NCBI GenBank assembly: GCA_965261325.1
Contig: CBDHCU010000001.1
Span: forward strand, 191,200-255,199
Direction of reading: 5' to 3'
DNA length: 64,000 nucleotides
DNA from: Dehalococcoidia bacterium
Lineage (GTDB): Bacteria > Chloroflexota > Dehalococcoidia > Lucifugimonadales > CAJWER01
Shown here: in pieces, positions 1 through 64,000 of the stretch
Position numbering within the stretch: the first letter of the stretch is position 1
How the letters are laid out: every line of letters begins with the position of its first letter
Position numbers and translations under genes: made by a program
The notes under the pieces: generated by a model
Databases searched by the model: none
What the model was told of the DNA's origin: nothing
Seen by the model: the letters and a program-made list of their open reading frames with translations, nothing else

Positions 1-168
1 TCATTCGACCTTCCCGTAGAATGCTCATCCACGCCCCGAACATACCTGTCGAGGCAGTCCTGCCTGCGCCACCCGGACTGGCACTCATTCGCACCCCTCG
101 ATATGCCAACCGCAAGTGTCCCGGACCCGCTGCAAACATCTTGAGAGTGAATTAGTTGGAGCAGATGG
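1..168 (+). mobile_element. IS4-family insertion sequence, copy A (3' end only, cut by window edge)
   Basis: Bases 1..168 match 3099..3266 of the complete copy B. They include the last ~51 transposase codons (stop at 151-153) and the right terminal inverted repeat AATTAGTTGGAGCAGATGG. Confidence 0.9.
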
Positions 169-433
169 GGTTTGAAACCCGCCCCTACAGCCGGGCACGC
201 AAACATCCCCCTCATCCCTTCGGCAAGTTCAGGGCAGGCTCCACCCCCCTCAAGACCGGGGATGGGTTCCCGCCTCCGCGGGAATGACGGCCATGCGCGC
301 GGGAATGACGGTTGTGGTGTGCAAGTTGTTGGCCCCGCTCGGCCCGGTTGGGCGGCGGGGCGGGTTCAGACCCAGATTTTGAACCGGCTGGGTCTGGGGA
401 TGCCGGCCTCGCGCATCTTGTCGAAGGGCCGCT

Positions 434-1741
434 TCATCCAGACGCTCTCGGCCTTGGGCGTGGTCCCGGGTTCGCGGGAGCGGCGGCGCTTGGGCGAAGT
501 TTTCTTCTGATAGACCTGGGGTATGCCGGGGCGTACTCCCAGATGTATTTGCCGTACGCGTCTGGGACCTCGCCTGAGATCCAGTAGCGGACTTCGTCGT
601 CTTCGTCGTTCTCCTTGTCTTTGCCGTGGAAGACGGCGGCTACCTCGTCGTATGCCTGGACGAACTTGTGGATTGGGTGGGACGGGTCGCGCTGGGCTTC
701 GGCGATCTTGCGGTCGATGTCGTAGCAGCCGCGGTGGTCGTTCGTGTCGTCTGCGTCGGCGGGGCCGGGGATGGGTTCCCGCCCCGTATCGAGTACGGGG
801 CAGGCTCTTCTCGGGAATGACGGAGCACCCTCACCCTCACCCCAGCCCTCTCCCGTCAAGGGAGAGGGGGACGGCGGGAGCCCGTCCTCATCCCCGCCGC
901 CCTGGATACCGGGTTCCGCCGGTATGACGGTCAGGTCTGCTTCGTCGGTGCTGGGGATGGGTTCCCGCTTTCGCGGGAATGACGATCCGTCGGGCGGGAA
1001 TGACCCTTCGACTGCGCTCAGGGCAGGCTCTTCGGCGGGGCTCAGGGCAGGCTCAACTGGAAGGGAGCCGGAGCGGGCGATCTCGTCGCGGGCTATGTGT
1101 CCGAGGAGCTCGCTGGCGGCATCGACCCTCTGGCGGGGCCTGAAGCCGCGGACTACGCCGTGCATGACGTGCATGAGGAAGCTGACGACGGTCTTGCCGT
1201 GGTCGGTGCTCCCGTGGACGATGCCCGTGACGCGGGGGTCGTGGGCGAGGGATGGGGCGGCGAGGGCCGAGGCGAGGTATTCGAGGGCCTCGTGGCGCGC
1301 GCGGGCGGTTTTGGCGCAGTCGGCGTCCGGCCGGGGATGGGTTCCCGTCGCCACGGGAATGACGGTGGTGTCGCCACGGGAACGACGGGTGGTGTCGCCA
1401 CTGGAACGACGGGTGGTGTCGCCACTGGAACGACGGGTGGTGTCGCCACTGGAACGACGGGTGGTGGTGTCGCGGGTGCGCTTGCGGAGTATGACGTGGT
1501 TGCATTCGAGGCCGGTGAGCTGGGCTATGTATTCGGAGACGAGCCCGGGAGCGATGGCGTGGACCTGCTCGGCGGCTTCGAGCCTGTGGCATACTTCGAA
1601 GCCGTCGTCGTTTAGCTTTCCCTCGATGACGTCGAGGTAGAAGCGGACGATGGTCTCGCCGTTGTTGGTCTCGCGGCGGACGATGTCCGCGAGTGTGGGC
1701 GGCTCGGACTGTTCGGTGTTGCGTTCTTTGTTATGGCTCAT
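434..1741 (-). CDS. IS-linked paralog P1, unknown function (C-terminal tail out of frame relative to P2/P3)
   Basis: 435-aa ORF. It is highly similar to 3464..4882 and 21715..23149 in its N-terminal, middle and C-terminal blocks. The G-run at 492-494 is one base shorter than in P2 and P3, so the conserved tail ...KRSRSREPGTTPKAESIW.KRPFDKMREAGIPRPSRFKIWV (ancestral stop at 366-368) is lost. Confidence 0.7.
   Translation of the reverse strand: MSHNKERNTEQSEPPTLADIVRRETNNGETIVRFYLDVIEGKLNDDGFEVCHRLEAAEQVHAIAPGLVSEYIAQLTGLECNHVILRKRTRDTTTRRSSGDTTRRSSGDTTRRSSGDTTRRSRGDTTVIPVATGTHPRPDADCAKTARARHEALEYLASALAAPSLAHDPRVTGIVHGSTDHGKTVVSFLMHVMHGVVRGFRPRQRVDAASELLGHIARDEIARSGSLPVEPALSPAEEPALSAVEGSFPPDGSSFPRKREPIPSTDEADLTVIPAEPGIQGGGDEDGLPPSPSPLTGEGWGEGEGAPSFPRRACPVLDTGREPIPGPADADDTNDHRGCYDIDRKIAEAQRDPSHPIHKFVQAYDEVAAVFHGKDKENDEDDEVRYWISGEVPDAYGKYIWEYAPAYPRSIRRKLRPSAAAPANPGPRPRPRASG
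1347..1468. repeat. 24-bp tandem repeat (about 5 units) inside P1, encoding TTRRSSGD octapeptides
   Basis: GTCGCCAC(G/T)GGAA(T/C)GACGG(G)TGGT is repeated head to tail. The unit is the right arm of an R1 hairpin (TTCCCGT CGCC ACGGGAA). Confidence 0.9.
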
Positions 1742-1748
1742 ACGTTCT

Positions 1749-1778
1749 ACTATGAGGGATCGGGTGGGGGTTTGTCAA
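1749..1778 (-). promoter_or_regulatory. Putative sigma70-type promoter of P1 (TTGACA, 18-nt spacer, CATAGT), start codon 7 nt after the -10
   Basis: Minus strand reads TTGACAaacccccacccgatccctCATAGTagaacgtATG. It is positionally homologous to the consensus promoter of P2. Confidence 0.5.
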
Positions 1779-1820
1779 GGGGTTGGACTTGCGATCTACA
1801 ACGACAGGGCGGGTTTAAAA

Positions 1821-3266
1821 CCATCTGCTCCAACTAATTGATAAAAAGAACCGTCCTTTCCTTTGGGTAGTCCTCCTTTGGATAGTATCAGGATAAGACT
1901 ACTCCAAAGGAGGGACAGAGCGAAATGTCCACCAGTACCGGGGACGATACAGCCACCATCGGGAGCATAGAGGAGTTTCTTCAGCAGTGTTTGAAGGACA
2001 TGGAGCCAGACCACAGTCTCAAGGGCCCTGGCAGGCCGCGCGTCCTGCCCGCAATGGCTCTGTGGGCAGGGCTGCTGGTCTGCGTCCTGAGAGGCTTCGG
2101 CAGCCAATTGGCGGTGTGGCGTCTTATCTCGGAACGCGGACTCTGGTTCTTCCCCCGATTCCCGGTTACAGACCAAGCGGTCTACAAGAGGCTCCATAGC
2201 GCGGGAACCAAGCCATTGGAGAGACTCTTCGAGCAGATCAGCGGCGTATTGGCACAACGATTGCAGGGTGTGGTAACGGAGAAGCTGGCGCCATTCGCCG
2301 AGGGCGTGGTGTGCATAGACGAGAGTACACTGGACGCCATGTCGAGAAGGCTTCCGCCTCTGAGAGAGATTCCCCAAGGCGATAGCCGTCTGCTCCCTGG
2401 CAAGCTGGCTGGCGTGTTCGACGTGAGAGGCCAGCAGTGGCGGACCGTCATGTTTCAGCCGGACCCACATCAGAACGAGAAGGTGTTGGCGCGGAAGTTG
2501 GTGGAAGACCTGCCAGCGGGAACACTGGTGGTCGCAGACTTGGGATACTTCGGCTTCGCCTGGTTCGACTGGCTCACGGACAGGGGTTACCACTGGCTGA
2601 GCAGGCTGAGAGCAAAGACCAGCTACAAGGTGATACATACCTTCTACCATCGGGGCGACGTCTTCGATGGCATCGTGTGGCTGGGAGCCCATCGCGCCGA
2701 CCGGGCCAAACACGCCGTTCGGCTGGTGACTTTCAGACAAGGCAATACGCTGCGCCGCTACATCACCAACGTTCGGGAGCCTCACACATTCCCGATTGCA
2801 TCCATGGCCGAGGTCTACGCTCGCAGGTGGGACATCGAGATGGCGCTCAAGTTGGTCAAGCAACACCTCAAGCTGCGTCTTCTGTGGTCCGCCAAGTTGG
2901 TGGTGATCCAGCAACAGATATGGGCGACGTTGATAATCTCGCAGATTCTTCAGTCGATGCGGCTTGAGATAGCCCACAGGGCCGGGGTGGACCCGTTCGA
3001 GGTGTCCATCGGCCTGCTGGTCGAGTATGCGCCACAGTATGCCTATGAAGGCAGGGACCCTGTGAAGATCTTCGTGGAGCGAGGGCGTGAGCTGGGCTTC
3101 ATTCGACCTTCCCGTAGAATGCTCATCCACGCCCCGAACATACCTGTCGAGGCAGTCCTGCCTGCGCCACCCGGACTGGCACTCATTCGCACCCCTCGAT
3201 ATGCCAACCGCAAGTGTCCCGGACCCGCTGCAAACATCTTGAGAGTGAATTAGTTGGAGCAGATGG
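1821..3266 (+). mobile_element. IS4-family insertion sequence, copy B (complete, 1446 bp)
   Basis: Perfect 19-bp terminal inverted repeats CCATCTGCTCCAACTAATT at 1821-1839 and 3248-3266 (reverse complement). It carries a single transposase ORF. Flanks are GGTTTAAAA (left) and GGTTTGAAA (right), consistent with a 9-bp target duplication. Confidence 0.9.
1925..3253 (+). CDS. IS4-family DDE transposase (442 aa)
   Basis: Candidate DDE residues lie in ...VVCIDEST..., ...LVVADLGYFGF... and ...YARRWDIEMALKLVK. The last segment fits the IS4 Y-(2)-R-(3)-E-(6)-K signature. It differs by 1 aa from the copy at 20106..21434. Confidence 0.9.
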   Translation: MSTSTGDDTATIGSIEEFLQQCLKDMEPDHSLKGPGRPRVLPAMALWAGLLVCVLRGFGSQLAVWRLISERGLWFFPRFPVTDQAVYKRLHSAGTKPLERLFEQISGVLAQRLQGVVTEKLAPFAEGVVCIDESTLDAMSRRLPPLREIPQGDSRLLPGKLAGVFDVRGQQWRTVMFQPDPHQNEKVLARKLVEDLPAGTLVVADLGYFGFAWFDWLTDRGYHWLSRLRAKTSYKVIHTFYHRGDVFDGIVWLGAHRADRAKHAVRLVTFRQGNTLRRYITNVREPHTFPIASMAEVYARRWDIEMALKLVKQHLKLRLLWSAKLVVIQQQIWATLIISQILQSMRLEIAHRAGVDPFEVSIGLLVEYAPQYAYEGRDPVKIFVERGRELGFIRPSRRMLIHAPNIPVEAVLPAPPGLALIRTPRYANRKCPGPAANILRVN

Positions 3267-3463
3267 GGTTTGAAACCCGCCCCTACAGCCGGGCACGCAA
3301 ACATCCCCCTCATCCCTTCGACAAGCTCAGGGCAGGCTCCGCCCCCCTCAAGACCGGGGATGGGTTCCCGCCTCCGCGGGAATGACGGCCATGCGCGCGG
3401 GAATGACGGTTGTGGTGTGCAAGTTGTTGGCCCCGCTCGGCCCGGTTGGGCGGCGGGGCGGGT

Positions 3464-4882
3464 TCAGACCCAGATTTTGAACCGGCTGGGTCTGGGGATG
3501 CCGGCCTCGCGCATCTTGTCGAAGGGCCGCTTCATCCAGATGCTCTCGGCCTTGGGCGTAGTCCCGGGTTCGCGGGAGCGGCTTCGCTTGGGGCGAAGTT
3601 TTCTTCTGATCGACCTGGGGTATGCCGGGGCGTACTCCCAGATGTATTTGCCGTAGGCGTCTGGGACCTCGCCTGAGATCCAGTAGCGGACTTCGTCGTC
3701 TTCGTCGTTCTCCTTGTCTTTGCCGTGGAAGACGGCGGCTACCTCGTCGTATGCCTGGACGAACTTGTGGATGGGGTGGGCCGGGTCGCGCTGGGCTTCG
3801 GCGATCTTGCGGTCTATGTCGTAGCAGCGGCGCTGTGAGTCAGTGGGCTCCGGGTCGTCTTCACCCTCACCCCAGCCCTCTCCCGTCAAGGGAGAGGGGG
3901 ACGGCGGGAGCCCGCCCTCATCCCCGCCGCCCTGGAAAGCCGGTGTGACGGTCAGGTCTGCTTCGTCGGTGCTGGGGATGGGTTCCCGCCCCGTATCGAG
4001 TACGGGGCAGGCTCTTCGCGGGAATGACGGAGCACCCTCACCCTCACCCCAGCCCTCTCCCGTCAAGGGAGAGGGGGACGGCGGGAGCCCGCCCTCATCC
4101 CCGCCGCCCTGGAAAGCCGGTGTGACGGTCAGGTCTGCTTCGTCGGTGCCGGGGATGGGTTCCCGCCTTCGCGGGAATGACGATGAAGCTGCCGGGAATG
4201 ACGGAGCACCCTCACCCTCTCCCGTCGAGGGAGAGGGGGGTACGGAGCCGGAGCGGGCGATCTCGTCGCGGGCTATGTGGCCGAGGAGCTCGCTGGCGGC
4301 ATCGACCCTCTGGCGGGGCCTGAAGCCGCGGACTACGCCGTGCATGACGTGCATGAGGAAGCTGACGACGGTCTTGCCGTGGTCGGTGCTCTCGTGGACG
4401 ATGCCGGCTACGCGCGGGTCGACGGCGAGGGATGGGGCGGCGAGGGCGGATGCGAGGTATTCGAGGGCTTCGTGGCGCGCGCGGGCGGTTTTGGCGCAGT
4501 CGGCGTCCGGCCGGGGATGGGTTCCCGTCGCCACGGGAATGACGGTGGTGTCGCCACGGGAACGACGGGTGGTGTCGTCACGGGAACGACGGGTGGCGTC
4601 GTCACGGGAATGACGGGTGGTGTCGCGGGTGCGCTTGCGGAGTATGACGTGGTTGCATTCGAGGCCGGTGAGCTGGGCTATGTATTCGGAGACGAGCCCG
4701 GGAGCGATGGCGTGGATCTGCTCGGCGGCTTCGAGCCTGTGGCAGACTTCGAAGCCTTCGTCGTTTAGCTTTCCCTCGATGACGTCGAGGTAGAAGCGGA
4801 CGATGGTCTCGCCGTTGTTGGTCTCTCGGCGGACGATGTCCGCTAGTGTGGGTGGCTCGGACTGTTCGGTGTTGTCGTACAT
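3464..4882 (-). CDS. IS-linked paralog P2, unknown function (the only apparently intact copy, 472 aa)
   Basis: I start it at ATG 4882 (MYDNTEQSEPPTLADIV...), directly behind a consensus promoter. The track ORF extends to 5191 only because it reads through MITE sequence. The N-terminal, middle and C-terminal blocks are conserved with P1 and P3. Confidence 0.75.
   Translation of the reverse strand: MYDNTEQSEPPTLADIVRRETNNGETIVRFYLDVIEGKLNDEGFEVCHRLEAAEQIHAIAPGLVSEYIAQLTGLECNHVILRKRTRDTTRHSRDDATRRSRDDTTRRSRGDTTVIPVATGTHPRPDADCAKTARARHEALEYLASALAAPSLAVDPRVAGIVHESTDHGKTVVSFLMHVMHGVVRGFRPRQRVDAASELLGHIARDEIARSGSVPPSPSTGEGEGAPSFPAASSSFPRRREPIPGTDEADLTVTPAFQGGGDEGGLPPSPSPLTGEGWGEGEGAPSFPRRACPVLDTGREPIPSTDEADLTVTPAFQGGGDEGGLPPSPSPLTGEGWGEGEDDPEPTDSQRRCYDIDRKIAEAQRDPAHPIHKFVQAYDEVAAVFHGKDKENDEDDEVRYWISGEVPDAYGKYIWEYAPAYPRSIRRKLRPKRSRSREPGTTPKAESIWMKRPFDKMREAGIPRPSRFKIWV
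3861..4165. repeat. In-frame tandem duplication (period 177 bp = 59 codons) inside the P2 linker
   Basis: CCCAGCCCTCTCCCGTCAAGGGAGAGGGGGACGGCGGGAGCCCGCCCTCATCCCCGCCGCCCTGGAAAGCCGGTGTGACGGTCAGGTCTGCTTCGTCGGTGC.GGGGATGGGTTCCCGCC occurs from 3871 and again from 4048. Confidence 0.85.
4527..4622. repeat. 24-bp tandem repeat (4 units) inside P2
   Basis: Same unit as 1347..1468 but a different copy number and sequence variants (TTRHSRDD/ATRRSRDD/TTRRSRGD). Confidence 0.85.
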
Positions 4883-4889
4883 GGGTTCT

Positions 4890-4917
4890 ATTATAGGGGT
4901 AAATGGAGGGTTGTCAA
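4890..4917 (-). promoter_or_regulatory. Consensus sigma70-type promoter of P2 (TTGACA, 16-nt spacer, TATAAT), ATG 7 nt after the -10 (leaderless-type)
   Basis: Minus strand reads cacTTGACAaccctccatttaccccTATAATagaacccATGtacgac. Confidence 0.6.
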
Positions 4918-5000
4918 GTGGGATTTTCAGCCAAGAGGGCACGGAGGGGGAAGTTTTGAGTTTTGGGGGAGAGTTTCGGGAGAGAGGAGTTACGCAAGTT

Positions 5001-5100
5001 ATACCAATTTGGCGTGATGCCGCCGTATATGTGCGGCCAGGGAGTGGGTTCCCGCCTTCGCGGGAATGACGGCCAATTTGGCGTGATGCCGCCATATAGG
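5001..5100 (+). repeat. MITE1-related rearranged copy with short-loop R1 core
   Basis: ATACCAATTTGGCGTGATGCCGCCGTATATGTGCGGCCAGGGAGTGGGTTCCCGCCTTCGCGGGAATGACGG is followed by a direct repeat of CCAATTTGGCGTGATGCCGCCATATA. Confidence 0.7.
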
Positions 5101-5111
5101 GGCTGAAAGAG

Positions 5112-5225
5112 CAGGGCCTTTCCAAAGTCCGTTCGTGGTGAGCCTGTCGAACCACAATTGGGGCCTTCGACAAGCTCAGGCCGAACGGCAAGGTACGACC
5201 CTATCTCAACAATGGAAAGGCCCTG
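5112..5225 (+). mobile_element. MITE4 copy a (114 bp, 13-bp perfect TIR CAGGGCCTTTCCA)
   Basis: Near-identical to 30951..31063 (inverted), 41670..41783 and 53014..53127. Confidence 0.85.
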
Positions 5226-5340
5226 GCGCCAAACGCGTCCGGTAGCATGACCGGCTGTTTGATTGTAGAATGGTGCCGCTTCCGGCGATGGACCATCGCG
5301 GTCGTCGATCGGGGCAATACGGCAGGCAGGCTAGGTCGTC

Positions 5341-6108
5341 ATGAAAAGAGCATATGGATTGTTCGTATTCCTTGTCGCCCTTCTCGCTGTGGGTGCCTTC
5401 GCCGCGTGCGGATCGGGCGAAGAGGAGGCCGTGGAGCCGACGGGCATAGCGAGCACCGCGGCGGAGAAGACAGCGGCCGCTGCACCGGCCGACACGCCGG
5501 TTACGAGACGGACGCCTGTACCTGCACCCAAGGAGCCCGCAGTGCGAATGAAGCAGTACGACAGCTATCCCGCCATGACGATAGATCCCGACAAGTCCTA
5601 CACCGCCACCTTCGAACTGGAGAAGGGCGGTCAGTTCGAGGTCGAGCTCTACGCCAAAGAGGCCCCGAAGACCGTCAACAGCTTCGTTTTCCTGGCGCGG
5701 GACGGCTTCTACGACGGCGTAACCTTCCACCGCGTCATCGAGGGATTCATGGCACAGGGAGGCGACCCCACGGGGACTGGCTCCGGAGGCCCGGGCTACA
5801 GCTTCGAAAACGAGGTGAGCCTCGAGCGCAGGCACGATGCCCCTGGGACCCTGTCGATGGCGAACTCGGGCGGCAGCGCCTCGAACGGAAGCCAGTTCTT
5901 CATCACATTCATACCCACACCCTTCCTGGATGGCTATGAAGCGGACGGCACTGCCAAGGACTGCTCCCAGCGGGGCGTGTCCTGCCATACGGTGTTCGGC
6001 CGCGTAGTCGACGGCATTGATGTCGTCAACTCGATCTCCCTCCGCGACCCGGCCACGTCGAGGACGCCGGGCGATGCCATCAAGACGATCACGATCACCG
6101 AGGAGTAG
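5341..6108 (+). CDS. Peptidyl-prolyl cis-trans isomerase, cyclophilin type, lipoprotein
   Basis: FHRVIEGFMAQGGDPTGTGSGGPGYSFENE motif. N-terminal signal with a lipobox-like LLAVGAFAACGSG. Confidence 0.9.
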   Translation: MKRAYGLFVFLVALLAVGAFAACGSGEEEAVEPTGIASTAAEKTAAAAPADTPVTRRTPVPAPKEPAVRMKQYDSYPAMTIDPDKSYTATFELEKGGQFEVELYAKEAPKTVNSFVFLARDGFYDGVTFHRVIEGFMAQGGDPTGTGSGGPGYSFENEVSLERRHDAPGTLSMANSGGSASNGSQFFITFIPTPFLDGYEADGTAKDCSQRGVSCHTVFGRVVDGIDVVNSISLRDPATSRTPGDAIKTITITEE

Positions 6109-6150
6109 CGGTTCGCCGCGGGACACGGGCACACTGCGGAGAACTAAAGA

Positions 6151-6179
6151 GGGGGACCGCCCGCAATGGGCGGTCCCCC
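6151..6179. terminator. Putative bidirectional intrinsic terminator between convergent genes
   Basis: Perfect 12-bp stem GGGGGACCGCCC / GGGCGGTCCCCC with a 5-nt loop. It lies between the cyclophilin stop (6108) and the stop of the minus-strand gene (6216), with A/T-enriched flanks. Confidence 0.6.
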
Positions 6180-6215
6180 TGCCTTTGATGGACTTCGGTT
6201 AGTGCGAGCGCTGCG

Positions 6216-8399
6216 TCAGTCCGCGCTGGCTCCCTCGGGCAGGCTAGGCGGCATCATCAGGAATGTGTAGAGCTTGCCGTGCGCGCCTATCCACGTCCTG
6301 TTCTGTACGACAGCCCTGTCGACCAGCGGCTGGTTGTTGACGCGCACAGTCGACTGGCTGCTCTTACCCCTGTGTACGTGTATGGCGCCTCCGGAGAACC
6401 TGAAGGCTACGTTCTCGAGCCCGGGTATGCCGATCTCTGCGCCCCTCACGTAGCTCCTGCGGAAGATGGCGACAAGCGGATTCCGCCTGATAGCCGAAAA
6501 GTCCACGAGTCGCTCTTCCCTGTCGCCGTATATGTACCCGTATGGCCGCGTCTGGAGGAGGAAGTAGACGCCAACGCCACCCGCAATTGCCAGCAGAGGT
6601 ACTACCAGCAGGCCGAGCCACTGGAAGGACGCTGGGTCCTGGACTGTGACCGCCGGTACGGGCTGGGCTGCGGCGGGCTGGGCTGCGGCGGGCTGCGCGG
6701 CAACGGCCGGCTGCACAGCGGCGGCAGGCTGTACGGCGGGCTTCTCGACTGGCGGGACGACGACCGGAGCCTGTGCAACCCCCGACCGTAGTACGATCAT
6801 CTCTGAGAGCTTGGAGAACGTAGCCCCGCCGAACTCGGCCGTCAGCTGTATGGCGACGGAGTACGTCCCAGGCTCGGAGACGGTCAGGAATACGTCGTAC
6901 TCCCATGCCGGGCCCTCTCCGAACAGGCTCCTCGCGACGACCTCCACTTCGGTTTCCGCACCCGGGGCCCCGTTTACGATTGGGATAACGGCTTCGTGGG
7001 GGACAGAGTACGGCGCGCTGTCGATGTGGACCAGTACGTTGGCGACGTGTGTCCTCTCACCAGGCACCAGGTCATCCACATCGAGGGCGTCCACCAGGAC
7101 GCTCGGGTACCTCTCTGCATGGAAGCTCTCGAACGACATGAGGCTGTGGTTGAACTCGGCCCACGAAAGCTCGAGCTGGACCTTATACTCCCCTGCCGAG
7201 GACAGGGACGGCAGCGCGATTGAGTACAAGCCGTCTCCTGCGACCTGATCGGGGCCGGTCCCATCGTCGCGCATCTCGAGTTTCATCATGGCTTCGTCAG
7301 GAGTCGCCACCCTCGCAATTACCTGAACGTTGTCGAGCTTGACCAGGCGATCATCCTCCGAGATGTAAGCCACCATGGAGTATGGCTCGCCCAGGGGCAC
7401 CGTACCGATTGGTTGCAGGAATATCGTGTAAGAGTTGATCGAGTAGTCCCACACTGAAACGTTGCCGTCTATACCCCTCCCTGTGACCTTCCAGTGGCCG
7501 GGTACCGGGTCCTGTATTTCCCAGACGATGGCGTTGGGCGACTCGTCTATCCTGTACGTGGTGCGCTCTTCAGATATGGCGAAGCCGGTGGGGTCGCTGA
7601 GCTGGAACGAGCCCTGTGCCGAGTCTCTGAAGATGAGGATTGTCGCGTTGCTCGTGCCCGGTGCAACGCTGACGACCGAGCTCATGATCTCCATGGGAGC
7701 CAGCGTCCTTCTACCGATCTCAGCCAACATCCCTCGCGCCTGGAGACCCAGCACGTGGTCGGCGGCTGCAGACAGCCCTGCGTACGTGGTCAGGTCCACC
7801 ATACGACCTCCGGATGCTGCCGAAGCCTCGTCGAGGAAGCTCTTTGCGGAGTCCGGCGCACCCGGCAGGCTGACCCCGTTGAGGCTCCAGCCCTGCTCCG
7901 CCAGTTTCGCGACCAGTGGTCCGACGCTGGAAGAGAGACTATCGAAGTCGTTCTGAGGCGAGTCCCCGACCAGCAGGTAGATGCTGGACCCCTCCGCCGC
8001 GCGCTCCTCGATAAGGGCCGCGTGAGTCTCAGACAGCGCCTTCTCCAGGCCGTCCGACCGGATAGTGACCGGCCACCGCAGAATGGCGTCGAAGTCCGCC
8101 CGCACCTGATTGTAGGCGGGATCGGTAGGCCGGTATGGACCGACGAAGTGAGTTGAGTCGTCGGTGACCATGAGCATGACCAGCTCATCGCTCTGGAGAG
8201 TGTCGAGCAGGCTCACGAAAGAGACCGCAAGATCTGCCGCAGCCTCCGATGAACGTGCCGAGATGCCGTCGACCACGATAGTGGTAATCGGTCGCGAGAA
8301 GGCCGAGTCGGCCGAAACGTCCTGGGCCGCAGCCCATTGCGTGCCGGCGAAGAGGGCCAAGAGTAGGATGAGGATTGCGGAACGCCTGACTTTTTCCAT
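6216..8399 (-). CDS. Secreted/membrane protein: signal peptide, vWA-like domain, Pro/Ala repeat, TM helix, C-terminal FHA-like domain
   Basis: I start it at the second ATG (8399), which follows GGAGG. The architecture is read from the sequence: ILILLLALFAGTQWAAAQD signal; TIVVDG...LLVGDS vWA-like segment; PAAAVQPAVAAQPAAAQPAAAQP; TM helix LLVVPLLAIAGGVGVYFLL; and the tail ...VRVNNQPLVDRAVVQNRTWIGAHGKLYTF. Confidence 0.7.
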   Translation of the reverse strand: MEKVRRSAILILLLALFAGTQWAAAQDVSADSAFSRPITTIVVDGISARSSEAAADLAVSFVSLLDTLQSDELVMLMVTDDSTHFVGPYRPTDPAYNQVRADFDAILRWPVTIRSDGLEKALSETHAALIEERAAEGSSIYLLVGDSPQNDFDSLSSSVGPLVAKLAEQGWSLNGVSLPGAPDSAKSFLDEASAASGGRMVDLTTYAGLSAAADHVLGLQARGMLAEIGRRTLAPMEIMSSVVSVAPGTSNATILIFRDSAQGSFQLSDPTGFAISEERTTYRIDESPNAIVWEIQDPVPGHWKVTGRGIDGNVSVWDYSINSYTIFLQPIGTVPLGEPYSMVAYISEDDRLVKLDNVQVIARVATPDEAMMKLEMRDDGTGPDQVAGDGLYSIALPSLSSAGEYKVQLELSWAEFNHSLMSFESFHAERYPSVLVDALDVDDLVPGERTHVANVLVHIDSAPYSVPHEAVIPIVNGAPGAETEVEVVARSLFGEGPAWEYDVFLTVSEPGTYSVAIQLTAEFGGATFSKLSEMIVLRSGVAQAPVVVPPVEKPAVQPAAAVQPAVAAQPAAAQPAAAQPVPAVTVQDPASFQWLGLLVVPLLAIAGGVGVYFLLQTRPYGYIYGDREERLVDFSAIRRNPLVAIFRRSYVRGAEIGIPGLENVAFRFSGGAIHVHRGKSSQSTVRVNNQPLVDRAVVQNRTWIGAHGKLYTFLMMPPSLPEGASAD

Positions 8400-8550
8400 A
8401 TGAAACCTCCACATAGTAACAGGCTAGCCGCAACCCCGAATATTAGTCAACCATGTTCTATCCAAAGTTTTGACTTTGTTCGAACTCTCGACCCCGGCCG
8501 GTCCGAGCTCCAGCTTCCTAATCTGAAGATTCCCTATTTTGTTGTGTGAG

Positions 8551-8694
8551 CCCAGATCCACCACCTAATTTGGACGGATGGCGTGACGGACTGCCTCTGA
8601 GGCTATGGCTGTGCACCTTGCCGGGGATGGGTTCCCGCCCCCGACTGCTCGGGGGCAGGCTCTTCGCGGGAATGACGGAGGTGGGGGATCTGGG
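8551..8694 (+). mobile_element. MITE2 copy a (144 bp, TIR CCCAGATCC(C)CCACC)
   Basis: Near-identical to 23200..23343 and 58168..58311. It carries a long-form R1 core with inner hairpin CCCCCGACTGCTCGGGGG. Flanked by TGAG on both sides. Confidence 0.85.
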
Positions 8695-8750
8695 TGAGTT
8701 TCTCACGTTGAATCCGTGCTGCCGTTCCGATACAGTACGATACAGTACAG

Positions 8751-9512
8751 GTGGCTTGGGAACGTCACTCTGCGACTGGCTGTTTCACCACTTGGGTGAG
8801 TGCGAAAGCCCTGGTCGGAAGAACAAAGGGTGGTGCTTTGGTTCTCTTGGGTGCATTGAAGCGTATCGAGCGGCACATTGTTGGCAGGACCTTGTCCGGG
8901 TTCCTGGCTCTCATTCCGCTTATCGTCACTATAGTAATCATCCTCGTCATCGTTGGGCGCGCGGACGAGGCGGTGCAGTCGTTCGTAGAAGGGGGGCCCC
9001 TGGATTTCCCGGGCTTTGGACTGCTCGCGCTGATAGCTGTCTGCTACGCCATTGGCCTGGCGGTTTCTACGATGCTTGGGCGGAAGTTGATGGATGGGGC
9101 AAGCGTAATCCTGAACCACATACCCATCGTCAGCACCATATACGGCGTCTCTGAGAAGGCGATGCGGGCCCTCACCTCGCAGCAGCACTTCAGCCGCGTC
9201 GTCTTCGTCGAGTGGCCCCGGGAGGGTTCCGTCGCGATAGGCTTCGTTACAGGCTCACTACACGCCCCCGATCGAGAAGAGCCCATAGTCATCGTCTACA
9301 TCCCAACAGTCCCCAACCCGACCTCAGGCAACATAGCCTTCGTACCGGAGGGAGAGATCCTGGAGACCGACCTCACCGTCGAGGACGCCATGAAGCTGGT
9401 CTTCTCCGGGGGCATAGTGCTTCCTGAGGAGATTGCTCTTATTGGTTCCGGGCTTAAGGATAGGCAGGGGTCCAAGTTCATTGGCCGATTCGCAGGAAGC
9501 AGCTCAGGCTAG
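8751..9512 (+). CDS. DUF502-like membrane protein (start uncertain)
   Basis: The N-terminal TM segment LALIPLIVTIVIILVIVG, the overall length and the layout resemble DUF502. GTG start at 8751; a later start is possible. Confidence 0.6.
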   Translation: MAWERHSATGCFTTWVSAKALVGRTKGGALVLLGALKRIERHIVGRTLSGFLALIPLIVTIVIILVIVGRADEAVQSFVEGGPLDFPGFGLLALIAVCYAIGLAVSTMLGRKLMDGASVILNHIPIVSTIYGVSEKAMRALTSQQHFSRVVFVEWPREGSVAIGFVTGSLHAPDREEPIVIVYIPTVPNPTSGNIAFVPEGEILETDLTVEDAMKLVFSGGIVLPEEIALIGSGLKDRQGSKFIGRFAGSSSG

Positions 9513-9559
9513 GCAGAGCCAGGGGTGGGAAGGCAGCCGAGTGATGCAGGCGTCGGACG

Positions 9560-10741
9560 TTGATCCCCTCGAAACGAGATAGCCTCGGGCCGCTGGGGCA
9601 CATTTCAGTCCTCGACCTGACCGTCAACGTCCCCGGGCCCTTCTGTTCGACAATCCTGGGAGACCTGGGCGCCCGTGTCATTAAGGTAGAGCCTCCGGCC
9701 GGCGACCCCCTCCGGCATAGCCCCGGCATCTGGGCCAGCATCAACCACGGCAAGGAGAGCATCGCCCTAGATCTGAAGACCGACGGCGGCAGGCATGTGT
9801 TGCGAAGGCTTGCCCTTCGTGCGGACATAGTCCTCGAAGGGTGGAGGCCGGGCGTAGCCGAACGGCTTGGGGCAGACTACGCCACCCTGTCAGACGACAA
9901 CACGGGGCTGGTCTACTGCTCGATCTCTGGGTTCGGCCAGGATGGGCCATGGCGCGACAGGCCTGGGCACGACGTCAACTACCTGGCGCTCAGCGGCTAC
10001 ATGGGGCTCCAGGCTGCGGTCGAGGGGCGACCGTGGCCTCCCGCCGTCCTGTTCTCCGACCTCGTGTCGGGGCTGTACGCCGCCATCATGACCCTAGCCG
10101 CCATAGGGGGCCGGAGCGTTTCCCGCAAAGGCGCATACATCGACCTCTCTATGACCGACGCGGCGCTGGCCCTCATGGGGCTGGAGGTCGGAGGGGCAGG
10201 GGACCCGTCGGAAGACGGGCGCAGTCCAAACGTGACCTTCATTCCGCACTATGGGCTATTCCCGTGCGCCGATGGCCGGTGGCTCAGCCTCGGCATCGTA
10301 CACGAGGACCATTTCTGGGACCGATTCTGCGAGGTTGCCGGGCTCGATGATATGACAGGGATGGACCTCGACGAGCGGCTGAGGGAGGCGGACTCCATTC
10401 AGGCCGCGCTCGCTGAAGTCTTCCCCACCAGGGCCGCTGCGGACTGGGAGCAGGCCCTGCTTGGCGCCGATGTGCCCGCAGCCGCTGTTGCCGACCTCGA
10501 TGAAGTCCTGGACACCCCGCACTTCATGGCGCGGGGCATGTTCGCGTCAGTCGGCGGGAATATCTTCCTGGGACAGCCGGCGCGCTTCTCGACCGGTCCC
10601 ACCGGTCCCACCAAGTCCCCGCCGGGTCTGGGTGAACAGTCCGACGGCATACTCGCCGGGCTTGGATATACTCCTGGCGAGGTCGAAGACCTCAAAGCAA
10701 TGGGTGTATTCGGCGCTATGGAACGTACTGGCGCGTCATGA
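9560..10741 (+). CDS. CoA transferase family III (CaiB/BaiF-like)
   Basis: VLDLTVNVPGPFCSTILGDLGARVIKVEPPAGDPLR N-terminal signature. TTG start is uncertain. Confidence 0.85.
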   Translation: MIPSKRDSLGPLGHISVLDLTVNVPGPFCSTILGDLGARVIKVEPPAGDPLRHSPGIWASINHGKESIALDLKTDGGRHVLRRLALRADIVLEGWRPGVAERLGADYATLSDDNTGLVYCSISGFGQDGPWRDRPGHDVNYLALSGYMGLQAAVEGRPWPPAVLFSDLVSGLYAAIMTLAAIGGRSVSRKGAYIDLSMTDAALALMGLEVGGAGDPSEDGRSPNVTFIPHYGLFPCADGRWLSLGIVHEDHFWDRFCEVAGLDDMTGMDLDERLREADSIQAALAEVFPTRAAADWEQALLGADVPAAAVADLDEVLDTPHFMARGMFASVGGNIFLGQPARFSTGPTGPTKSPPGLGEQSDGILAGLGYTPGEVEDLKAMGVFGAMERTGAS

Positions 10742-12366
10742 GTCACGCCTACCAGATCGGCGACTACGCCGAGACCTACCGCACCTTCCGGCAGACCGTT
10801 CCGGAAACCTACAACTGGGCCTACGAAGTGTTTGACGAGTGGGGTAGGGACCCCAACAAGGTCGCCATGGTCTGGGTTGGGCAAGATGGTGTGCCGCGCG
10901 AGGCGACGTTCCGCGAGATGGGGGAGCGTTCCAAGCGAATAGGCAATGCCATGGCAGGTCTGGGGTTGAGACCCGGCGGTCGCATCTTCACGATGCTCCC
11001 GCGAGTCGTCGAGTGGTGGGAGATCATGCTCGGCTGCATGAGGACCCGCATTGTGCCAGTGCCGGGTACGACGCTGCTCACGCCCAAGGACATCACCTAT
11101 AGGATCAACATCTCCGAGGCGACGGTCGCCATCACCAACCCCGACAACGTCGACAAGATCGAGGCGGTCCGCGGAGATTGTCCCACGCTGGAAAGGGTGA
11201 TAGTCGTCGGGGGCAGGGGGCCCTGGCTCGATTACGAAGACCTGCTGAAGTCGGCATCTGCCAGCCTCCCGCACCCTGGCAACCCGTCGTCGTACCCCCT
11301 CGTCATATACTTCACGTCCGGCACGACCGGCCACCCCAAGATGGTGATGAACACCCACTCCACCTACCCCATAGGGCACGTGGCTACTGGCAAGTTCTGG
11401 CTCGACAACCGTCCTACGGACCTTCATTGGACGCTGGCCGACACCGGCTGGGCCCAGGCGGCCTGGACGAGCTTCTTCGCCCCGTGGAATATGGGCGCGG
11501 CCATCTTCATCTGGGACCACAGGGGCCGTTTCGACGCCGCGGGCACGCTGCGGATGTTCGAGGACTACCCGATCACGACCTTCTTCGCGCCTCCGACGGC
11601 ATACCGCATGATGGTCCAGGAGGACCTGGGCAAGTTCAGGCCGAAGGCTCTCAGGCACGTGGTGGGCGCCGGAGAGGCTGTCAATCCCGAGGTCATCGAT
11701 GAGTGGCGCGAGCAGACGGGTCTGCATATATGGGAGGGGTATGGGCAGACGGAGACTACGCTCCTCGCGGCTACATTCCCGGGAATGGAGTACAGGCCTG
11801 GGTCGATGGGTGTGACGGCGCCCGGCTTCTACATGGCGATCGTGGACGAGGACGGCGCCGAGCTGCCGAACGGGGAGGAGGGCAACATGGCCGTCCGCAC
11901 CGAGCCGGAATGGCCCGTGGGCCTGTTCCCCGGGTACTGGCGCAACCCCGAGGCGAACGCCAGCGCCTTCCGTAATGGGTGGTACTACACGGGCGACCTG
12001 GCGACCCGCGACGACGAGGGGTACTTCTGGTTCGTTGGCCGCGCCGACGATGTGATCATCAGCGCCTCGTACCGCATAGGCCCGTTCGAGGTCGAATCGG
12101 CGCTGGTCGAGCACGATTCGATCGCCGAGGCCGCGGTGATAGGCAAGCCTGACCCCATGCGCGGCGAGATCGTGAAGGCCTTCGTGGTCCTGGCCCAGGG
12201 CCGCAGCCCGTCCGAGGAGCTGGTTACGGAGCTGCAGGACCACGTCAAGCGTGTCACCGCTCCCTACAAGTACCCGCGCGAAGTCGAATTCGTCGACGAC
12301 CTGCCAAAGACGATCAGCGGCAAGATAAGACGGAACGAGCTGCGCCGGTTGGAGCGTGAGCGGTAG
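10738..12366 (+). CDS. AMP-dependent acyl-CoA synthetase/ligase
   Basis: YFTSGTTGHPKMV AMP-binding motif, plus YYTGD and ...LPKTISGKIRR near the C terminus. The ATG overlaps the upstream stop (ATGA). Confidence 0.9.
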   Translation: MSHAYQIGDYAETYRTFRQTVPETYNWAYEVFDEWGRDPNKVAMVWVGQDGVPREATFREMGERSKRIGNAMAGLGLRPGGRIFTMLPRVVEWWEIMLGCMRTRIVPVPGTTLLTPKDITYRINISEATVAITNPDNVDKIEAVRGDCPTLERVIVVGGRGPWLDYEDLLKSASASLPHPGNPSSYPLVIYFTSGTTGHPKMVMNTHSTYPIGHVATGKFWLDNRPTDLHWTLADTGWAQAAWTSFFAPWNMGAAIFIWDHRGRFDAAGTLRMFEDYPITTFFAPPTAYRMMVQEDLGKFRPKALRHVVGAGEAVNPEVIDEWREQTGLHIWEGYGQTETTLLAATFPGMEYRPGSMGVTAPGFYMAIVDEDGAELPNGEEGNMAVRTEPEWPVGLFPGYWRNPEANASAFRNGWYYTGDLATRDDEGYFWFVGRADDVIISASYRIGPFEVESALVEHDSIAEAAVIGKPDPMRGEIVKAFVVLAQGRSPSEELVTELQDHVKRVTAPYKYPREVEFVDDLPKTISGKIRRNELRRLERER

Positions 12367-12414
12367 CAGCAGGCTGCCCGCAATCGTCTGGGCATAGGGC
12401 ACGCAGGAGCAAGC

Positions 12415-13566
12415 ATGGAATACTTCCGTGACGAGCACGAGCTCTTCCGATCGGCGGTCCGGCGTTTCGTGGAAGAAGAGATCGTCCCAAACGTGGACGA
12501 GTGGGAGGAGCGGGGCGAGATTCCCCGCAGCCTGTTCCGCCAACTGGGCGGGCTCGGCTTCCTGGGGGTCGAATACCCGCCGGAGTACGGCGGCGGCGGC
12601 GCGGACTTCTGGATGACGGTAGTCCTGGCCGAGGAGATGGCCCGCTGCCGCGCCGGAGGCGTTGCGTTCAGCGTGATCGTCCACACGGACATGTCCTCGC
12701 CCTGGCTGGCCAGATTGGGCACTGCCGAGCAGAAGTCACGGTACCTGCCCTCCGTTATCAGCGGCGAGAAGGTATGCGCCCTGGCCATCACCGAGCCCGG
12801 CGCCGGGTCCGACATGGCGGGAATAGCCACCAGGGCGGAGCGTGACGGCGACGACTGGGTGCTGAATGGCTCGAAGACGTTCACGACGAACGGCGTATAC
12901 GGCGACCTTTACTTCGTATCGGCCCGAACGGGCAGGGAAGGGCCACGTCATCGCCAGCTCTCCCAGATGCTGGTCGAGCGGGGCACTGCGGGGCTGGCAG
13001 TCACCAAGAAGCTGGACAAGACGGGAATGCTGTCGTCCGACACGGCGGAGATAGTCTTCGAGGACGCGCGCGTTCCGGCATCGAATCTCCTGGGAGAGGA
13101 GAACAGGGGCTTCCACCAGCTGGCGTCCGGCCTGCAGCGTGAGCGTCTTCTCGCGGCCGTACTCAGCATCTCCGCCGCGTCGCAGGCGCTGGAGGACACG
13201 AGCGCTTACCTGCGCCAACGCGTCGCATTCGACCGGCCGCTCGCCGATCTGCAGGCCCTGCGCCACCGGTTCGCGGATATAATGACCCGGCTCGCGGCGG
13301 CCCGCCAGCTCACATACCACGCGGCGTCCCTGTTCGCGCGAGGACAGGAGTCCGAGGTCGCGGTGTCGATGGCCAAGCTCCACGCCACTGAGGTAGCCAA
13401 CATGGTCGCCTACGAGGGTGTGCAGATGCACGGGGGCTACGGATACATCAGGGAGACGCCGGTGGAGCGGTTCGCGAGGGACTACCGGCTCTGGACAATC
13501 GCCGCCGGCTCGTCCGAGATCATGCGTGAGATTATAGCTCGGCGAATACTGGGGCCCCCGCAATAG
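12415..13566 (+). CDS. Acyl-CoA dehydrogenase
   Basis: 383 aa with typical ACAD blocks (LAITEPGAGSD, ...GGYGY..E.PVER..RD). AGGAG lies upstream of the ATG. Confidence 0.9.
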   Translation: MEYFRDEHELFRSAVRRFVEEEIVPNVDEWEERGEIPRSLFRQLGGLGFLGVEYPPEYGGGGADFWMTVVLAEEMARCRAGGVAFSVIVHTDMSSPWLARLGTAEQKSRYLPSVISGEKVCALAITEPGAGSDMAGIATRAERDGDDWVLNGSKTFTTNGVYGDLYFVSARTGREGPRHRQLSQMLVERGTAGLAVTKKLDKTGMLSSDTAEIVFEDARVPASNLLGEENRGFHQLASGLQRERLLAAVLSISAASQALEDTSAYLRQRVAFDRPLADLQALRHRFADIMTRLAAARQLTYHAASLFARGQESEVAVSMAKLHATEVANMVAYEGVQMHGGYGYIRETPVERFARDYRLWTIAAGSSEIMREIIARRILGPPQ

Positions 13567-13694
13567 GGGATGTCTCGTCGAATGTTCCCAGCACGGGACG
13601 GCGAAACTGGAGACGAAGAATGTTGTCACGTTGACGGTGTACTGCTAACATGATTGCGTCTTAGACGAATCTTGAATTCCGGAGGAGGTTCACG

Positions 13695-14822
13695 ATGATG
13701 AAAATGGCGAAGTATGTCGTGGTCTTTGGGGCTGTGTTGGCTATGGTTGCGGCCATCGCCTGCTCCGACGGCGTGTCCCAGTCGGACTACGATGCGCTCC
13801 AGGCCGAGTTGGATGCCGCCAATGCCATGGGCGGGGAGATGATGGGAAGCCGCCTCGACACGGTCAAGCAGCGCGGCAAGGTCATATGCGCCAGCCGCAA
13901 CGACGTGCCGGGCTATGGCTCTCTCGACGCAGCCGGTAACAACGTTGGGTTCGACATCGACCTCTGCCACGCGCTTGCGGCGGCAGTCCTGGGGGACCCC
14001 AACGCCATCGATATCCGGCTGATCACGGCCGCAGAGCGCGGCCCCACGATCCAGTCGGGCGAGGTGGACATGCTCGTGCGCACGGTCACCTGGACCACTT
14101 CGCGCGACGCCTCCTGGGGCAATTACGCCCAGACGATGTTCTACGACGGCCAGGGCTTCATGGTCCCGGCGAAGCTGGGCGTCACGAGCGCCTATGAGCT
14201 CGGCGGGGCTGCCGTCTGCGTGACCGCGGGCACAACCACCGAGCTGAACATGGCCGACTTCTTCCGGCAGAACGGGCTGGAATACAACCCCAAGGTCTAC
14301 GAGGACACCGATATCGTTCTGGAGTCCTACAAGAGCGGCTCCTGCGACGTGTTCACGAACGACCGTTCGCAGCTCGCCGCGCTTCGCAGCGCTCTGCCCA
14401 ATCCCGAGGAGCACATAATCCTGCCGGAGACGATCTCCGAGGAGCCCCTTGGCCCGGTTGTGCCTCACGGTGACGATCAGTGGTTTGACATCGTGAAGAC
14501 CGTGATGAGCATACTCATCTACGGCGAGGCATACGGCATAAACTCGGGCAACGTGGACGCAATGGCCACCGGCGACAACGTGAAGGCAAAGCGTCTGCTC
14601 GGTACCGAGGGTTCCTTGGGCCAGGAGGAGATCGGTCTCGACAAGAACGTCGGCCAGACCATAATCAAGGCCGTGGGCAACTACGGCGAGATATATGAGC
14701 GCAACCTCGGAGCGGGCGGCATCGACCTGCCCCGCGAGGGCGGCCGGAACGCGCTCTGGTCCGACGCTCCCTGCTCCGATTGTCCTAAGGGCGGGCAGAT
14801 CTACGCTGCGCCTCTGAGATAG
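13695..14822 (+). CDS. aapJ: Amino-acid ABC transporter substrate-binding lipoprotein (AapJ/BztA-like), copy 1
   Basis: Lipobox AIACSDG. It has a paralog at 14874..15983 and is followed by two ~400-aa permeases and an ATPase. GGAGGAGG RBS. Confidence 0.8.
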   Translation: MMKMAKYVVVFGAVLAMVAAIACSDGVSQSDYDALQAELDAANAMGGEMMGSRLDTVKQRGKVICASRNDVPGYGSLDAAGNNVGFDIDLCHALAAAVLGDPNAIDIRLITAAERGPTIQSGEVDMLVRTVTWTTSRDASWGNYAQTMFYDGQGFMVPAKLGVTSAYELGGAAVCVTAGTTTELNMADFFRQNGLEYNPKVYEDTDIVLESYKSGSCDVFTNDRSQLAALRSALPNPEEHIILPETISEEPLGPVVPHGDDQWFDIVKTVMSILIYGEAYGINSGNVDAMATGDNVKAKRLLGTEGSLGQEEIGLDKNVGQTIIKAVGNYGEIYERNLGAGGIDLPREGGRNALWSDAPCSDCPKGGQIYAAPLR

Positions 14823-14873
14823 AGACGAGGGTCGAGCTCGCCGCGAAACGTCGTGGCGAGCTCGACTTGAAAA

Positions 14874-15983
14874 ATGTTCCGAGCTGACTGCAGTTCTATT
14901 GCGGCTGTGAGTCTCATTTTGGCTCTGGCAGCGCTTGTTGCCTGCTCAGACGGGAATGGCGAGCCCGATGCGGGCTCTGCCGGGGCAGCAGACGCGAAGA
15001 CCGAGAATTCGCGCCTGGGCGCTGTCCGAGCTCGCGGCCGTGTCGTCTGCGCCGCCGTTACCGACACGCCGGGGTTCGGCTTCCTGGACGAGACGGGCAG
15101 GACCACCGGATTCGACATCGACCTCTGCCGCGCGGTGGCGGCCGCCGTCCTGGGTGACGCCGACGCCATCGAAGTGCGGGTGATCACCGCCACCGAGCGC
15201 GGCCCCATTCTCCAGTCGGGCGAAGTGGACATGCTGGTGTTCATCACCACATGGACGACCTCCCGGGACACCTACTGGGGCAACTTCGTTCAGACCATGT
15301 TCTACGACGGCCAGGGCTTCATGGCGCCGGCAAGCCTGGGGGTCGAAAGCTCGTACGGGCTCGGTGGCGCATCGGTGTGCGTCACCAGCGGCACCACGAC
15401 CGAGTTGAACATGGCCGACTTTTTCAGGCAGAACAACCTGGAGTATGGCGCCAAGGTCTTCGAAGAGTCGCAGGTGGCTTTGGAGGCGTACGGGAGCGGC
15501 GCCTGCGACGCGTTCACCAGCGACCGTTCGTCCCTCACCGCCCTGCGCAGCACCCTCGCCAATCCGCAGGACCACGTCATCTTGCCGGAGACCATCTCCG
15601 AGGAGCCGCTTGGACCCGTCGTGCCCCACGGCGACGAGCAGTGGTTCGACATCGTGAAGGCCGTCATGGGCATGCTCATCTATGCCGAGGCCTACGGCGT
15701 CCACTCGGGCAACGTGGACGCTATGGCCGCCAGCGACGACGTGAAGGTGAAGCGCCTGCTGGGCACCGAGGGGGCCTTCGGCCAGGAGGGGCTTGGGCTG
15801 GACCCGGAGGTGGGCCAGACGGTCATCGAGGCTGTGGGCAACTACGGCCAGATATACGACCGCCACTTTGGGCCGGGCGGCATAGACCTGCCCCGCGAGG
15901 GAAGCCGGAACGCGCTGTGGGCCGCCGCTCCCTGCTCCGATTGTCCGAAGGGCGGGCAGATCTACGCCGCTCCCCTGCGCTAG
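14874..15983 (+). CDS. aapJ: Amino-acid ABC transporter substrate-binding lipoprotein (AapJ/BztA-like), copy 2
   Basis: Clear paralog of 13695..14822 (for example ...WTTSRD..WGN..QTMFYDGQGFM..., and it ends ...CPKGGQIYAAPLR). Confidence 0.8.
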   Translation: MFRADCSSIAAVSLILALAALVACSDGNGEPDAGSAGAADAKTENSRLGAVRARGRVVCAAVTDTPGFGFLDETGRTTGFDIDLCRAVAAAVLGDADAIEVRVITATERGPILQSGEVDMLVFITTWTTSRDTYWGNFVQTMFYDGQGFMAPASLGVESSYGLGGASVCVTSGTTTELNMADFFRQNNLEYGAKVFEESQVALEAYGSGACDAFTSDRSSLTALRSTLANPQDHVILPETISEEPLGPVVPHGDEQWFDIVKAVMGMLIYAEAYGVHSGNVDAMAASDDVKVKRLLGTEGAFGQEGLGLDPEVGQTVIEAVGNYGQIYDRHFGPGGIDLPREGSRNALWAAAPCSDCPKGGQIYAAPLR

Positions 15984-16019
15984 CAGCAGGCTTTACGCGC
16001 GAGCCGACCGAGTCTCCCA

Positions 16020-16400
16020 TCAGTCGTTCCCGCGAAAAGAGACCTTTGCGTTACCCCTCTCCCTCGACGGGACCTTGACGGGAGAGGGCTGGGTTGGGGG
16101 TGAAGAGTCGGCTTCCGCAAGCTGGGCCCCATATTCCGGCGCCTGGATTCCGGCCCCGTATCGGGGTACGGGACATGCTTGCGCCGGAATCACCATGGCC
16201 CTGCGAAGGCCACATAAGGGAATGAAATGGGCGCCATCTTTTGGCAAGGTCGAGGCCGACCCCGCCCCAGGTCCCTCGCTGAGGCCTCGGGACGACATGG
16301 CGGGGTGACCGGGCGTTGCTTTCGCAGGAATGATCTGGGTTATGCAAGGGTCTCCGAAGGCGGGAACCCACCCGCTGCAAGGCGCGCCGGCCATGACCAG
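16020..16400. repeat. Pile of degenerate palindromic repeat units (R1 variants, R6 GGGAGAGGG-type, R5 ATGGCC..GGCCACATAAGGGAATGAAATGG)
   Basis: Read directly. It includes a reversed half-R1 (GTCGTTCCCGCGAAAAGAGAC), an R1 variant with arms ATTCCGGC/GCCGGAAT, and R5 at 16194..16229. Confidence 0.75.
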
Positions 16401-16459
16401 GGGAGCAGTCCGTCACGCCGCCGGTCCAGGGCGGCGGCGAATCTGGCCGGCGCACTGTC

Positions 16460-17677
16460 TTGTGGGTATTGCCTGCTTATGGCATGATGGGCGCCACGAT
16501 GACATCGTCGCTCACGTATCAGGGGATACCCGTATGGCGGCACGCCAGGATTCTGGGTTGGACTGCCCAGATCGTTTCGGCCATCGTCGTAATCGCGGCG
16601 GTTGCCTTCTTCATCTACAACCTCACTTCCGCAATTGAAGAGCGGGATATCCCTCGTGGCTGGTCGTTCCTGTCCAGGGAGTACTCCACACCCATAAGCG
16701 AGTCGCTCCTGCCATACGAGGAGAGCGACACGTTCGCCTATGCGTTCCTGGTAGCCGCAACGAACACGCTGACCCTGTCCCTGGTAGGCGTGGCTTTCGC
16801 CACGGTGCTGGGGATATTCATAGGCTCCGCGCAGCTGGCTGGCAACTGGATACTGAGCCGGGCGGCCAGGGTGTTCGTGGAATTCTTCCGAAACGTGCCG
16901 CTAATCGTGCAGCTATTCTTCTGGTACATCGTGCTGCTTGGGCTCCCGCAGGTCCTGGTGGGATTCGTGTGGTTCGACGCGCTGTTCCTGAACAACTCAG
17001 GGCTGTCGTTCCCGTGGCTCAAGGGGCAGGAGACGGTCTGGGTCTGGGCAATCTGCGCCCTGCTTGCGATAGTAGCGGCGATAGTTGTTCATCGCGTTGC
17101 CTTGCGTCGGGAGCTCGGAACCGGGCGTCCTTCGTACCCCGTTATCTGGGCAGCCGTCACAGCCGGTGTCATCGGCGCCGTTGCGTGGTTTGCCGTGGGC
17201 GGCGCCCCGCTGGTTGTCGATGTGCCGTACCCTGAGGGGCGCTTTGGGCACCTGAAGGGCGGCGTCACCATCTCCATCGAGCTTGCGGCCCTGCTTGTGG
17301 GGCTCATCATCTACACCTCGTCCTTCATCGCCGAGATCGTAAGGGCGGGGCTGCAGTCGGTGTCGCGCGGGCAGGGTGAGGCATCCCGCTCGCTGGGCCT
17401 GAACACCCTGGAGACCCTGAGATACGTGACCTTCCCGCAGGCCCTTAGGGTTATCGTGCCGCCGCTCATCAGCCAGTACCTGAACCTGACGAAGAACAGC
17501 AGCCTGGCCATCGCCATCGGCTACGCGGACCTGACGAGCGTAGCGAAGACGATGACCCAGACGGCCCCGGCCATCTCGATCTTCCTGATCATCATGGGCG
17601 TGTACCTGCTGTTCAGCCTCGGCTATTCCCTAATCGGCAATCTCTACAACCGCCACATCCAGTTCACGGGGGGTTAG
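16460..17677 (+). CDS. aapQ: Amino-acid ABC transporter permease (AapQ/BztB-like); true start possibly 16499
   Basis: Multi-TM protein with the ...SSFIAEIVRAGLQSV..GQ.EA..SLGL... permease EAA-loop signature. Confidence 0.85.
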   Translation: MWVLPAYGMMGATMTSSLTYQGIPVWRHARILGWTAQIVSAIVVIAAVAFFIYNLTSAIEERDIPRGWSFLSREYSTPISESLLPYEESDTFAYAFLVAATNTLTLSLVGVAFATVLGIFIGSAQLAGNWILSRAARVFVEFFRNVPLIVQLFFWYIVLLGLPQVLVGFVWFDALFLNNSGLSFPWLKGQETVWVWAICALLAIVAAIVVHRVALRRELGTGRPSYPVIWAAVTAGVIGAVAWFAVGGAPLVVDVPYPEGRFGHLKGGVTISIELAALLVGLIIYTSSFIAEIVRAGLQSVSRGQGEASRSLGLNTLETLRYVTFPQALRVIVPPLISQYLNLTKNSSLAIAIGYADLTSVAKTMTQTAPAISIFLIIMGVYLLFSLGYSLIGNLYNRHIQFTGG

Positions 17678-17683
17678 GGGCCT

Positions 17684-18916
17684 TTGGCCGCCGCGACCGA
17701 GCATACGGAGTCCCTGGCGCCTCCCCGCTCCGAAACGGGGTGGATTGGGTGGGCCCGGCTCAACCTGTTCGGTAGTTGGTCCAGCTCGATCGTTACGGTT
17801 GTCTCGGCGCCGCTCGCCCTCTGGGCCTGCTGGAGCGGGTTGAGCTGGATCTTCACGACCGCAGACTGGACATTGGTCACGAGCCGGCCCCAGCAGTACG
17901 TCATCGGCGTATACCCTACCGAGCACGCCTGGCGCCCGCTTGTGGGGTGGCTGATGGTCTCGGTGCTGTTCGGCCTGGCGGCAGGGATGTGGAAGGGGGC
18001 CGCCGAGCGAATCGCAATGGGATATGGCGTAGTGGCCCTGGTGGCGGGGCTCCTGCCTTATGGAATGCTGCCCGAGGGCGTCAATATGCCCCTGGACGTG
18101 CGCCTTCTGGTCCTGGGCAACCTGCCTGTCCTGGCCGTCTCGTACTGGCTAGGCACCACCGAAAGGGTGGGGCGGCCACGCTGGCTCATAGTCGGCGGAC
18201 TGGCGGCCTACGTCCTGTTCCTTCTCTTGCTGGTCGGGCTGCCGGGGGTGAGCGCCATGGAGCCCGTGTCGCCGAGGGTGTGGGGCGGGCTGATGCTCAA
18301 CCTGATACTGTCGGTGTCGGGCATAGTGCTGTCCTTCCCCATCGGCGTGGCGCTGGCGCTCGGGCGGCGCAGCAACCTGCCCGTGGTGAAGCTAATGTGC
18401 GTGGCGTTCATAGAGATATTCCGGGGCGTCCCGCTGATCACGCTGCTGTTCGTGTCCCAGGTCCTCGTGCCGCTGGCCCTGCCGCAGAACTTTCCGGTCG
18501 ACTCGGTCACACGTGCTGCGATCGTCATCACCCTTTTCTCGTCGGCGTACATGGCCGAGAACTTGAGGGGTGGACTCCAGGGACTGCCCCCCGGGCAGGC
18601 CGAGGCGGCCAGGGCGCTTGGACTTCCGGGCTGGCAAGTGACGGTGCTGATACTGCTGCCCCAGGCCATACGCAACGTGATACCGACCATAGTCGGTCAA
18701 TTCATCGCGCTCTTCAAAGACACGAGCCTCGTCTACATTATCGGGATGCTCGACATCCTCGAGATAGGACGAGCGATCGTCCAGGGCAACCCGGAATTCA
18801 TTAACAATGGGCGAGAGTTGTATCTGTTCGTAGCCGTGGTCTTCTGGGTGTTCACGTACACCATGTCGTATGCCAGCCGGAACCTCGAAAGGCACCTGGG
18901 CGTGGGTGAGCGGTAA
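17684..18916 (+). CDS. aapM: Amino-acid ABC transporter permease (AapM/BztC-like)
   Basis: ...FSSAYMAENLRGGLQGLPPGQAEAARALGL... EAA loop. TTG start. Confidence 0.85.
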   Translation: MAAATEHTESLAPPRSETGWIGWARLNLFGSWSSSIVTVVSAPLALWACWSGLSWIFTTADWTLVTSRPQQYVIGVYPTEHAWRPLVGWLMVSVLFGLAAGMWKGAAERIAMGYGVVALVAGLLPYGMLPEGVNMPLDVRLLVLGNLPVLAVSYWLGTTERVGRPRWLIVGGLAAYVLFLLLLVGLPGVSAMEPVSPRVWGGLMLNLILSVSGIVLSFPIGVALALGRRSNLPVVKLMCVAFIEIFRGVPLITLLFVSQVLVPLALPQNFPVDSVTRAAIVITLFSSAYMAENLRGGLQGLPPGQAEAARALGLPGWQVTVLILLPQAIRNVIPTIVGQFIALFKDTSLVYIIGMLDILEIGRAIVQGNPEFINNGRELYLFVAVVFWVFTYTMSYASRNLERHLGVGER

Positions 18917-18929
18917 GCTAGGGAGCAAT

Positions 18930-19715
<786 letters not shown>

Positions 19716-19914
19716 GAGGCCGGAGCCGGAGCAGCGATGTGGGGAGGGCCTGGACCAGGCGACTATCTCCAGAAGTGCTTCGACAAGCTCAGCACGAGCG
19801 GGACTATACAAGGATTGTTCGCCCTGAGCCTGTCGAAGGGCAGTTCTCCGCCGATACAGGTGACTGTGAGATAACCCCCTAGGCGTCTGGAATCGGCCCA
19901 CTGCCTTCGGTGCT

Positions 19915-20039
19915 GACCGGACGGTGCCGCGCTGGGCCTTGTACAGGCGGAATATCAGCCGGGATATGGTCGTCTTGCCGCTCCCGGTGCGTTGGTCACC
20001 CCCAACGTATTCCCGCCGGGTTGTCTCTTGCACAACCAA
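19915..20039 (-). pseudogene. Possible relic of an ABC-exporter ATPase (Walker A region only)
   Basis: Minus-strand translation ...GGDQRTGSGKTTISRLIFRLYKAQRGTV resembles an ABC Walker A block. It has no upstream or downstream continuation and is bounded by repeats and IS copy C. Confidence 0.25.
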
Positions 20040-20092
20040 GTCCCGGTGTCAGTCGGCCCGCCTAGCCGGGTGGGCAGAGGGCGGGTTTGAAA

Positions 20093-21538
20093 CCATCTGC
20101 TCCAACTAATTCACTCTCAAGATGTTTGCAGCGGGTCCGGGACACTTGCGGTTGGCATATCGAGGGGTGCGAATGAGTGCCAGTCCGGGTGGCGCAGGCA
20201 GGACTGCCTCGACAGGTATGTTCGGGGCGTGGATGAGCATTCTACGGGAAGGTCGAATGAAGCCCAGCTCACGCCCTCGCTCCACGAAGATCTTCACAGG
20301 GTCCCTGCCTTCATAGGCATACTGTGGCGCATACTCGACCAGCAGGCCGATGGACACCTCGAACGGGTCCACCCCGGCCCTGTGGGCTATCTCAAGCCGC
20401 ATCGACTGAAGAATCTGCGAGATTATCAACGTCGCCCATATCTGTTGCTGGATCACCACCAACTTGGCGGACCACAGAAGACGCAGCTTGAGGTGTTGCT
20501 TGACCAACTTGAGCGCCATCTCGATGTCCCACCTGCGAGCGTAGACCTCGGCCATGGATGCAATCGGGAATGTGTGAGGCTCCCGAACGTTGGTGATGTA
20601 GCGGCGCAGCGTATTGCCTTGTCTGAAAGTCACCAGCCGAACGGCGTGTTTGGCCCGGTCGGCGCGATGGGCTCCCAGCCACACGAGGCCATCGAAGACG
20701 TCGCCCCGATGGTAGAAGGTATGTATCACCTTGTAGCTGGTCTTTGCTCTCAGCCTGCTCAGCCAGTGGTAACCCCTGTCCGTGAGCCAGTCGAACCAGG
20801 CGAAGCCGAAGTATCCCAAGTCTGCGACCACCAGTGTTCCCGCTGGCAGGTCTTCCACCAACTTCCGCGCCAACACCTTCTCGTTCTGATGTGGGTCCGG
20901 CTGAAACATGACGGTCCGCCACTGCTGGCCTCTCACGTCGAACACGCCAGCCAGCTTGCCAGGGAGCAGACGGCTATCGCCTTGGGGAATCTCTCTCAGA
21001 GGCGGAAGCCTTCTCGACATGGCGTCCAGTGTACTCTCGTCTATGCACACCACGCCCTCGGCGAATGGCGCCAGCTTCTCCGTTACCACACCCTGCAATC
21101 GTTGTGCCAATACGCCGCTGATCTGCTCGAAGAGTCTCTCCAATGGCTTGGTTCCCGCGCTATGGAGCCTCTTGTAGACCGCTTGGTCTGTAACCGGGAA
21201 TCGGGGGAAGAACCAGAGTCCGCGTTCCGAGATAAGACGCCACACCGCCAATTGGCTGCCGAAGCCTCTCAGGACGCAGACCAGCAGCCCTGCCCACAGA
21301 GCCATTGCGGGCAGGACGCGCGGCCTGCCAGGGCCCTTGAGACTGTGGTCTGGCTCCATGTCCTTCAAACACTGCTGAAGAAACTCCTCTATGCTCCCGA
21401 TGGTGGCTGTATCGTCCCCGGTACTGGTGGACATTTCGCTCTGTCCCTCCTTTGGAGTAGTCTTATCCTGATACTATCCAAAGGAGGACTACCCAAAGGA
21501 AAGGACGGTTCTTTTTATCAATTAGTTGGAGCAGATGG
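20093..21538 (-). mobile_element. IS4-family insertion sequence, copy C (complete, 1446 bp, inverted relative to copies A/B)
   Basis: Same 19-bp TIRs as copy B. Both flanks read TTTGAAACC on the + strand (= TTTCAAACC on the IS sense strand), consistent with a 9-bp target duplication inside GGGCGGGTTTGAAACCCGCCC. Confidence 0.9.
20106..21434 (-). CDS. IS4-family DDE transposase (442 aa)
   Basis: Differs from 1925..3253 by one residue (DGLVWLG versus DGIVWLG). Confidence 0.9.
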   Translation of the reverse strand: MSTSTGDDTATIGSIEEFLQQCLKDMEPDHSLKGPGRPRVLPAMALWAGLLVCVLRGFGSQLAVWRLISERGLWFFPRFPVTDQAVYKRLHSAGTKPLERLFEQISGVLAQRLQGVVTEKLAPFAEGVVCIDESTLDAMSRRLPPLREIPQGDSRLLPGKLAGVFDVRGQQWRTVMFQPDPHQNEKVLARKLVEDLPAGTLVVADLGYFGFAWFDWLTDRGYHWLSRLRAKTSYKVIHTFYHRGDVFDGLVWLGAHRADRAKHAVRLVTFRQGNTLRRYITNVREPHTFPIASMAEVYARRWDIEMALKLVKQHLKLRLLWSAKLVVIQQQIWATLIISQILQSMRLEIAHRAGVDPFEVSIGLLVEYAPQYAYEGRDPVKIFVERGRELGFIRPSRRMLIHAPNIPVEAVLPAPPGLALIRTPRYANRKCPGPAANILRVN

Positions 21539-21714
21539 GGTTTGAAACCCGCCCCTACAGGCGGGAACGCAAACATCCCCCTCATCCCTTCGACAAGCTC
21601 AGGGCAGGCTCCACCTTCTCCCGCCAGGGGAGAAGGGGCAAGAGGCCGCCCGGCGATCTGAGCTGGCTGACATTGTGTTGGCCCCGCTTGGCCCGGTTGG
21701 ACGGCGGGGCGGGT

Positions 21715-23149
21715 TCAGACCCAGATTTTGAACCGGCTGGGTCTGGGGATGCCGGCCTCGCGCATCTTGTCGAAGGGCCGCTTTATCCAGATGCTCTCGG
21801 CCTTGGGCGTAGTCCCGGGTTCGCGGGAGCGGCGGCGCTTGGGGCGAAGTCGTCTTCGGATCGACTTGGGATATGCCGGGGCGTACTCCCAGATGTATTT
21901 GCCGTACGCGTCTGGGACCTCGCCGGAGATCCAGTAGCGGACTTCGTCGTCTTCGTCGTTCTCCTTGTCTTCGCCATGGAAGGCGGCGGCCACCTCGTCG
22001 TATGCCTGGACGAACTTGTGGATTGGGTGGGCCGGGTCGCGCTGGGCTTCTGCGATTTTGCGGTCGATGTCGTAGCAGCCGCGGTCGGGGTCGGTGAGCT
22101 CCGGGTCGTCTTCTTCGGCGGGGCCGGGGATGGGGATGGATTCCCGCGAAGGCGGGAATGACGATTCGGTTGCGGTTGCAGTGTGCGGATCGTCTGCGTT
22201 GGCGGTGCTGGGGATGGGTTCCCGCCCCGTATCGAGTACGGGGCAGGCTCTTCGCGGGAATGACGGAGCACCCTCACCCTCACCCCAGCCCTCTCCCGTC
22301 AAGGGAGAGGGGGACGGCGGGAGCCCGTCCTCATCCCCGCCGCCCTGGAAAGCCGGTGTGACGGTCAGGTCTGCTTCGGCGGGGGCGGGGATGGGTTCCC
22401 GCTTTCGCGGGAATGACGGTGCGGCCTCACCCTCACCCTCACCCTCTCCCGTCGAGGGAGAGGGGGGTACGGAGCCGGAGCGGGCTAGCTCGTCGCGGGC
22501 TATGTGTCCGAGGGAGCTCGCTGGCGGCATCGACCCTCTGGCGGGGCCTGAAGCCGCGGACTACGCCGTGCATGACGTGGAGCAGGAAGCTGACGACGGT
22601 CTTGCCGTGGTCGGTGCTCCCGTGGACGATGCCGGCGACGCGGGGGTCGTGGGCAAGGGATGGGGTGGCGAGGGCCGAGGCGAGGTATTCGAGGGCTTCG
22701 TGGCGCGCACGGGCGGTTTTGGCGCAGTCGGCGTCCGACCGGGGATGGGTTCCCGTCGCCACGGGAATGACGGTGGTGTCGCCACGGGAACGACGGGTGG
22801 TGTCGCCACGGGAACTACCGGTGGTGTCGTCACGGGAACTACCGGTGGTGTCGTCACGGGAACTACCGGTGGTGTCGCGGGTGCGCTTGCGGAGTATGGC
22901 GTGGTTGCATTCGAGGCCGGTGAGCTGGGCTATGTATTCGGAGACGAGGCCGGGTGCGATGGCGTGGATCTGCTCGGCGGCTTCGAGCCTGTGGCAGACT
23001 TCGAAGCCGTCGTCGTTTAGCTTTCCCTCGATGACGTCGAGGTAGAAGCGGACGATGGTCTCGCCGTTGTTGGTTTCGCGGCGGACGATGTCCGCTAGTG
23101 TGGGTGGCTCGGACTGTTCGGTGTTGCGTCGTTTGTTCTTATGGCTCAT
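21715..23149 (-). pseudogene. IS-linked paralog P3, frameshifted mid-gene
   Basis: Two overlapping ORFs (22439..23149 and 21715..22530) together reproduce the P1/P2 architecture. An extra G in the run at 22512-22514 (CCGAGGGAGCTC versus CCGAGGAGCTC in P1 and P2) breaks the frame at ...AASEL|LGHIARDE. Confidence 0.75.
22755..22873. repeat. 24-bp tandem repeat (about 5 units) inside P3
   Basis: The units encode TTGSSRDD/TTGSSRGD/TTRRSRGD. Same position as in P1 and P2 but with different unit variants. Confidence 0.85.
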
Positions 23150-23156
23150 ACGTTCT

Positions 23157-23186
23157 ACTATGAGGGATCGGGTGGGGGTTTGTCAA
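23157..23186 (-). promoter_or_regulatory. Putative promoter of P3 (TTGACA ... CATAGT), identical to the P1 promoter
   Basis: Same sequence as 1749..1778. Homology with the other copies ends just beyond the -35, where MITE2 copy b begins. Confidence 0.5.
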
Positions 23187-23199
23187 GGGGGATTTTTCA

Positions 23200-23343
23200 C
23201 CCAGATCCACCACCTAATTTGGACGGATGGCGTGACGGACTGCCTCTGAGGCTATGGCTGTGCACCTTGCCGGGGATGGGTTCCCGCCCCCGACTGCTCG
23301 GGGGCAGGCTCTTCGCGGGAATGACGGCGGTGGGGGATTTGGG
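23200..23343 (+). mobile_element. MITE2 copy b (144 bp)
   Basis: Near-identical to 8551..8694 and 58168..58311. Confidence 0.85.
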
Positions 23344-23357
23344 TCCCCTGCCTCTCC

Positions 23358-23386
23358 TTGACTGTTTCCATAGCCAAGCCTAATAA
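23358..23386 (+). promoter_or_regulatory. Candidate promoter upstream of pheS (TTGACT, 17-nt spacer, TAATAA)
   Basis: cTTGACTgtttccatagccaagccTAATAAt lies about 45 nt upstream of the pheS ATG. Confidence 0.35.
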
Positions 23387-23430
23387 TTGATTGGTGCTGC
23401 TACTCTCTCCGTGCCAGATCGACGTGTCCC

Positions 23431-24486
23431 ATGAATGACAGGCCCACTGTCCAGCAGGTAGAGGACGTGAGGGCCGTGGCGGGCCGCGAGCTCGATGCCG
23501 CCGCAGACGAGGATGGCGTCGACCGGTGGAGGGTCGCATACTTGGGACGAAGCGGGCAGCTCACGCGCCTGCTCCGGGGGCTAGGCTCCCTCGACCAGGA
23601 CGAGAGGCGGGCCATTGGCGAGGCTGCCAACCGGGCCAAGGGCCAGCTCGAGCAGGACATGGAGGAGAGGCTGCGCTCGCTTCGCGCCGCGTCCATGACC
23701 GACCAGGTCGAGCAGGAGCGGATCGACGTTACGCTGCCCGGCTGGCCTGCTCCCCAGGGCAGGCTCCACCCCGTTACCCAGACCATCCGTGAGATCACGG
23801 AAGTCTTTGCGTCCATGGGGTTTGGCGTCGAAGAGGGCCCGGAGGTCGAGTGGGACCGGTACAACTTCGATATGCTCAACATACCGAAGGACCATCCGGC
23901 TCGCGACATGTGGGACACGCTCTGGGTCGACTACGTGGACGATGATGGCGCCCGGCCCATGCTGCTCAGGACCCACACGTCGCCTATGCAGGCCCGGATA
24001 ATGGAGACCACGCAGCCGCCCGTGCGGGTTGTGGTGCCGGGCAAGGCCTTCAGGTACGAGGCTACGGACGCGACCCACGAATGGCACTTCCACCAGGTCG
24101 AAGGGCTGGCCGTGGACGAGGGCATCACGTTCGCTGACCTGAAGGGCACGCTGTTCGAGTTCGCCAAGCGTATTTTTGGGGAGGATCGGCGGGCACGGTT
24201 CAGGTGCGACTTCTTCCCGTTCGTGGAGCCAGGGGTGGACATGGCGATAGACTGCTTCAGGTGCGACGGCAGCGGCTGCCGGATCTGCAGCGGCACCGGC
24301 TGGATTGAGATACTGGGCGCGGGGATGGTGCATCCGTCGGTGCTGGAGGGCGTCGGGTATGACTCCCAGAGGTACACGGGCTTCGCCTTCGGAATGGGCG
24401 TGGAGCGCATCTGCATGTTGCGCCACGGCATCACGGACATACGCCTCTTTTACGGCAACGACGTCAGGTTCCTGCGCCAATTCTGA
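23431..24486 (+). CDS. pheS: Phenylalanine--tRNA ligase alpha subunit
   Basis: 351 aa with class II aaRS motifs (...LRTHTSPMQ..., ...FRYEATDATH...GLAV..., ...GFAFGMGVERI...). Confidence 0.95.
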   Translation: MNDRPTVQQVEDVRAVAGRELDAAADEDGVDRWRVAYLGRSGQLTRLLRGLGSLDQDERRAIGEAANRAKGQLEQDMEERLRSLRAASMTDQVEQERIDVTLPGWPAPQGRLHPVTQTIREITEVFASMGFGVEEGPEVEWDRYNFDMLNIPKDHPARDMWDTLWVDYVDDDGARPMLLRTHTSPMQARIMETTQPPVRVVVPGKAFRYEATDATHEWHFHQVEGLAVDEGITFADLKGTLFEFAKRIFGEDRRARFRCDFFPFVEPGVDMAIDCFRCDGSGCRICSGTGWIEILGAGMVHPSVLEGVGYDSQRYTGFAFGMGVERICMLRHGITDIRLFYGNDVRFLRQF

Positions 24487-24524
24487 AGAAAGCGCCCGAA
24501 CGCAGCGGGACTCAGGTTCTATAG

Positions 24525-26951
24525 ATGCTCGTACCCCTATCATGGCTGAAGCGGTATGTCGCGGCAGACCTCTCACCGGGTGAGCTTGCGCACAGGCTCA
24601 CCATGGCCGGGACGGAGATCGGCGCCGTCGAGGAGATAGGGGGCGACTGGGACCGGGACAAGGTGCTCGTCGGGCATGTGCTGGAGGTGAACCCTCACCC
24701 GAACGCCGACCGGCTTTCCCTGCCCACCGTGGACCTGGGGAACGGCGAGACGGCTAAGGTCGTCTGCGGCGCTCCCAACGTCGCCGCCGGACAGAAGATC
24801 GCCTTCGCCCGCGAGGGCGCGATGCTGCTCAGCAACAGGACCGGCAAGGTCGAGCCCCTGAAGGCTGCGAAGATCAGGGGCGTCCTGTCGTCAGGCATGG
24901 TGTGCTCGGAGCGCGAGCTGGGTCTCGGCGACGATCACGGCGGCATCCTCGTGCTGGGCGACGATCTGCCAGTGGGCGCGCCCCTCGTTGACGTTCTGGG
25001 CGACGCCATACTGGACGCCGAGGTGACCCCGAACAGGCCGGACTGCCTGTCGGTCCTTGGCATAGCGCGGGAGGTCGGGGCCATCACAGGCGCGCAGGTC
25101 TGTGAGCCCGACGCCGCGTACACGGAGGATGGACCTCCGATAGCCGACAGGGTGACCGTCGAGATCGAGGATCCCGACCTTTGCCCCAGGTATACGGCTG
25201 GGCTGATAGAGGGGGTCAGGGTAGGACCGTCTCCTGAGTGGCTGCAGAGCGCCCTGGCCAAGGCCGGCCAGAGGACCATCAACAACGTCGTCGACATCAC
25301 GAACTTCGTGATGCTCGAGTACGGTCAGCCGATGCACGCCTTCGACTTCGACAAGGTGTCGGACGGCACGATCATCGTGAGGCAGGCGCGGCACGGCGAG
25401 CGGCTCGCCACCCTGGATGACGAGACTCACGACCTACGCCCGCCCATGCTCGCCATCGCCGACCCGTCGGGGCCTATCGCCCTGGCAGGGGTCGTCGGCG
25501 GGGTCGACACCAGCGTAACGGAGGCCACCATCTCCGTGCTACTCGAGTCGGCGAACTTCGACCCGTCGAACACCAATCGCACCAGGAGGACCATGGGCCA
25601 CGGCACCGAGGCGTCCCACAGGTTCGAGCGCGGCATTCGCGCCGACCTCGCGCCAAGGGCCCTCAGGCGGGCCATCGGGCTCATCCTGAGTGTAGCCGGG
25701 GGGACCGCCGCGGCCGGGATAGTCGATGCGTACCCGGGCCGAGCCGAGGCTCCCCAAGTGCGCGTCACGGGGACGCGCCTGCGGAAGGTGCTCGGCGTAG
25801 ACCTTCCCATGGACCAGGTGAGGCGCGTGCTGGAGTCTCTGGGGTTCCAGGTTCGCGGCGGCGAGGGTGACGAGCTTGCCGTCACTGCGCCTTATTGGCG
25901 CTCGGACATCAGGATCGAGGACGACGTGATCGAGGAGGTCGCCCGAATCGTCGGGTACGACGACATACCCACTACCGCGATGGCGACCCCCATTCCCCAC
26001 CACAGTCCCAAGCCGTTCGAGGAGCTGAGGGAGCGCGTCCGCGACGCCCTGGCGGCAGCGGGCATGCAGGAGGTCCTTACCTACTCGCTGACCGACCGCG
26101 ATACGCTCGACATGGTCAACGGCCTGGATGGCATAGGCGACCCGCTTGCGCTGGCGAACCCGATGAGCAGGGAGCTCCAGGCGCTGCGCACGAGCCTGCG
26201 CGGAAACATGCTGAAGACGCTCAGGGCGAATCGCCGCATGTCGCGTGGCGAGGGGCTGAGGCTGTTTGAGATAGGGCGCGTCTTCATCCCGAAGGAGGAG
26301 GCCAGGGAGCGGGACCTGCCCGACGAGAGGCAGATGGTCGTCGGTGCGATGTCCGGCCCGCGATTCCCGGCCTCGTGGCTCGCGCAGCAGGTCGACATGG
26401 ACTTCTACGACGCCAAGGGAGCCCTCGAAGCGATGCTCGCGGATACCGGGGTCGAGGCCGCGTTCGAGCCCGGCGAGGACGCGGTCATGCACCCCGGCAA
26501 GACGGCCCGCCTGACGGTGGATGGGAAGCAGGTGGGAGTGGTCGGCGAGGTCCATCCCTCGACCCTCCAGGGGTTCGACCTCGAGGATGCCGCGGTCGCC
26601 ATGTTCGAGATCGACCTGGAGGCGCTCTTCGAGGCCGCCTCAGCCAGTCCGACCGGCTATGTCCCGGTCAGCCGTTTCCCCCAGGCCGAGCGTGACATGG
26701 CCCTGATCGTCGACAAGGGCACGTCCTCCGCGAGTATTCAGCAGATAATCGACCGCCACAAGCTGGCGGCCTCCAGCCGTCCCTTCGACATGTACACTGG
26801 TGAGGGCGTCCCTGCCGGCAAGAAGTCCGTGGCCTACAGGATCGTCTTCCAGTCCGAGCAGGCCACTCTCACGTCGGAGGCAATAGACCGGGCCCAGGGC
26901 GACATTCTCCGCCAGCTCCAGCGCCAGCTTGGCGCGGAGCTGAGGGCATAG
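24525..26951 (+). CDS. pheT: Phenylalanine--tRNA ligase beta subunit
   Basis: 808 aa starting MLVPLSWLKRYV, with tRNA-binding, B3/4, B5 and FDX-ACB-like regions. Directly downstream of pheS. Confidence 0.95.
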   Translation: MLVPLSWLKRYVAADLSPGELAHRLTMAGTEIGAVEEIGGDWDRDKVLVGHVLEVNPHPNADRLSLPTVDLGNGETAKVVCGAPNVAAGQKIAFAREGAMLLSNRTGKVEPLKAAKIRGVLSSGMVCSERELGLGDDHGGILVLGDDLPVGAPLVDVLGDAILDAEVTPNRPDCLSVLGIAREVGAITGAQVCEPDAAYTEDGPPIADRVTVEIEDPDLCPRYTAGLIEGVRVGPSPEWLQSALAKAGQRTINNVVDITNFVMLEYGQPMHAFDFDKVSDGTIIVRQARHGERLATLDDETHDLRPPMLAIADPSGPIALAGVVGGVDTSVTEATISVLLESANFDPSNTNRTRRTMGHGTEASHRFERGIRADLAPRALRRAIGLILSVAGGTAAAGIVDAYPGRAEAPQVRVTGTRLRKVLGVDLPMDQVRRVLESLGFQVRGGEGDELAVTAPYWRSDIRIEDDVIEEVARIVGYDDIPTTAMATPIPHHSPKPFEELRERVRDALAAAGMQEVLTYSLTDRDTLDMVNGLDGIGDPLALANPMSRELQALRTSLRGNMLKTLRANRRMSRGEGLRLFEIGRVFIPKEEARERDLPDERQMVVGAMSGPRFPASWLAQQVDMDFYDAKGALEAMLADTGVEAAFEPGEDAVMHPGKTARLTVDGKQVGVVGEVHPSTLQGFDLEDAAVAMFEIDLEALFEAASASPTGYVPVSRFPQAERDMALIVDKGTSSASIQQIIDRHKLAASSRPFDMYTGEGVPAGKKSVAYRIVFQSEQATLTSEAIDRAQGDILRQLQRQLGAELRA

Positions 26952-26961
26952 GGAGGCCTTA

Positions 26962-27216
26962 GTGGTAACTAAAGAGGAGCTTCACAGCTTATTGGAGTCG
27001 CTGCCTGATTCGGGGCTCGAGCAGGTCCACAGCCTGATGGTTGTGCTCCTTCAGGAGTTCGAGGACCTGACTGAGGATGACGCGAAAGAATTGAGGGAAG
27101 GCGAGGCCGAAGTAGAACGAGGGGAATGGGTGTGGTGGAAAGACGTTCAGCGAGAGGATGTAGGAGGTACGACTGGCCCGCCGTGCGGAACGTTACTACC
27201 GTCGGGTGGATCGTGA
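26962..27216 (+). CDS. Putative type II antitoxin (small acidic protein upstream of the RelE/ParE gene)
   Basis: GTG start 5 nt after GGGAGG. The 84-aa acidic protein (…EDLTEDDAKELREGEAEVERGEW…) sits immediately upstream of, and overlaps, a RelE/ParE-like ORF. The family is not identified. Confidence 0.5.
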   Translation: MVTKEELHSLLESLPDSGLEQVHSLMVVLLQEFEDLTEDDAKELREGEAEVERGEWVWWKDVQREDVGGTTGPPCGTLLPSGGS

Positions 27217-27412
27217 CACCGCAAGACGACTGGACCAGTGCTTTGAAAACCTCACCAGCAACCCTTTTCGACCCACCCGCGTTCGCGCCTTGCGCGGTCA
27301 CTCCCAAGTATATCGTTATAGGATAGGCGGGCTAAGGGTGTTATTCACAGTCGACCGACGTACGCGCATAGTCACGGTCAACGCTATTCTCACGAGGGGT
27401 GATGCGTATTGA
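27206..27412 (+). CDS. RelE/ParE-family toxin, N-terminally truncated ORF (ancestral ATG at 27158 is followed by TAG)
   Basis: ...RRLDQCFENLTSNPFRPTRVRALRGHSQVYRYRIGGLRVLFTVDRRTRIVTVNAILTRGDAY is typical of RelE/ParE. The same frame upstream reads ATG TAG GAG GTA CGA CTG = M * E V R L ARRAERYYRRV. Confidence 0.7.
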   Translation: MDRDTARRLDQCFENLTSNPFRPTRVRALRGHSQVYRYRIGGLRVLFTVDRRTRIVTVNAILTRGDAY

Positions 27413-27467
27413 CTCCTGTTCGTGAGCAGAATTGGTAGAGCACGTACACCGTCACAAGCACGAGTCG

Positions 27468-28727
27468 ATGATCAGCGTCGAGGAGGCGCGGGAGCGCGTC
27501 CTGGGCTACTTTGGCGTGCTGGAGCCCGAGACCAGGCCGATACTCGAGGCCGACGGGCAGGTGCTGGCGGAGGATGTGGAGGGCCGGTTCGACATCCCGC
27601 CGCTGGACAACTCGGCCATGGACGGGTATGCCCTCAGGACCCAGGACATCCGGGGAGCATCCGAAGCCTCGGCGGTCACCCTCCGGGTCACGGGGTCGGT
27701 GGCTGCGGGCCAGCTTCCCACCGGCAGCGTCGAGCCGGGCTCGGCGATGAGGATCATGACCGGTGCGCCGATCCCGCAAGGCGCGGACGCGGTCGTGCCC
27801 TTCGAGGACACCGACGAGGTGGAACGGAGGGCGTCAGGCCAGTCGCTCTCCGAGATAGCCATACGAGAGGATGTGCCCGCCGCGGCCAACGTCCGTCCCG
27901 CGGGGCAGGACGTCAGGGCAGGGGATCGGGTCCTCGAGAGCGGGACCGTGCTGCGCTCGGCGGAGATCGGCGTGCTGGCCGCGCTGGGCCGCAGCAGCGT
28001 CCGTGTCATCAGGCGTCCCGTGGCGGCGATATTGGCGACCGGCGACGAGCTGGTCGACGTGGGCCAGGACTTGCAGGCGGGGAGGATCTACGACGTCAAC
28101 AGCTACAGCCTGTCCGTTGCCGTGCAGCGCGCCGGCGGCGTGCCCAGGCTGCTGGGCATCGCGCGAGACAACCTGGACGATCTCGATGCCAAGCTACAGA
28201 CCGGGCTGGAAGCCGATATACTGCTGACCTCGGCCGGGGTGTCGAAGGGCGACTACGACATCGTCAAGGACGTCCTGGCGCGTAGAGGTGAGATCGAGTT
28301 CTGGTCGGTCCGTATGAGGCCGGCCAAGCCGCTGGCCTTCGGTGTGCTGGACGGCCCCGGAGGCAGGAGGGTCCCCCATCTGGGCCTTCCGGGCAATCCC
28401 GTCAGCGCACTTGTGGGGTTCGAGCAGATCGGCCGCCCGGCCATCCTGAAGATGATGGGCAAGACACGGTTCGCCCGCCCCACCATCCGCGCCACCCTCG
28501 AGGAGCCGATACACAACTACGACGGGCGGCGCGTGTACGCCAGGGCCATAGTCACCCGTAGGAACGGCGTGTACTACGCGAGGTTGACGGGACACCAGAA
28601 TTCCAACATATTGACATCGATGGCGCGGGCGAACGGGCTGGCAGTATGCCCGGAAGACGTTGCCGTGAAGGAGACAGGGGAGGTTGTCGAGGTCCAGATG
28701 GTCGACTGGCCGGAGGATGTCTTCTAG
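27468..28727 (+). CDS. moeA: Molybdopterin molybdenumtransferase
   Basis: MISVEEARERVL..., LDNSAMDGYALR, ...TGAPIPQGADAVVP..., ...SGGVSKGDYD-like block. The ATG at 27468 is preferred over the upstream start at 27432. Confidence 0.9.
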   Translation: MISVEEARERVLGYFGVLEPETRPILEADGQVLAEDVEGRFDIPPLDNSAMDGYALRTQDIRGASEASAVTLRVTGSVAAGQLPTGSVEPGSAMRIMTGAPIPQGADAVVPFEDTDEVERRASGQSLSEIAIREDVPAAANVRPAGQDVRAGDRVLESGTVLRSAEIGVLAALGRSSVRVIRRPVAAILATGDELVDVGQDLQAGRIYDVNSYSLSVAVQRAGGVPRLLGIARDNLDDLDAKLQTGLEADILLTSAGVSKGDYDIVKDVLARRGEIEFWSVRMRPAKPLAFGVLDGPGGRRVPHLGLPGNPVSALVGFEQIGRPAILKMMGKTRFARPTIRATLEEPIHNYDGRRVYARAIVTRRNGVYYARLTGHQNSNILTSMARANGLAVCPEDVAVKETGEVVEVQMVDWPEDVF

Positions 28728-28781
28728 CCTACCCCGGGAAACAAGGCGCAAACCAAGCAGTAGCAGAGGGACCTGGAAAAT

Positions 28782-29231
28782 ATGGATGAAGTGAAGGATT
28801 CGGAACGCCGGTACCAGTTGGACGTCGACAACATTCACGGGAGCAGCGCGTCGCTGTCTGCGCTCGTTGCGGCCAGGAAGTGCTATATGCACAGGCCGAC
28901 GGACAACGAGCACTCCGCGCTCGATACCAGCCCGGAAGAGCATATCAAGGAGGTGCAGGGATGCTGCGCCGCCGCCGCCGACTACCTGCTGCCCGACACG
29001 CCCATCAAGGACGCGGTGTTCAGGGTGCTGGTGGCCCGGGGGAACGAGCCTCTGACCGCCCGGGACATCAGCGACGACCTGAGCGAGCGATGGGCGGCCA
29101 GCGCATATCCGCGCGATCTTTCGACGCGGGTCATAGAGCAGGTACTCGACAGCGGGGCAAACTACTTCATCCACGAGATGCCGGAGCCCAAGCCCGACGT
29201 GCAGCTCATCCGCCGCCAGCCGGCAGAATGA
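28782..29231 (+). CDS. Hypothetical protein (149 aa)
   Basis: The ORF has protein-like composition, but I recognise no family. Confidence 0.5.
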   Translation: MDEVKDSERRYQLDVDNIHGSSASLSALVAARKCYMHRPTDNEHSALDTSPEEHIKEVQGCCAAAADYLLPDTPIKDAVFRVLVARGNEPLTARDISDDLSERWAASAYPRDLSTRVIEQVLDSGANYFIHEMPEPKPDVQLIRRQPAE

Positions 29232-29270
29232 TCCGCAACTGAACCCAGCGGCGGCTACCCTGTCCCGATT

Positions 29271-29933
29271 CTAGACAGGCAGCGGTATGGTGCAGACCCT
29301 GCGAGTCTCGGCGCAGCAGAACCAGATCTCGCCCTCGTGAAGGGTCATTCCGTGGACCTCCGGGGCGGGCACGTCTATCTCGGCCGTCACGGCCCCGCTG
29401 TGTGGATCGAGGCGGTGAATCTTGCACATCTGCGTGTCGGCGCACCACAGGTAGCCGTTGGTCACGAATATGCCGTGGGGCCGCACGCCGGGCGTGGGGA
29501 TCGAGCGCCGGACCTGCATCGTTGCCGTGTCGATTAGGTAGAGCTTTCTCGCAGGCGGCACCGCGGCCCATATAGTCCCGTCGTCCAGCCACTCCAGGCC
29601 GTGGGCGCCGGTCACGTGCGTCCGCCCCGGGTCTCCGAACCCGACGATGCCCTTGCCGGGCGTGTCGTAGTGGTCGAGGGCGGCGCCGCCCCCGTCCAGC
29701 TTATAGATACGCGCGTTGTAGGTCGAGGCGACCCAGATGTACCCGCCGCCCTCGGTGACGCCGCTGGACCGGTCGGTCTCCGTGGGGAGCCGCGCAAGAA
29801 CAGAGCCGTCGTCGTAGGCCAGTTTGTAGAGGTGGTTGTCGCGCTGGTCTATGAGCCAGAGGCCGTCCTCGGCGGCCTGCAGCCCGTTGGGCTGCGGGCC
29901 GGGCGCAAGCCACCTGTCAGTGATGACTGTCAC
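29271..29933 (-). CDS. Beta-propeller fold protein (glutamine cyclotransferase/Vgb-like repeats)
   Basis: Repeated ...G.LW..D...N.IY.LD... strand-like motifs. Its start abuts the stop of the upstream dehydrogenase gene. Confidence 0.6.
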   Translation of the reverse strand: MTVITDRWLAPGPQPNGLQAAEDGLWLIDQRDNHLYKLAYDDGSVLARLPTETDRSSGVTEGGGYIWVASTYNARIYKLDGGGAALDHYDTPGKGIVGFGDPGRTHVTGAHGLEWLDDGTIWAAVPPARKLYLIDTATMQVRRSIPTPGVRPHGIFVTNGYLWCADTQMCKIHRLDPHSGAVTAEIDVPAPEVHGMTLHEGEIWFCCAETRRVCTIPLPV

Positions 29934-29934
29934 G

Positions 29935-30831
29935 CTACTTGCCGCTCACCGTGACGCCGGCCATGTCCTCGATGAAGTTGGCGATGGCCGAGTGGTCGGC
30001 GTCTGCCTTGCCGTCGTTCATGAGCGCCCCGAGCATCTGCTGGACCAGGCTCGTTACAGGCAGCGGGACTCCCAGGTCCTTGCCGGTGAGCAGCGCGTTG
30101 TGCAGGTCTTTCTGGTGCAGGCGAATCCTGAAGCCGGGCTGGAAGTTCCCCTCGATCATCATGGGGGCCTTCGCATCCATGACCGTGCTGCCGGCAAGAC
30201 CTCCCCTGATGGCCTGGTACACGGTGTTGGGGTCGAGGCCCGCCTTCTTGGCCAGCACCAGGGCCTCCGCGACCGCCTCGATATTGGCTGCCACGACGAT
30301 CTGGTTCGCGAGCTTGGTCGTGTTGCCTGCTCCGTAGTCGCCGCAGAGAACGATGCTGGCGCCCAGGACCTCGAACAGATGGCTGTGCCGGTCGAACACC
30401 TCCTGCTTCCCGCCCACCATGATTGCAAGGGTGCCGTCGATGGCCTTGGGCTCGCCGCCGCTCACCGGCGCGTCGAGGAACTCGACCCCCGCCGCCTCGC
30501 ACGCGGCAGCGATCTTCTGCGACGACGCGGGGGCGATGGAGCTCATATCCAGCACGGCTGACCCGGCGGCGGCGCCCTCGAGGACGCCGTCTTCGCCCAT
30601 GATCGCCGCCTCGGAGTCGGCCGAGTCGGGCACCATCGTGATTACCACGGGCGTCCTTTCGGCCACCTCACGGGCGCTGCCCGCGGCCTGGGCGCCATCC
30701 GTCACGATCTCCTCCACGGCGCTGCCGACCATGTCGTACACGGTCAACGAGTATCCGGCCTTCATCAGGTTCCTGGCCATGGGGCGGCCCATGATCCCCA
30801 GGCCTACGAATCCAACATCCTTGTCTCCCAC
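29935..30831 (-). CDS. NAD-binding 3-hydroxyisobutyrate / 2-hydroxy-3-oxopropionate reductase family dehydrogenase
   Basis: VGFVGLGIMGRPMARNLMKAGY Rossmann motif. GTG at 30831 is preceded by AGGAGAAGG. The longer track ORF (to 31041) reads through MITE4. Confidence 0.85.
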   Translation of the reverse strand: MGDKDVGFVGLGIMGRPMARNLMKAGYSLTVYDMVGSAVEEIVTDGAQAAGSAREVAERTPVVITMVPDSADSEAAIMGEDGVLEGAAAGSAVLDMSSIAPASSQKIAAACEAAGVEFLDAPVSGGEPKAIDGTLAIMVGGKQEVFDRHSHLFEVLGASIVLCGDYGAGNTTKLANQIVVAANIEAVAEALVLAKKAGLDPNTVYQAIRGGLAGSTVMDAKAPMMIEGNFQPGFRIRLHQKDLHNALLTGKDLGVPLPVTSLVQQMLGALMNDGKADADHSAIANFIEDMAGVTVSGK

Positions 30832-30950
30832 TTCCTTCTCCTTTCGGTTCAGTTCGGTATTGTCAACTGTCAGCCTACGGGGCGTGATCCCGGGGCTCGG
30901 CTGCATTATTGAAGAGCGCAGCCGCAGCGTCAAGGGCACGCAGCCCGGGT

Positions 30951-31063
30951 CAGGGCCTTTCCATTGTTGAGATAGGGTCGTACCTTGCCGTTCGGCCTGA
31001 GCTTGTCGAAGGCCCCAATTGTGGTTCGACAGGCTCACCACGAACGGACTTTGGAAAGGCCCT
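30951..31063 (-). mobile_element. MITE4 copy b (inverted orientation)
   Basis: TIR CAGGGCCTTTCCA at both ends. Flanked by AGCCCGGGT / AGCCCGGGG (8 of 9 positions match as a direct repeat). Confidence 0.85.
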
Positions 31064-31071
31064 GAGCCCGG

Positions 31072-31192
31072 GGTAGTATCGATTCAAGGTAGTTTTGGCG
31101 AACGTCCAGCCCCCCGCCCCTCTGGGTTCCCGCTTTCGCGGGAATGACGGCAATCCGAGGGTTCTGTCATATTTAGATTGAAGCAGTAGTAG
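31072..31192 (+). mobile_element. MITE3 copy b (short form, R1 core with a TTTC loop)
   Basis: GTAGTATCGATTCAAGGTAGTTTTGGCGAACGTCCAGCC...GGGTTCCCGCTTTCGCGGGAATGACGGCAATCCGAGGGTTCTGTCATATTTAGATTGAAGCAGTAGTAG. Compare 57883..58026. Confidence 0.8.
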
Positions 31193-31298
31193 TGTCTCAG
31201 TTTCAAACTGAGACACTACCGAACGTGTCCCTCGGCCTTGTCCATATTTGGGGCCGATGCTACAATCGAGATAGTAGACCTGTCCCCTTCTCCTACAC

Positions 31299-31373
31299 TC
31301 CGCAGTAGCTCAGTGGTAGAGCGGTCGGCTGTTAACCGATTAGTCGCAGGTTCGAATCCTGCCTGCGGAGCCA
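31299..31373 (+). tRNA. tRNA-Asn (GTT)
   Basis: Cloverleaf folded by hand: acceptor TCCGCAG/CTGCGGA, anticodon loop CTGTTAA, T-loop TTCGAAT, encoded CCA. Confidence 0.9.
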
Positions 31374-31410
31374 ACTCCGCCCAAAGACGCTCACGAGCTT
31401 CAACGGCGTC

Positions 31411-32541
31411 TCAGACCACCCTGGCCACGCATAGCGACTCATCGACGAACCACAGCCCCTGGTACTTTTCCAGGACTCGCGAAGTCACATCTATGTAGTC
31501 GCCCCGGCTCATCGCTGGCCTGAGCCGTTCGTCTTCTATCTGAGCGACGTATGTTGCGGCATTCCAAGCCGCGAGCAACGTCGAAGTGCTGATGTTGGTT
31601 TCCAGCTCGGAAGGCGGCAACCGCAATTCATAGTGGAACTGTGCCCGGGAATCGGGATAGCTCAGATACCGGAGTTCTGGGTGGCTGTCCCCCAGCTGTG
31701 AGCTCAGTTCTCTAAGAAGCTCCTGACGAGGAGTGGGAAAGGGGTCCTCGCCCGGCCAGACTCCACGAATTATCTCCATCCCCGGGTCCTTGCCGGTGGA
31801 CTGAATGACGACCATGCAGCCCCCGGGAGCCAGAGAGCGCGCCAGGGGAGCAAGCACGTTCCTGACTTTGACCTTCGCTGTCGCCCTGGCCCTAAAGGGT
31901 TGGGCTGCGATTACGATGTCGTATTCGTGGTTTGGGTCTCCTTTCCGAGGGATGACCGGTTCCAACGGCCATTCGTGGTCTTTGCGATATATCACCAGGA
32001 CCGAGGGACTTACGTAGAGAGGATTGCCAGTGCGCTCGCTCGGCGTTGTCTTCCACCAGTCCTGAACAAGCCGGTCCAGGTCCCTGATCTGTTCGTCGAA
32101 TTCGAAAGCCGTGCTGCCTTCGAGGGGCGCCTCCATCCAGTTGAGACGTGCCTGCATCGCATTCGACCTGGGACGGAGCCGGGGGGCTTCGGAGTAGAGC
32201 ATATTGGTCAGCACCAGGACGGTGAGCGGATGTTCATAGAACCTGTCGGCCATCTTCTCCAAGCTGATACGGACGTCCTCCTGGCTAATCTCCTTACCAA
32301 CGATTCGAAAGGGGACCGTGGGGTATTGGCGATGGAGGTCTCTCATCAGGCGAGTGAGAACGGTCGCATCACCCATACCGGCGTCAAAGATGCGTAAGGC
32401 TGGCGGCACCGGTTGGAGACCTCGGATGTCCATGGCGACGCGCTCGGCGACTACCTGTTTCTCACTGCAGGTGCTCACAAAGAGGAGGTATTTCTCACGG
32501 TTATCGTAGAACCGGAAATGGCGTTCGTAGGTGTCAGACAT
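31411..32541 (-). CDS. Hypothetical protein with SAM-dependent methyltransferase-like motif
   Basis: The 376-aa protein has RIFDAGMGDATV, which resembles methyltransferase motif I. I recognise no closer family. Confidence 0.55.
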   Translation of the reverse strand: MSDTYERHFRFYDNREKYLLFVSTCSEKQVVAERVAMDIRGLQPVPPALRIFDAGMGDATVLTRLMRDLHRQYPTVPFRIVGKEISQEDVRISLEKMADRFYEHPLTVLVLTNMLYSEAPRLRPRSNAMQARLNWMEAPLEGSTAFEFDEQIRDLDRLVQDWWKTTPSERTGNPLYVSPSVLVIYRKDHEWPLEPVIPRKGDPNHEYDIVIAAQPFRARATAKVKVRNVLAPLARSLAPGGCMVVIQSTGKDPGMEIIRGVWPGEDPFPTPRQELLRELSSQLGDSHPELRYLSYPDSRAQFHYELRLPPSELETNISTSTLLAAWNAATYVAQIEDERLRPAMSRGDYIDVTSRVLEKYQGLWFVDESLCVARVV

Positions 32542-33109
32542 TCTGAACCCTTCCGTGCCGCAGCATTACGAGCTACTCTCGCAGACTCGCGTTGATAGGA
32601 TGCACCAATCAGCCGGTCGGTGTCGATATACCTGCACTCTCTAACGAGACCAACCGGACTTGCCGAGCTGGGCGGCTGGGTCAACGGTTAGGCTGGCAGT
32701 ACCTGCCGCTCGGCGGTACTGGGAACTCCTCCACTGGCCCCATGGTCCGCAGGGCACGTCGTGCCCCATGCAATCTACCCTTGCTAACGAACCCGCTGAG
32801 CAAATGCCGATGTGTGCCCAACGGGCCTGGCGCCATTGTGAGAATGGCCGATGACCCTTTGCGTGTATACTCTCTCCAGTCTGCGGAGGACGTTTATGGT
32901 TCGACGTGCTAACCACTTACGGGTACCCGCAAAAGTACATGCTCAGTTGATGGGACGCTGTCGGCGGCGGTATCCCCCTCATCCCAGCCTTCTCCCACCA
33001 GGGGAGAAGGGGCAAGAGCCCCGCCGCTGCCCAGGGGCGAGTCATATCAACTCACTGAACCTGAGCAGTTACCCGCAAAACTGTTAGGCCGCGCGACAGG
33101 GAGGCAGGG

Positions 33110-34029
33110 ATGACGCAAGAACGTGTTGCATACGTAAACGGCGAGATCGTGCCGGAGAGCGAGGCCTCTGTCTCGATCAGCGACCGCGGGTTCATCATGG
33201 GCGACGCCGTATTCGACACTACCCGCACGTTCGGTCACGAGGTCTTCAGGCTGGGCGAGCATCTCGACAGGCTGTACGAATCGCTCAAGTGGATGCGCAT
33301 CGATCCGCAGATGACGAAGGCCGAGATGGCCGCCCTGACGATGGACGTGCTGGAACGCAACCTCCCTACGCTGGACGAGCGCGACGACACGTGGGTGACG
33401 CAGCGGGTCACCCGCGGGCTCCGACTGGCGGGCGGGGACATCCAGGCCTCCGCCGACCGTCCGGGGATCATCATCGAGTGCTTCCCGATACCGTTCAGGG
33501 AGCGCGCGCGCACTACTACCGGGACGGCATGCCCATCATCACTCCGTCGGTTCGGCGCACTCCTCCCGACGCCATGAGTCCCCGGGCGAAGACACACAAC
33601 TACATCAACCTCATCCAGGCGGACATGGAGGCGCGGGCCCAGGACCCGAACGCCTACGCCCTGCTGCTCGACGTGAACGGCAACCTGTGCGAGGGCAACG
33701 GCAGCAACATCTTCGTGGTCAAGGAGGGGGCGGTCCGCACGCCACGGAGCCAGTTCGTGCTCGGCGGCATCAGCCGGCAGACGACGATGGACCTGGCCCA
33801 CGAGCTTGGGATCGAGACGACGGAGGCGGACATCGACGTGTTCGACGCCTACACGGCGGACGAGATATTCGTGACATCGACGAGCCTGTGCATCTGTCCC
33901 GTATCGACCTTCAACGGCGCGCCGGTCGGCGACGGCGAGATGCCCGGCCCTGTGACCGACCGGCTGCAGAGAGCCTACAGCGGCCTCGTCGGCATCGATA
34001 TCGTAGCGCAATACACGCGCTGGCTGTAA
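33110..34029 (+). pseudogene. Class IV aminotransferase (branched-chain/D-amino-acid aminotransferase family), frameshifted
   Basis: ORFs 33110..33577 and 33289..34029 join as ...ECFPIPFRERAR|HYYRDGMPIITPSVRR... The frame is lost at the GCGCGCGCGC tract near 33503-33512. Downstream blocks (...K.HNY.N...A...A....YALLLD..G.L.EG.GSNIF.V..G...TP) fit fold-type IV. Confidence 0.75.
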
Positions 34030-34050
34030 GGCGGGTTTCAAACCCGCCTT
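34028..34050. repeat. Unoccupied GGCGGG-TTTCAAA-CCCGCC palindrome (same type as the IS target)
   Basis: AAGGCGGGTTTCAAACCCGCCTT overlaps the TAA stop at 34027-34029. Confidence 0.8.
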
Positions 34051-34264
34051 CCCCTGTCGTCCGTTCAACCGCTGTGAGGTTTAATCTCAAAACTATCTGA
34101 ATCGCGGAGAACTGCCCTTCGACCCTTCGACAAGCTCAGGGGAGCCAGGCTCAGGGCGAACGATCTCTTGTATAGCTTCGTCGGTGCTGAACTTGTCGAA
34201 GCATCTTTTTGAGGATAGCCTCTAGTGATTGACTTGGCGCCAGCCCGGTCTGGCAGCTTGGTTT

Positions 34265-35254
34265 TCAGTTCATCGCCGCTTCGTTCGCCGCCTGAATCAT
34301 GGCGTGGATGTACCCGTAGCAGTAAGCGAACCCGACCTGCTGCGCCTCGTCCCCGTCGATGTCCGGGACATGGTCGGGCATGAGCATGTACGGGTACCCC
34401 ACCTCCCTGTAGGTGCGGACGGCCCTCAGCATGTCCACGTCGCCCTCGTCGGGAAAGACCTCCACGAAGTCCAGCACGCCGCCCTTGATGTTGCGGAAGT
34501 GCACGTTGAAGATCTTGTTCCGGCTGCCGAAGTAGCGGATTACGTCGTATATCTCCTCGCTCGGCCTTTCCAGCATCTCGGATACGGTGTCCTGGCAGAA
34601 GTTCAGGCCGTGATAGGGGTTTTCGTACATGGCGACGAACTTCTCGAGCCCGCGTACCGTGCCCATGACTCGCGCCACGCCCCGGTACTCGTAGTCCTTG
34701 ATGCCGGGGTCCTGCGGGTGGCATGCCAGCCGCACCTTGTACTCGCTCGCCACGGGGACGACGCGCGCCAGGAAGTAGTCGATCCGCTCCCACATCGTGT
34801 CCGCGCCGGCCGCGCCGCCCTCGAACTCCGGCAGGGACTGGTCGAGGTCGGCGTATTTGAAAGACGACAGGGTTGCGCCGCCTCTGCCTGATCGAGGCCC
34901 CGTTCGCAGGTGTCCCAGGATGGTGACGTTGTATAGCAGCGCCCTCAGGCCCGCCTCCGACGCTATGCGGATGATCTCGCAGAAGCCGTCCAGCTCCCGC
35001 TCTCTCTCGTCGCTGGGGCCCAGGAACAGGTGGGGCATGCCGCTGTTGAACGCGTCCCTGGAGCTGACGGGAGAGTGGATGGACTCCACGGTGATCCCAT
35101 ACTTCGCGTACTTCTCCCGAATCGACGCCAGGAGATCGACGGTCCACTCGCTCCAGTGCTCCGTGGGCGTCACGTCGACGTGCTCCACACCCAGCTGCGC
35201 AAGCTGTCGTATATCCGTTTCATGGCGCGCCTTGAATTGCGTTCCCACATACAT
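34265..35254 (-). CDS. uxuA: Mannonate dehydratase
   Basis: I start it at ATG 35254, after AAAGGGAGGG. Blocks such as ...NVHFRNIKGGVLDFVEVFPDEGDVDM... and ...GYPYMLMPDHVP... are typical of UxuA. The track ORF extension to 35437 is R1 repeat sequence. Confidence 0.8.
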   Translation of the reverse strand: MYVGTQFKARHETDIRQLAQLGVEHVDVTPTEHWSEWTVDLLASIREKYAKYGITVESIHSPVSSRDAFNSGMPHLFLGPSDERERELDGFCEIIRIASEAGLRALLYNVTILGHLRTGPRSGRGGATLSSFKYADLDQSLPEFEGGAAGADTMWERIDYFLARVVPVASEYKVRLACHPQDPGIKDYEYRGVARVMGTVRGLEKFVAMYENPYHGLNFCQDTVSEMLERPSEEIYDVIRYFGSRNKIFNVHFRNIKGGVLDFVEVFPDEGDVDMLRAVRTYREVGYPYMLMPDHVPDIDGDEAQQVGFAYCYGYIHAMIQAANEAAMN

Positions 35255-35388
35255 GAGGAACCCTCCCTTTGCGGTCGCTCGACTCCACACTGGAACTGCC
35301 CCAGCGGAGATGGTGCGGAGCATAGATTCGGCGCGCGAGAGTGTCAACTCGCATCCGGTTTCGGGTCCCCGAGTTAGGCCCGATGATT

Positions 35389-35476
35389 CCTGCCCCGTAT
35401 CGAGTACGGGGCAGGCTTTTCGCGGGAATGACGGCAATCCGAGGGTTCTGTCATATTTAGATTGAAGCAGTACTAG
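35389..35476 (+). repeat. MITE3 copy c (right part only)
   Basis: CCCCGTATCGAGTACGGGGCAGGCTTTTCGCGGGAATGACGGCAATCCGAGGGTTCTGTCATATTTAGATTGAAGCAGTACTAG. The left TIR is absent. Confidence 0.7.
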
Positions 35477-35620
35477 ATGACCTACACGCGGAGAACCCCC
35501 GCGGTTTCGCGGCGAGGGAGGGGAGGCGTTGGGGTCCCGTTCAGGGACTCCTGGGCTGCGTGTGGGAGGGAGGGCTTATCGTTGTCCGGCAGAGCCCGCC
35601 CTCCCACGCATTCATATCTG

Positions 35621-37405
35621 CTATCGGCTGTAGCCCTTCGTCCTTGCCGTGTCCTGCGGCAGAGATGCAGTCAAGTGGTCCATCAGGAATGCGAAGTCCT
35701 GGTACGATTCCAGGTGACCGAGCTGCTGGCCCAGCGGCTGCAGCCGGTCAGACAGATCCCGCAGGTCTTGCCGAACAACGCCGCTTCCTTCTCCATCCGC
35801 GTACGGCAGACTCCCGTACCGGTCCGACGCCAGGGCCACGACGACGCCGAACTCCAGCAATGCGTCTCCAGTAGTGCCGAGATCACCGTCCAAGCGGGAC
35901 ACCATCGACGCCGACTGGCGGTTCGACTGACCGCTCATGGGAGTGACCCACCTCAGCTGGACGTTCCCCAGATCGACCGTCTCGGACAGGCTCCGCCACG
36001 CATCATCTCGCACCCGTACCTCGTAGAAGACCGTCGTCGCGGTTCCCATAGGGATCTCCGCGAACTCCTTGCGGTCCTCGACGAACGACTCGTCGGACGT
36101 TACACGATTCTCGTAACCGATCATCCGCCAGGACTCCACCACGTCGCCGTTCCACGTCACCTGGGCGCGGGTCTGGTCGGCGAAAGGTATCGACAGGGCC
36201 AGCCAGCTCTCGCGGCTGAATGTCGCACTGGCCTGGTCGACGTCGCTCAGGTAGCGGTACCAGCCATTCCCGTGCTGGGCCAGCTGCTCCAGGAGGTGGT
36301 CGTTGTAGTTGCTGATGCCCACGCCGATGGTGATCAGCCGGAGCGGGTTTCGGCTGTTGGCGTCGTACGCCGACTCGAGGATCGCGAACGGGTCCGTCGC
36401 GTCCACGTTCGCCACACCGTCGGACATGAGTATGATGTAGTTGTGCGCATCGGGGCGGTCGCGGCGAGCCCGGTCGGCAAGCTTCACGCCGAGGTCGAGC
36501 CCGGCCTGCACGTTCGTGCTCCCCTGAGGGGCCAGCCGGTCTATCGACCTTCTCACATCACGGTCGTCAGGGCCGGTGTGTCTCACCGTGAGGTCGTCTA
36601 TCACGTCGGTCGTGAAGTGCACCACGCCGATGCGGTCGCGGCTGCGAAGGCTCCTCCTGATGCTCTCGGCTGCCTCGCGGGCAATGGCCACGCGGTTCCC
36701 GTCGGACATCGAGCCCGACGCATCCAGGACCAGCGTTACGTTGAGCGGCGCGTCGTCCTGCAGCTCAGGCGCCTGGAAACCCAGCCGTACCAGGTGCATT
36801 TGGCTGTCCAGCGGGTGGGTGAACACGTCCGTCGTTATCGCGAAGCTGTCCCGGTGGGCCGGAAGCGCGTAGCCGTAGTCGAATGCGTTGATCCACTCCT
36901 CGGCCCGCACGGAGTCAGGGTCGACCTCATGGCCCGCCCGGGCCCAGTTCAGGGCCAGTTGGAACGAGGTGCGGTCGGTGTCCAGGCTGAAGGTCGAGAC
37001 GCTGTCCTCGGCCGTCGACGCGAACCTTGAGCGCTCGTAGTCCCTGAACGTGGTGGCCGGGGGCGGTGAAACAGGCGCCGGCCTGCCTACGGGAGGAGGC
37101 GCTGCCATGGCGGCTGCCATGGCGGCGGGCTGTCGTTCAATGACAGGGGCACTTGGGGCGGCAGGGGCTGATTGCTGTGTTGCCGCGGCTGATGAATCCA
37201 CGATCTTCTGGACATCCGACGCGGTGAGCTGAGGCGCCATGTCCGCTGCGGCTGCGGGTTCCGACTCTTCCGATGACGCGCAGGCTACCGCAGCAAGCAG
37301 CAGGGCCAACCCGAGGGCCACTTGCGCCGCGGTCGCCACCCTGGTAGAAACGAACTTCTTCACGATTCCTAAGTTTCCCACGCCGAGAGGCACATTTTTC
37401 TTCAT
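35621..37405 (-). CDS. von Willebrand factor type A domain lipoprotein (YfbK/DUF3520-like architecture)
   Basis: Signal and lipobox (LLLAAVACASS), ...VSTFSLDTDRTSF..., and a vWA MIDAS-like LVLDASGSMSDGNR. Confidence 0.8.
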   Translation of the reverse strand: MKKNVPLGVGNLGIVKKFVSTRVATAAQVALGLALLLAAVACASSEESEPAAAADMAPQLTASDVQKIVDSSAAATQQSAPAAPSAPVIERQPAAMAAAMAAPPPVGRPAPVSPPPATTFRDYERSRFASTAEDSVSTFSLDTDRTSFQLALNWARAGHEVDPDSVRAEEWINAFDYGYALPAHRDSFAITTDVFTHPLDSQMHLVRLGFQAPELQDDAPLNVTLVLDASGSMSDGNRVAIAREAAESIRRSLRSRDRIGVVHFTTDVIDDLTVRHTGPDDRDVRRSIDRLAPQGSTNVQAGLDLGVKLADRARRDRPDAHNYIILMSDGVANVDATDPFAILESAYDANSRNPLRLITIGVGISNYNDHLLEQLAQHGNGWYRYLSDVDQASATFSRESWLALSIPFADQTRAQVTWNGDVVESWRMIGYENRVTSDESFVEDRKEFAEIPMGTATTVFYEVRVRDDAWRSLSETVDLGNVQLRWVTPMSGQSNRQSASMVSRLDGDLGTTGDALLEFGVVVALASDRYGSLPYADGEGSGVVRQDLRDLSDRLQPLGQQLGHLESYQDFAFLMDHLTASLPQDTARTKGYSR

Positions 37406-37674
37406 TTCATGCTCCTAACGCTCCGAAGAGCGATCATGCAATCGGTATGAGTAGATAATTCGCGCCCTGGCACTTGGAACCGTTCCATAGTTCATAACGT
37501 CCGTGCCGTCGGATTGGTTGGCATGGCATCGTGGGCGCGGCATCTCTTTTTCCATGCACAGGCTGGGTCTGTGACGCCGGAACACGTCGAGGGAAAGGTG
37601 TACGAATTCCGATGGTTCTCTCAACACGGACAGGTGGGGAGTACCATGTCCCCCCCCTCGAGTTTGAACAGCTA

Positions 37675-37800
37675 ATACCAAGTCACCGTGATGCCGCCGT
37701 ATATGTGGGGCCAGGGAGTGGGTTTCCCGCCCCCGACTACTCGGGGGCAGGCTCTTCGCGGGAATGACGGCTTTACGGCGCGTTCAAAATGAATTGGTAT
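37675..37800 (+). mobile_element. MITE1 copy a (126 bp, ends ATACCAA..TTGGTAT)
   Basis: Near-identical to 42368..42493, 53223..53348 and 54961..55085. Its R1 inner hairpin is the CCCCCGACTACTCGGGGG variant. Confidence 0.85.
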
Positions 37801-37817
37801 AAGACCTGTGCTTGTCC

Positions 37818-37846
37818 TTGACACTCCCGTAGCTACAAACTAATAT
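37818..37846 (+). promoter_or_regulatory. Candidate promoter of rny (TTGACA, 17-nt spacer, TAATAT)
   Basis: ccTTGACActcccgtagctacaaacTAATATtc lies about 60 nt upstream of the rny ATG. Confidence 0.5.
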
Positions 37847-37909
37847 TCATGGTACGGAGTCGGACGAAAGGATGGCTCCCCGAACAATTGAATAGGAAGG
37901 TGAGTAGCA

Positions 37910-39439
37910 ATGGAACTAGCCATTGTCGCTGTACTCGCTGTCCTGATCGGGTTGGTTTTAGGCGCTGTTGCAGGGTTTCTGGGCCGAAGAATGGTGAGCA
38001 GGAGCAGGCTCGCCGTCGCAGAGGAGGAAGTCTCACGGATACTGGAGGTTGCGGAGGAGGAGCAGAGGAGGCTGATACTCGAGGGCAAGGAGCAGGCCCT
38101 CAAGGTACAGTCGGAGAAGGACGAAGAGTTTCGTGAGAGAAGATCAGAGATCAACCGGTCCGAGAAGCGCGTTTCGAAATACGAGGAGAATCTTGACAGA
38201 CGTGCCACAAACCTGGAGCGCCGAGAGCGCAAGCTTACCGAGAAGGAACAGGCGGTCGATGGACTTCGTACCGAGCTCGATGGAATCAAGGACAGGGAGG
38301 TCGAACACCTAGAAGCGTTATCCAACCTCTCTCTGAGCGAAGCGCGTTCCGAATTGATGGAACGAGCTTCGGTGGAAATCGAACACGATCTGGCGGTTTT
38401 CTACAGGGACGCTGAGGAGCGCGCCAGAGAAGAGGCCCACGAGAAGGCCCGCACCATCATTTCCGAGGCCATACAGAGGCTCGCCTCGGAGGTAGTTTCC
38501 GAGGTGTCCCTGTCGTCCGTATCCCTGCCCAACGACGACATGAAGGGCAGGGTGATCGGCAAAGAGGGCCGCAACATACGGGCAATCGAGAAGGCTACGG
38601 GTGTCGATCTCATTATCGACGACACGCCCGAGGCGATTACGCTCTCGTGCTTCGACCCGATCCGCAGGGAAGTGGCCCGCCTGGCAATCGTCAAGCTGAT
38701 AGCGGACGGACGCATACACCCGGCCCGCATCGAGGAGACGGTCGCGAGGGCGGAGAAGGACCTGGCGGAGACCATCCGCAAGGCGGGCGAAGAGGCCATG
38801 ATGGATGTGGGTGTCCGCGGGCTGAATGCCGAGCTCGTGCGGCTCCTGGGCCGGCTCAAGTACAGGTACAGCTACGGCGAGAACGTACTCCAGCACAGTA
38901 TCGAGGTCGGGCACCTCTCCGGACTGATCGCCGCCGAGATTGGGGCGAACGTGAGGGCCGCGAAGACAGGCGGGCTGCTGCACGACATCGGTAAGGCCCT
39001 GACCCACGAGGTCGAAGGGCCGCACGCGGAGATCGGCGCCGACGTTGCCACGCGCAACAGGGTACCGAAGCACATCTGCGCTGCGATTGGAGAGCACCAC
39101 GATGACGAGCACAGCAGCCCTGAGTCGTTCATAGTGGCGGCAGCCGACGCGATCAGCGCGGCCAGGCCCGGCTCGCGCCGCGACACGGCCGAGCACTATA
39201 TCCAGCGCCTCGAGGCCCTGGAGGAAGTGGGCAGGGCGTTCGACGGGGTCGAGAAGTGCTTCGCGATCCAGGCCGGACGCGAGATCAGGATCATGGTCAA
39301 GCCACAGGCAGTGGACGACATCGCTGCCACGAAGATGGCGCGAGACGTGACCAAGAAGATCGAGGACACGTTGACCTACCCTGGCCAGATCAAGGTCACG
39401 GTAATCCGCGAGTCCCGCTCCGTAGAGTACGCAAGGTAG
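37910..39439 (+). CDS. rny: Ribonuclease Y
   Basis: N-terminal TM helix, coiled coil, KH domain (GRVIGKEGRNIRAIEKATGVDLIIDDTPEAITLS) and HD domain (LLHDIGKA...). Confidence 0.95.
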   Translation: MELAIVAVLAVLIGLVLGAVAGFLGRRMVSRSRLAVAEEEVSRILEVAEEEQRRLILEGKEQALKVQSEKDEEFRERRSEINRSEKRVSKYEENLDRRATNLERRERKLTEKEQAVDGLRTELDGIKDREVEHLEALSNLSLSEARSELMERASVEIEHDLAVFYRDAEERAREEAHEKARTIISEAIQRLASEVVSEVSLSSVSLPNDDMKGRVIGKEGRNIRAIEKATGVDLIIDDTPEAITLSCFDPIRREVARLAIVKLIADGRIHPARIEETVARAEKDLAETIRKAGEEAMMDVGVRGLNAELVRLLGRLKYRYSYGENVLQHSIEVGHLSGLIAAEIGANVRAAKTGGLLHDIGKALTHEVEGPHAEIGADVATRNRVPKHICAAIGEHHDDEHSSPESFIVAAADAISAARPGSRRDTAEHYIQRLEALEEVGRAFDGVEKCFAIQAGREIRIMVKPQAVDDIAATKMARDVTKKIEDTLTYPGQIKVTVIRESRSVEYAR

Positions 39440-39543
39440 ACGGGACCCGACCCGCGACCCGTGGCTAGCGGCAGGCGATCATTGAGGACGAGGCGGAATT
39501 GACCTGCCCCGTCCCGTATCCCTTGCCTGGTGCGCGCCGCTAG

Positions 39544-40410
39544 ATGGTACAGGCAGACCTCCACCTGCACACGACCTTCTCGGACGGCAACCTAACGCCG
39601 ACGCAGCTGGTTGAGTTGTGTGCCGGCAGCGGTATCAGGTATGCCGCAATCACGGACCACGACTCGACGGAGGGCGTCGACGAGGCGCTCCGGGCTGCCC
39701 AGCGCTTTCCGGGCCTCGAGGTCATCGTCGGTTTAGAGCTCAGCACCGACGTACAGGACAGCGAGATACACCTGCTCGGATACTTCGTGGACCACGAGCA
39801 CGACGAGTTTCAGGGCACGCTGAGCATGTTTAGGGATGGCAGGGAGGGGCGTGCTCGCCGGATGGTCGAGCGTCTCGACGAAATGGGGCTGCCTGTGTCG
39901 TGGGAGCGGGTCGAGGAGCTGTCCGGCGGCGGGGCTCTCGGCAGGCCACACATAGCCCAGGCGATGGTCGAGGCGGGTTATGTCGAGTACCCGAAGGACG
40001 CCTTCGACAAGTACCTGGGCCGAAATGGCCCCGCCTATGTGGAGCGGGCCAGGATGACGCCGGCAGAGGCCGTACGGGTGCTGGTGTCGAACGGCGCGGT
40101 GCCCGTGATGGCTCATCCCACGTTCTCGGTCCCCCGTATGGATGACGAGGGGATTGCGGAGCTGAACCGGGTCCTGATCGAGCTCAGGGGCGAGGGTCTT
40201 GCAGGGATGGAGGTCTACTACGGGGTGTACGAGCCCGAAGTGGTCGCCCTGCTGAAGTCGCTGGCCGACGGGCTGGGGCTGATACCCTGCGGCGGCAGCG
40301 ACTACCATGCCTCGGGCAATCCCGGCGAGGCACTTCCAGGCGACGTGGGCCCGCCTGCGTCATCGGTCGAGGCCCTGAGGGCGGCCAAGGGCGACCTCGT
40401 TCGAGGGTAG
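39544..40410 (+). CDS. PHP-domain phosphoesterase (TrpH/YciV-like)
   Basis: DLHLHTTFSDGNLTPTQLV..., ...AITDHDS..., ...AHP... Confidence 0.85.
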   Translation: MVQADLHLHTTFSDGNLTPTQLVELCAGSGIRYAAITDHDSTEGVDEALRAAQRFPGLEVIVGLELSTDVQDSEIHLLGYFVDHEHDEFQGTLSMFRDGREGRARRMVERLDEMGLPVSWERVEELSGGGALGRPHIAQAMVEAGYVEYPKDAFDKYLGRNGPAYVERARMTPAEAVRVLVSNGAVPVMAHPTFSVPRMDDEGIAELNRVLIELRGEGLAGMEVYYGVYEPEVVALLKSLADGLGLIPCGGSDYHASGNPGEALPGDVGPPASSVEALRAAKGDLVRG

Positions 40411-40428
40411 GGGACCGGCGATGCACTT

Positions 40429-41160
40429 ATGACAGGACCAGTACTGATCGCGGCGGCCTACCTGATTGGCTCCATACCCTCCGCCTTCCTCGTGGCGCGG
40501 TACCTCAGGGGCATCGACATACGGGACTACGGGTCCGGGAATGTCGGCGCGTCGAATGTCATGGAGCACGTGGGACTGCGGACCGGAATCGCGCTGGGCG
40601 TCTTCGACACACTGTTCAAGGGGACAATGCCCGTGGTCGCCGCCAACCTCATGGGACAGAGCCCAGCCGTGCAGGGGGCCGTCGCTATCGCGGCCATTGC
40701 AGGCCACAACTGGTCGGTGTACCTGAAGATGACCGGGGGGCGCGGCATAGCGATAGGCATCGGCGTGCTGCTCGGCATGGGACTCTGGGTCGAGCTGGCG
40801 GTCGGGCTGCTCCTGATCGGCCTCATGGGTCGGGTCGTCATGAAGGACACGGGCGTATGGTCGCTGGTCTCCTTCCTGGCGCTGCCGGTGGCCGCGATTG
40901 CCCTCGACCGTCCTTCAGAGGTCGTGTATATGCTGGGGGGCATGGCCGTGTTGCTGGTGGTCAAGCGTCTGACGGGAAACTGGGAACGGCCCTCGACCGA
41001 CCGCTACGGGCCGGCGCGCGTTCTGCTGCATCGCTTCCTGTGGGACCGGGACGTGCCCAGACAGGAGTCATGGACCGGCCGAATGCCTGAGCCTGAGCAG
41101 GCTGACGAGGGTACCGCGGGGGACGCCGCCGCCCCCTCCACGACCGGCGGGAGGAGATAG
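40429..41160 (+). CDS. plsY: Glycerol-3-phosphate acyltransferase PlsY
   Basis: AAYLIGSIPSAFLVARYLRGIDIRDYGSGNVGASNV... and ...AGHNWSVYLKMTGGRG. Confidence 0.9.
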   Translation: MTGPVLIAAAYLIGSIPSAFLVARYLRGIDIRDYGSGNVGASNVMEHVGLRTGIALGVFDTLFKGTMPVVAANLMGQSPAVQGAVAIAAIAGHNWSVYLKMTGGRGIAIGIGVLLGMGLWVELAVGLLLIGLMGRVVMKDTGVWSLVSFLALPVAAIALDRPSEVVYMLGGMAVLLVVKRLTGNWERPSTDRYGPARVLLHRFLWDRDVPRQESWTGRMPEPEQADEGTAGDAAAPSTTGGRR

Positions 41161-41164
41161 CCGC

Positions 41165-41665
41165 ATGGCCGAGGAGCACGCACCGACCTACTGCGCAAAG
41201 CATTCGGAGACGCCGACGAACCTCCGGTGCAGCCGCTGCGACAAGCCGGTCTGCCCGGAGTGCATGGTGCAAGCGCCAGTCGGGATCCGCTGCCAGGAGC
41301 ACGGCCGGCCAACCAAGCTTCCCACGTACGAGGTCTCGACCGGATTCATCGTGCGCGGCGTTGCCGCGGGCGTTGGGATCGGCGTCCTGGGAGGCTTCAT
41401 CCTGGGGGTCGCAGGAGCATACACCAACCTGTTCTTCATCCCATACGTGTTCACGCTGGCCATGGTGGGCCTGGGCTACCTTGTGGGCGAGGGCATAAGC
41501 AGGGCCACCAACAAGAAGCGGGGCCAGCCGCTCATCGTTGCGGCGGTCGTGGGCGTAGTCGTGGCCTTCGTCATCGTGGTGGCGTTCGCAAGGCTGCAAC
41601 TGGGCCTGTTCGACCTGCTGGCTCTTGGAATCGCTCTCTTCCTCGCGATCCAGCGGGTCCGCTGA
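41165..41665 (+). CDS. Membrane protein with N-terminal B-box/zinc-ribbon-like Cys cluster
   Basis: YCAKHSETPTNLRCSRCDKPVCPECM followed by 3-4 predicted TM helices. Confidence 0.65.
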   Translation: MAEEHAPTYCAKHSETPTNLRCSRCDKPVCPECMVQAPVGIRCQEHGRPTKLPTYEVSTGFIVRGVAAGVGIGVLGGFILGVAGAYTNLFFIPYVFTLAMVGLGYLVGEGISRATNKKRGQPLIVAAVVGVVVAFVIVVAFARLQLGLFDLLALGIALFLAIQRVR

Positions 41666-41669
41666 CATC

Positions 41670-41783
41670 CAGGGCCTTTCCAAAGTCCGTTCGTGGTGAG
41701 CCTGTCGAACCACAATTGGGCCTTCGACAAGCTCAGGCCGAACGGCAAGGTACGCCCCTAATCTCAACAATGGAAAGGCCCTG
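41670..41783 (+). mobile_element. MITE4 copy c with 10-bp target-site duplication CGCTGACATC
   Basis: The direct repeat CGCTGACATC occurs at 41660-41669 and 41784-41793. The left copy contains the TGA stop of the preceding gene. Confidence 0.9.
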
Positions 41784-41869
41784 CGCTGACATCGACAATA
41801 GTTGACAGAATTCGTAGCCACAATGTAGGATTTAGGCAGATAACTCTTCTACAAGGGCCGGAAATCGAA

Positions 41870-42307
41870 ATGGACAAGCTCGACTCCAAGATAATCGAAC
41901 TACTGCAAACAGACGGACGCGCGTCGAACGCTTCCATAGCGCGCCACGTCGGCGTCAGCGAGGGCACGGTAAGACGCAGGCTCAAGCGGCTGGTTGAAGA
42001 GGAATACATCCAGGTCGTGGCACTGCCCGACGCCACGAAGCTGGGTTATGAGTCCCAGGCGCTGGTGGGAATCCAGGTCGAGCCTGACAAGGTCGACAAG
42101 GTCGCGGACTGCCTCTACGAGTTGTCCGAGATAAGCTGGGTGGCGGTCACTACGGGCTCGTATGACGTCTTCGCGTGGGCGACGTTGCCGTCGGCCGAGG
42201 AGCTGGGCACTTTCCTACGCACGCGGGTGGGGGTCATTCCAGGTGTATGCCGCACCGAGACCTTCGTCAATCTGGACAAGAAGCGGGGCCACGCTATCGC
42301 GGTGTAG
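41870..42307 (+). CDS. Lrp/AsnC family transcriptional regulator
   Basis: MDKLDSKIIELLQTDGRASNASIARHVGVSEGTVRRRLKRL HTH followed by an RAM-like domain. Confidence 0.9.
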   Translation: MDKLDSKIIELLQTDGRASNASIARHVGVSEGTVRRRLKRLVEEEYIQVVALPDATKLGYESQALVGIQVEPDKVDKVADCLYELSEISWVAVTTGSYDVFAWATLPSAEELGTFLRTRVGVIPGVCRTETFVNLDKKRGHAIAV

Positions 42308-42367
42308 TCGAAGTACCGGGATGAGCGAGCTACCGCGAAGGCCCCCTTTACCTGAGGGGGCCTTCTT

Positions 42368-42493
42368 ATACCAAGTCACCGTGATGCCGCCGTATATGTG
42401 CGGCCAGGGAGTGGGTTCCCGCCCCGTATTGAGTACGGGGCAGGCTCTTCGCGGGAATGACGGCTTTACGGCGCGCTCAAAATGAATTGGTAT
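42368..42493 (+). mobile_element. MITE1 copy b
   Basis: See 37675..37800. Located between the Lrp-family gene and aspS. Confidence 0.85.
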
Positions 42494-42523
42494 TAGTGGG
42501 CATGGGGCGCCAGGAGAGAACAG

Positions 42524-44314
42524 ATGCTTAGGACCATCCACTGCGGCGACCTGAGAGTCGGGCACGCAGGCGAGGCCGTGACCCTCGGCGGCTGGGTGCA
42601 TAACCGCAGGGACCACGGCGGGCTGATCTTCATCGACCTGAGGGACCGGTACGGGCTGGTGCAGGTGGTCTTCAACCCGGAATTGGCCCCGGAGGCCCAT
42701 GCAGCGGCCGAGAGATTCCGCAGCGAGTGGGTCGTGAAGGTGTCCGGCACTGTGAACGCACGCCCCGAGGGAACGGTGAACCCCGGGCTAGCCACCGGTG
42801 AGATCGAGGTCACTGCCACTGAGGCCGTGGTGCTCAACGAGTCGAAGACGCCGCCATTCGAGGTGGAAGACGGCGCAGAGGTAGACGAGCTGCTGCGCCT
42901 GAAGTACCGGTACATCGATCTCCGCCGTCCCAGTATGCAGGAGACCATCACCCTGCGCCACAGGGTGGTCAAGTACATGCGAGACTTCCTGGACGAACAG
43001 GGCTTCCTCGAGATCGAGACGCCCATCCTGATCAAGAGCACGCCGGAGGGGGCGAGGGACTACCTCGTGCCCAGCCGGCTATATCCGGGGCAATTCTACG
43101 CCCTCCCGCAGTCGCCGCAGCAGCTCAAGCAGCTCCTGATGGTCGCGGGAATGGACAAGTACTTCCAGATCGCCCGTTGCTTCCGGGACGAGGACCCCAG
43201 GGCCGACAGGCAGCCTGAGCACACCCAGCTCGACCTGGAGATGAGCTTCGTCGAGCAGGACGACGTCCTGGACCTGATCGAGGAGCTCTACACGTCGATG
43301 ATCGAGGAGCTTGTGCCGGGCAAGCGTATAGTCAAGCCGTTCCCGCGCCTGAGCTACCAGGAGGTGATGGACCGCTTCGCGAGCGACAAGCCCGACCTTC
43401 GATTCGGACTGGAGATGGCGGACCTGACGGACCTGGCCTCGAAGAGCGCGTTTCGCGTGTTTTCATCCGTGGCCTCCGGTGGGGGCATCGTCAAGGGGTT
43501 CAGCGTGCCGGGCGCCGGGGGGTACGGGCGGCGGCAGCTCGACGACCTGGTCGAGTTCACTAAGACGCGAGGGGCGCAGGGCCTCGTCTACATCGCGCTG
43601 GACGCGTCCAGCGCATCACTCGACGAGCTGACAGCCGACGACTTCAGGTCGCCCGCTGCGCGCTTCCTGTCCCTCGACGAGGTGCGGGAGATCGCGGCCC
43701 GGACGGGCGCGGAGCCGGGGGACCTCGTGCTCATCGTGGCCGGGCCAGCCAAGTCGACGAATATCGCCCTCAGCGCGCTTCGCAACGAGATGGGCCGACG
43801 CCACGAGCTCGCGGACCCCGACGTGCTCCACTTTATCTTCGTCGTCGACTTCCCGCTCTTCGAGTGGAACGAGAACGAGGGGCGCTGGGACGCGATGCAC
43901 CACGCCTTCTCGATGCCGAAGGACGATACGCTCCAGTACCTCGAGAGCGCCCCGGGGAGGGTCATGGCCAACCTGTACGACCTGGTCTGCAATGGGGTGG
44001 AATGCGCCAGCGGCAGCATCAGAGTGCACCAGCGCGACCTCCAGGAGCGCATATTCAAGGTGCTGGGCTACACCCAGGAGCAGGTCGGCCAGCGCTTCAA
44101 GCAGCTGCTCGACGCGCTGGAGTACGGCGCTCCGCCCCACGGGGGCATAGCTCCCGGCATCGACAGGCTCATCATGGTGCTGCTCGGTACTGATAACATC
44201 CGCGACGTGATAGCTTTCCCAAAGACCCAGAACGCCATCGATCCGCTCTTCGAGGCGCCAGATAGCGTGGAGGCGGAGCAGCTCAAGGAGCTCCACATCG
44301 AGATAACCGAGTAG
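42524..44314 (+). CDS. aspS: Aspartate--tRNA ligase
   Basis: 596 aa: OB-fold N terminus, ...FYALPQSPQQLKQLLM..., ...RCFRDED.RADRQPE.TQLD..., ...PHGG.A.G.DR... Confidence 0.95.
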   Translation: MLRTIHCGDLRVGHAGEAVTLGGWVHNRRDHGGLIFIDLRDRYGLVQVVFNPELAPEAHAAAERFRSEWVVKVSGTVNARPEGTVNPGLATGEIEVTATEAVVLNESKTPPFEVEDGAEVDELLRLKYRYIDLRRPSMQETITLRHRVVKYMRDFLDEQGFLEIETPILIKSTPEGARDYLVPSRLYPGQFYALPQSPQQLKQLLMVAGMDKYFQIARCFRDEDPRADRQPEHTQLDLEMSFVEQDDVLDLIEELYTSMIEELVPGKRIVKPFPRLSYQEVMDRFASDKPDLRFGLEMADLTDLASKSAFRVFSSVASGGGIVKGFSVPGAGGYGRRQLDDLVEFTKTRGAQGLVYIALDASSASLDELTADDFRSPAARFLSLDEVREIAARTGAEPGDLVLIVAGPAKSTNIALSALRNEMGRRHELADPDVLHFIFVVDFPLFEWNENEGRWDAMHHAFSMPKDDTLQYLESAPGRVMANLYDLVCNGVECASGSIRVHQRDLQERIFKVLGYTQEQVGQRFKQLLDALEYGAPPHGGIAPGIDRLIMVLLGTDNIRDVIAFPKTQNAIDPLFEAPDSVEAEQLKELHIEITE

Positions 44315-44369
44315 AGTGCGCGGCGCCGCAGCTGGGCGGCGCAACTATCGCAAGAAGGAGACCCTGGTC

Positions 44370-45410
44370 ATGCCTGTCGTGCAGCACGATGTCCTCGAGC
44401 GAATTGCCTTCGACGTATTCTCGGCCGCCGGTATGCCGGAGGACGAGGCGAGAATAGTCGCAGGCCACATAGTCACGGCGAACCTGCTCGGCCACGACTC
44501 TCACGGCGTCTGGTATATACCGAGGTACGGCGTCATGGCCCTCGAGGGCCACGTGGACTGGAGCAGGCACGAGGTGCTCAGGGAGAGTCCGCTGTTTCGC
44601 CTTGTCGATGGGCACGGCTCACACGGCATAGTCGCCCTGACCCGCGCCGCGGACATCGCCGTCGAGAAGGCGGAGACTTCCAGCATAGGTATGGCGGGCA
44701 TCCGGAACGTGACGCACATGGGGAGGCTGGGAGCGTATCCCACCCTCATCGCCGAGCGCGGGATGATCGGGATGGTCTGGACGAACACGGGAGGGCTCGC
44801 GGTCGCGCCCTTTGGAAGCGCTGAGAAACGCCTGCGGCTCGCACCTGTCGCCTACGCGATACCCCGCCGGAGCGGCCAGCCATTCATGCTCGACATGACC
44901 TTCAGCGTGGTTGCAGGCGGGAAGATAGAGCAGAAGATAGTGCGCGGCGAGTCTATTCCCGAAGGCTGGCTGATATCAGGGGACGGCGAATATGTGACGG
45001 ACGGCTCACGCTATCGTGCGGAGGAGGCGTCGATACTGGCGCTTGGGGGGCTCCAGTTCGGACACAAGGGACACGGCCTTGGGATGATGATGGAGATGAT
45101 AGTCGGGCCGCTTACCCTGGCTGGGTGTACCGACGGTAAGGACGGAGGAGGAGGCGCGCTCGTCACGGCCATCGACATCGCGGCCTTCACCGACGTGGAA
45201 GCCTACCTGGACGAGGTGGAGGCGTTCGCGGAGTACGTCACGTCCGCCGCCCCACTGCCGGGCGTCGGCCGCGTCTACGCGCCCGGACAGTTGGAGGAAC
45301 AGACTATGGAGCGCCTGCTGGGGGAGGGGATCGACGTGCCCGAGCCCACGTGGGACGAGATTATCGAGATAGCCAGACGCCTGGGCGTGTCCGTGCCATC
45401 CGTATGTTGA
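44370..45410 (+). CDS. Ldh_2 family oxidoreductase (malate/L-lactate/ureidoglycolate dehydrogenase type 2)
   Basis: ATG 44370 follows AAGGAG. ...LLGHDSHGV... and ...GGHKGHGLG... blocks. Confidence 0.8.
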   Translation: MPVVQHDVLERIAFDVFSAAGMPEDEARIVAGHIVTANLLGHDSHGVWYIPRYGVMALEGHVDWSRHEVLRESPLFRLVDGHGSHGIVALTRAADIAVEKAETSSIGMAGIRNVTHMGRLGAYPTLIAERGMIGMVWTNTGGLAVAPFGSAEKRLRLAPVAYAIPRRSGQPFMLDMTFSVVAGGKIEQKIVRGESIPEGWLISGDGEYVTDGSRYRAEEASILALGGLQFGHKGHGLGMMMEMIVGPLTLAGCTDGKDGGGGALVTAIDIAAFTDVEAYLDEVEAFAEYVTSAAPLPGVGRVYAPGQLEEQTMERLLGEGIDVPEPTWDEIIEIARRLGVSVPSVC

Positions 45411-45478
45411 ACACCGGCCCGCATGAACGAGCACCAGGGCTGGGAAGGACGGGACTCCGGCAAGGAATCGGGACCACT

Positions 45479-45607
45479 ATGGCCTAACGGAGGCCACATA
45501 AGGGAATGGAAATGGCTCTGCACTCGTTGCCCCGAGTTGATGGCAGTGGCCGGGGATGGGTTCCCGCCCCGTATCGAGTACGGGGCAGGCTCTCCGCGGG
45601 AATGACG
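45479..45607 (+). repeat. R5 hairpin unit plus long-form R1 unit
   Basis: ATGGCCTAACGGAGGCCACATAAGGGAATGGAAATGG (compare 16194 and 63491), then GGGGATGGGTTCCCGCCCCGTATCGAGTACGGGGCAGGCTCTCCGCGGGAATGACGG. Confidence 0.8.
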
Positions 45608-45648
45608 GATGAAGGGCGAGACGTACGCTTTTTTCAGAGGAATGACGA

Positions 45649-46227
45649 TTGGATGGACAGCCAGTGATTGACGAGGTCAAGCTGAGGGCCGCGGTAGCTT
45701 CCATGCTCGAGGCTATCGGCGAGGACCCGGGACGCGAGGGACTGACAGACACGCCGCGGCGTGTCGCTGAGATGTACGCGGAGTTCTTCGACGGTCTTGG
45801 GCAGGACCCAGCGGACGTCCTGGCGACCGGATTCGAGGAGGGACACCATGAGATGGTTGTCATCGCCGGTGTGCCTTTCTTCTCGATCTGTGAGCACCAC
45901 TTTCTGCCCTTCTTTGGGATCGCCGACATAGGTTACATACCCAGCGGACGGGTTGCCGGAGCGAGCAAGCTTGCCAGGGCGCTGGACATCGTCGCGCGTC
46001 GGCCGCAGCTCCAGGAGCGTCTCACCGTACAGCTCGCCGACGCGATCGCACAGGCGCTGGACCCGGAGGGGGTCGGTGTGGTCGTCTCCGCCGGGCACCT
46101 GTGCATGACGCTGCGGGGCGCCAGGAAGCCCGGAAGCCGCATAGTTACCTCGTCCCTGCGCGGTACATTCAGGACCGACGACAGGGTGCGGCGGGAATTC
46201 GAGGCCCTCAGGAAGGGCGCTCATTGA
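45649..46227 (+). CDS. folE: GTP cyclohydrolase I
   Basis: ...GLTDTPRRVA..., ...CEHHFLPFFG..., ...QLQERLT... Confidence 0.9.
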   Translation: MDGQPVIDEVKLRAAVASMLEAIGEDPGREGLTDTPRRVAEMYAEFFDGLGQDPADVLATGFEEGHHEMVVIAGVPFFSICEHHFLPFFGIADIGYIPSGRVAGASKLARALDIVARRPQLQERLTVQLADAIAQALDPEGVGVVVSAGHLCMTLRGARKPGSRIVTSSLRGTFRTDDRVRREFEALRKGAH

Positions 46228-47198
46228 ACGTCGCCAGCTTCCCGACCATCGAGGAGGCTGAGCCTGCGTGGGAGCAGGTGCTGGACTTGAGCGACGCAGC
46301 TACCCTCTTTCTGACCCCCTGGTGGCAGAAGGTATGGTGGAAGCACTTCGGGGGCGGTTCAGAGCTTGCCGTGTACGTGGTGAGCGACGGGCCGCGACCC
46401 ATAGGCGTGGCTCCCCTGGTGTTCTCCGACGGCGTCGTGGAGCTCCTGGGGGCTACGGACCTGTTCGACTACAGGGACTTCATCGTCGAGCGGGGCCGCG
46501 AGGAGAATTTCTGCGCCGCTCTCCTGGACCACCTGTCTCGGCGGGAATGGCACACTCTCAGGCTGGAGTCGGTCCGGGAGACCTCGCCGACGCTAAAGGC
46601 TCTTCATAGTGCCGCGGAATCAGCGGGCATGTCGGTAGAGATCGAGACGGAGGACGTCGCCCCGGTAGCCGTACTGCCGAAGACCTGGGACGAGTACGTG
46701 GCTGGCCTGTCGAAGAAGGACAGGCACGAGCTGAGGCGCAAGATTCGTCGTCTCGACGGTGCAGGGGAGGTCAGCCGCTCCGTCTGCGGCTCTCCGGACC
46801 AGGTGCGCGGCATGATGTCGGACTTCTTCCGGCTTCACAGGGCGAGCAGCCCCGACAAGGCGACGTTCATGACCGCAGCGAGGGAGACGTTTTTCGTCGA
46901 TGCGGTCGAAGAGGCCGCCCGTCGGGGAAGGCTCAGGCTGGAGATGGTCTCACTCGACGGTAGGCCGGTGGCGTCGTGCCTGGGGTTTGAATACGCTGGC
47001 GTCTTCCTGCTGTATAATAGCGGCTACGACCCAGCACAATCCAAGCTCAGTGTCGGGATAGTCAGCAAGGCGCTCGCCATCCGCGGTGCGATCGAGTCAG
47101 GCGACAGCGTCTTCGACTTTCTGCGGGGCTCCGAGGACTACAAGTACCGGCTCGGGGGACAGGACCGTCAGGTCTACCGCGTGCTCGTCAGGCGATGA
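46224..47198 (+). CDS. GNAT-fold acetyltransferase (CelD/BcsL or FemAB-like)
   Basis: The conserved part starts near a TTG that overlaps the folE stop. The C-terminal half (…LEMVSLDGRPVASCLGFEYAGVFLLYNSGYDP…SVGIV…) fits this family. The start is uncertain. Confidence 0.6.
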   Translation: MNVASFPTIEEAEPAWEQVLDLSDAATLFLTPWWQKVWWKHFGGGSELAVYVVSDGPRPIGVAPLVFSDGVVELLGATDLFDYRDFIVERGREENFCAALLDHLSRREWHTLRLESVRETSPTLKALHSAAESAGMSVEIETEDVAPVAVLPKTWDEYVAGLSKKDRHELRRKIRRLDGAGEVSRSVCGSPDQVRGMMSDFFRLHRASSPDKATFMTAARETFFVDAVEEAARRGRLRLEMVSLDGRPVASCLGFEYAGVFLLYNSGYDPAQSKLSVGIVSKALAIRGAIESGDSVFDFLRGSEDYKYRLGGQDRQVYRVLVRR

Positions 47199-47258
47199 GG
47201 CCCGGACGCCGTCAGTACGCCCTCAGCCGGATCCCGGGACAAGGAACGCGACAACCAC

Positions 47259-48509
47259 ATGTACAGCCTGGCCCTGTTGAGCGTCCACGGCTGTCCGTTT
47301 GCCCGCCTGGGCGAGCGCGACACCGGGGGCATGAACGTCTACCTGTTGCAGATAGCGAGGGAGCTTGGCAGGCGGGGCCACAGGGCCGATGTCTACACGA
47401 GGGTCCATGATCCCAACGACCCCGAGATAGTCGAGCTGGGCGAGAACGCCAGGGTCATTCACATCCAGGCCGGGCCTCATGGTGAGACCAAGCTGGGCCT
47501 GCAACGGCACATCCCGCAGTTTCTCCAGGGGCTGGAAGAGTTCTGCGAGCGCGACGGAACGGACTACGACCTCGTTCATTCCCACTACTGGCTCTCCTGC
47601 TCCGCGGCCACGGAGCTGTGCCGCCGTTGGGATGTTCCCCACGTCGCCACGTTCCACACCCTTGCGCGCGCCAAGCTGGAGGCCAGGCCGGCCGAAGAGG
47701 AGTCCCAGGCCCGCATCGACGCGGAATACGCGGCAATGATGAGCGCCGACTCGATGATAGTGTCCACGGAACAGGAGCGCAGCGACATCGCGCGTCTCTA
47801 CGGTGTGCCGAGCCGGAAGGTGGACGTTGTTCCGGCAGGTGTCGACCTGCAGATGTTCAGGCCAATGTATAGAGAAGAGTCGCGCGCGGCGCTCGGGCTG
47901 GGCGGCGGGCGGATCATACTCGCAGTCGCCCAGCGCATCGAGCCGCTGAAGGGCCTGGACGTGATCATCGAATCGCTGCCGCTGCTGGACGACATGGGCG
48001 AAACGCGCTTCCTCATCGTGGGCGGCGACGAAAACTCGGGCCCAGAGATTGCGCGGTTGCAGGGCGTAGCGGCGGACCTCGGGGTAGGGGACAGGGTGGC
48101 GTTCGCCGGGGCTGTCAGCCAGGAAGAGCTTCCCGCGTACTACAGCGCGTCGGACGTTTGCGTGCTGCCCTCGTACTACGAGAGCTTCGGGTTGGCGGCT
48201 CTCGAGTCGCTGGCTTGCGGCACGCCCGTGGTCGCATCCAGGGTTGGCGGTCCGATGTCCTTCATCGTCGACGGCGTGAACGGATACCTGGTGCCCGAGC
48301 GCAGTGCCGGGGCGTACGCACGCTGCCTCGATGCCGTGATGTCGCCAGGGCGTCCTCGTTCGGAGATGGCCGAAGCATCAAGACGGACTGCAGCCGAGAT
48401 GGGTTGGGACTCCGTGGCGGACGGGCTCCTGGCCCACTACTCGTCGCTAACAGGCGGGCGCCGGTCCGGCACCGCGGTCATGGCGTCTGCGGCGGTCATG
48501 GTGAAGTAG
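47259..48509 (+). CDS. Glycosyltransferase family 4 (MshA / sucrose-phosphate-synthase-like)
   Basis: ...SVHGCPFARLGERDTGGMNVYLLQIARELGRRGH.ADVYT... N terminus and ...PSYYESFGLAALESLACGTPVVASRVGG... EX7E region. Confidence 0.85.
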   Translation: MYSLALLSVHGCPFARLGERDTGGMNVYLLQIARELGRRGHRADVYTRVHDPNDPEIVELGENARVIHIQAGPHGETKLGLQRHIPQFLQGLEEFCERDGTDYDLVHSHYWLSCSAATELCRRWDVPHVATFHTLARAKLEARPAEEESQARIDAEYAAMMSADSMIVSTEQERSDIARLYGVPSRKVDVVPAGVDLQMFRPMYREESRAALGLGGGRIILAVAQRIEPLKGLDVIIESLPLLDDMGETRFLIVGGDENSGPEIARLQGVAADLGVGDRVAFAGAVSQEELPAYYSASDVCVLPSYYESFGLAALESLACGTPVVASRVGGPMSFIVDGVNGYLVPERSAGAYARCLDAVMSPGRPRSEMAEASRRTAAEMGWDSVADGLLAHYSSLTGGRRSGTAVMASAAVMVK

Positions 48510-48528
48510 GACTCGGGCTGGACGGCGG

Positions 48529-48942
48529 CTACGGGAAGGTCCACCCGACCATCTTGCCGGGCGTTATCGTGATCAGCACGAACTCCATGTTCCGGTACGT
48601 CTCCTCAGCGTACCGGTTGCCCTCTTCCTCGCCCTGGTAGTTGATCGACATGTCCCAGAGGACCTGCCGGTCCCACTCGGTGGAGAGCTCCGCCGTGCCG
48701 TTGACCTGCACGAATCCGTGAGGCGCCGTCTCCCTGGGGATAGAGATGCCGATGCGGGGGTCTCCGCGAAGGTTCCCTACCTTGACGCTCGACGGGGACG
48801 ACAGGATGAGCAGTCTCTCTCCGTCGTACAGGTGCCAGACGGGCGCAACGTGAGGCGAGCCGTCGGGCCGCAGGGTTGCGAAGTTGGACAGGAGCGGGAG
48901 TTTCAGGAACTCGGCGATCTCTTCGTCGGTCATTTTGGGCAT
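48529..48942 (-). CDS. Pyridoxamine 5'-phosphate oxidase family (PPOX-class, possibly F420-dependent) protein
   Basis: MPKMTDEEIAEFLKLPLLSNFATLRPDGSPHVAPVW... The ATG shares one base with the tmk stop (TGATG). Confidence 0.75.
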   Translation of the reverse strand: MPKMTDEEIAEFLKLPLLSNFATLRPDGSPHVAPVWHLYDGERLLILSSPSSVKVGNLRGDPRIGISIPRETAPHGFVQVNGTAELSTEWDRQVLWDMSINYQGEEEGNRYAEETYRNMEFVLITITPGKMVGWTFP

Positions 48943-49715
48943 CAGGCTGTCTCCACGGCAGAGGCGGTTTCGGCGGCTGGCCATAGTGGGAGGTTGTGTG
49001 TCTCGGGCGAGGCCACATCATCGGCGGCGAGCCTTGGTTCTACGGCGTTGAAGATCGCGTCGGCGACCTCTGAGATTGTGCCAAAGGCATCGATCACGAC
49101 GACCCTTTCGGGGTCCTGCTGGGCTATCTTCCTGTACCCGCGCCGCACCCGCTCGTGGAACTGCAACGACTCCTTCTTGAACCGGCGCGTTCCCTCGCCG
49201 TCGATGCGTCGGGCATGCTCAGCCTCTTGCTGATCCATTGTCATGGTCAGCTGCGACGTGCCAACGCGACCGAGGGTGTCGGCTACCGGGCCGTCCAGCA
49301 GTATGGTGATGTCAGGGGTAAGGCCGCCTGTTGCCAGGTGATTGATCCGGGCCACTTCGTCCAGGTCGATTCGGCGTCCGTAGCCCTGGTAGGCAGTTGT
49401 GGAGTCGATGTAGCGGTCCGCGATGACGACCGTGCGCCACTTCTCCAGCAGGGGACGCAGCGTCTCGGTGACAAGTGCCGACCGTGCGGCGGCGAAGAGG
49501 AACAGCTCGGCTTCCGGTGTGAGGCCCGTATTGCTTTCGTCCTTGAGCCAGCTGCGAAGGTAGTCGCCCAGCCTTGTCGAGCCGGGCTCCTTTACGAGGA
49601 CGACTCCGTAGCCGGCGTCGGAGAGCCGCGCCTCCAGGAGCTTCGCCTGGGTCGTCTTGCCCGTACCCTCGCAGCCTTCCAACGATATGAAGAGTGACAA
49701 CGCGCCCTGCCTCAT
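48942..49715 (-). CDS. tmk: Thymidylate kinase (with C-terminal extension)
   Basis: FISLEGCEGTGKTTQAKLL P-loop and DRY...ST.AYQG block. Confidence 0.9.
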   Translation of the reverse strand: MRQGALSLFISLEGCEGTGKTTQAKLLEARLSDAGYGVVLVKEPGSTRLGDYLRSWLKDESNTGLTPEAELFLFAAARSALVTETLRPLLEKWRTVVIADRYIDSTTAYQGYGRRIDLDEVARINHLATGGLTPDITILLDGPVADTLGRVGTSQLTMTMDQQEAEHARRIDGEGTRRFKKESLQFHERVRRGYRKIAQQDPERVVVIDAFGTISEVADAIFNAVEPRLAADDVASPETHNLPLWPAAETASAVETA

Positions 49716-49720
49716 GAGTT

Positions 49721-51322
49721 CTAGCGACGGTACAATACCACACGTCTCGAGGGCTCGCGTCCGGAGCTGCTCGAAGCCAGGCCTCGTTGCTCGGCGAACT
49801 GGTGCTGCAGGCGCCGTATATACGCAACCTGCGGGCTCAGGTCGGCTCTGTGCTCCCCGCCATCGAGGCGTTCTGCTGCCTCTTCGGCCTCCTTGACTGC
49901 CTGCTTTACGGAGTCCTGGGATACCATTCTCCCGGAGCTGCGGTCCAGAGCCAGGAGGAACTGGTGTATCTGGGCCGCAGTGTTCTTCCTCAGGACGTAG
50001 ACAGGCTTGCCCATGCTCTCGGCTTCATTGAGCGCCTGGGTCCTCCGCCGGTAGAAGTTCTTGGTGGTCAGGAGCAGGTCTGCCGCCGATAGATCGCCGA
50101 CGACCTCCACGGGAGCCTTTGCCGCCCGGGCCGCCTGCCGGACCTTGTCCTTGTTGACTCCGTACGGGAGGATATGAATCATGGACGTGGGCCTGTCCGC
50201 CGGGACCTCCAGGTCTGACTCCTCCAGATCGTCGCGACTTTTCGGTGTTGGGCGCAACGGCCGCTGCAACGGATCGAAGGTCGGGTTCCGCCCATTTTCG
50301 CCCAGGATGGCTGTCTCCACGTACTCCCTGCGCCTCTCCACGCCCCCCGTCTCGCCGAGAGTCCTCCTCTCGACCGTAACGGGGTAGCCCCTCAGCATCC
50401 TGTCGACCGAATCGGCAATGTCCGCGTGGATGGTCACGTCGCTCCAGCCCTGGATCTGGACGAGTGCGCCGAATGTGGGCAGCGCCCTTCTCTCGAGGAC
50501 GGTCTTCTGGGTCCTGCGCCGCCTGGCCTCCTCGTCGCCCAGGGTCACCGAGTCTATGCCCCCGATCAGGTCGCGTAGGGTTGGGTTCATTATCAGGTTC
50601 TCGAGGGTGTTGCCGTGGGCCGTCGCTACGAGCTGGACGCCCCTTTCCGCTATGGTCCTGGATGCCTCCGCCTCGAGCTCCGTGCCGATCTCGTCGATGA
50701 CTATGACCTCGGGCATGTGGTTCTCGACCGCCTCGATCATGACAGCGTGCTGCTGGGAGGGCGACGGCACCTGCATGCGCCTGGCCTCGCCTATTCCGGC
50801 ATGGGGTATGTCGCCGTCGCCGGCGATCTCGTTGGACGTGTCGACGACGACCACGCGCTTGCCCGCGTCGTCCGCCAGGACCCGGGCCACCTCGCGGAGC
50901 ATGGTCGTCTTGCCGACCCCGGGTCTTCCGAGCAGCAGGATACTGTTGCCGGTGAGCACGAGGTCCTCGATGATCCTGATGGTGCCGTAGACGGCCCGTC
51001 CGACGCGCACGGTAAGGCCCACCACCTTGCCAGTACGGTTCCGCATGGCCGAAATGCGGTGGAGAGTGCGCTCTATGCCTGCCCTGTTGTCGGCGCCGAA
51101 GGCGCCAATGCGCTGGACGACGTACTGGATGTCTTCCTCGGTCACCTCGCGTGACGAGAGGGTCGTGGTCTCGTCGAGGAACCTCGCCTGGGGTTCCCGG
51201 CCGAGGTCGAGCACCACTTCGAGCAGCTCGCCCGGGCGGTTATTGTCGCCAAATGGCTCCGAAATGTGCGGCGGCAGCTTCTCGATGATCATGTCGAGGT
51301 CGCTGTCGATCCACTCCTGCAT
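49721..51322 (-). CDS. R3H-domain AAA-type ATPase (SpoIIIAA/Ycf45-like)
   Basis: ...LLLGRPGVGKTTMLREVARVLADDAGKRVVVVDTSNEIAGDGDIPHAGIGEARRMQV... with a C-terminal R3H-like region. Confidence 0.8.
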   Translation of the reverse strand: MQEWIDSDLDMIIEKLPPHISEPFGDNNRPGELLEVVLDLGREPQARFLDETTTLSSREVTEEDIQYVVQRIGAFGADNRAGIERTLHRISAMRNRTGKVVGLTVRVGRAVYGTIRIIEDLVLTGNSILLLGRPGVGKTTMLREVARVLADDAGKRVVVVDTSNEIAGDGDIPHAGIGEARRMQVPSPSQQHAVMIEAVENHMPEVIVIDEIGTELEAEASRTIAERGVQLVATAHGNTLENLIMNPTLRDLIGGIDSVTLGDEEARRRRTQKTVLERRALPTFGALVQIQGWSDVTIHADIADSVDRMLRGYPVTVERRTLGETGGVERRREYVETAILGENGRNPTFDPLQRPLRPTPKSRDDLEESDLEVPADRPTSMIHILPYGVNKDKVRQAARAAKAPVEVVGDLSAADLLLTTKNFYRRRTQALNEAESMGKPVYVLRKNTAAQIHQFLLALDRSSGRMVSQDSVKQAVKEAEEAAERLDGGEHRADLSPQVAYIRRLQHQFAEQRGLASSSSGREPSRRVVLYRR

Positions 51323-51348
51323 GTAGCGGCGGTTACTCCTCGGTCGTG

Positions 51349-51930
51349 CTACGCCGAGCCTTCCACGATTCTCCTGAACAGATCGTGGACCCGGTCGTCG
51401 TCGGTAAGCTCTGGGTGAAAGGCGGTGGCCAGCATAGTATTCTGGCGAACCGCAACCGGCCTCCCGTCGTCCAGCTGGGCAATCACCTGGACACCCTCGC
51501 CTGTCCTGTTCACAACCGGCGCCCTGATGAAGACGCCGCGAAAGGGGTCCCCCTCTATGGACTCGATGTCCAGGTCCGCTTCGAAGCTGTCCACCTGACT
51601 GCCGAAGGCGTTCCGGCTAACCTCGATGTTCATCAGGTGGAGCGGTTCGGGCCGCCTGTCCGTGAGGCTGTCCGCCAACACGATCATGCCCGCGCAGGTG
51701 CCCCAGACCGGCAGTCCCTCCCTGACCCTGTCGGCCAGCGTGGGCCTGAAGCCGTAGATGTCGATGAGCTGGACGATCGTGGTGCTCTCACCGCCGGGGA
51801 TGATCAGCCCGTCGAGTCCATCGAGCTCCTCAGGCAGCCTGATTTCGGGTGCGTCGACACCCAGTCGTGCGAGGACGTGCTTGTGTTCCAGGAAGTCGCC
51901 CTGGATGGCGAGCACTCCTATTCTGGGCAC
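51349..51930 (-). CDS. pdxT: Pyridoxal 5'-phosphate synthase glutaminase subunit
   Basis: IGVLAIQGDF.EH..., ...GTCAGMI... catalytic Cys, ...FHPELT.D... Confidence 0.95.
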   Translation of the reverse strand: MPRIGVLAIQGDFLEHKHVLARLGVDAPEIRLPEELDGLDGLIIPGGESTTIVQLIDIYGFRPTLADRVREGLPVWGTCAGMIVLADSLTDRRPEPLHLMNIEVSRNAFGSQVDSFEADLDIESIEGDPFRGVFIRAPVVNRTGEGVQVIAQLDDGRPVAVRQNTMLATAFHPELTDDDRVHDLFRRIVEGSA

Positions 51931-51931
51931 C

Positions 51932-52831
51932 CTACCAGCCCCGGACGGCCAGCTGCTGGTCCTCCGGCATCGTCCTCACGTCGAGACCTGGCATGGCGTC
52001 GCCAAGGCCTCTCGACACCTCGGCGATGATGTCGGGGTCGTTGAAGTGGGTCGTGGCCTTGACGATGGCCTCGGCCATCAGCTCCGGCTGCGAGGACTTG
52101 AAGATCCCCGAGCCGACGAAGACGCCGTCCACACCCAGCTGCATCATGAGCGCCGCGTCGGAAGGAGTGGCGATGCCGCCGGCCGCGAAGTTGACGACGG
52201 GAAGCGTGCCAGTGTCGTGGACGTCCTTCACCAGCTCGTAGGGCGCCTGCATGTCGCGGGCCGCGGCCATCAGCTCGTCGCTGTTCATACTCTGGATGCG
52301 GCGCATCTCGCCGATTACCGAGCGGGCGTGGCGGACTGCCTCGACCACGTTGCCTGTGCCGGCCTCGCCCTTCGTGCGGATCATGGCCGCGCCCTCGCCG
52401 ATCCGCCGCAGGGCCTCGCCGAGGTTCCGGCAGCCGCACACGAAGGGGACCTTGAAGGCGTGCTTGTCCACGTGGTGGTTCTCGTCGGCGGGAGTCAGCA
52501 CCTCGGACTCGTCGATGTAGTCGATCTTGAGCGCCTCGAGCACCTGAGCCTCGACGAAGTGGCCGATCCTGCACTTGGCCATCACGGGGATGGTCACCAC
52601 GTCCTTGATCTCTACAATCTTGGTGGGGTCGGCCATCCGAGCGACGCCGCCGGCCTTGCGAATGTCGGACGGGACCCGCTCCAGCGCCATGACCGCCACG
52701 GCTCCGGCATCCTCGGCGATCTTGGCCTGTTCAGCCGTCACCACGTCCATGATGACGCCGCCCTTCAGCATTTTCGCCAGGCCGGTCTTGAGCTGCCACG
52801 TACCGGTTTCGACAGTGGTGTCCGTCGCCAT
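51932..52831 (-). CDS. pdxS: Pyridoxal 5'-phosphate synthase lyase subunit
   Basis: I start it at MATDTT (52831). ...[42 protein letters not shown]... Confidence 0.95.
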
Positions 52832-53013
52832 CTGCAAGTCTCCGTTGGGGATTTCGTAAGACGGGTGCATTATACCCCTGCCCTGGCTTTCTGGCAATTC
52901 ACCAGGCCAAGGCGGAGCTGTTCAGATTTCGTGAGAACACTGGATGCGCGCAGCCCACCGTCATACGGGTATGACGGGGTGGGGGGCCTTCCTCGCGCCA
53001 AGACTGAACAGAT

Positions 53014-53127
53014 ACCCCTGAGGCAGGGCCTTTCCAAAGTCCGTTCGTGGTGAGCCTGTCGAACCACAATTGGGGCCTTCGACAAGCTCAGGCCGAACGG
53101 CAAGGTACGACCCTATCTCAACAATGG
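53014..53127 (+). mobile_element. MITE4 copy d with 9-bp target-site duplication CCCCTGAGG
   Basis: CCCCTGAGG occurs immediately before (53005-53013) and after (53128-53136) the element. Confidence 0.9.
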
Positions 53128-53222
53128 AAAGGCCCTGCCCCTGAGGGGCACGAATTGACATGCTGACATGGCGCGGGCTATCGTTGATTAGCTGCCAACA
53201 GGCACTAGCAGGCAGCCAACTA

Positions 53223-53348
53223 ATACCAAGTCACCGTGATGCCGCCGTATATGTGCGGTCAGGGAGTGGGTTCCCGCCCCGTATCGCGTACGGGGTAGGC
53301 TCTTCGCGGGAATGACGGCTTTACGGCGCGCTCAAAATGAATTGGTAT
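53223..53348 (+). mobile_element. MITE1 copy c
   Basis: See 37675..37800. It ends 16 nt before the start of the NmrA-family gene. Confidence 0.85.
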
Positions 53349-53364
53349 AACGATTGGAGGAAGT

Positions 53365-54261
53365 ATGTCCAAACGGCTCGATGTTCTTGTCATAGGTGCA
53401 ACTGGACAGCAAGGTAGCTCGGTAGCACGACTGCTTCTTAGCAGAGGCCACGGGGTGCGTGCATTCACCCGTAGTGATGAGTCCCCTGCTGCCCGGCAGC
53501 TTCAGGAGCTGGGCGCCGAATTGGCGGTGGGCGACAACGAGGATGCCGAGTCGGTGATTCGGGCGGCCCAGGGAATGGACTCCGTGTACGCCATGACCTC
53601 GTTCTTCGAATCGGGGGTTGAAGCCGAGGTGCGTCAGGGTAAGAGAGCTGCCGATGCCATCAAGGCCGCAGGCGCCGGGCATTTCGTCTTCGTGTCCGTC
53701 GCCAGCGCCGACAGGTCGACAGGCATCCCCCACTTCGAAAGCAAGTACGAGATCGAGCAGCACATTGAGTCGCTCGGGATACCGAGCACCATTGCCGCGC
53801 CGGTATTCTTTTCCGAGAACTTGCTCAGCCCCTGGACGTTGCCGGGGCTGATGGAGGGAACCCTCGCGCTTCCAATGCCGCCCGACCGGTCGCTCCAGCA
53901 GATATCGGTCGGTGACATCGCCTCCTTCGTCGTATTGGCGCTGGAAAACCCGTCCAGGTTCCTGGGTCAGCGAATCGATATCGCGTCGGATGAGCTGAGC
54001 GGCAGGCGTGCTGCGGAGATAATATCCAACACCACCGGGCGCACCATCGACTACGCTCAGATACCGATCTCCAAGGCATACGAAATGGGCGAGGATATAG
54101 CCCGCATGTACGAGTGGTTCGATCGTGTTGGGTACAGCGCCGACATCGTCGGGCTCCGCAGAGACTACGCGGCGACGGGCTGGCGTACGTTCGAGCAGTG
54201 GGTATCGGTCCAGGACTGGAGCGTCCTCGACGCAGGAGTGGAAGCGCCTGGAGCGGTATGA
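53365..54261 (+). CDS. NmrA-family NAD(P)-binding protein
   Basis: VLVIGATGQQGSSVARLLLSRGH.VRAFTR Rossmann motif. 298 aa. Confidence 0.85.
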   Translation: MSKRLDVLVIGATGQQGSSVARLLLSRGHGVRAFTRSDESPAARQLQELGAELAVGDNEDAESVIRAAQGMDSVYAMTSFFESGVEAEVRQGKRAADAIKAAGAGHFVFVSVASADRSTGIPHFESKYEIEQHIESLGIPSTIAAPVFFSENLLSPWTLPGLMEGTLALPMPPDRSLQQISVGDIASFVVLALENPSRFLGQRIDIASDELSGRRAAEIISNTTGRTIDYAQIPISKAYEMGEDIARMYEWFDRVGYSADIVGLRRDYAATGWRTFEQWVSVQDWSVLDAGVEAPGAV

Positions 54262-54322
54262 ACGGCATTCCAGGAAAAGAGGCAGCCGACCCCGCAGCAT
54301 GAGCGTGTAGAGGAGAAGCGAG

Positions 54323-54949
54323 ATGAACAGCCACCCAAATCACGGCGACTCGAGGCCATTGAGGGTCTTGGCGATATCCGGCAGCCTTCGTAAGGCGTCA
54401 ACGAATACAGGCCTTCTACGGGCCGGGCAGGAGGTCGCGCCTGCTGGAATGGAGATATCTATCTTCAACATAGCAGGTCTCCCCTTCTACGACAGCGACA
54501 TCGAGGCCGAGGGCGATCCTGCTCCGGTGGCGGCGCTCAAGGCAGCCATAAGGGATGCCGACGGGGTGATTTTCGCTACGCCCGAGTACAACTGGGGCAC
54601 CTCAGGGGCGCTTAAGAATGCCGTCGACTGGGCTTCTCGCGACCGCAAACAGGGTTCGCTGATGGGCAAGCCTGCGACAGTCATTGGTGCAGGTGGGAGA
54701 GCGGGGACTGCGCGGGCTCAGCTGCAGCTTCAGGAATCTCTGGCGGAAACCGGCTCATTGGTAATGGTCAAGCCGGGAGTGCTGGTTCAGGCATTCGCGC
54801 CTCCTCGGTTCGACTCTCAAGGAAACCTGATCGATCGGGAGACCAGGGATATTCTTCGCGCGCACCTCGCGAAGTTTGCAGAGTGGACGCTGCGGCTCGC
54901 GCGTCCTGGTGAGTTTGTGCGGTATGAGTGCGAGATGGACATAGTGTGA
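54323..54949 (+). CDS. NADPH-dependent FMN reductase family protein
   Basis: VLAISGSLRKASTNTGLLRA... and ...FATPEYNWGTSGALKNAVDW... Confidence 0.85.
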   Translation: MNSHPNHGDSRPLRVLAISGSLRKASTNTGLLRAGQEVAPAGMEISIFNIAGLPFYDSDIEAEGDPAPVAALKAAIRDADGVIFATPEYNWGTSGALKNAVDWASRDRKQGSLMGKPATVIGAGGRAGTARAQLQLQESLAETGSLVMVKPGVLVQAFAPPRFDSQGNLIDRETRDILRAHLAKFAEWTLRLARPGEFVRYECEMDIV

Positions 54950-54960
54950 TCTGCTGTGTA

Positions 54961-55085
54961 ATACCAAGTCACCGTGATGCCGCCGTATATGTGCGGCCAG
55001 GGAGTGGGTTCCCGCCCGTATCGAGTACGGGGCAGGCTCTTCGCGGGAATGACGGCTTTACGGCGCGCTCAAAATGAATTGGTAT
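54961..55085 (+). mobile_element. MITE1 copy d
   Basis: See 37675..37800. One base shorter in the R1 inner hairpin. Confidence 0.85.
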
Positions 55086-55102
55086 AATCAGGTGGTGATT
55101 CA

Positions 55103-55304
55103 CCCAAATCCCCCACCTAGCTTCGACGAGCGGCGTAACAAACTGCTCTTGGGTCATGGCGCCGCACCTCGCGGGTGAAACAAAGGCGGAATCTCGGGAG
55201 ACGAGCTTAGCGCCTTGTCGATGCGGCCGGGGATGGATGGGGGACGGTTCCTGCGGGGCAGGAATCCGGCTTCCGCCGGTATGACCGGAAGTGGGGGATT
55301 TGGG
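55103..55304 (+). mobile_element. MITE2-like variant (same TIR type, different cargo, ~202 bp)
   Basis: Ends are CCCAAATCCCCCACC ... GTGGGGGATTTGGG. The interior differs from MITE2 and holds a divergent R1-like hairpin (GGAATCCGGCTTCCGCCGGTATGACCGG). Confidence 0.65.
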
Positions 55305-55401
55305 ATTCAGGCAAGCCTTGAAGAATTGCATGGAGCGCCTGAAGCGACATCGTCGTTAGGGGGGAGAACTCATAGCCGCTGGGGCACTGTCCGCTCCAAC
55401 T

Positions 55402-56724
55402 TTGACCAGGAACGCCCTTGCGTGCGTCGCTGTGGCGATCTGCGCTGCGCTGACGGCGTGCGCGGGAGGCGAGTCGGCAACCGGTCCCACGGCGGCCCCG
55501 CAGTCCACCACACAGGCAATCCTCACACCTGCACCCACGCCGCCGGAAACGGCAGCGCCAGCCCCAACGGCCATTTCGGCTGCCACGTCCACTCCCGGAC
55601 CTGGCAGACTTCCCCGGCTGGACGTCGAGCCTGCCTTCCCAAACCTGTCCCTGGACCGCATGGTCCATCTCACCTACCCGCCCGGTGGCGGTGACCGGCT
55701 CTACATAGTGCTGCAGCCGGGCCGGATCGTCTCCTTCGATAACCGGCGGGATGCCGCGACTGTCGAAACTTTCCTGGACATCCTGGGCCGGGTGAACGAT
55801 CAGGGCAACGAGGAGGGGCTGCTCGGGCTCGCCTTCGATCCTGCCTACGAATCCAACGGCTACTTCTATGTCTACTACTCGGCTGCGGGCCCGAGGCGCT
55901 CCGTCATCTCGAGATTCTCGGTCGATTCCGGCGACCCGGGCAAGGCCGACGTGTCGAGCGAGAAGCAGGTCATGGTCATCCCGCAGCCCTACAGCAATCA
56001 CAATGGAGGGCACCTGGTCTTCGGGCCGGACGGGTATCTCTACATCGGCGTCGGCGACGGGGGCAGCGCCAACGACCCTCAGGGACATGGGCAGGACAGG
56101 ACGACCTTGCTTGGGACCATCCTTCGCATCGACGTGTCGACGATCGACTCCGAGGGACGCTACGCGGTCCCGCCCGACAACCCGTTCGTGGGAGAGGGAG
56201 GCGGGGTGAGGGAGGAGATCTGGGCCTACGGGCTCAGGAATCCCTGGCGGTTCAACTTCGACAGCGCGACCGGCGATCTGTGGGCCGCCGACGTCGGCCA
56301 GAACGCCTGGGAGGAGGTGGACATCGTCCGGCCGGGCCTCAACTACGGATGGAATGTCATGGAGGGGGCGCACTGCTTCGCCGGAGGCAGGAGCCTTGGG
56401 AGCCTGCTGCGGAGGGGACCGGGCGAGTGCGACCAGGACGGCCTCGAGCTGCCGGTGGTCGAGTACGACCGGGACGGAGGCTGCTCCGTCACCGGCGGGT
56501 ACGTGTACAGGGGCGCGAGACTGCCGTCACTGGCCGGGGCGTATGTCTACGGCGACTTCTGCAGCGGCAAGATATGGGCCGTGCGGCAGGAGGGCGGCGC
56601 GGTCACCGAGCACCGGCTGCTCGTCGACTCATCCCTGCGTCTCGCGGCCTTCGGCGAGGGGCCCGAAGGCGAACTGTACATGCTCTCCTTCGACGAGAAG
56701 ATATACCGATTCACAGAGCCGTAG
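55402..56724 (+). CDS. PQQ-dependent sugar (glucose/sorbosone) dehydrogenase-like beta-propeller lipoprotein
   Basis: Lipobox ALTACAGG, ...EEGLLGLAFDP..., ...HNGGHLVFGPDGYLYIGVGDGG..., ...RNPWRF.FD..TGDLW.ADVGQN.WEE... Confidence 0.85.
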   Translation: MTRNALACVAVAICAALTACAGGESATGPTAAPQSTTQAILTPAPTPPETAAPAPTAISAATSTPGPGRLPRLDVEPAFPNLSLDRMVHLTYPPGGGDRLYIVLQPGRIVSFDNRRDAATVETFLDILGRVNDQGNEEGLLGLAFDPAYESNGYFYVYYSAAGPRRSVISRFSVDSGDPGKADVSSEKQVMVIPQPYSNHNGGHLVFGPDGYLYIGVGDGGSANDPQGHGQDRTTLLGTILRIDVSTIDSEGRYAVPPDNPFVGEGGGVREEIWAYGLRNPWRFNFDSATGDLWAADVGQNAWEEVDIVRPGLNYGWNVMEGAHCFAGGRSLGSLLRRGPGECDQDGLELPVVEYDRDGGCSVTGGYVYRGARLPSLAGAYVYGDFCSGKIWAVRQEGGAVTEHRLLVDSSLRLAAFGEGPEGELYMLSFDEKIYRFTEP

Positions 56725-56951
56725 AGCTTATCTCGAAGAGATCGGCCACGGTCGGGCCACTCCGCTGCCGCACAATCACACCGCAGTCCGCGGCCTCGCG
56801 CGTCAAGCTATGGGGCAAGAGCAAGGGGAAGCGCGTTCGCCCTGAGCCTGTCGAAGGGCAGTCCTACGCCAATGCTGATGGACTGGAGGTAGTCTCCCGG
56901 CGCCAGCCGGGCCATTACGGAAATCCGACTCTGCTATAATCATATGTCTGT

Positions 56952-57041
56952 GGAGAGGTGGCCGAGCGGTTTAAGGCGCCGGTCTCGAAAACCGGTATGG
57001 GAGCAATCTCATCGTGGGTTCGAATCCCACCCTCTCCGCCA
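56952..57041 (+). tRNA. tRNA-Ser (CGA)
   Basis: Acceptor GGAGAGG/CCTCTCC, anticodon stem CCGGT/ACCGG with loop CTCGAAA, long variable arm, T-loop TTCGAAT, encoded CCA. Confidence 0.9.
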
Positions 57042-57042
57042 G

Positions 57043-57132
57043 GGAGAGATGCCAGAGTGGCCGATTGGGCGCGACTGGAAATCGCGTGTCGCTGCAAGGC
57101 GACCGTGGGTTCGAATCCCACTCTCTCCGCCA
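57043..57132 (+). tRNA. tRNA-Ser (GGA)
   Basis: Acceptor GGAGAGA/TCTCTCC, anticodon stem CGCGA/TCGCG with loop CTGGAAA, long variable arm, encoded CCA. Separated from the previous tRNA by 1 nt. Confidence 0.9.
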
Positions 57133-57175
57133 CCAAGCCATTCCACATTCCCGTAGCCCTAGCGATGGCACTCAT

Positions 57176-57586
57176 TCAGCCGACGTCCGTCGTGGCCCCA
57201 GGCCACTCGGGCATAGGCTTTACGTGCTCTTCGAGCCACGAGCGGAGCTCGGCGAAGCGGAAAGAGTTCGTCTCGAACAGTTTCATGAAGTGATCGTGGG
57301 CCTCTTCGCTGTCGCAGTCGATGAAGCTGCCGTTCATGCGCAGGAAGGTGTCTGTGGCGGCGAGCGCGGTGCGTTTGTTGCCGTCGATGAAGGGGTGGTT
57401 CATGGCAAGGCTTTCCAGCATTGCCGCAGCCTCTTCGATGATGTCGGCGTAGTATCCGAGCTGCGGACGCATCATGGCGGAAGCCAGAGCTCCTGGATCG
57501 CGCAGGCCCTTCGAGCCGCCCGTCTCGCGAATCAGTACGCCGTGAATTGCGACGACCTCCTCAATCGAGGGGAAGTCGTGGTTCAC
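57176..57586 (-). CDS. doc: Fic/Doc family toxin (death-on-curing type)
   Basis: ...IHGVLIRETGGSKGLRDPGALASA... and the Fic motif HPFIDGNKRTALAA. Confidence 0.9.
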   Translation of the reverse strand: MNHDFPSIEEVVAIHGVLIRETGGSKGLRDPGALASAMMRPQLGYYADIIEEAAAMLESLAMNHPFIDGNKRTALAATDTFLRMNGSFIDCDSEEAHDHFMKLFETNSFRFAELRSWLEEHVKPMPEWPGATTDVG

Positions 57587-57810
57587 TGAGCGAGCAATTC
57601 GTGCAGACGCCTGTTCTTCTCCAAGCTGGCGTGGAAATGGGCCATCACCTCCGGACGAATCTTCTGCTGGGCTTTGTTGTCAAGGTATTCCCGCATGGCA
57701 TCTTCCAGCACCGTTTGGAAGTGACGCCCTTCTTCGTGGGCAACTTTCCGCAAAGCCGCCAATAGATCCGGGGAAGCTTGGGTGGAAAACTTCTCTCGTG
57801 TCGCGACCAT
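57583..57810 (-). CDS. Ribbon-helix-helix type antitoxin partner of Doc
   Basis: 75 aa (...KFSTQASPDLLAALRKVAHEEGRHFQTVLEDAMREYL...). It overlaps the doc start by 4 nt. Confidence 0.75.
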   Translation of the reverse strand: MVATREKFSTQASPDLLAALRKVAHEEGRHFQTVLEDAMREYLDNKAQQKIRPEVMAHFHASLEKNRRLHELLAQ

Positions 57811-57882
57811 GGGGCGAGCCTCCTATGCGGATTCTCTCCATTATCGAGCCAGGAGGCCAACCGGTCAAGAAACGTCTTGATA

Positions 57883-58026
57883 CTAGTATCGATTCAAGGT
57901 AGTTTTGGCGAACGTCCAGCCCCCCGCCCCTCTGGGTTCCCGCCCCGTATCGAGTACGGGGCAGGCTTTTCGCGGGAATGACGGCAATCCGAGGGTTCTG
58001 TCATATTTAGATTGAAGCAGTACTAG
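57883..58026 (+). mobile_element. MITE3 copy a (144 bp, long-form R1 core)
   Basis: Imperfect TIR ACTAGTATCGATTCAA / TTGAAGCAGTACTAGT (13 of 16). The interior equals copy b except for the R1 loop cassette. Confidence 0.8.
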
Positions 58027-58167
58027 TGGTCAACCCCTGATGGCACATCTCCCTTACTATACCTATGCCGACGAGCCAATCTTGGCGGATTCTTCAGCTA
58101 TGGATTGCCCCCGCCGCGTTGGCCGCCCCATGACAGTCGAACGCAGGCGGTTTCCGTAGCTGTAGGG

Positions 58168-58311
58168 CCCAGATCCACCACCTAATTTGGACGGATGGCG
58201 TGACGGACTGCCTCTGAGGCTATGGCTGTGCATCTTGCCGGGGATGGGTTCCCGCCCCCGACTGCTCGGGGGCAGGCTCTTCGCGGGAATGACGGAGGTG
58301 GGGGATTTGGG
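58168..58311 (+). mobile_element. MITE2 copy c (144 bp)
   Basis: Near-identical to 8551..8694. Flanked by TAGGG on both sides. Confidence 0.85.
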
Positions 58312-58389
58312 TAGGGACGGCTGGCTTGTCATCCGCCGCCTACGGCCTTAGAATCATCGCAGCACAGGAATTTGGCACTGGAGGGCATC

Positions 58390-59793
58390 ATGAGCGAGGA
58401 CACCAGGCTGATAGCCCACCTGATGCGCCGGGCAGGCTTCGGCGCGACCCGCGAGGAGATAGAGGCGTACGCTGCCAAGGGGTACGACGCGACGGTCGAG
58501 GAGTTGATCGACCCGCCCGACACACGCTGGATGGGCGACTACATGGCCCGGCGGTTCCACCACGAGCAGTCGGGCATGATGGGGCCGTGGGGCAGCGGCG
58601 ACAACTGGCTGTACCGGATGATCACGACGAGCGCGCCCCTCACCGAGAAGACGGCGCTGTTCTGGCACGGCATCTTCGCCACCGGCTACCCGAAGGTCAT
58701 CCACGGCAAGATGCTGTCGGACCAGATAAAGATGTTCCGCCGATACGGACTCGGCAACTTCAGGACGCTCCTCGTCGAGCTGGCCAGGGATCCGGCGATG
58801 ATCGTCTGGCTCGACAACTACGACAACCACGATAAGGCCATCAACGAGAACTTCGGCCGCGAGTTGCTGGAGCTCTTCTCGATGGGCGTTGGCAGCTACA
58901 CGGAGCAGGACATCAAGGAGTGTTCCCGCGCCTTCACCGGCTGGACCATCGGCAACACCGAGTACATGGTGCTGCGTTCTGAGCGGGACTCGGACTGGCC
59001 CTACGGGCGTATATCGTGGCACTTCGACTACAACGCGGACGACCACGACGAAGGCGAGAAGGAATTCCTGGGCAGGAAGGGCAACTTCAACGGCGAGGAC
59101 ATCATCGACATGATCTGCGAGGAGGAGTCGACCGCGCGGTTCATCGCGCGGCACATGTACCACTTCTTCGTCGCTGACGAGCCGCCGGTGCCGTCGTGGC
59201 CCTACACCCCGCCCCGGGACCCCGCAGCCATAGACACGCTCGTGAAGGCCTATTTCGACAGCGTCTACGACATCAAGTCGATGCTCCGGGCGCTTTTCAC
59301 GTCGGACTTCTTCAAGGCCGAGGACATCAGGTACGAGAAGGTGAAGAGTCCGGCGGAGTTCGTCGCGGGCGTCCTGCGGCTCACTGGCGAGTTCGACAGG
59401 CCCAGACGCGAGATCATGGACCGGGCCCGGCAGATGGTCTACATGGGCCAGCACCTGAACAACCCGCCGAGCGTCGAGGGCTGGCACCAGGGCGTCGAGT
59501 GGCTGGACACGGGGACCCTGGTCGAGCGGATCAACTTCGCGTCCGAGCAGGTCGGGGACCTGAAGAAGCCGGGCGTGAAGACCATGGTCGAGAACATCGC
59601 CTCCAGGAACGGCGAGATGCTCTCCGCCCAGAGCCTGATCGACCTCTGCCTGGAGCAGATGGGCGGCATCCAGGTCTCCGACGCGTCGCGCGATATCCTG
59701 GTCGACTTTGCCGAGCAGGCCGACCGCTCGCCGGAGGCAATAGCAGGGGTCCTGAGGCTGTCGACCGCGACCGACGAGTTCCAACGATCGTAG
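58390..59793 (+). CDS. DUF1800 domain protein
   Basis: MSEDTRLIAHLMRRAGFGATREEIEAY... N terminus, ...FWHGIFAT..., ...MIVWLDN..N....NENFGRELLELFSMG... Confidence 0.8.
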   Translation: MSEDTRLIAHLMRRAGFGATREEIEAYAAKGYDATVEELIDPPDTRWMGDYMARRFHHEQSGMMGPWGSGDNWLYRMITTSAPLTEKTALFWHGIFATGYPKVIHGKMLSDQIKMFRRYGLGNFRTLLVELARDPAMIVWLDNYDNHDKAINENFGRELLELFSMGVGSYTEQDIKECSRAFTGWTIGNTEYMVLRSERDSDWPYGRISWHFDYNADDHDEGEKEFLGRKGNFNGEDIIDMICEEESTARFIARHMYHFFVADEPPVPSWPYTPPRDPAAIDTLVKAYFDSVYDIKSMLRALFTSDFFKAEDIRYEKVKSPAEFVAGVLRLTGEFDRPRREIMDRARQMVYMGQHLNNPPSVEGWHQGVEWLDTGTLVERINFASEQVGDLKKPGVKTMVENIASRNGEMLSAQSLIDLCLEQMGGIQVSDASRDILVDFAEQADRSPEAIAGVLRLSTATDEFQRS

Positions 59794-59833
59794 ACAGCCC
59801 CGCACGGTTACGGAGCAGGCAAAGGTCATTGCA

Positions 59834-60847
59834 ATGGTCCAGGTCAAGAGTCCGAAAGCTGGGTTGATCGAGTACGACATGACGGTGGGAATGACGGCCA
59901 TGGAGGGCCGCGGTTTCTACTATCCGACCGACCTGGCAATCGGCAGGGATGGCCGCTTCTACGTGGTCAACCGCTCGCTCGAGAGCGTCGACCGGGGCGT
60001 CCGCGTCACGATGTGCGACATCGACAGCGAGTACTACGGCATCTTCGGCACCTACGGCAAGGGCGATGGGCAGTTCGTCTGGGCGAGCTGCGCCGCCATA
60101 GACAGCGAGGACCGCGTCTACATCACTGACGAGTACCTGAGCCGCGTGTCGGTCTTCGACCCTGAAGGCAATTTTCTGCACAGGTGGGGCGAGAGCGGCG
60201 TTGGAGACGGAGAGCTGGATGGGGCGTCGGGCATAGCGATAGACAGCGCGGACTCCGTCTACGTCGCCGACACGTACAACGGACGCGTCCAGAGGTTCAC
60301 GTCCGACGGTCGCCACATGCTCACGTTCGGGAGCGGAGAGCTGGACCTGCCATGGGGGCTGACTGTGGCGCCGTCTGGAGACGTGTACGTGGCGGACTGG
60401 GGAAACGACCGCATCGCCCGCTTCGCGCCTTCCGGCGAGCTGGCTGGCTCTTACGGCAGGCCCGGCCGGGGCGACGGCGAGCTGATGAGGCCCGCGAGCG
60501 TGGCTGTCGACGACGACGGCTACATGTACATCGCCGACTGGGGGAACGAGCGCGTACAGGTGCTGGACCCCGACGGCGCGTTCGTCATGAAGACGCGGGG
60601 CGAAGCGACGTTGTCCAAGTGGGCCGCGAACTTCCTGAGGATCAATGCTGAGGAGGGGGATGCCCGCTCGCGTGCAAACCTGGAGCCGGAGATCGAGCTG
60701 TTCGACCCGGACGACCCGCACGAGGAGTCCTCGAAGATAGAGAAGCTCTTCTGGGCCCCCGTATCGATAAAGCTAGACTCGTCCGGCCGGCTGCTCGTTA
60801 CGGAGGGCAACCGCCACAGGATCCAGGTATTCCGCAAGGCCGCCTGA
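59834..60847 (+). CDS. NHL-repeat beta-propeller protein
   Basis: Six repeats of the type G.GDG.F..P.G.AVD..G..YVAD..N.RVQ.F...G. Confidence 0.85.
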   Translation: MVQVKSPKAGLIEYDMTVGMTAMEGRGFYYPTDLAIGRDGRFYVVNRSLESVDRGVRVTMCDIDSEYYGIFGTYGKGDGQFVWASCAAIDSEDRVYITDEYLSRVSVFDPEGNFLHRWGESGVGDGELDGASGIAIDSADSVYVADTYNGRVQRFTSDGRHMLTFGSGELDLPWGLTVAPSGDVYVADWGNDRIARFAPSGELAGSYGRPGRGDGELMRPASVAVDDDGYMYIADWGNERVQVLDPDGAFVMKTRGEATLSKWAANFLRINAEEGDARSRANLEPEIELFDPDDPHEESSKIEKLFWAPVSIKLDSSGRLLVTEGNRHRIQVFRKAA

Positions 60848-60870
60848 GAGCACACACAAAGGAGCGCACA

Positions 60871-62010
60871 ATGAGCAGCAACGGCAAGAACGGGAGCCAT
60901 CGCTCGGTCGTGATCCTGCAGCTATCGGGAGGGAACGACGCCCTCAACTCGGTGATCCCCTACGGCAACGGCCTCTACTACGACTTCCGGCCCCACGTCC
61001 ACATCGACGCGGACAATGTGCTCGCGCTCGACGACGAGCTGGGCCTGAACCCGAGCATGACGGCGATGAAGGGGCTTTGGGACGAGGGCAAGCTGGCCAT
61101 CATCAACGGCATCGGCTACCCGAACCCCAACCGCTCGCACTTCCGCTCGATGGACGTGTGGCACACCGCCGAGAGCGAGAAGATCGGCGAGGAGGGGTGG
61201 CTCGGAAGGGCCATCCGCGACATAGACCCCAAGGCCGAGAACGTCCTCACGGGCGTGAACTTCGGCCGCGGCCTTCCCAGGGCACTGTACGCCCAAGGAG
61301 TGCCCGTCGCATCCGTTGGGAACCTGGAGACGTACGGCCTCTTCCCGGACATCGAGGACGAGAAGCTGCGGGCCTATGCCCTCGACTCATTCTCGAGGAT
61401 GTACGGAGCACAGGCCGGGGACAACGTCTCGCAATTCATCAAGCAGACCGGCTCGGACGCCCTAAAGGGCGCGGACATACTCCGCACCGCCCCGGAGCAG
61501 TACTCGTCGAGCGTCGAGTACGCGGACAATCCCATTGCCCAGAGCATGAAGTCCATCGCGCAGGTGATGACCGCCGACCTGGGCACGCGGGTCTACTACA
61601 CGCAGCACGGCAGCTTCGACACCCACGCGGGAGAGCTGCGGAGCCACTCGCTGCTCTGGAGCGAGGTCTCAGACGCCGTCGGCGACTTCATGGACGACCT
61701 CGACGAGCACGGCTTGGCCGACGACGCGGTGGTGCTGATGTTCTCCGAGTTCGGCCGGCGCATTAGGGACAACGGCGCGGGCACGGACCACGGCTCGGGC
61801 GGCGCCGCCTTCGTGGTCGGGGGCCAGGTGCAGGGCGGCCTGTACGGCGAGTACCCGTCGCTGGACGAGGACAAGCAGCTGGAAGGCGACCTGCACTTCA
61901 ACAACGACTTCCGCAGCACATACTCGACCATAGCCGACCGGTGGCTCGGCCTCGACCCGACGCCCATAACGAACGGCACCTATGAGCAGCACGAATTCCT
62001 GGTGAAGTAG
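60871..62010 (+). CDS. DUF1501 domain protein (sulfatase-like fold)
   Basis: ...VVILQLSGGNDALN..., ...SHF.S.D.W..., ...FDTH..., ...SEFGRR...N...GTDHG... Confidence 0.8.
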   Translation: MSSNGKNGSHRSVVILQLSGGNDALNSVIPYGNGLYYDFRPHVHIDADNVLALDDELGLNPSMTAMKGLWDEGKLAIINGIGYPNPNRSHFRSMDVWHTAESEKIGEEGWLGRAIRDIDPKAENVLTGVNFGRGLPRALYAQGVPVASVGNLETYGLFPDIEDEKLRAYALDSFSRMYGAQAGDNVSQFIKQTGSDALKGADILRTAPEQYSSSVEYADNPIAQSMKSIAQVMTADLGTRVYYTQHGSFDTHAGELRSHSLLWSEVSDAVGDFMDDLDEHGLADDAVVLMFSEFGRRIRDNGAGTDHGSGGAAFVVGGQVQGGLYGEYPSLDEDKQLEGDLHFNNDFRSTYSTIADRWLGLDPTPITNGTYEQHEFLVK

Positions 62011-62054
62011 ACAGGCAGTCTCGGCAGTATCGCGACTCGCCCACCGTAAGGGAG

Positions 62055-62437
62055 TTGGGGATGACTAACGCTCCCGAGAAGCTTTCGCTTGCCAAGGATC
62101 ATCTTGACAGAGTCCTTGCGGCGTGGGACGAGCCTACCGATTGGAAAGACTTGTCGGTATACGGGTTTCTTGCATTGAAGCGGCGGTGGATGCTGCTTCA
62201 ATGCACATCGGATCGCCGAGAAAACGGGATCACCTCACCAGAGAGCGTGCTGCCAAGGAACTGCATGATAGGTTTGGCCTGCCAGACGTCTCAGGTCTCC
62301 TGAACGAGCTCAATGACGCCCGGAAATCGGAACTCTATGGAGACGTCCCTGCGCCTGATCTGGACGCTGAAGATGTTGCATCAAGTATTGAGGCGTACTT
62401 AAACGCAGTAGAGCGGTTACTGACAACAGCTCCGTAG
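62055..62437 (+). pseudogene. HEPN-like domain protein, frameshifted
   Basis: ORF 62055.. (MTNAPEKLSLAKDHLDRVLAAWDEPTDWKDLSVYGF) continues in the -1 frame (62123..62437) as CIEAAVDAASMHIGSPRKRDHLTRERAAKELHDRFG...ARKSELYGD... The join lies near the GGGTTT tract at ~62163-62170. Confidence 0.55.
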
Positions 62438-62449
62438 GACTTGTGACGG

Positions 62450-63190
62450 ATGAATACACTGTTGGAAGTCGAACACGAAAGCAGCGGCGGATCACTCGAA
62501 AGGGCTATCCTAAGGTGGCCCACCAAGAGATCGAAGGAGTGGACGCTTGATCTGTTGGGCCGGGCGCCTGGCGACAAGAACATCACCGCTATAGTTGCAG
62601 TGGGGTCCACGACTCGGCCCGGTGTGCCAAGTACAGATCTCGACTTGATTGCGATTTGCGAAGACAGACTTGCCTTCAAGAGGAGGAACAGGGCTACGTT
62701 GGAGATCGACATCCGCATATACCGTTCTTCCGATGTCGAGGATTCCATTGAAAAGGGCCATGACATGCTTGGCTGGGCAGTCAAGTTTGGCAAGGTGCTG
62801 TTCCAGCGCGATGGCTATTGGGATGGGGTAGTTCGCCGTTGGCGGGAAAGACTTCCCTTCCCTGACATCGATTCCGCGTACGCCAGGGCATCGGACTCTT
62901 ACCGGTGGCTTTCCAGTTTCCACAGTGTGGGCGACACCGATGCGGCCTACGAGCATGCACTCTCTTACCTAACACACCTGGCTCGGGCGGCCCTTGTCGA
63001 ACGTGAGGTATACCCGGCTTCCAGGCCGGAACTGCCGGGACAGATGCGGGAAGTTTTTGCAGATACGCCTGCCATTGCCGTATGGCTCGAACGCCTGCTT
63101 CGCGGCCAACCCGCTCGACAAGAGATGGACGAGCTGATAGGCATCCGACTGCACGAGCAGAGGCTCCTCGTCGCATCTAACCCGGTGTGA
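62450..63190 (+). CDS. Nucleotidyltransferase (MNT-like) domain protein with C-terminal helical extension
   Basis: The ...AIVAVGSTTRPGVPSTDLDLIAI... block fits the minimal nucleotidyltransferase G-S-x(n)-D-x-D pattern. 246 aa. Directly downstream of the HEPN-like gene. Confidence 0.65.
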   Translation: MNTLLEVEHESSGGSLERAILRWPTKRSKEWTLDLLGRAPGDKNITAIVAVGSTTRPGVPSTDLDLIAICEDRLAFKRRNRATLEIDIRIYRSSDVEDSIEKGHDMLGWAVKFGKVLFQRDGYWDGVVRRWRERLPFPDIDSAYARASDSYRWLSSFHSVGDTDAAYEHALSYLTHLARAALVEREVYPASRPELPGQMREVFADTPAIAVWLERLLRGQPARQEMDELIGIRLHEQRLLVASNPV

Positions 63191-63395
63191 TCGGTCTCGA
63201 CCGGCTCTTACATTAGGCAGTGTTGATTCTCTCGTAAAAAGTCTGTGCAGGTCGAATTAGAACAACCGTACCCTTGCCTGGGTACAATATACAGTCTCTG
63301 TTCCGTGTACTACCCCAACATACGGTAGCGCTCACATGTGCTAAAGCGCTGGAACTTCCTCAAAACGGGTTTTTACGAGGGAATCAGTGTTGACA

Positions 63396-63700
63396 TTTGT
63401 GTCATTCCGAGCGCAGCGAGGAATCTAAGAACCTTGCACAAAGGCTACCACCTAGATTCTTCACTCCGCTGCGCTACGTTCAGAATCACTATGGCCTTGC
63501 GCAGGCCACATAAGGGGATGAAAATGGCGTGGCCTACCCCATCGTCACTCCCGCGAAGGCGGGAGTCCAGGGCGACTGGGCTCCGTGTCAGGTACAGAGC
63601 AGGCTCCAAGCCACCTGCCGGGGATGGGTTCCCGCCCCCGACTGCTCGGGGGCAGGCTCTTCGCGGGAATGACGGGTGTGGCTGTCTGCTGTCTATTTTC
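63396..63700. repeat. Pile of unrelated palindromic repeat units (R7 GTCATTCCGAGCGCAGCGAGGAATC type, R5, R1 variants)
   Basis: Read directly: R5 at 63491..63527, a TCACTCCCGCGAAGGCGGGAGTCC hairpin at ~63547-63570, and a long-form R1 at ~63619-63675. Confidence 0.75.
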
Positions 63701-63753
63701 ATAGCAATGACATTTGACTGGGAGCCGCTCGAATGTCAACACAACCTAGTGTC

Positions 63754-63876
63754 CCCAGATTCCCCACCTCCACATTCGGCGCCATATCTATCAGCCATCA
63801 CCCCGTAGGGGCTGGTTTCAAACCAGCCCTCCCCTTGCCATTAGGGCGTCGCCGCCATTTAGGTGGGGGATTTGGG
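63754..63876 (+). mobile_element. MITE2-like variant whose cargo is a GGCTGG-TTTCAAA-CCAGCC hairpin
   Basis: Ends are CCCAGATTCCCCACC ... GGTGGGGGATTTGGG. The internal hairpin lies at 63809..63829. Confidence 0.65.
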
Positions 63877-64000
63877 GTCACTGCTGCTCCTCCTTGAGAC
63901 CCCGGTATAGGCTGCATTCGCTCGGAATCGTTGCACCCGTAGTCAGGCAGTCGTTACTCTGATAGTTTCCCCTTGGAGGATGAACACGGATGCTGCGCAT

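Follow-up and report, generated by a model that had tools for sequence, protein, structure and literature searches.

Can a stretch of a protein be assembled from the palindromic repeats that a genome also carries between its genes, and if so, how did the pieces come to share one reading frame? The question is raised by P2, one of three paralogous genes (P1, P2 and P3) within a 64,000-nt stretch of Dehalococcoidia DNA (the window). A sequence-only reading of the window had proposed that P2 contains, at 3833-4252, a linker built almost entirely from palindromic units carried in frame inside a coding region, in the manner of the Rickettsia palindromic elements (RPEs).

Layout of the P2 gene and its protein

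P2 consists of three conserved helical blocks joined by two hypervariable linkers. The protein begins at the ATG at 4879 and has 100% identity to the database entry P0001. The features of the gene and its flanks are as follows.

3464..4879, minus strand: P2 coding sequence, 471 aa, comprising N block, linker 1, middle block, linker 2 and C block
4890..4917, minus strand: sigma-70-type promoter, TTGACA-16-TATAAT, with 12/12 consensus matches, ending 10 nt before the P2 ATG
4700..4855, minus strand: N block, first copy of a ~50-aa four-helix domain (domain HMM residues 9-60, E=2e-25)
4475..4648, minus strand: linker 1, 174 nt, made of 24-nt tandem repeats of R1 3' half-sites and one complete R1 hairpin
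4262..4474, minus strand: middle block, second copy of the four-helix domain (residues 154-203)
3824..4261, minus strand: linker 2, 438 nt (146 codons), bounded by conserved anchors and corresponding to the segment flagged at 3833-4252
3464..3823, minus strand: C block (YDIDRK...RFKIWV), helical
3360..3387, plus strand: R1 short form, non-coding, ~75 nt beyond the P2 stop codon
5044..5071, plus strand: R1 short form, ~165 nt upstream of the P2 start

The spacing of the promoter implies that the P2 mRNA would be leaderless or nearly so, and a comparable promoter lies upstream of P1, of P3 and of a distant homolog in the related locus L005. When the repeat DNA 5' of the ATG is included, the P2 frame extends to an ORF of 575 aa, 3464..5191 (minus strand), and the flagged segment falls within this ORF as well as within the real 471-aa protein. 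The R1 copy at 5044..5071 is open in frame with P2, but it is positioned upstream of the P2 promoter. The R1 copies that flank P2 on its two sides all have the same orientation, that is, they are direct and not inverted.

P2 is a cytoplasmic protein with two ~50-aa four-helix domains, a helical C block and linkers predicted to be unstructured. An AlphaFold model of the window segment 4655-4858, which contains the N-block four-helix domain, had a pLDDT of 96.3, while the full-length model was poor overall (mean pLDDT 51). The linker has no predicted secondary structure, a pLDDT below 50 and 80-84% disorder-promoting residues. Because the full-length model is poor overall, the low linker pLDDT is weak evidence of disorder; the linker is nevertheless predicted to be disordered, as the sequence-only reading had thought probable. 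A Pfam search of P2 gave only a sub-threshold DUF6894 match, and nothing significant came from the PHROGs and NCBIfam searches or from Pfam on ten distant relatives. The whole protein had no match in a PDB sequence profile search, and the same search with the four-helix domain alone turned up no more than a weak HEAT/alphaRep-like motif (E=0.016). Foldseek searches with the full model and with the pLDDT-96 domain model, the latter against PDB and viral structures, returned nothing better than E=3.5. The P protein had no match to a Y1/HUH transposase in the Pfam, NCBIfam, PHROG or PDB searches, nor had the distant relatives in Pfam.

Palindromic units inside and outside the linkers

P2 linker 2 is made mostly of palindromic units read in frame. 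Unit sizes are 27-52 nt, and the order along the gene is given below.

4215..4237, minus strand: R6' hairpin (CCCTCTCCCTCGACGGGAGAGGG), reading PSPSTGEGEG
4193..4203, minus strand: extra R1 half-site (CGTCATTCCCG), reading SFPAAS
4156..4182, minus strand: R1 short form (CGTC-ATTCCCGC-GAAG-GCGGGAAC-CCA), reading SFPRRREPIP
4109..4127, minus strand: degenerate R1b (CGTCACACCGGCTTTCCAG), reading TVTPAFQ, palindrome lost
4053..4075, minus strand: R6 hairpin, reading PSPSPLTGEGWGEGE
3979..4029, minus strand: R1 long form with a 28-nt loop and the nested hairpin GCCCCGTA-CTCGA-TACGGGGC, reading SFPRRACPVLDTGREPIP
3932..3950, minus strand: second degenerate R1b
3876..3898, minus strand: second R6 hairpin
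3861-3990 and 4038-4167, minus strand: a 130-nt segment in two copies, 99% identical, spaced by 177 nt (59 codons)

The units and translations quoted in the sequence-only reading are present in the linker and their hairpins were confirmed, with one amendment: the short R1 reads SFPRKREPIP, as quoted, in P1 and P3, and SFPRRREPIP in P2.

R1 is a CGTC-tagged REP with short and long forms and a fold of 7-bp stem and 4-nt loop. The stem pairs ATTCCCGC with GCGGGAAT over 8 bp starting AT, and the last base is C in many copies, giving the 7-bp fold. All copies carry CGTC(A/G)TTCCCG on the tag strand and the tail GGGAAC-CCA-TCCCC. The short-form loops are GAAG, GAAA and GGCG, and the long-form loop is 27-28 nt with a nested 8-bp hairpin. 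R1b is a degenerate R1 variant, present as an intact palindrome in P1 at 902-929, and R6 is a hairpin with a 9-bp stem and a 5-nt loop. In P2 linker 1, the complete R1 hairpin lies at 4518-4544, and the readings are TRRSRxDT repeats and TVIPVATGTHPRP.

The R1 head gave 22 matches where 0.09 were expected by chance, and R6 gave 10 where 0 were expected. Within the 64-kb window there are 23 well-formed R1 copies, about half of them intergenic (~12 outside the paralogs), and further copies lie outside P genes in related loci. In all 29 of the copies examined outside P genes, the R1 orientation matches GC skew. The claim that the linker units are those that fill the intergenic DNA of the window therefore stands for R1 and fails for R6, which is absent from that intergenic DNA; all six R6 copies are inside the P1, P2 and P3 linkers, and the sole non-coding R6 copies observed adjoin homologous genes at other loci (L002, L005 and L001). 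No gene outside the P family carries the units in the window or in the related loci L001-L008 (~215 kb examined).

Two side observations concern the distribution of such sequences. One repeat copy in L003 sits within a called 50-aa gene, and a genome scan that had two R6-derived peptides among its patterns returned at least 597 stretches, which are not relatives of the P protein.

Reading frame and the wider family

The other two paralogs each carry one single-nucleotide lesion.

434..1741, minus strand: P1, with linker 2 at 725-1081 and a 1-nt deletion near the 3' end that alters the C-terminal tail
21715..23149, minus strand: P3, with linker 2 at 22075-22488; a 1-nt insertion in the middle block splits the gene

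The sequence-only reading had recognized a single frameshift, in P3 and outside the linker; the insertion is indeed in the middle block, and the P1 deletion had gone unmentioned. Its claim that the frame is kept across the linkers was upheld: the lengths of linker 1 and linker 2 are multiples of three in each of seven DNA copies (14/14 linkers), linker 2 being 357 nt in P1, 438 nt in P2, 414 nt in P3 and 213-396 nt in four homologous loci.

An artefact would arise if the linker were a non-coding spacer between separate small genes, open because GC-rich palindromes rarely hold stops. This reading is largely refuted, and we regard it as highly improbable. In its favour, one antisense frame of linker 2 is also free of stops, with an ORF at 3843..4613 (plus strand) spanning the linker; the repeat DNA upstream of the P2 start is likewise open in frame, as in the 575-aa ORF; and the codon score of the gene frame is about neutral, although it is the best of the linker 2 frames. 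Against it, the other four frames of linker 2 contain 1-8 stops, which tells against an opening merely from GC content, and all 14 linkers keep to whole codons. No start codon was found at the middle block or the C block, and in seven genes both share phase 0 with the ATG. Substitutions between P2 and six homologs at codon positions 1/2/3 number 15/19/83 in the middle block and 11/10/37 in the C block, so that third positions hold 83/117 and 37/58 of the mismatches, respectively, when counted in the frame that starts at the N-terminal ATG. The possibility that the C block is a separate gene, which had been raised earlier, is thus not supported. In distant relatives, moreover, the C-terminal end (RSPPW, PPKIWV) is kept after REP arrays of up to roughly 250-300 residues. 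We infer from these sequence comparisons that the linker is translated as part of the P2 protein, and its placement within a coding region, as first proposed, is retained.

The arrangement of units varies less than had been claimed. Number and type do differ among the paralogs, through presence or absence of units and through duplication, but the order in P1, P2 and P3 is largely collinear, and the unit phases are identical once the P3 frameshift is corrected. The length difference between P2 and P3 is mostly because of the 177-nt duplication in P2 linker 2. In linker 1, the 24-nt tandem repeats range from 0 to 7 copies among paralogs, and the R1-type hairpin occupies the same place in different phases in different homologs. 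An apparent 'empty site' in linker 1 of P0083 was rejected, the DNA there having a degenerate hairpin.

The P family has at least 20 gene copies. A scan of a genome collection for DNA copies gave at least one locus, and two metagenome scans for further DNA copies found none. REP-laden linkers recur in a protein superfamily of 328 clusters; a distant homolog in L005 has 42-nt arrays and one distant homolog has 13 units. Different lineages appear to have different repeat types in the same linker. The P gene itself was considered as a mobile element and this was set aside, the P3 locus being syntenic with L004 and no terminal repeats being seen.

Origin of the mosaic and relation to known repeats

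We favour, with moderate confidence, the explanation that old intragenic REPs were reshuffled by in-phase duplication and recombination; repeated RPE-like insertion accounts for the mosaic less well. In this scenario the host genome's palindromic repeats would have ended up within the P-family linkers long ago, the founding units being CGTC-type REPs (R1 and R1b), R6 and ALSLSKG-type units. All would have lain in an orientation with three open reading frames and been translated ever since, kept as coding because a disordered spacer would accept nearly any peptide rich in proline, glycine, serine and acidic residues. The differences between paralogs would then stem mostly from changes among units that share a phase: slippage causing tandem duplication or deletion, as may be seen in the 24-nt repeats of linker 1, the 177-nt duplication of linker 2 and the 42-nt arrays of the distant homolog, with recombination or gene conversion between paralogs probably also contributing and nested units occasionally being added. 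In-phase events would alter the length by whole codons with no extra requirement, and selection on the conserved C block would purge other events. Homogenisation between paralogs is modest: block identity is 91-96% among the paralogs of the window, against 91-93% for P3 versus its positional ortholog, and strong concerted evolution was rejected because the margin by which the paralogs are closer is slight.

An alternative is that the repeats are mobile now and insert independently in each paralog, only in-frame, stop-free insertions surviving. This is suggested by the abundance of R1 and its near identity between intergenic DNA and linker, by the presence of both short and long R1 forms in the linkers, by the reading of R1 in all three sense phases across the superfamily, by a unit nested inside R6 in L001 (PSPLTGEGW[EPALSLPKG]EGEEG), and by the in-frame REP and RPE insertions documented elsewhere (PMC3733652, PMC10969869 and PMC6006769). 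We nevertheless think it unlikely. Among close relatives the phase of each unit type is constant and the units run in collinear order. Across 44 close homologs, linker 2 contains all R1 of the SFPR..EPIP type (phase 1) and all R6, and phase-0 R1 is confined to linker 1. A majority consensus of 96 homologs from several genomes has the core units R1 (SSFPRxREPIP) and R1b (TVIPAxxGAGIQ) at fixed positions, the largest P2-specific difference is a duplication, and the window and eight related loci contain no other unit-bearing gene. Antisense units are nearly absent (R1-type peptides in 268 family proteins are sense in 454 cases and antisense in 2), although two of the three R1 antisense phases are open. 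In L003, where the gene is on the G-rich strand, the internal units are opposite in orientation to the local intergenic R1 copies; this one informative locus, together with the 454:2 sense bias, suggests that the units travel with the gene. The bias could also come from strand-specific insertion, since most P genes are on the C-rich strand, where sense units share the orientation of the local intergenic R1. The RPE-like pattern first proposed is supported in its in-frame placement, and R1 fits the CGTC class that also takes in RPE-4 and RPE-6; repeated independent insertion is not supported, given the fixed phases, collinear order and duplication. Fresh insertion clearly happens at times, judging from the L001 nested unit, the three sense phases and the apparently lineage-specific repeat types, and we infer, rather than observe, the relative weight of recombination and fresh insertion.

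It is also conceivable that the protein and the repeats are functionally linked, the hairpins serving as cis-elements on DNA or mRNA, or the protein binding or mobilising the repeats as a REPtron-like unit for CGTC REPs. Such a link would fit the REP-laden linkers across 328 clusters with apparently lineage-specific repeat types, the strictly sense orientation, the fixed place and varying phase of the linker 1 hairpin, the R1 or R6 copies on both sides of genes, the RAYT subclass that has in-frame REPs in its own gene (PMC6006769) and the report of CGTC REPs without a dedicated transposase (PMC3733652). It appears quite improbable, however, in view of the lack of any Y1/HUH transposase, Pfam, NCBIfam, PHROG or PDB family match, and the universally conserved part is only the small four-helix domain with its weak HEAT-like motif. 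Gene copies number at least 20, whereas RAYT genes are usually single-copy; the flanking repeats are direct rather than inverted; decay has affected some units, for instance R1b in P2; and the linker 1 hairpin, which we had considered as possibly more conserved than the coding blocks, proved comparable to them in nucleotide conservation and not clearly above. More speculative still is the specific proposal that the P family is the missing CGTC-REP partner, its genes being REPtron-like sinks, or that the in-gene hairpins are cis-regulatory and are kept at the nucleic-acid level while phases drift.

The closest known systems include the CGTC-tagged REP class of Di Nocera et al. 2013 (PMC3733652), in which Rickettsia RPE-4 and RPE-6 are placed. 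That class is defined by a CGTC end, an 8-9-bp stem starting with A-T pairs, a 4-5-nt loop and a CCA tail, and R1 has the CGTC tag, an 8-bp AT-start stem, the CCA tail and, in the short form, a 4-nt loop; in the long form the loop is 27-28 nt with its nested hairpin. R1 is likewise high-copy and intergenic as well as in frame inside a gene, and intragenic REP clusters encoding 43-82 aa were already reported in the same paper. The differences are the host, here a Dehalococcoidia-type genome, as against the five other phyla in which the paper records CGTC repeats, and the stacking of units, their confinement to one multi-copy protein family and their uniform orientation with GC skew. RPEs (Ogata et al. 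2000, as reviewed in PMC10969869) are ~100-150 bp and occur as single insertions in many unrelated housekeeping genes. They resemble the P-family units in being palindromic repeats in frame within coding genes, thought to be placed where the fold tolerates them; the P-family units, by contrast, measure 27-52 nt, are stacked, occur in a single family and have probably for the most part been inherited or reshuffled, not newly inserted. RAYT (tnpA-REP) subclass 2.4 (Quentin et al. 2018, PMC6006769) is likewise a family whose genes are flanked by REPs and whose variable peripheral region recurrently contains, in frame, REPs of the same genome. The P protein, in contrast, has no detected HUH/Y1 domain or enzyme motif and is present in 20 or more copies, and its repeats are of CGTC type in direct flanking orientation where RAYT REPs are typically inverted pairs.

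MITEs are defined by terminal inverted repeats plus a target-site duplication; the P units are simple hairpins. Tandem-repeat or low-complexity linkers in multigene families evolve by slippage and gene conversion. The P linkers resemble these in their whole-codon length variation between paralogs and conserved flanking domains, but the P units are the genome's own dispersed palindromic elements and not arbitrary codon repeats. A literature search for the repeat-derived peptides found no paper.

The P family is a dense, family-wide case of in-frame palindromic repeats, earlier examples of which come from Rickettsia and other bacteria, and it places CGTC-type REPs in a Dehalococcoidia-type genome. 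For annotation, the repeat arrays are a hazard, as they lengthen ORFs (575 versus 471 aa for P2). An uncharacterised high-copy protein family has been identified whose link to the repeats is testable. Most of a putatively disordered segment of 70-180 residues, longer in distant relatives, appears to derive from dispersed palindromic DNA, and the superfamily of 328 clusters offers a natural series for how non-coding repeats turn coding.

Repeat units in and around the paralogs

P1, P2 and P3 are paralogous genes of one protein family, all on the minus strand. Alignment of 120 homologs divides the protein into three conserved blocks (N, middle and C) and two hypervariable linkers, of which linker 2 of P2 (3833-4252) is the subject here. 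The paralogs and the neighbouring insertion sequence (IS) copies are as follows.

Paralogs and IS copies in the window
1 to ~190, IS with 442-aa DDE_Tnp_1 transposase, cut by the window start
434-1741, minus strand, paralog P1
~1811-3285, plus strand, IS with 442-aa DDE_Tnp_1 transposase
3464-4879, minus strand, paralog P2
~20083-21545, minus strand, IS with 442-aa DDE_Tnp_1 transposase
21715-23149, minus strand, paralog P3, split into two ORFs

The core observation of the sequence-only reading, that palindromic units are carried in frame in a coding linker, is real, and the unit sequences and translations it quoted agree with the P2 unit map. With its CGTC tag, a stem of 8 bp that begins with AT, a loop of 4 nt and the tail CCA, R1 fits the CGTC-tagged REPs described by Di Nocera et al. 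2013 (PMC3733652). Its long form carries a 27-28-nt loop with a nested hairpin, in two sequence variants, and the hairpin folds of the units were confirmed. R1 is a real dispersed repeat: of the 23 well-formed window copies, about half fall between genes on an approximate gene map and not in the paralogs, and ORF 34265..35437 has an additional, degenerate copy at its 5' end. The earlier statement that the linker units fill the intergenic DNA thus holds for R1 but not for R6, a hairpin with a 9-bp stem, since all six window copies of R6 are within paralog linkers; R6 was found in non-coding DNA only beside homologous genes of other genomes (loci L002, L005 and L001). The EPALS units of P1 resemble another repeat, found 3' of the P genes. 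In the P3 R1 copy at 22136-22163 the 4-nt loop is inverted relative to all other copies but the flanks are oriented as usual, suggesting a possible hairpin flip.

Linker 1 (1347-1466; 4527-4626) consists of a 24-nt tandem repeat of R1 3' half-sites, in 4.2-5 copies, with the number ranging from 0 to 7 among paralogs. The phase of a complete R1 beside this repeat varies by homolog, giving TVIPVATGTHP, RRSREDGNPSP or CRPRADRDPVP.

The well-formed R1 copies of the window all share one orientation (23/23). Outside the P genes, the CGTC strand is the C-rich (negative GC-skew) strand for 29/29 copies in nine regions, independent of the direction of neighbouring genes, a pattern that points to a connection with the replication strand. 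Units within P genes always read sense. At the single informative locus (L003), where the gene is on the G-rich strand, the orientations of internal units and outside R1 disagree. One L003 R1 copy lies inside a called 50-aa gene, which may be spurious.

The IS, in either orientation, is centred in a 14+14-bp palindrome, GTAGGGGCGGGTTT-G-AAACCCGCCCCTAC, a REP of the GTAG type that also occurs intact, in a shorter form (11+10 bp), near 3660 in L005. Each insertion is flanked by an apparent ~12-bp duplication, and the window insertions with readable flanks are found 3' of a P gene, at a distance of 100-200 nt.

Start of P2 and continuity of the reading frame

The linker is contained in a minus-strand ORF, 3464..5191, but P2 itself starts at an ATG at position 4879. 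Reading from this ATG gives 471 residues that match database protein P0001 at 100% identity, and a perfect consensus sigma-70 promoter, TTGACA-16-TATAAT, at 4890-4917 (minus strand) ends 10 nt 5' of the ATG, an arrangement implying a putative leaderless mRNA. The repeat-rich in-frame stretch between this ATG and 5191, with which the ORF would reach 575 aa rather than 471, is therefore probably not translated. A similar promoter lies upstream of P1, P3 and a distant homolog (L005 4060). Upstream repeat arrays that are open in frame inflate ORFs at window 4880-5191, L001 ~9900-10376 and L003 5103-5255.

Two conditions named as refuting were that the protein ends before the linker, the C block being a separate gene, and that the frames are open by chance from GC-rich composition. 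Both fail on the following observations. Neither the middle block nor the C block has a start codon. Linker 2, taken between conserved nucleotide anchors, spans 357, 438 and 414 nt in P1, P2 and P3 and 327, 213, 396 and 240 nt at four other loci, linker 1 is 90-201 nt, and all 14 lengths from the seven genes are 0 mod 3. Only the gene frame and one antisense frame of linker 2 are free of stops, the remaining four having 1-8, and the codon score is also best in the gene frame. When P2 is compared with six homologous genes, codon position 3, counted in the frame of the N-terminal ATG, accounts for 83/117 differences in the middle block and 37/58 in the C block. Finally, in distant relatives the C-terminal end is conserved beyond long repeat arrays.

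The P3 frameshift, a 1-nt insertion at ~22530, lies in the middle block and so outside the linker, as had been noted. In P1 a 1-nt deletion at ~520 replaces the conserved C-terminal tail, and tails are similarly altered in P0010 and P0016, homologs from the same genome. These changes point either to decay of several paralogs or to assembly errors.

The protein family

Searched with a profile, 1.84 billion representatives yielded 328 clusters at E<=0.001. Among the matches listed from the genome collection, just one relative is named, a Dehalococcoidia metagenome-assembled genome. A ~50-aa domain occurs once in the N block and once in the middle block (domain HMM E=2e-25 and E=4e-24), and in two copies in 216/257 family proteins with a domain HMM match. 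With a diverse alignment as input, a 68-residue N-block stretch including the domain is predicted as four helices (pLDDT 96.3). No known family matched the protein in sequence or fold searches, and a weak HEAT/alphaRep-like motif is the sole hint at a relationship of the domain. Linkers 1 and 2 have no secondary structure and pLDDT <50 in a full-length model that is poor overall (mean pLDDT only 51), and disorder-promoting residues make up 80-84% of linker 2.

Distant members have two or three domain copies and, after these, extended stretches of repeat-derived peptides, including TVIPAKAGTHPxHP (many times repeated), PSPSTGEGWGEG, SLPRTRYGAG and VRPEPVEG. The DNA of one (L005) carries 13 in-frame R1 copies, five in a 42-nt tandem run. 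Of 268 family proteins, 181 have one or more R1- or R6-type peptides, with R1-type peptides numbering 55, 147 and 252 in the sense phases and 2 in the antisense phases. Repeat-derived peptide patterns also match at least 597 non-relative stretches in the genome collection.

Origin of the mosaic and comparison with known systems

In-frame palindromic repeats are on record as Rickettsia palindromic elements (RPEs; Ogata 2000, as cited in PMC10969869). Intragenic GTAG and CGTC REPs also occur in frame, including clusters of 43-82 aa (PMC3733652), as do REPs within RAYT (REP-associated tyrosine transposase) genes (PMC6006769). The P family differs from these cases in host lineage, stacking density, confinement to one high-copy family, strict sense orientation and recurrence across the superfamily. 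The earlier interpretation is partly right. The in-frame repeat-derived linker stands, but the units do not belong to the RPE family, as they lack the size of RPEs and, in the window and eight related loci, their spread over many unrelated genes. Nor is a P gene a REPtron, as it encodes no Y1 transposase.

The P3 locus (13695-26951) and L004, from another assembly, are syntenic: they share pheS and pheT on one side and ABC transporter genes on the other, with the IS in the window taking the place of two ABC_membrane genes. The P genes are therefore long-term residents, not mobile cassettes. Within this locus, two adjacent solute-binding-protein-like ORFs (13851-14150 and 15012-15311; 74% identity over 300 nt) represent a duplicated gene pair in tandem that has no connection with the linker. 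Block identity among paralogs of the window genome has a median of 90%, against at most 87% for copies from different genomes; at the nucleotide level, the paralogs' lead over the positional ortholog is slight.

Among close family members the phase of each unit type in linker 2 is constant (R1 always 1, R6 0 and R1b, a degenerate R1 variant, 2) and the order of units is collinear, and the majority consensus of 96 homologs has one R1 and one R1b at fixed positions. Across the superfamily, units are used in several phases. P2 departs from P3 chiefly in carrying a segment of 130 nt twice, with 99% identity and a spacing of 177 nt. Exchange between in-phase units would change length in whole codons, which would explain retention of the frame, and insertions need not each be a multiple of 3. 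Fresh unit additions do occur, and L001 has a unit nested within an R6. A functional link between the family and CGTC REPs has a low probability. The best reading is of a repeat-derived, disordered linker that has been kept and reshuffled in a multigene family.
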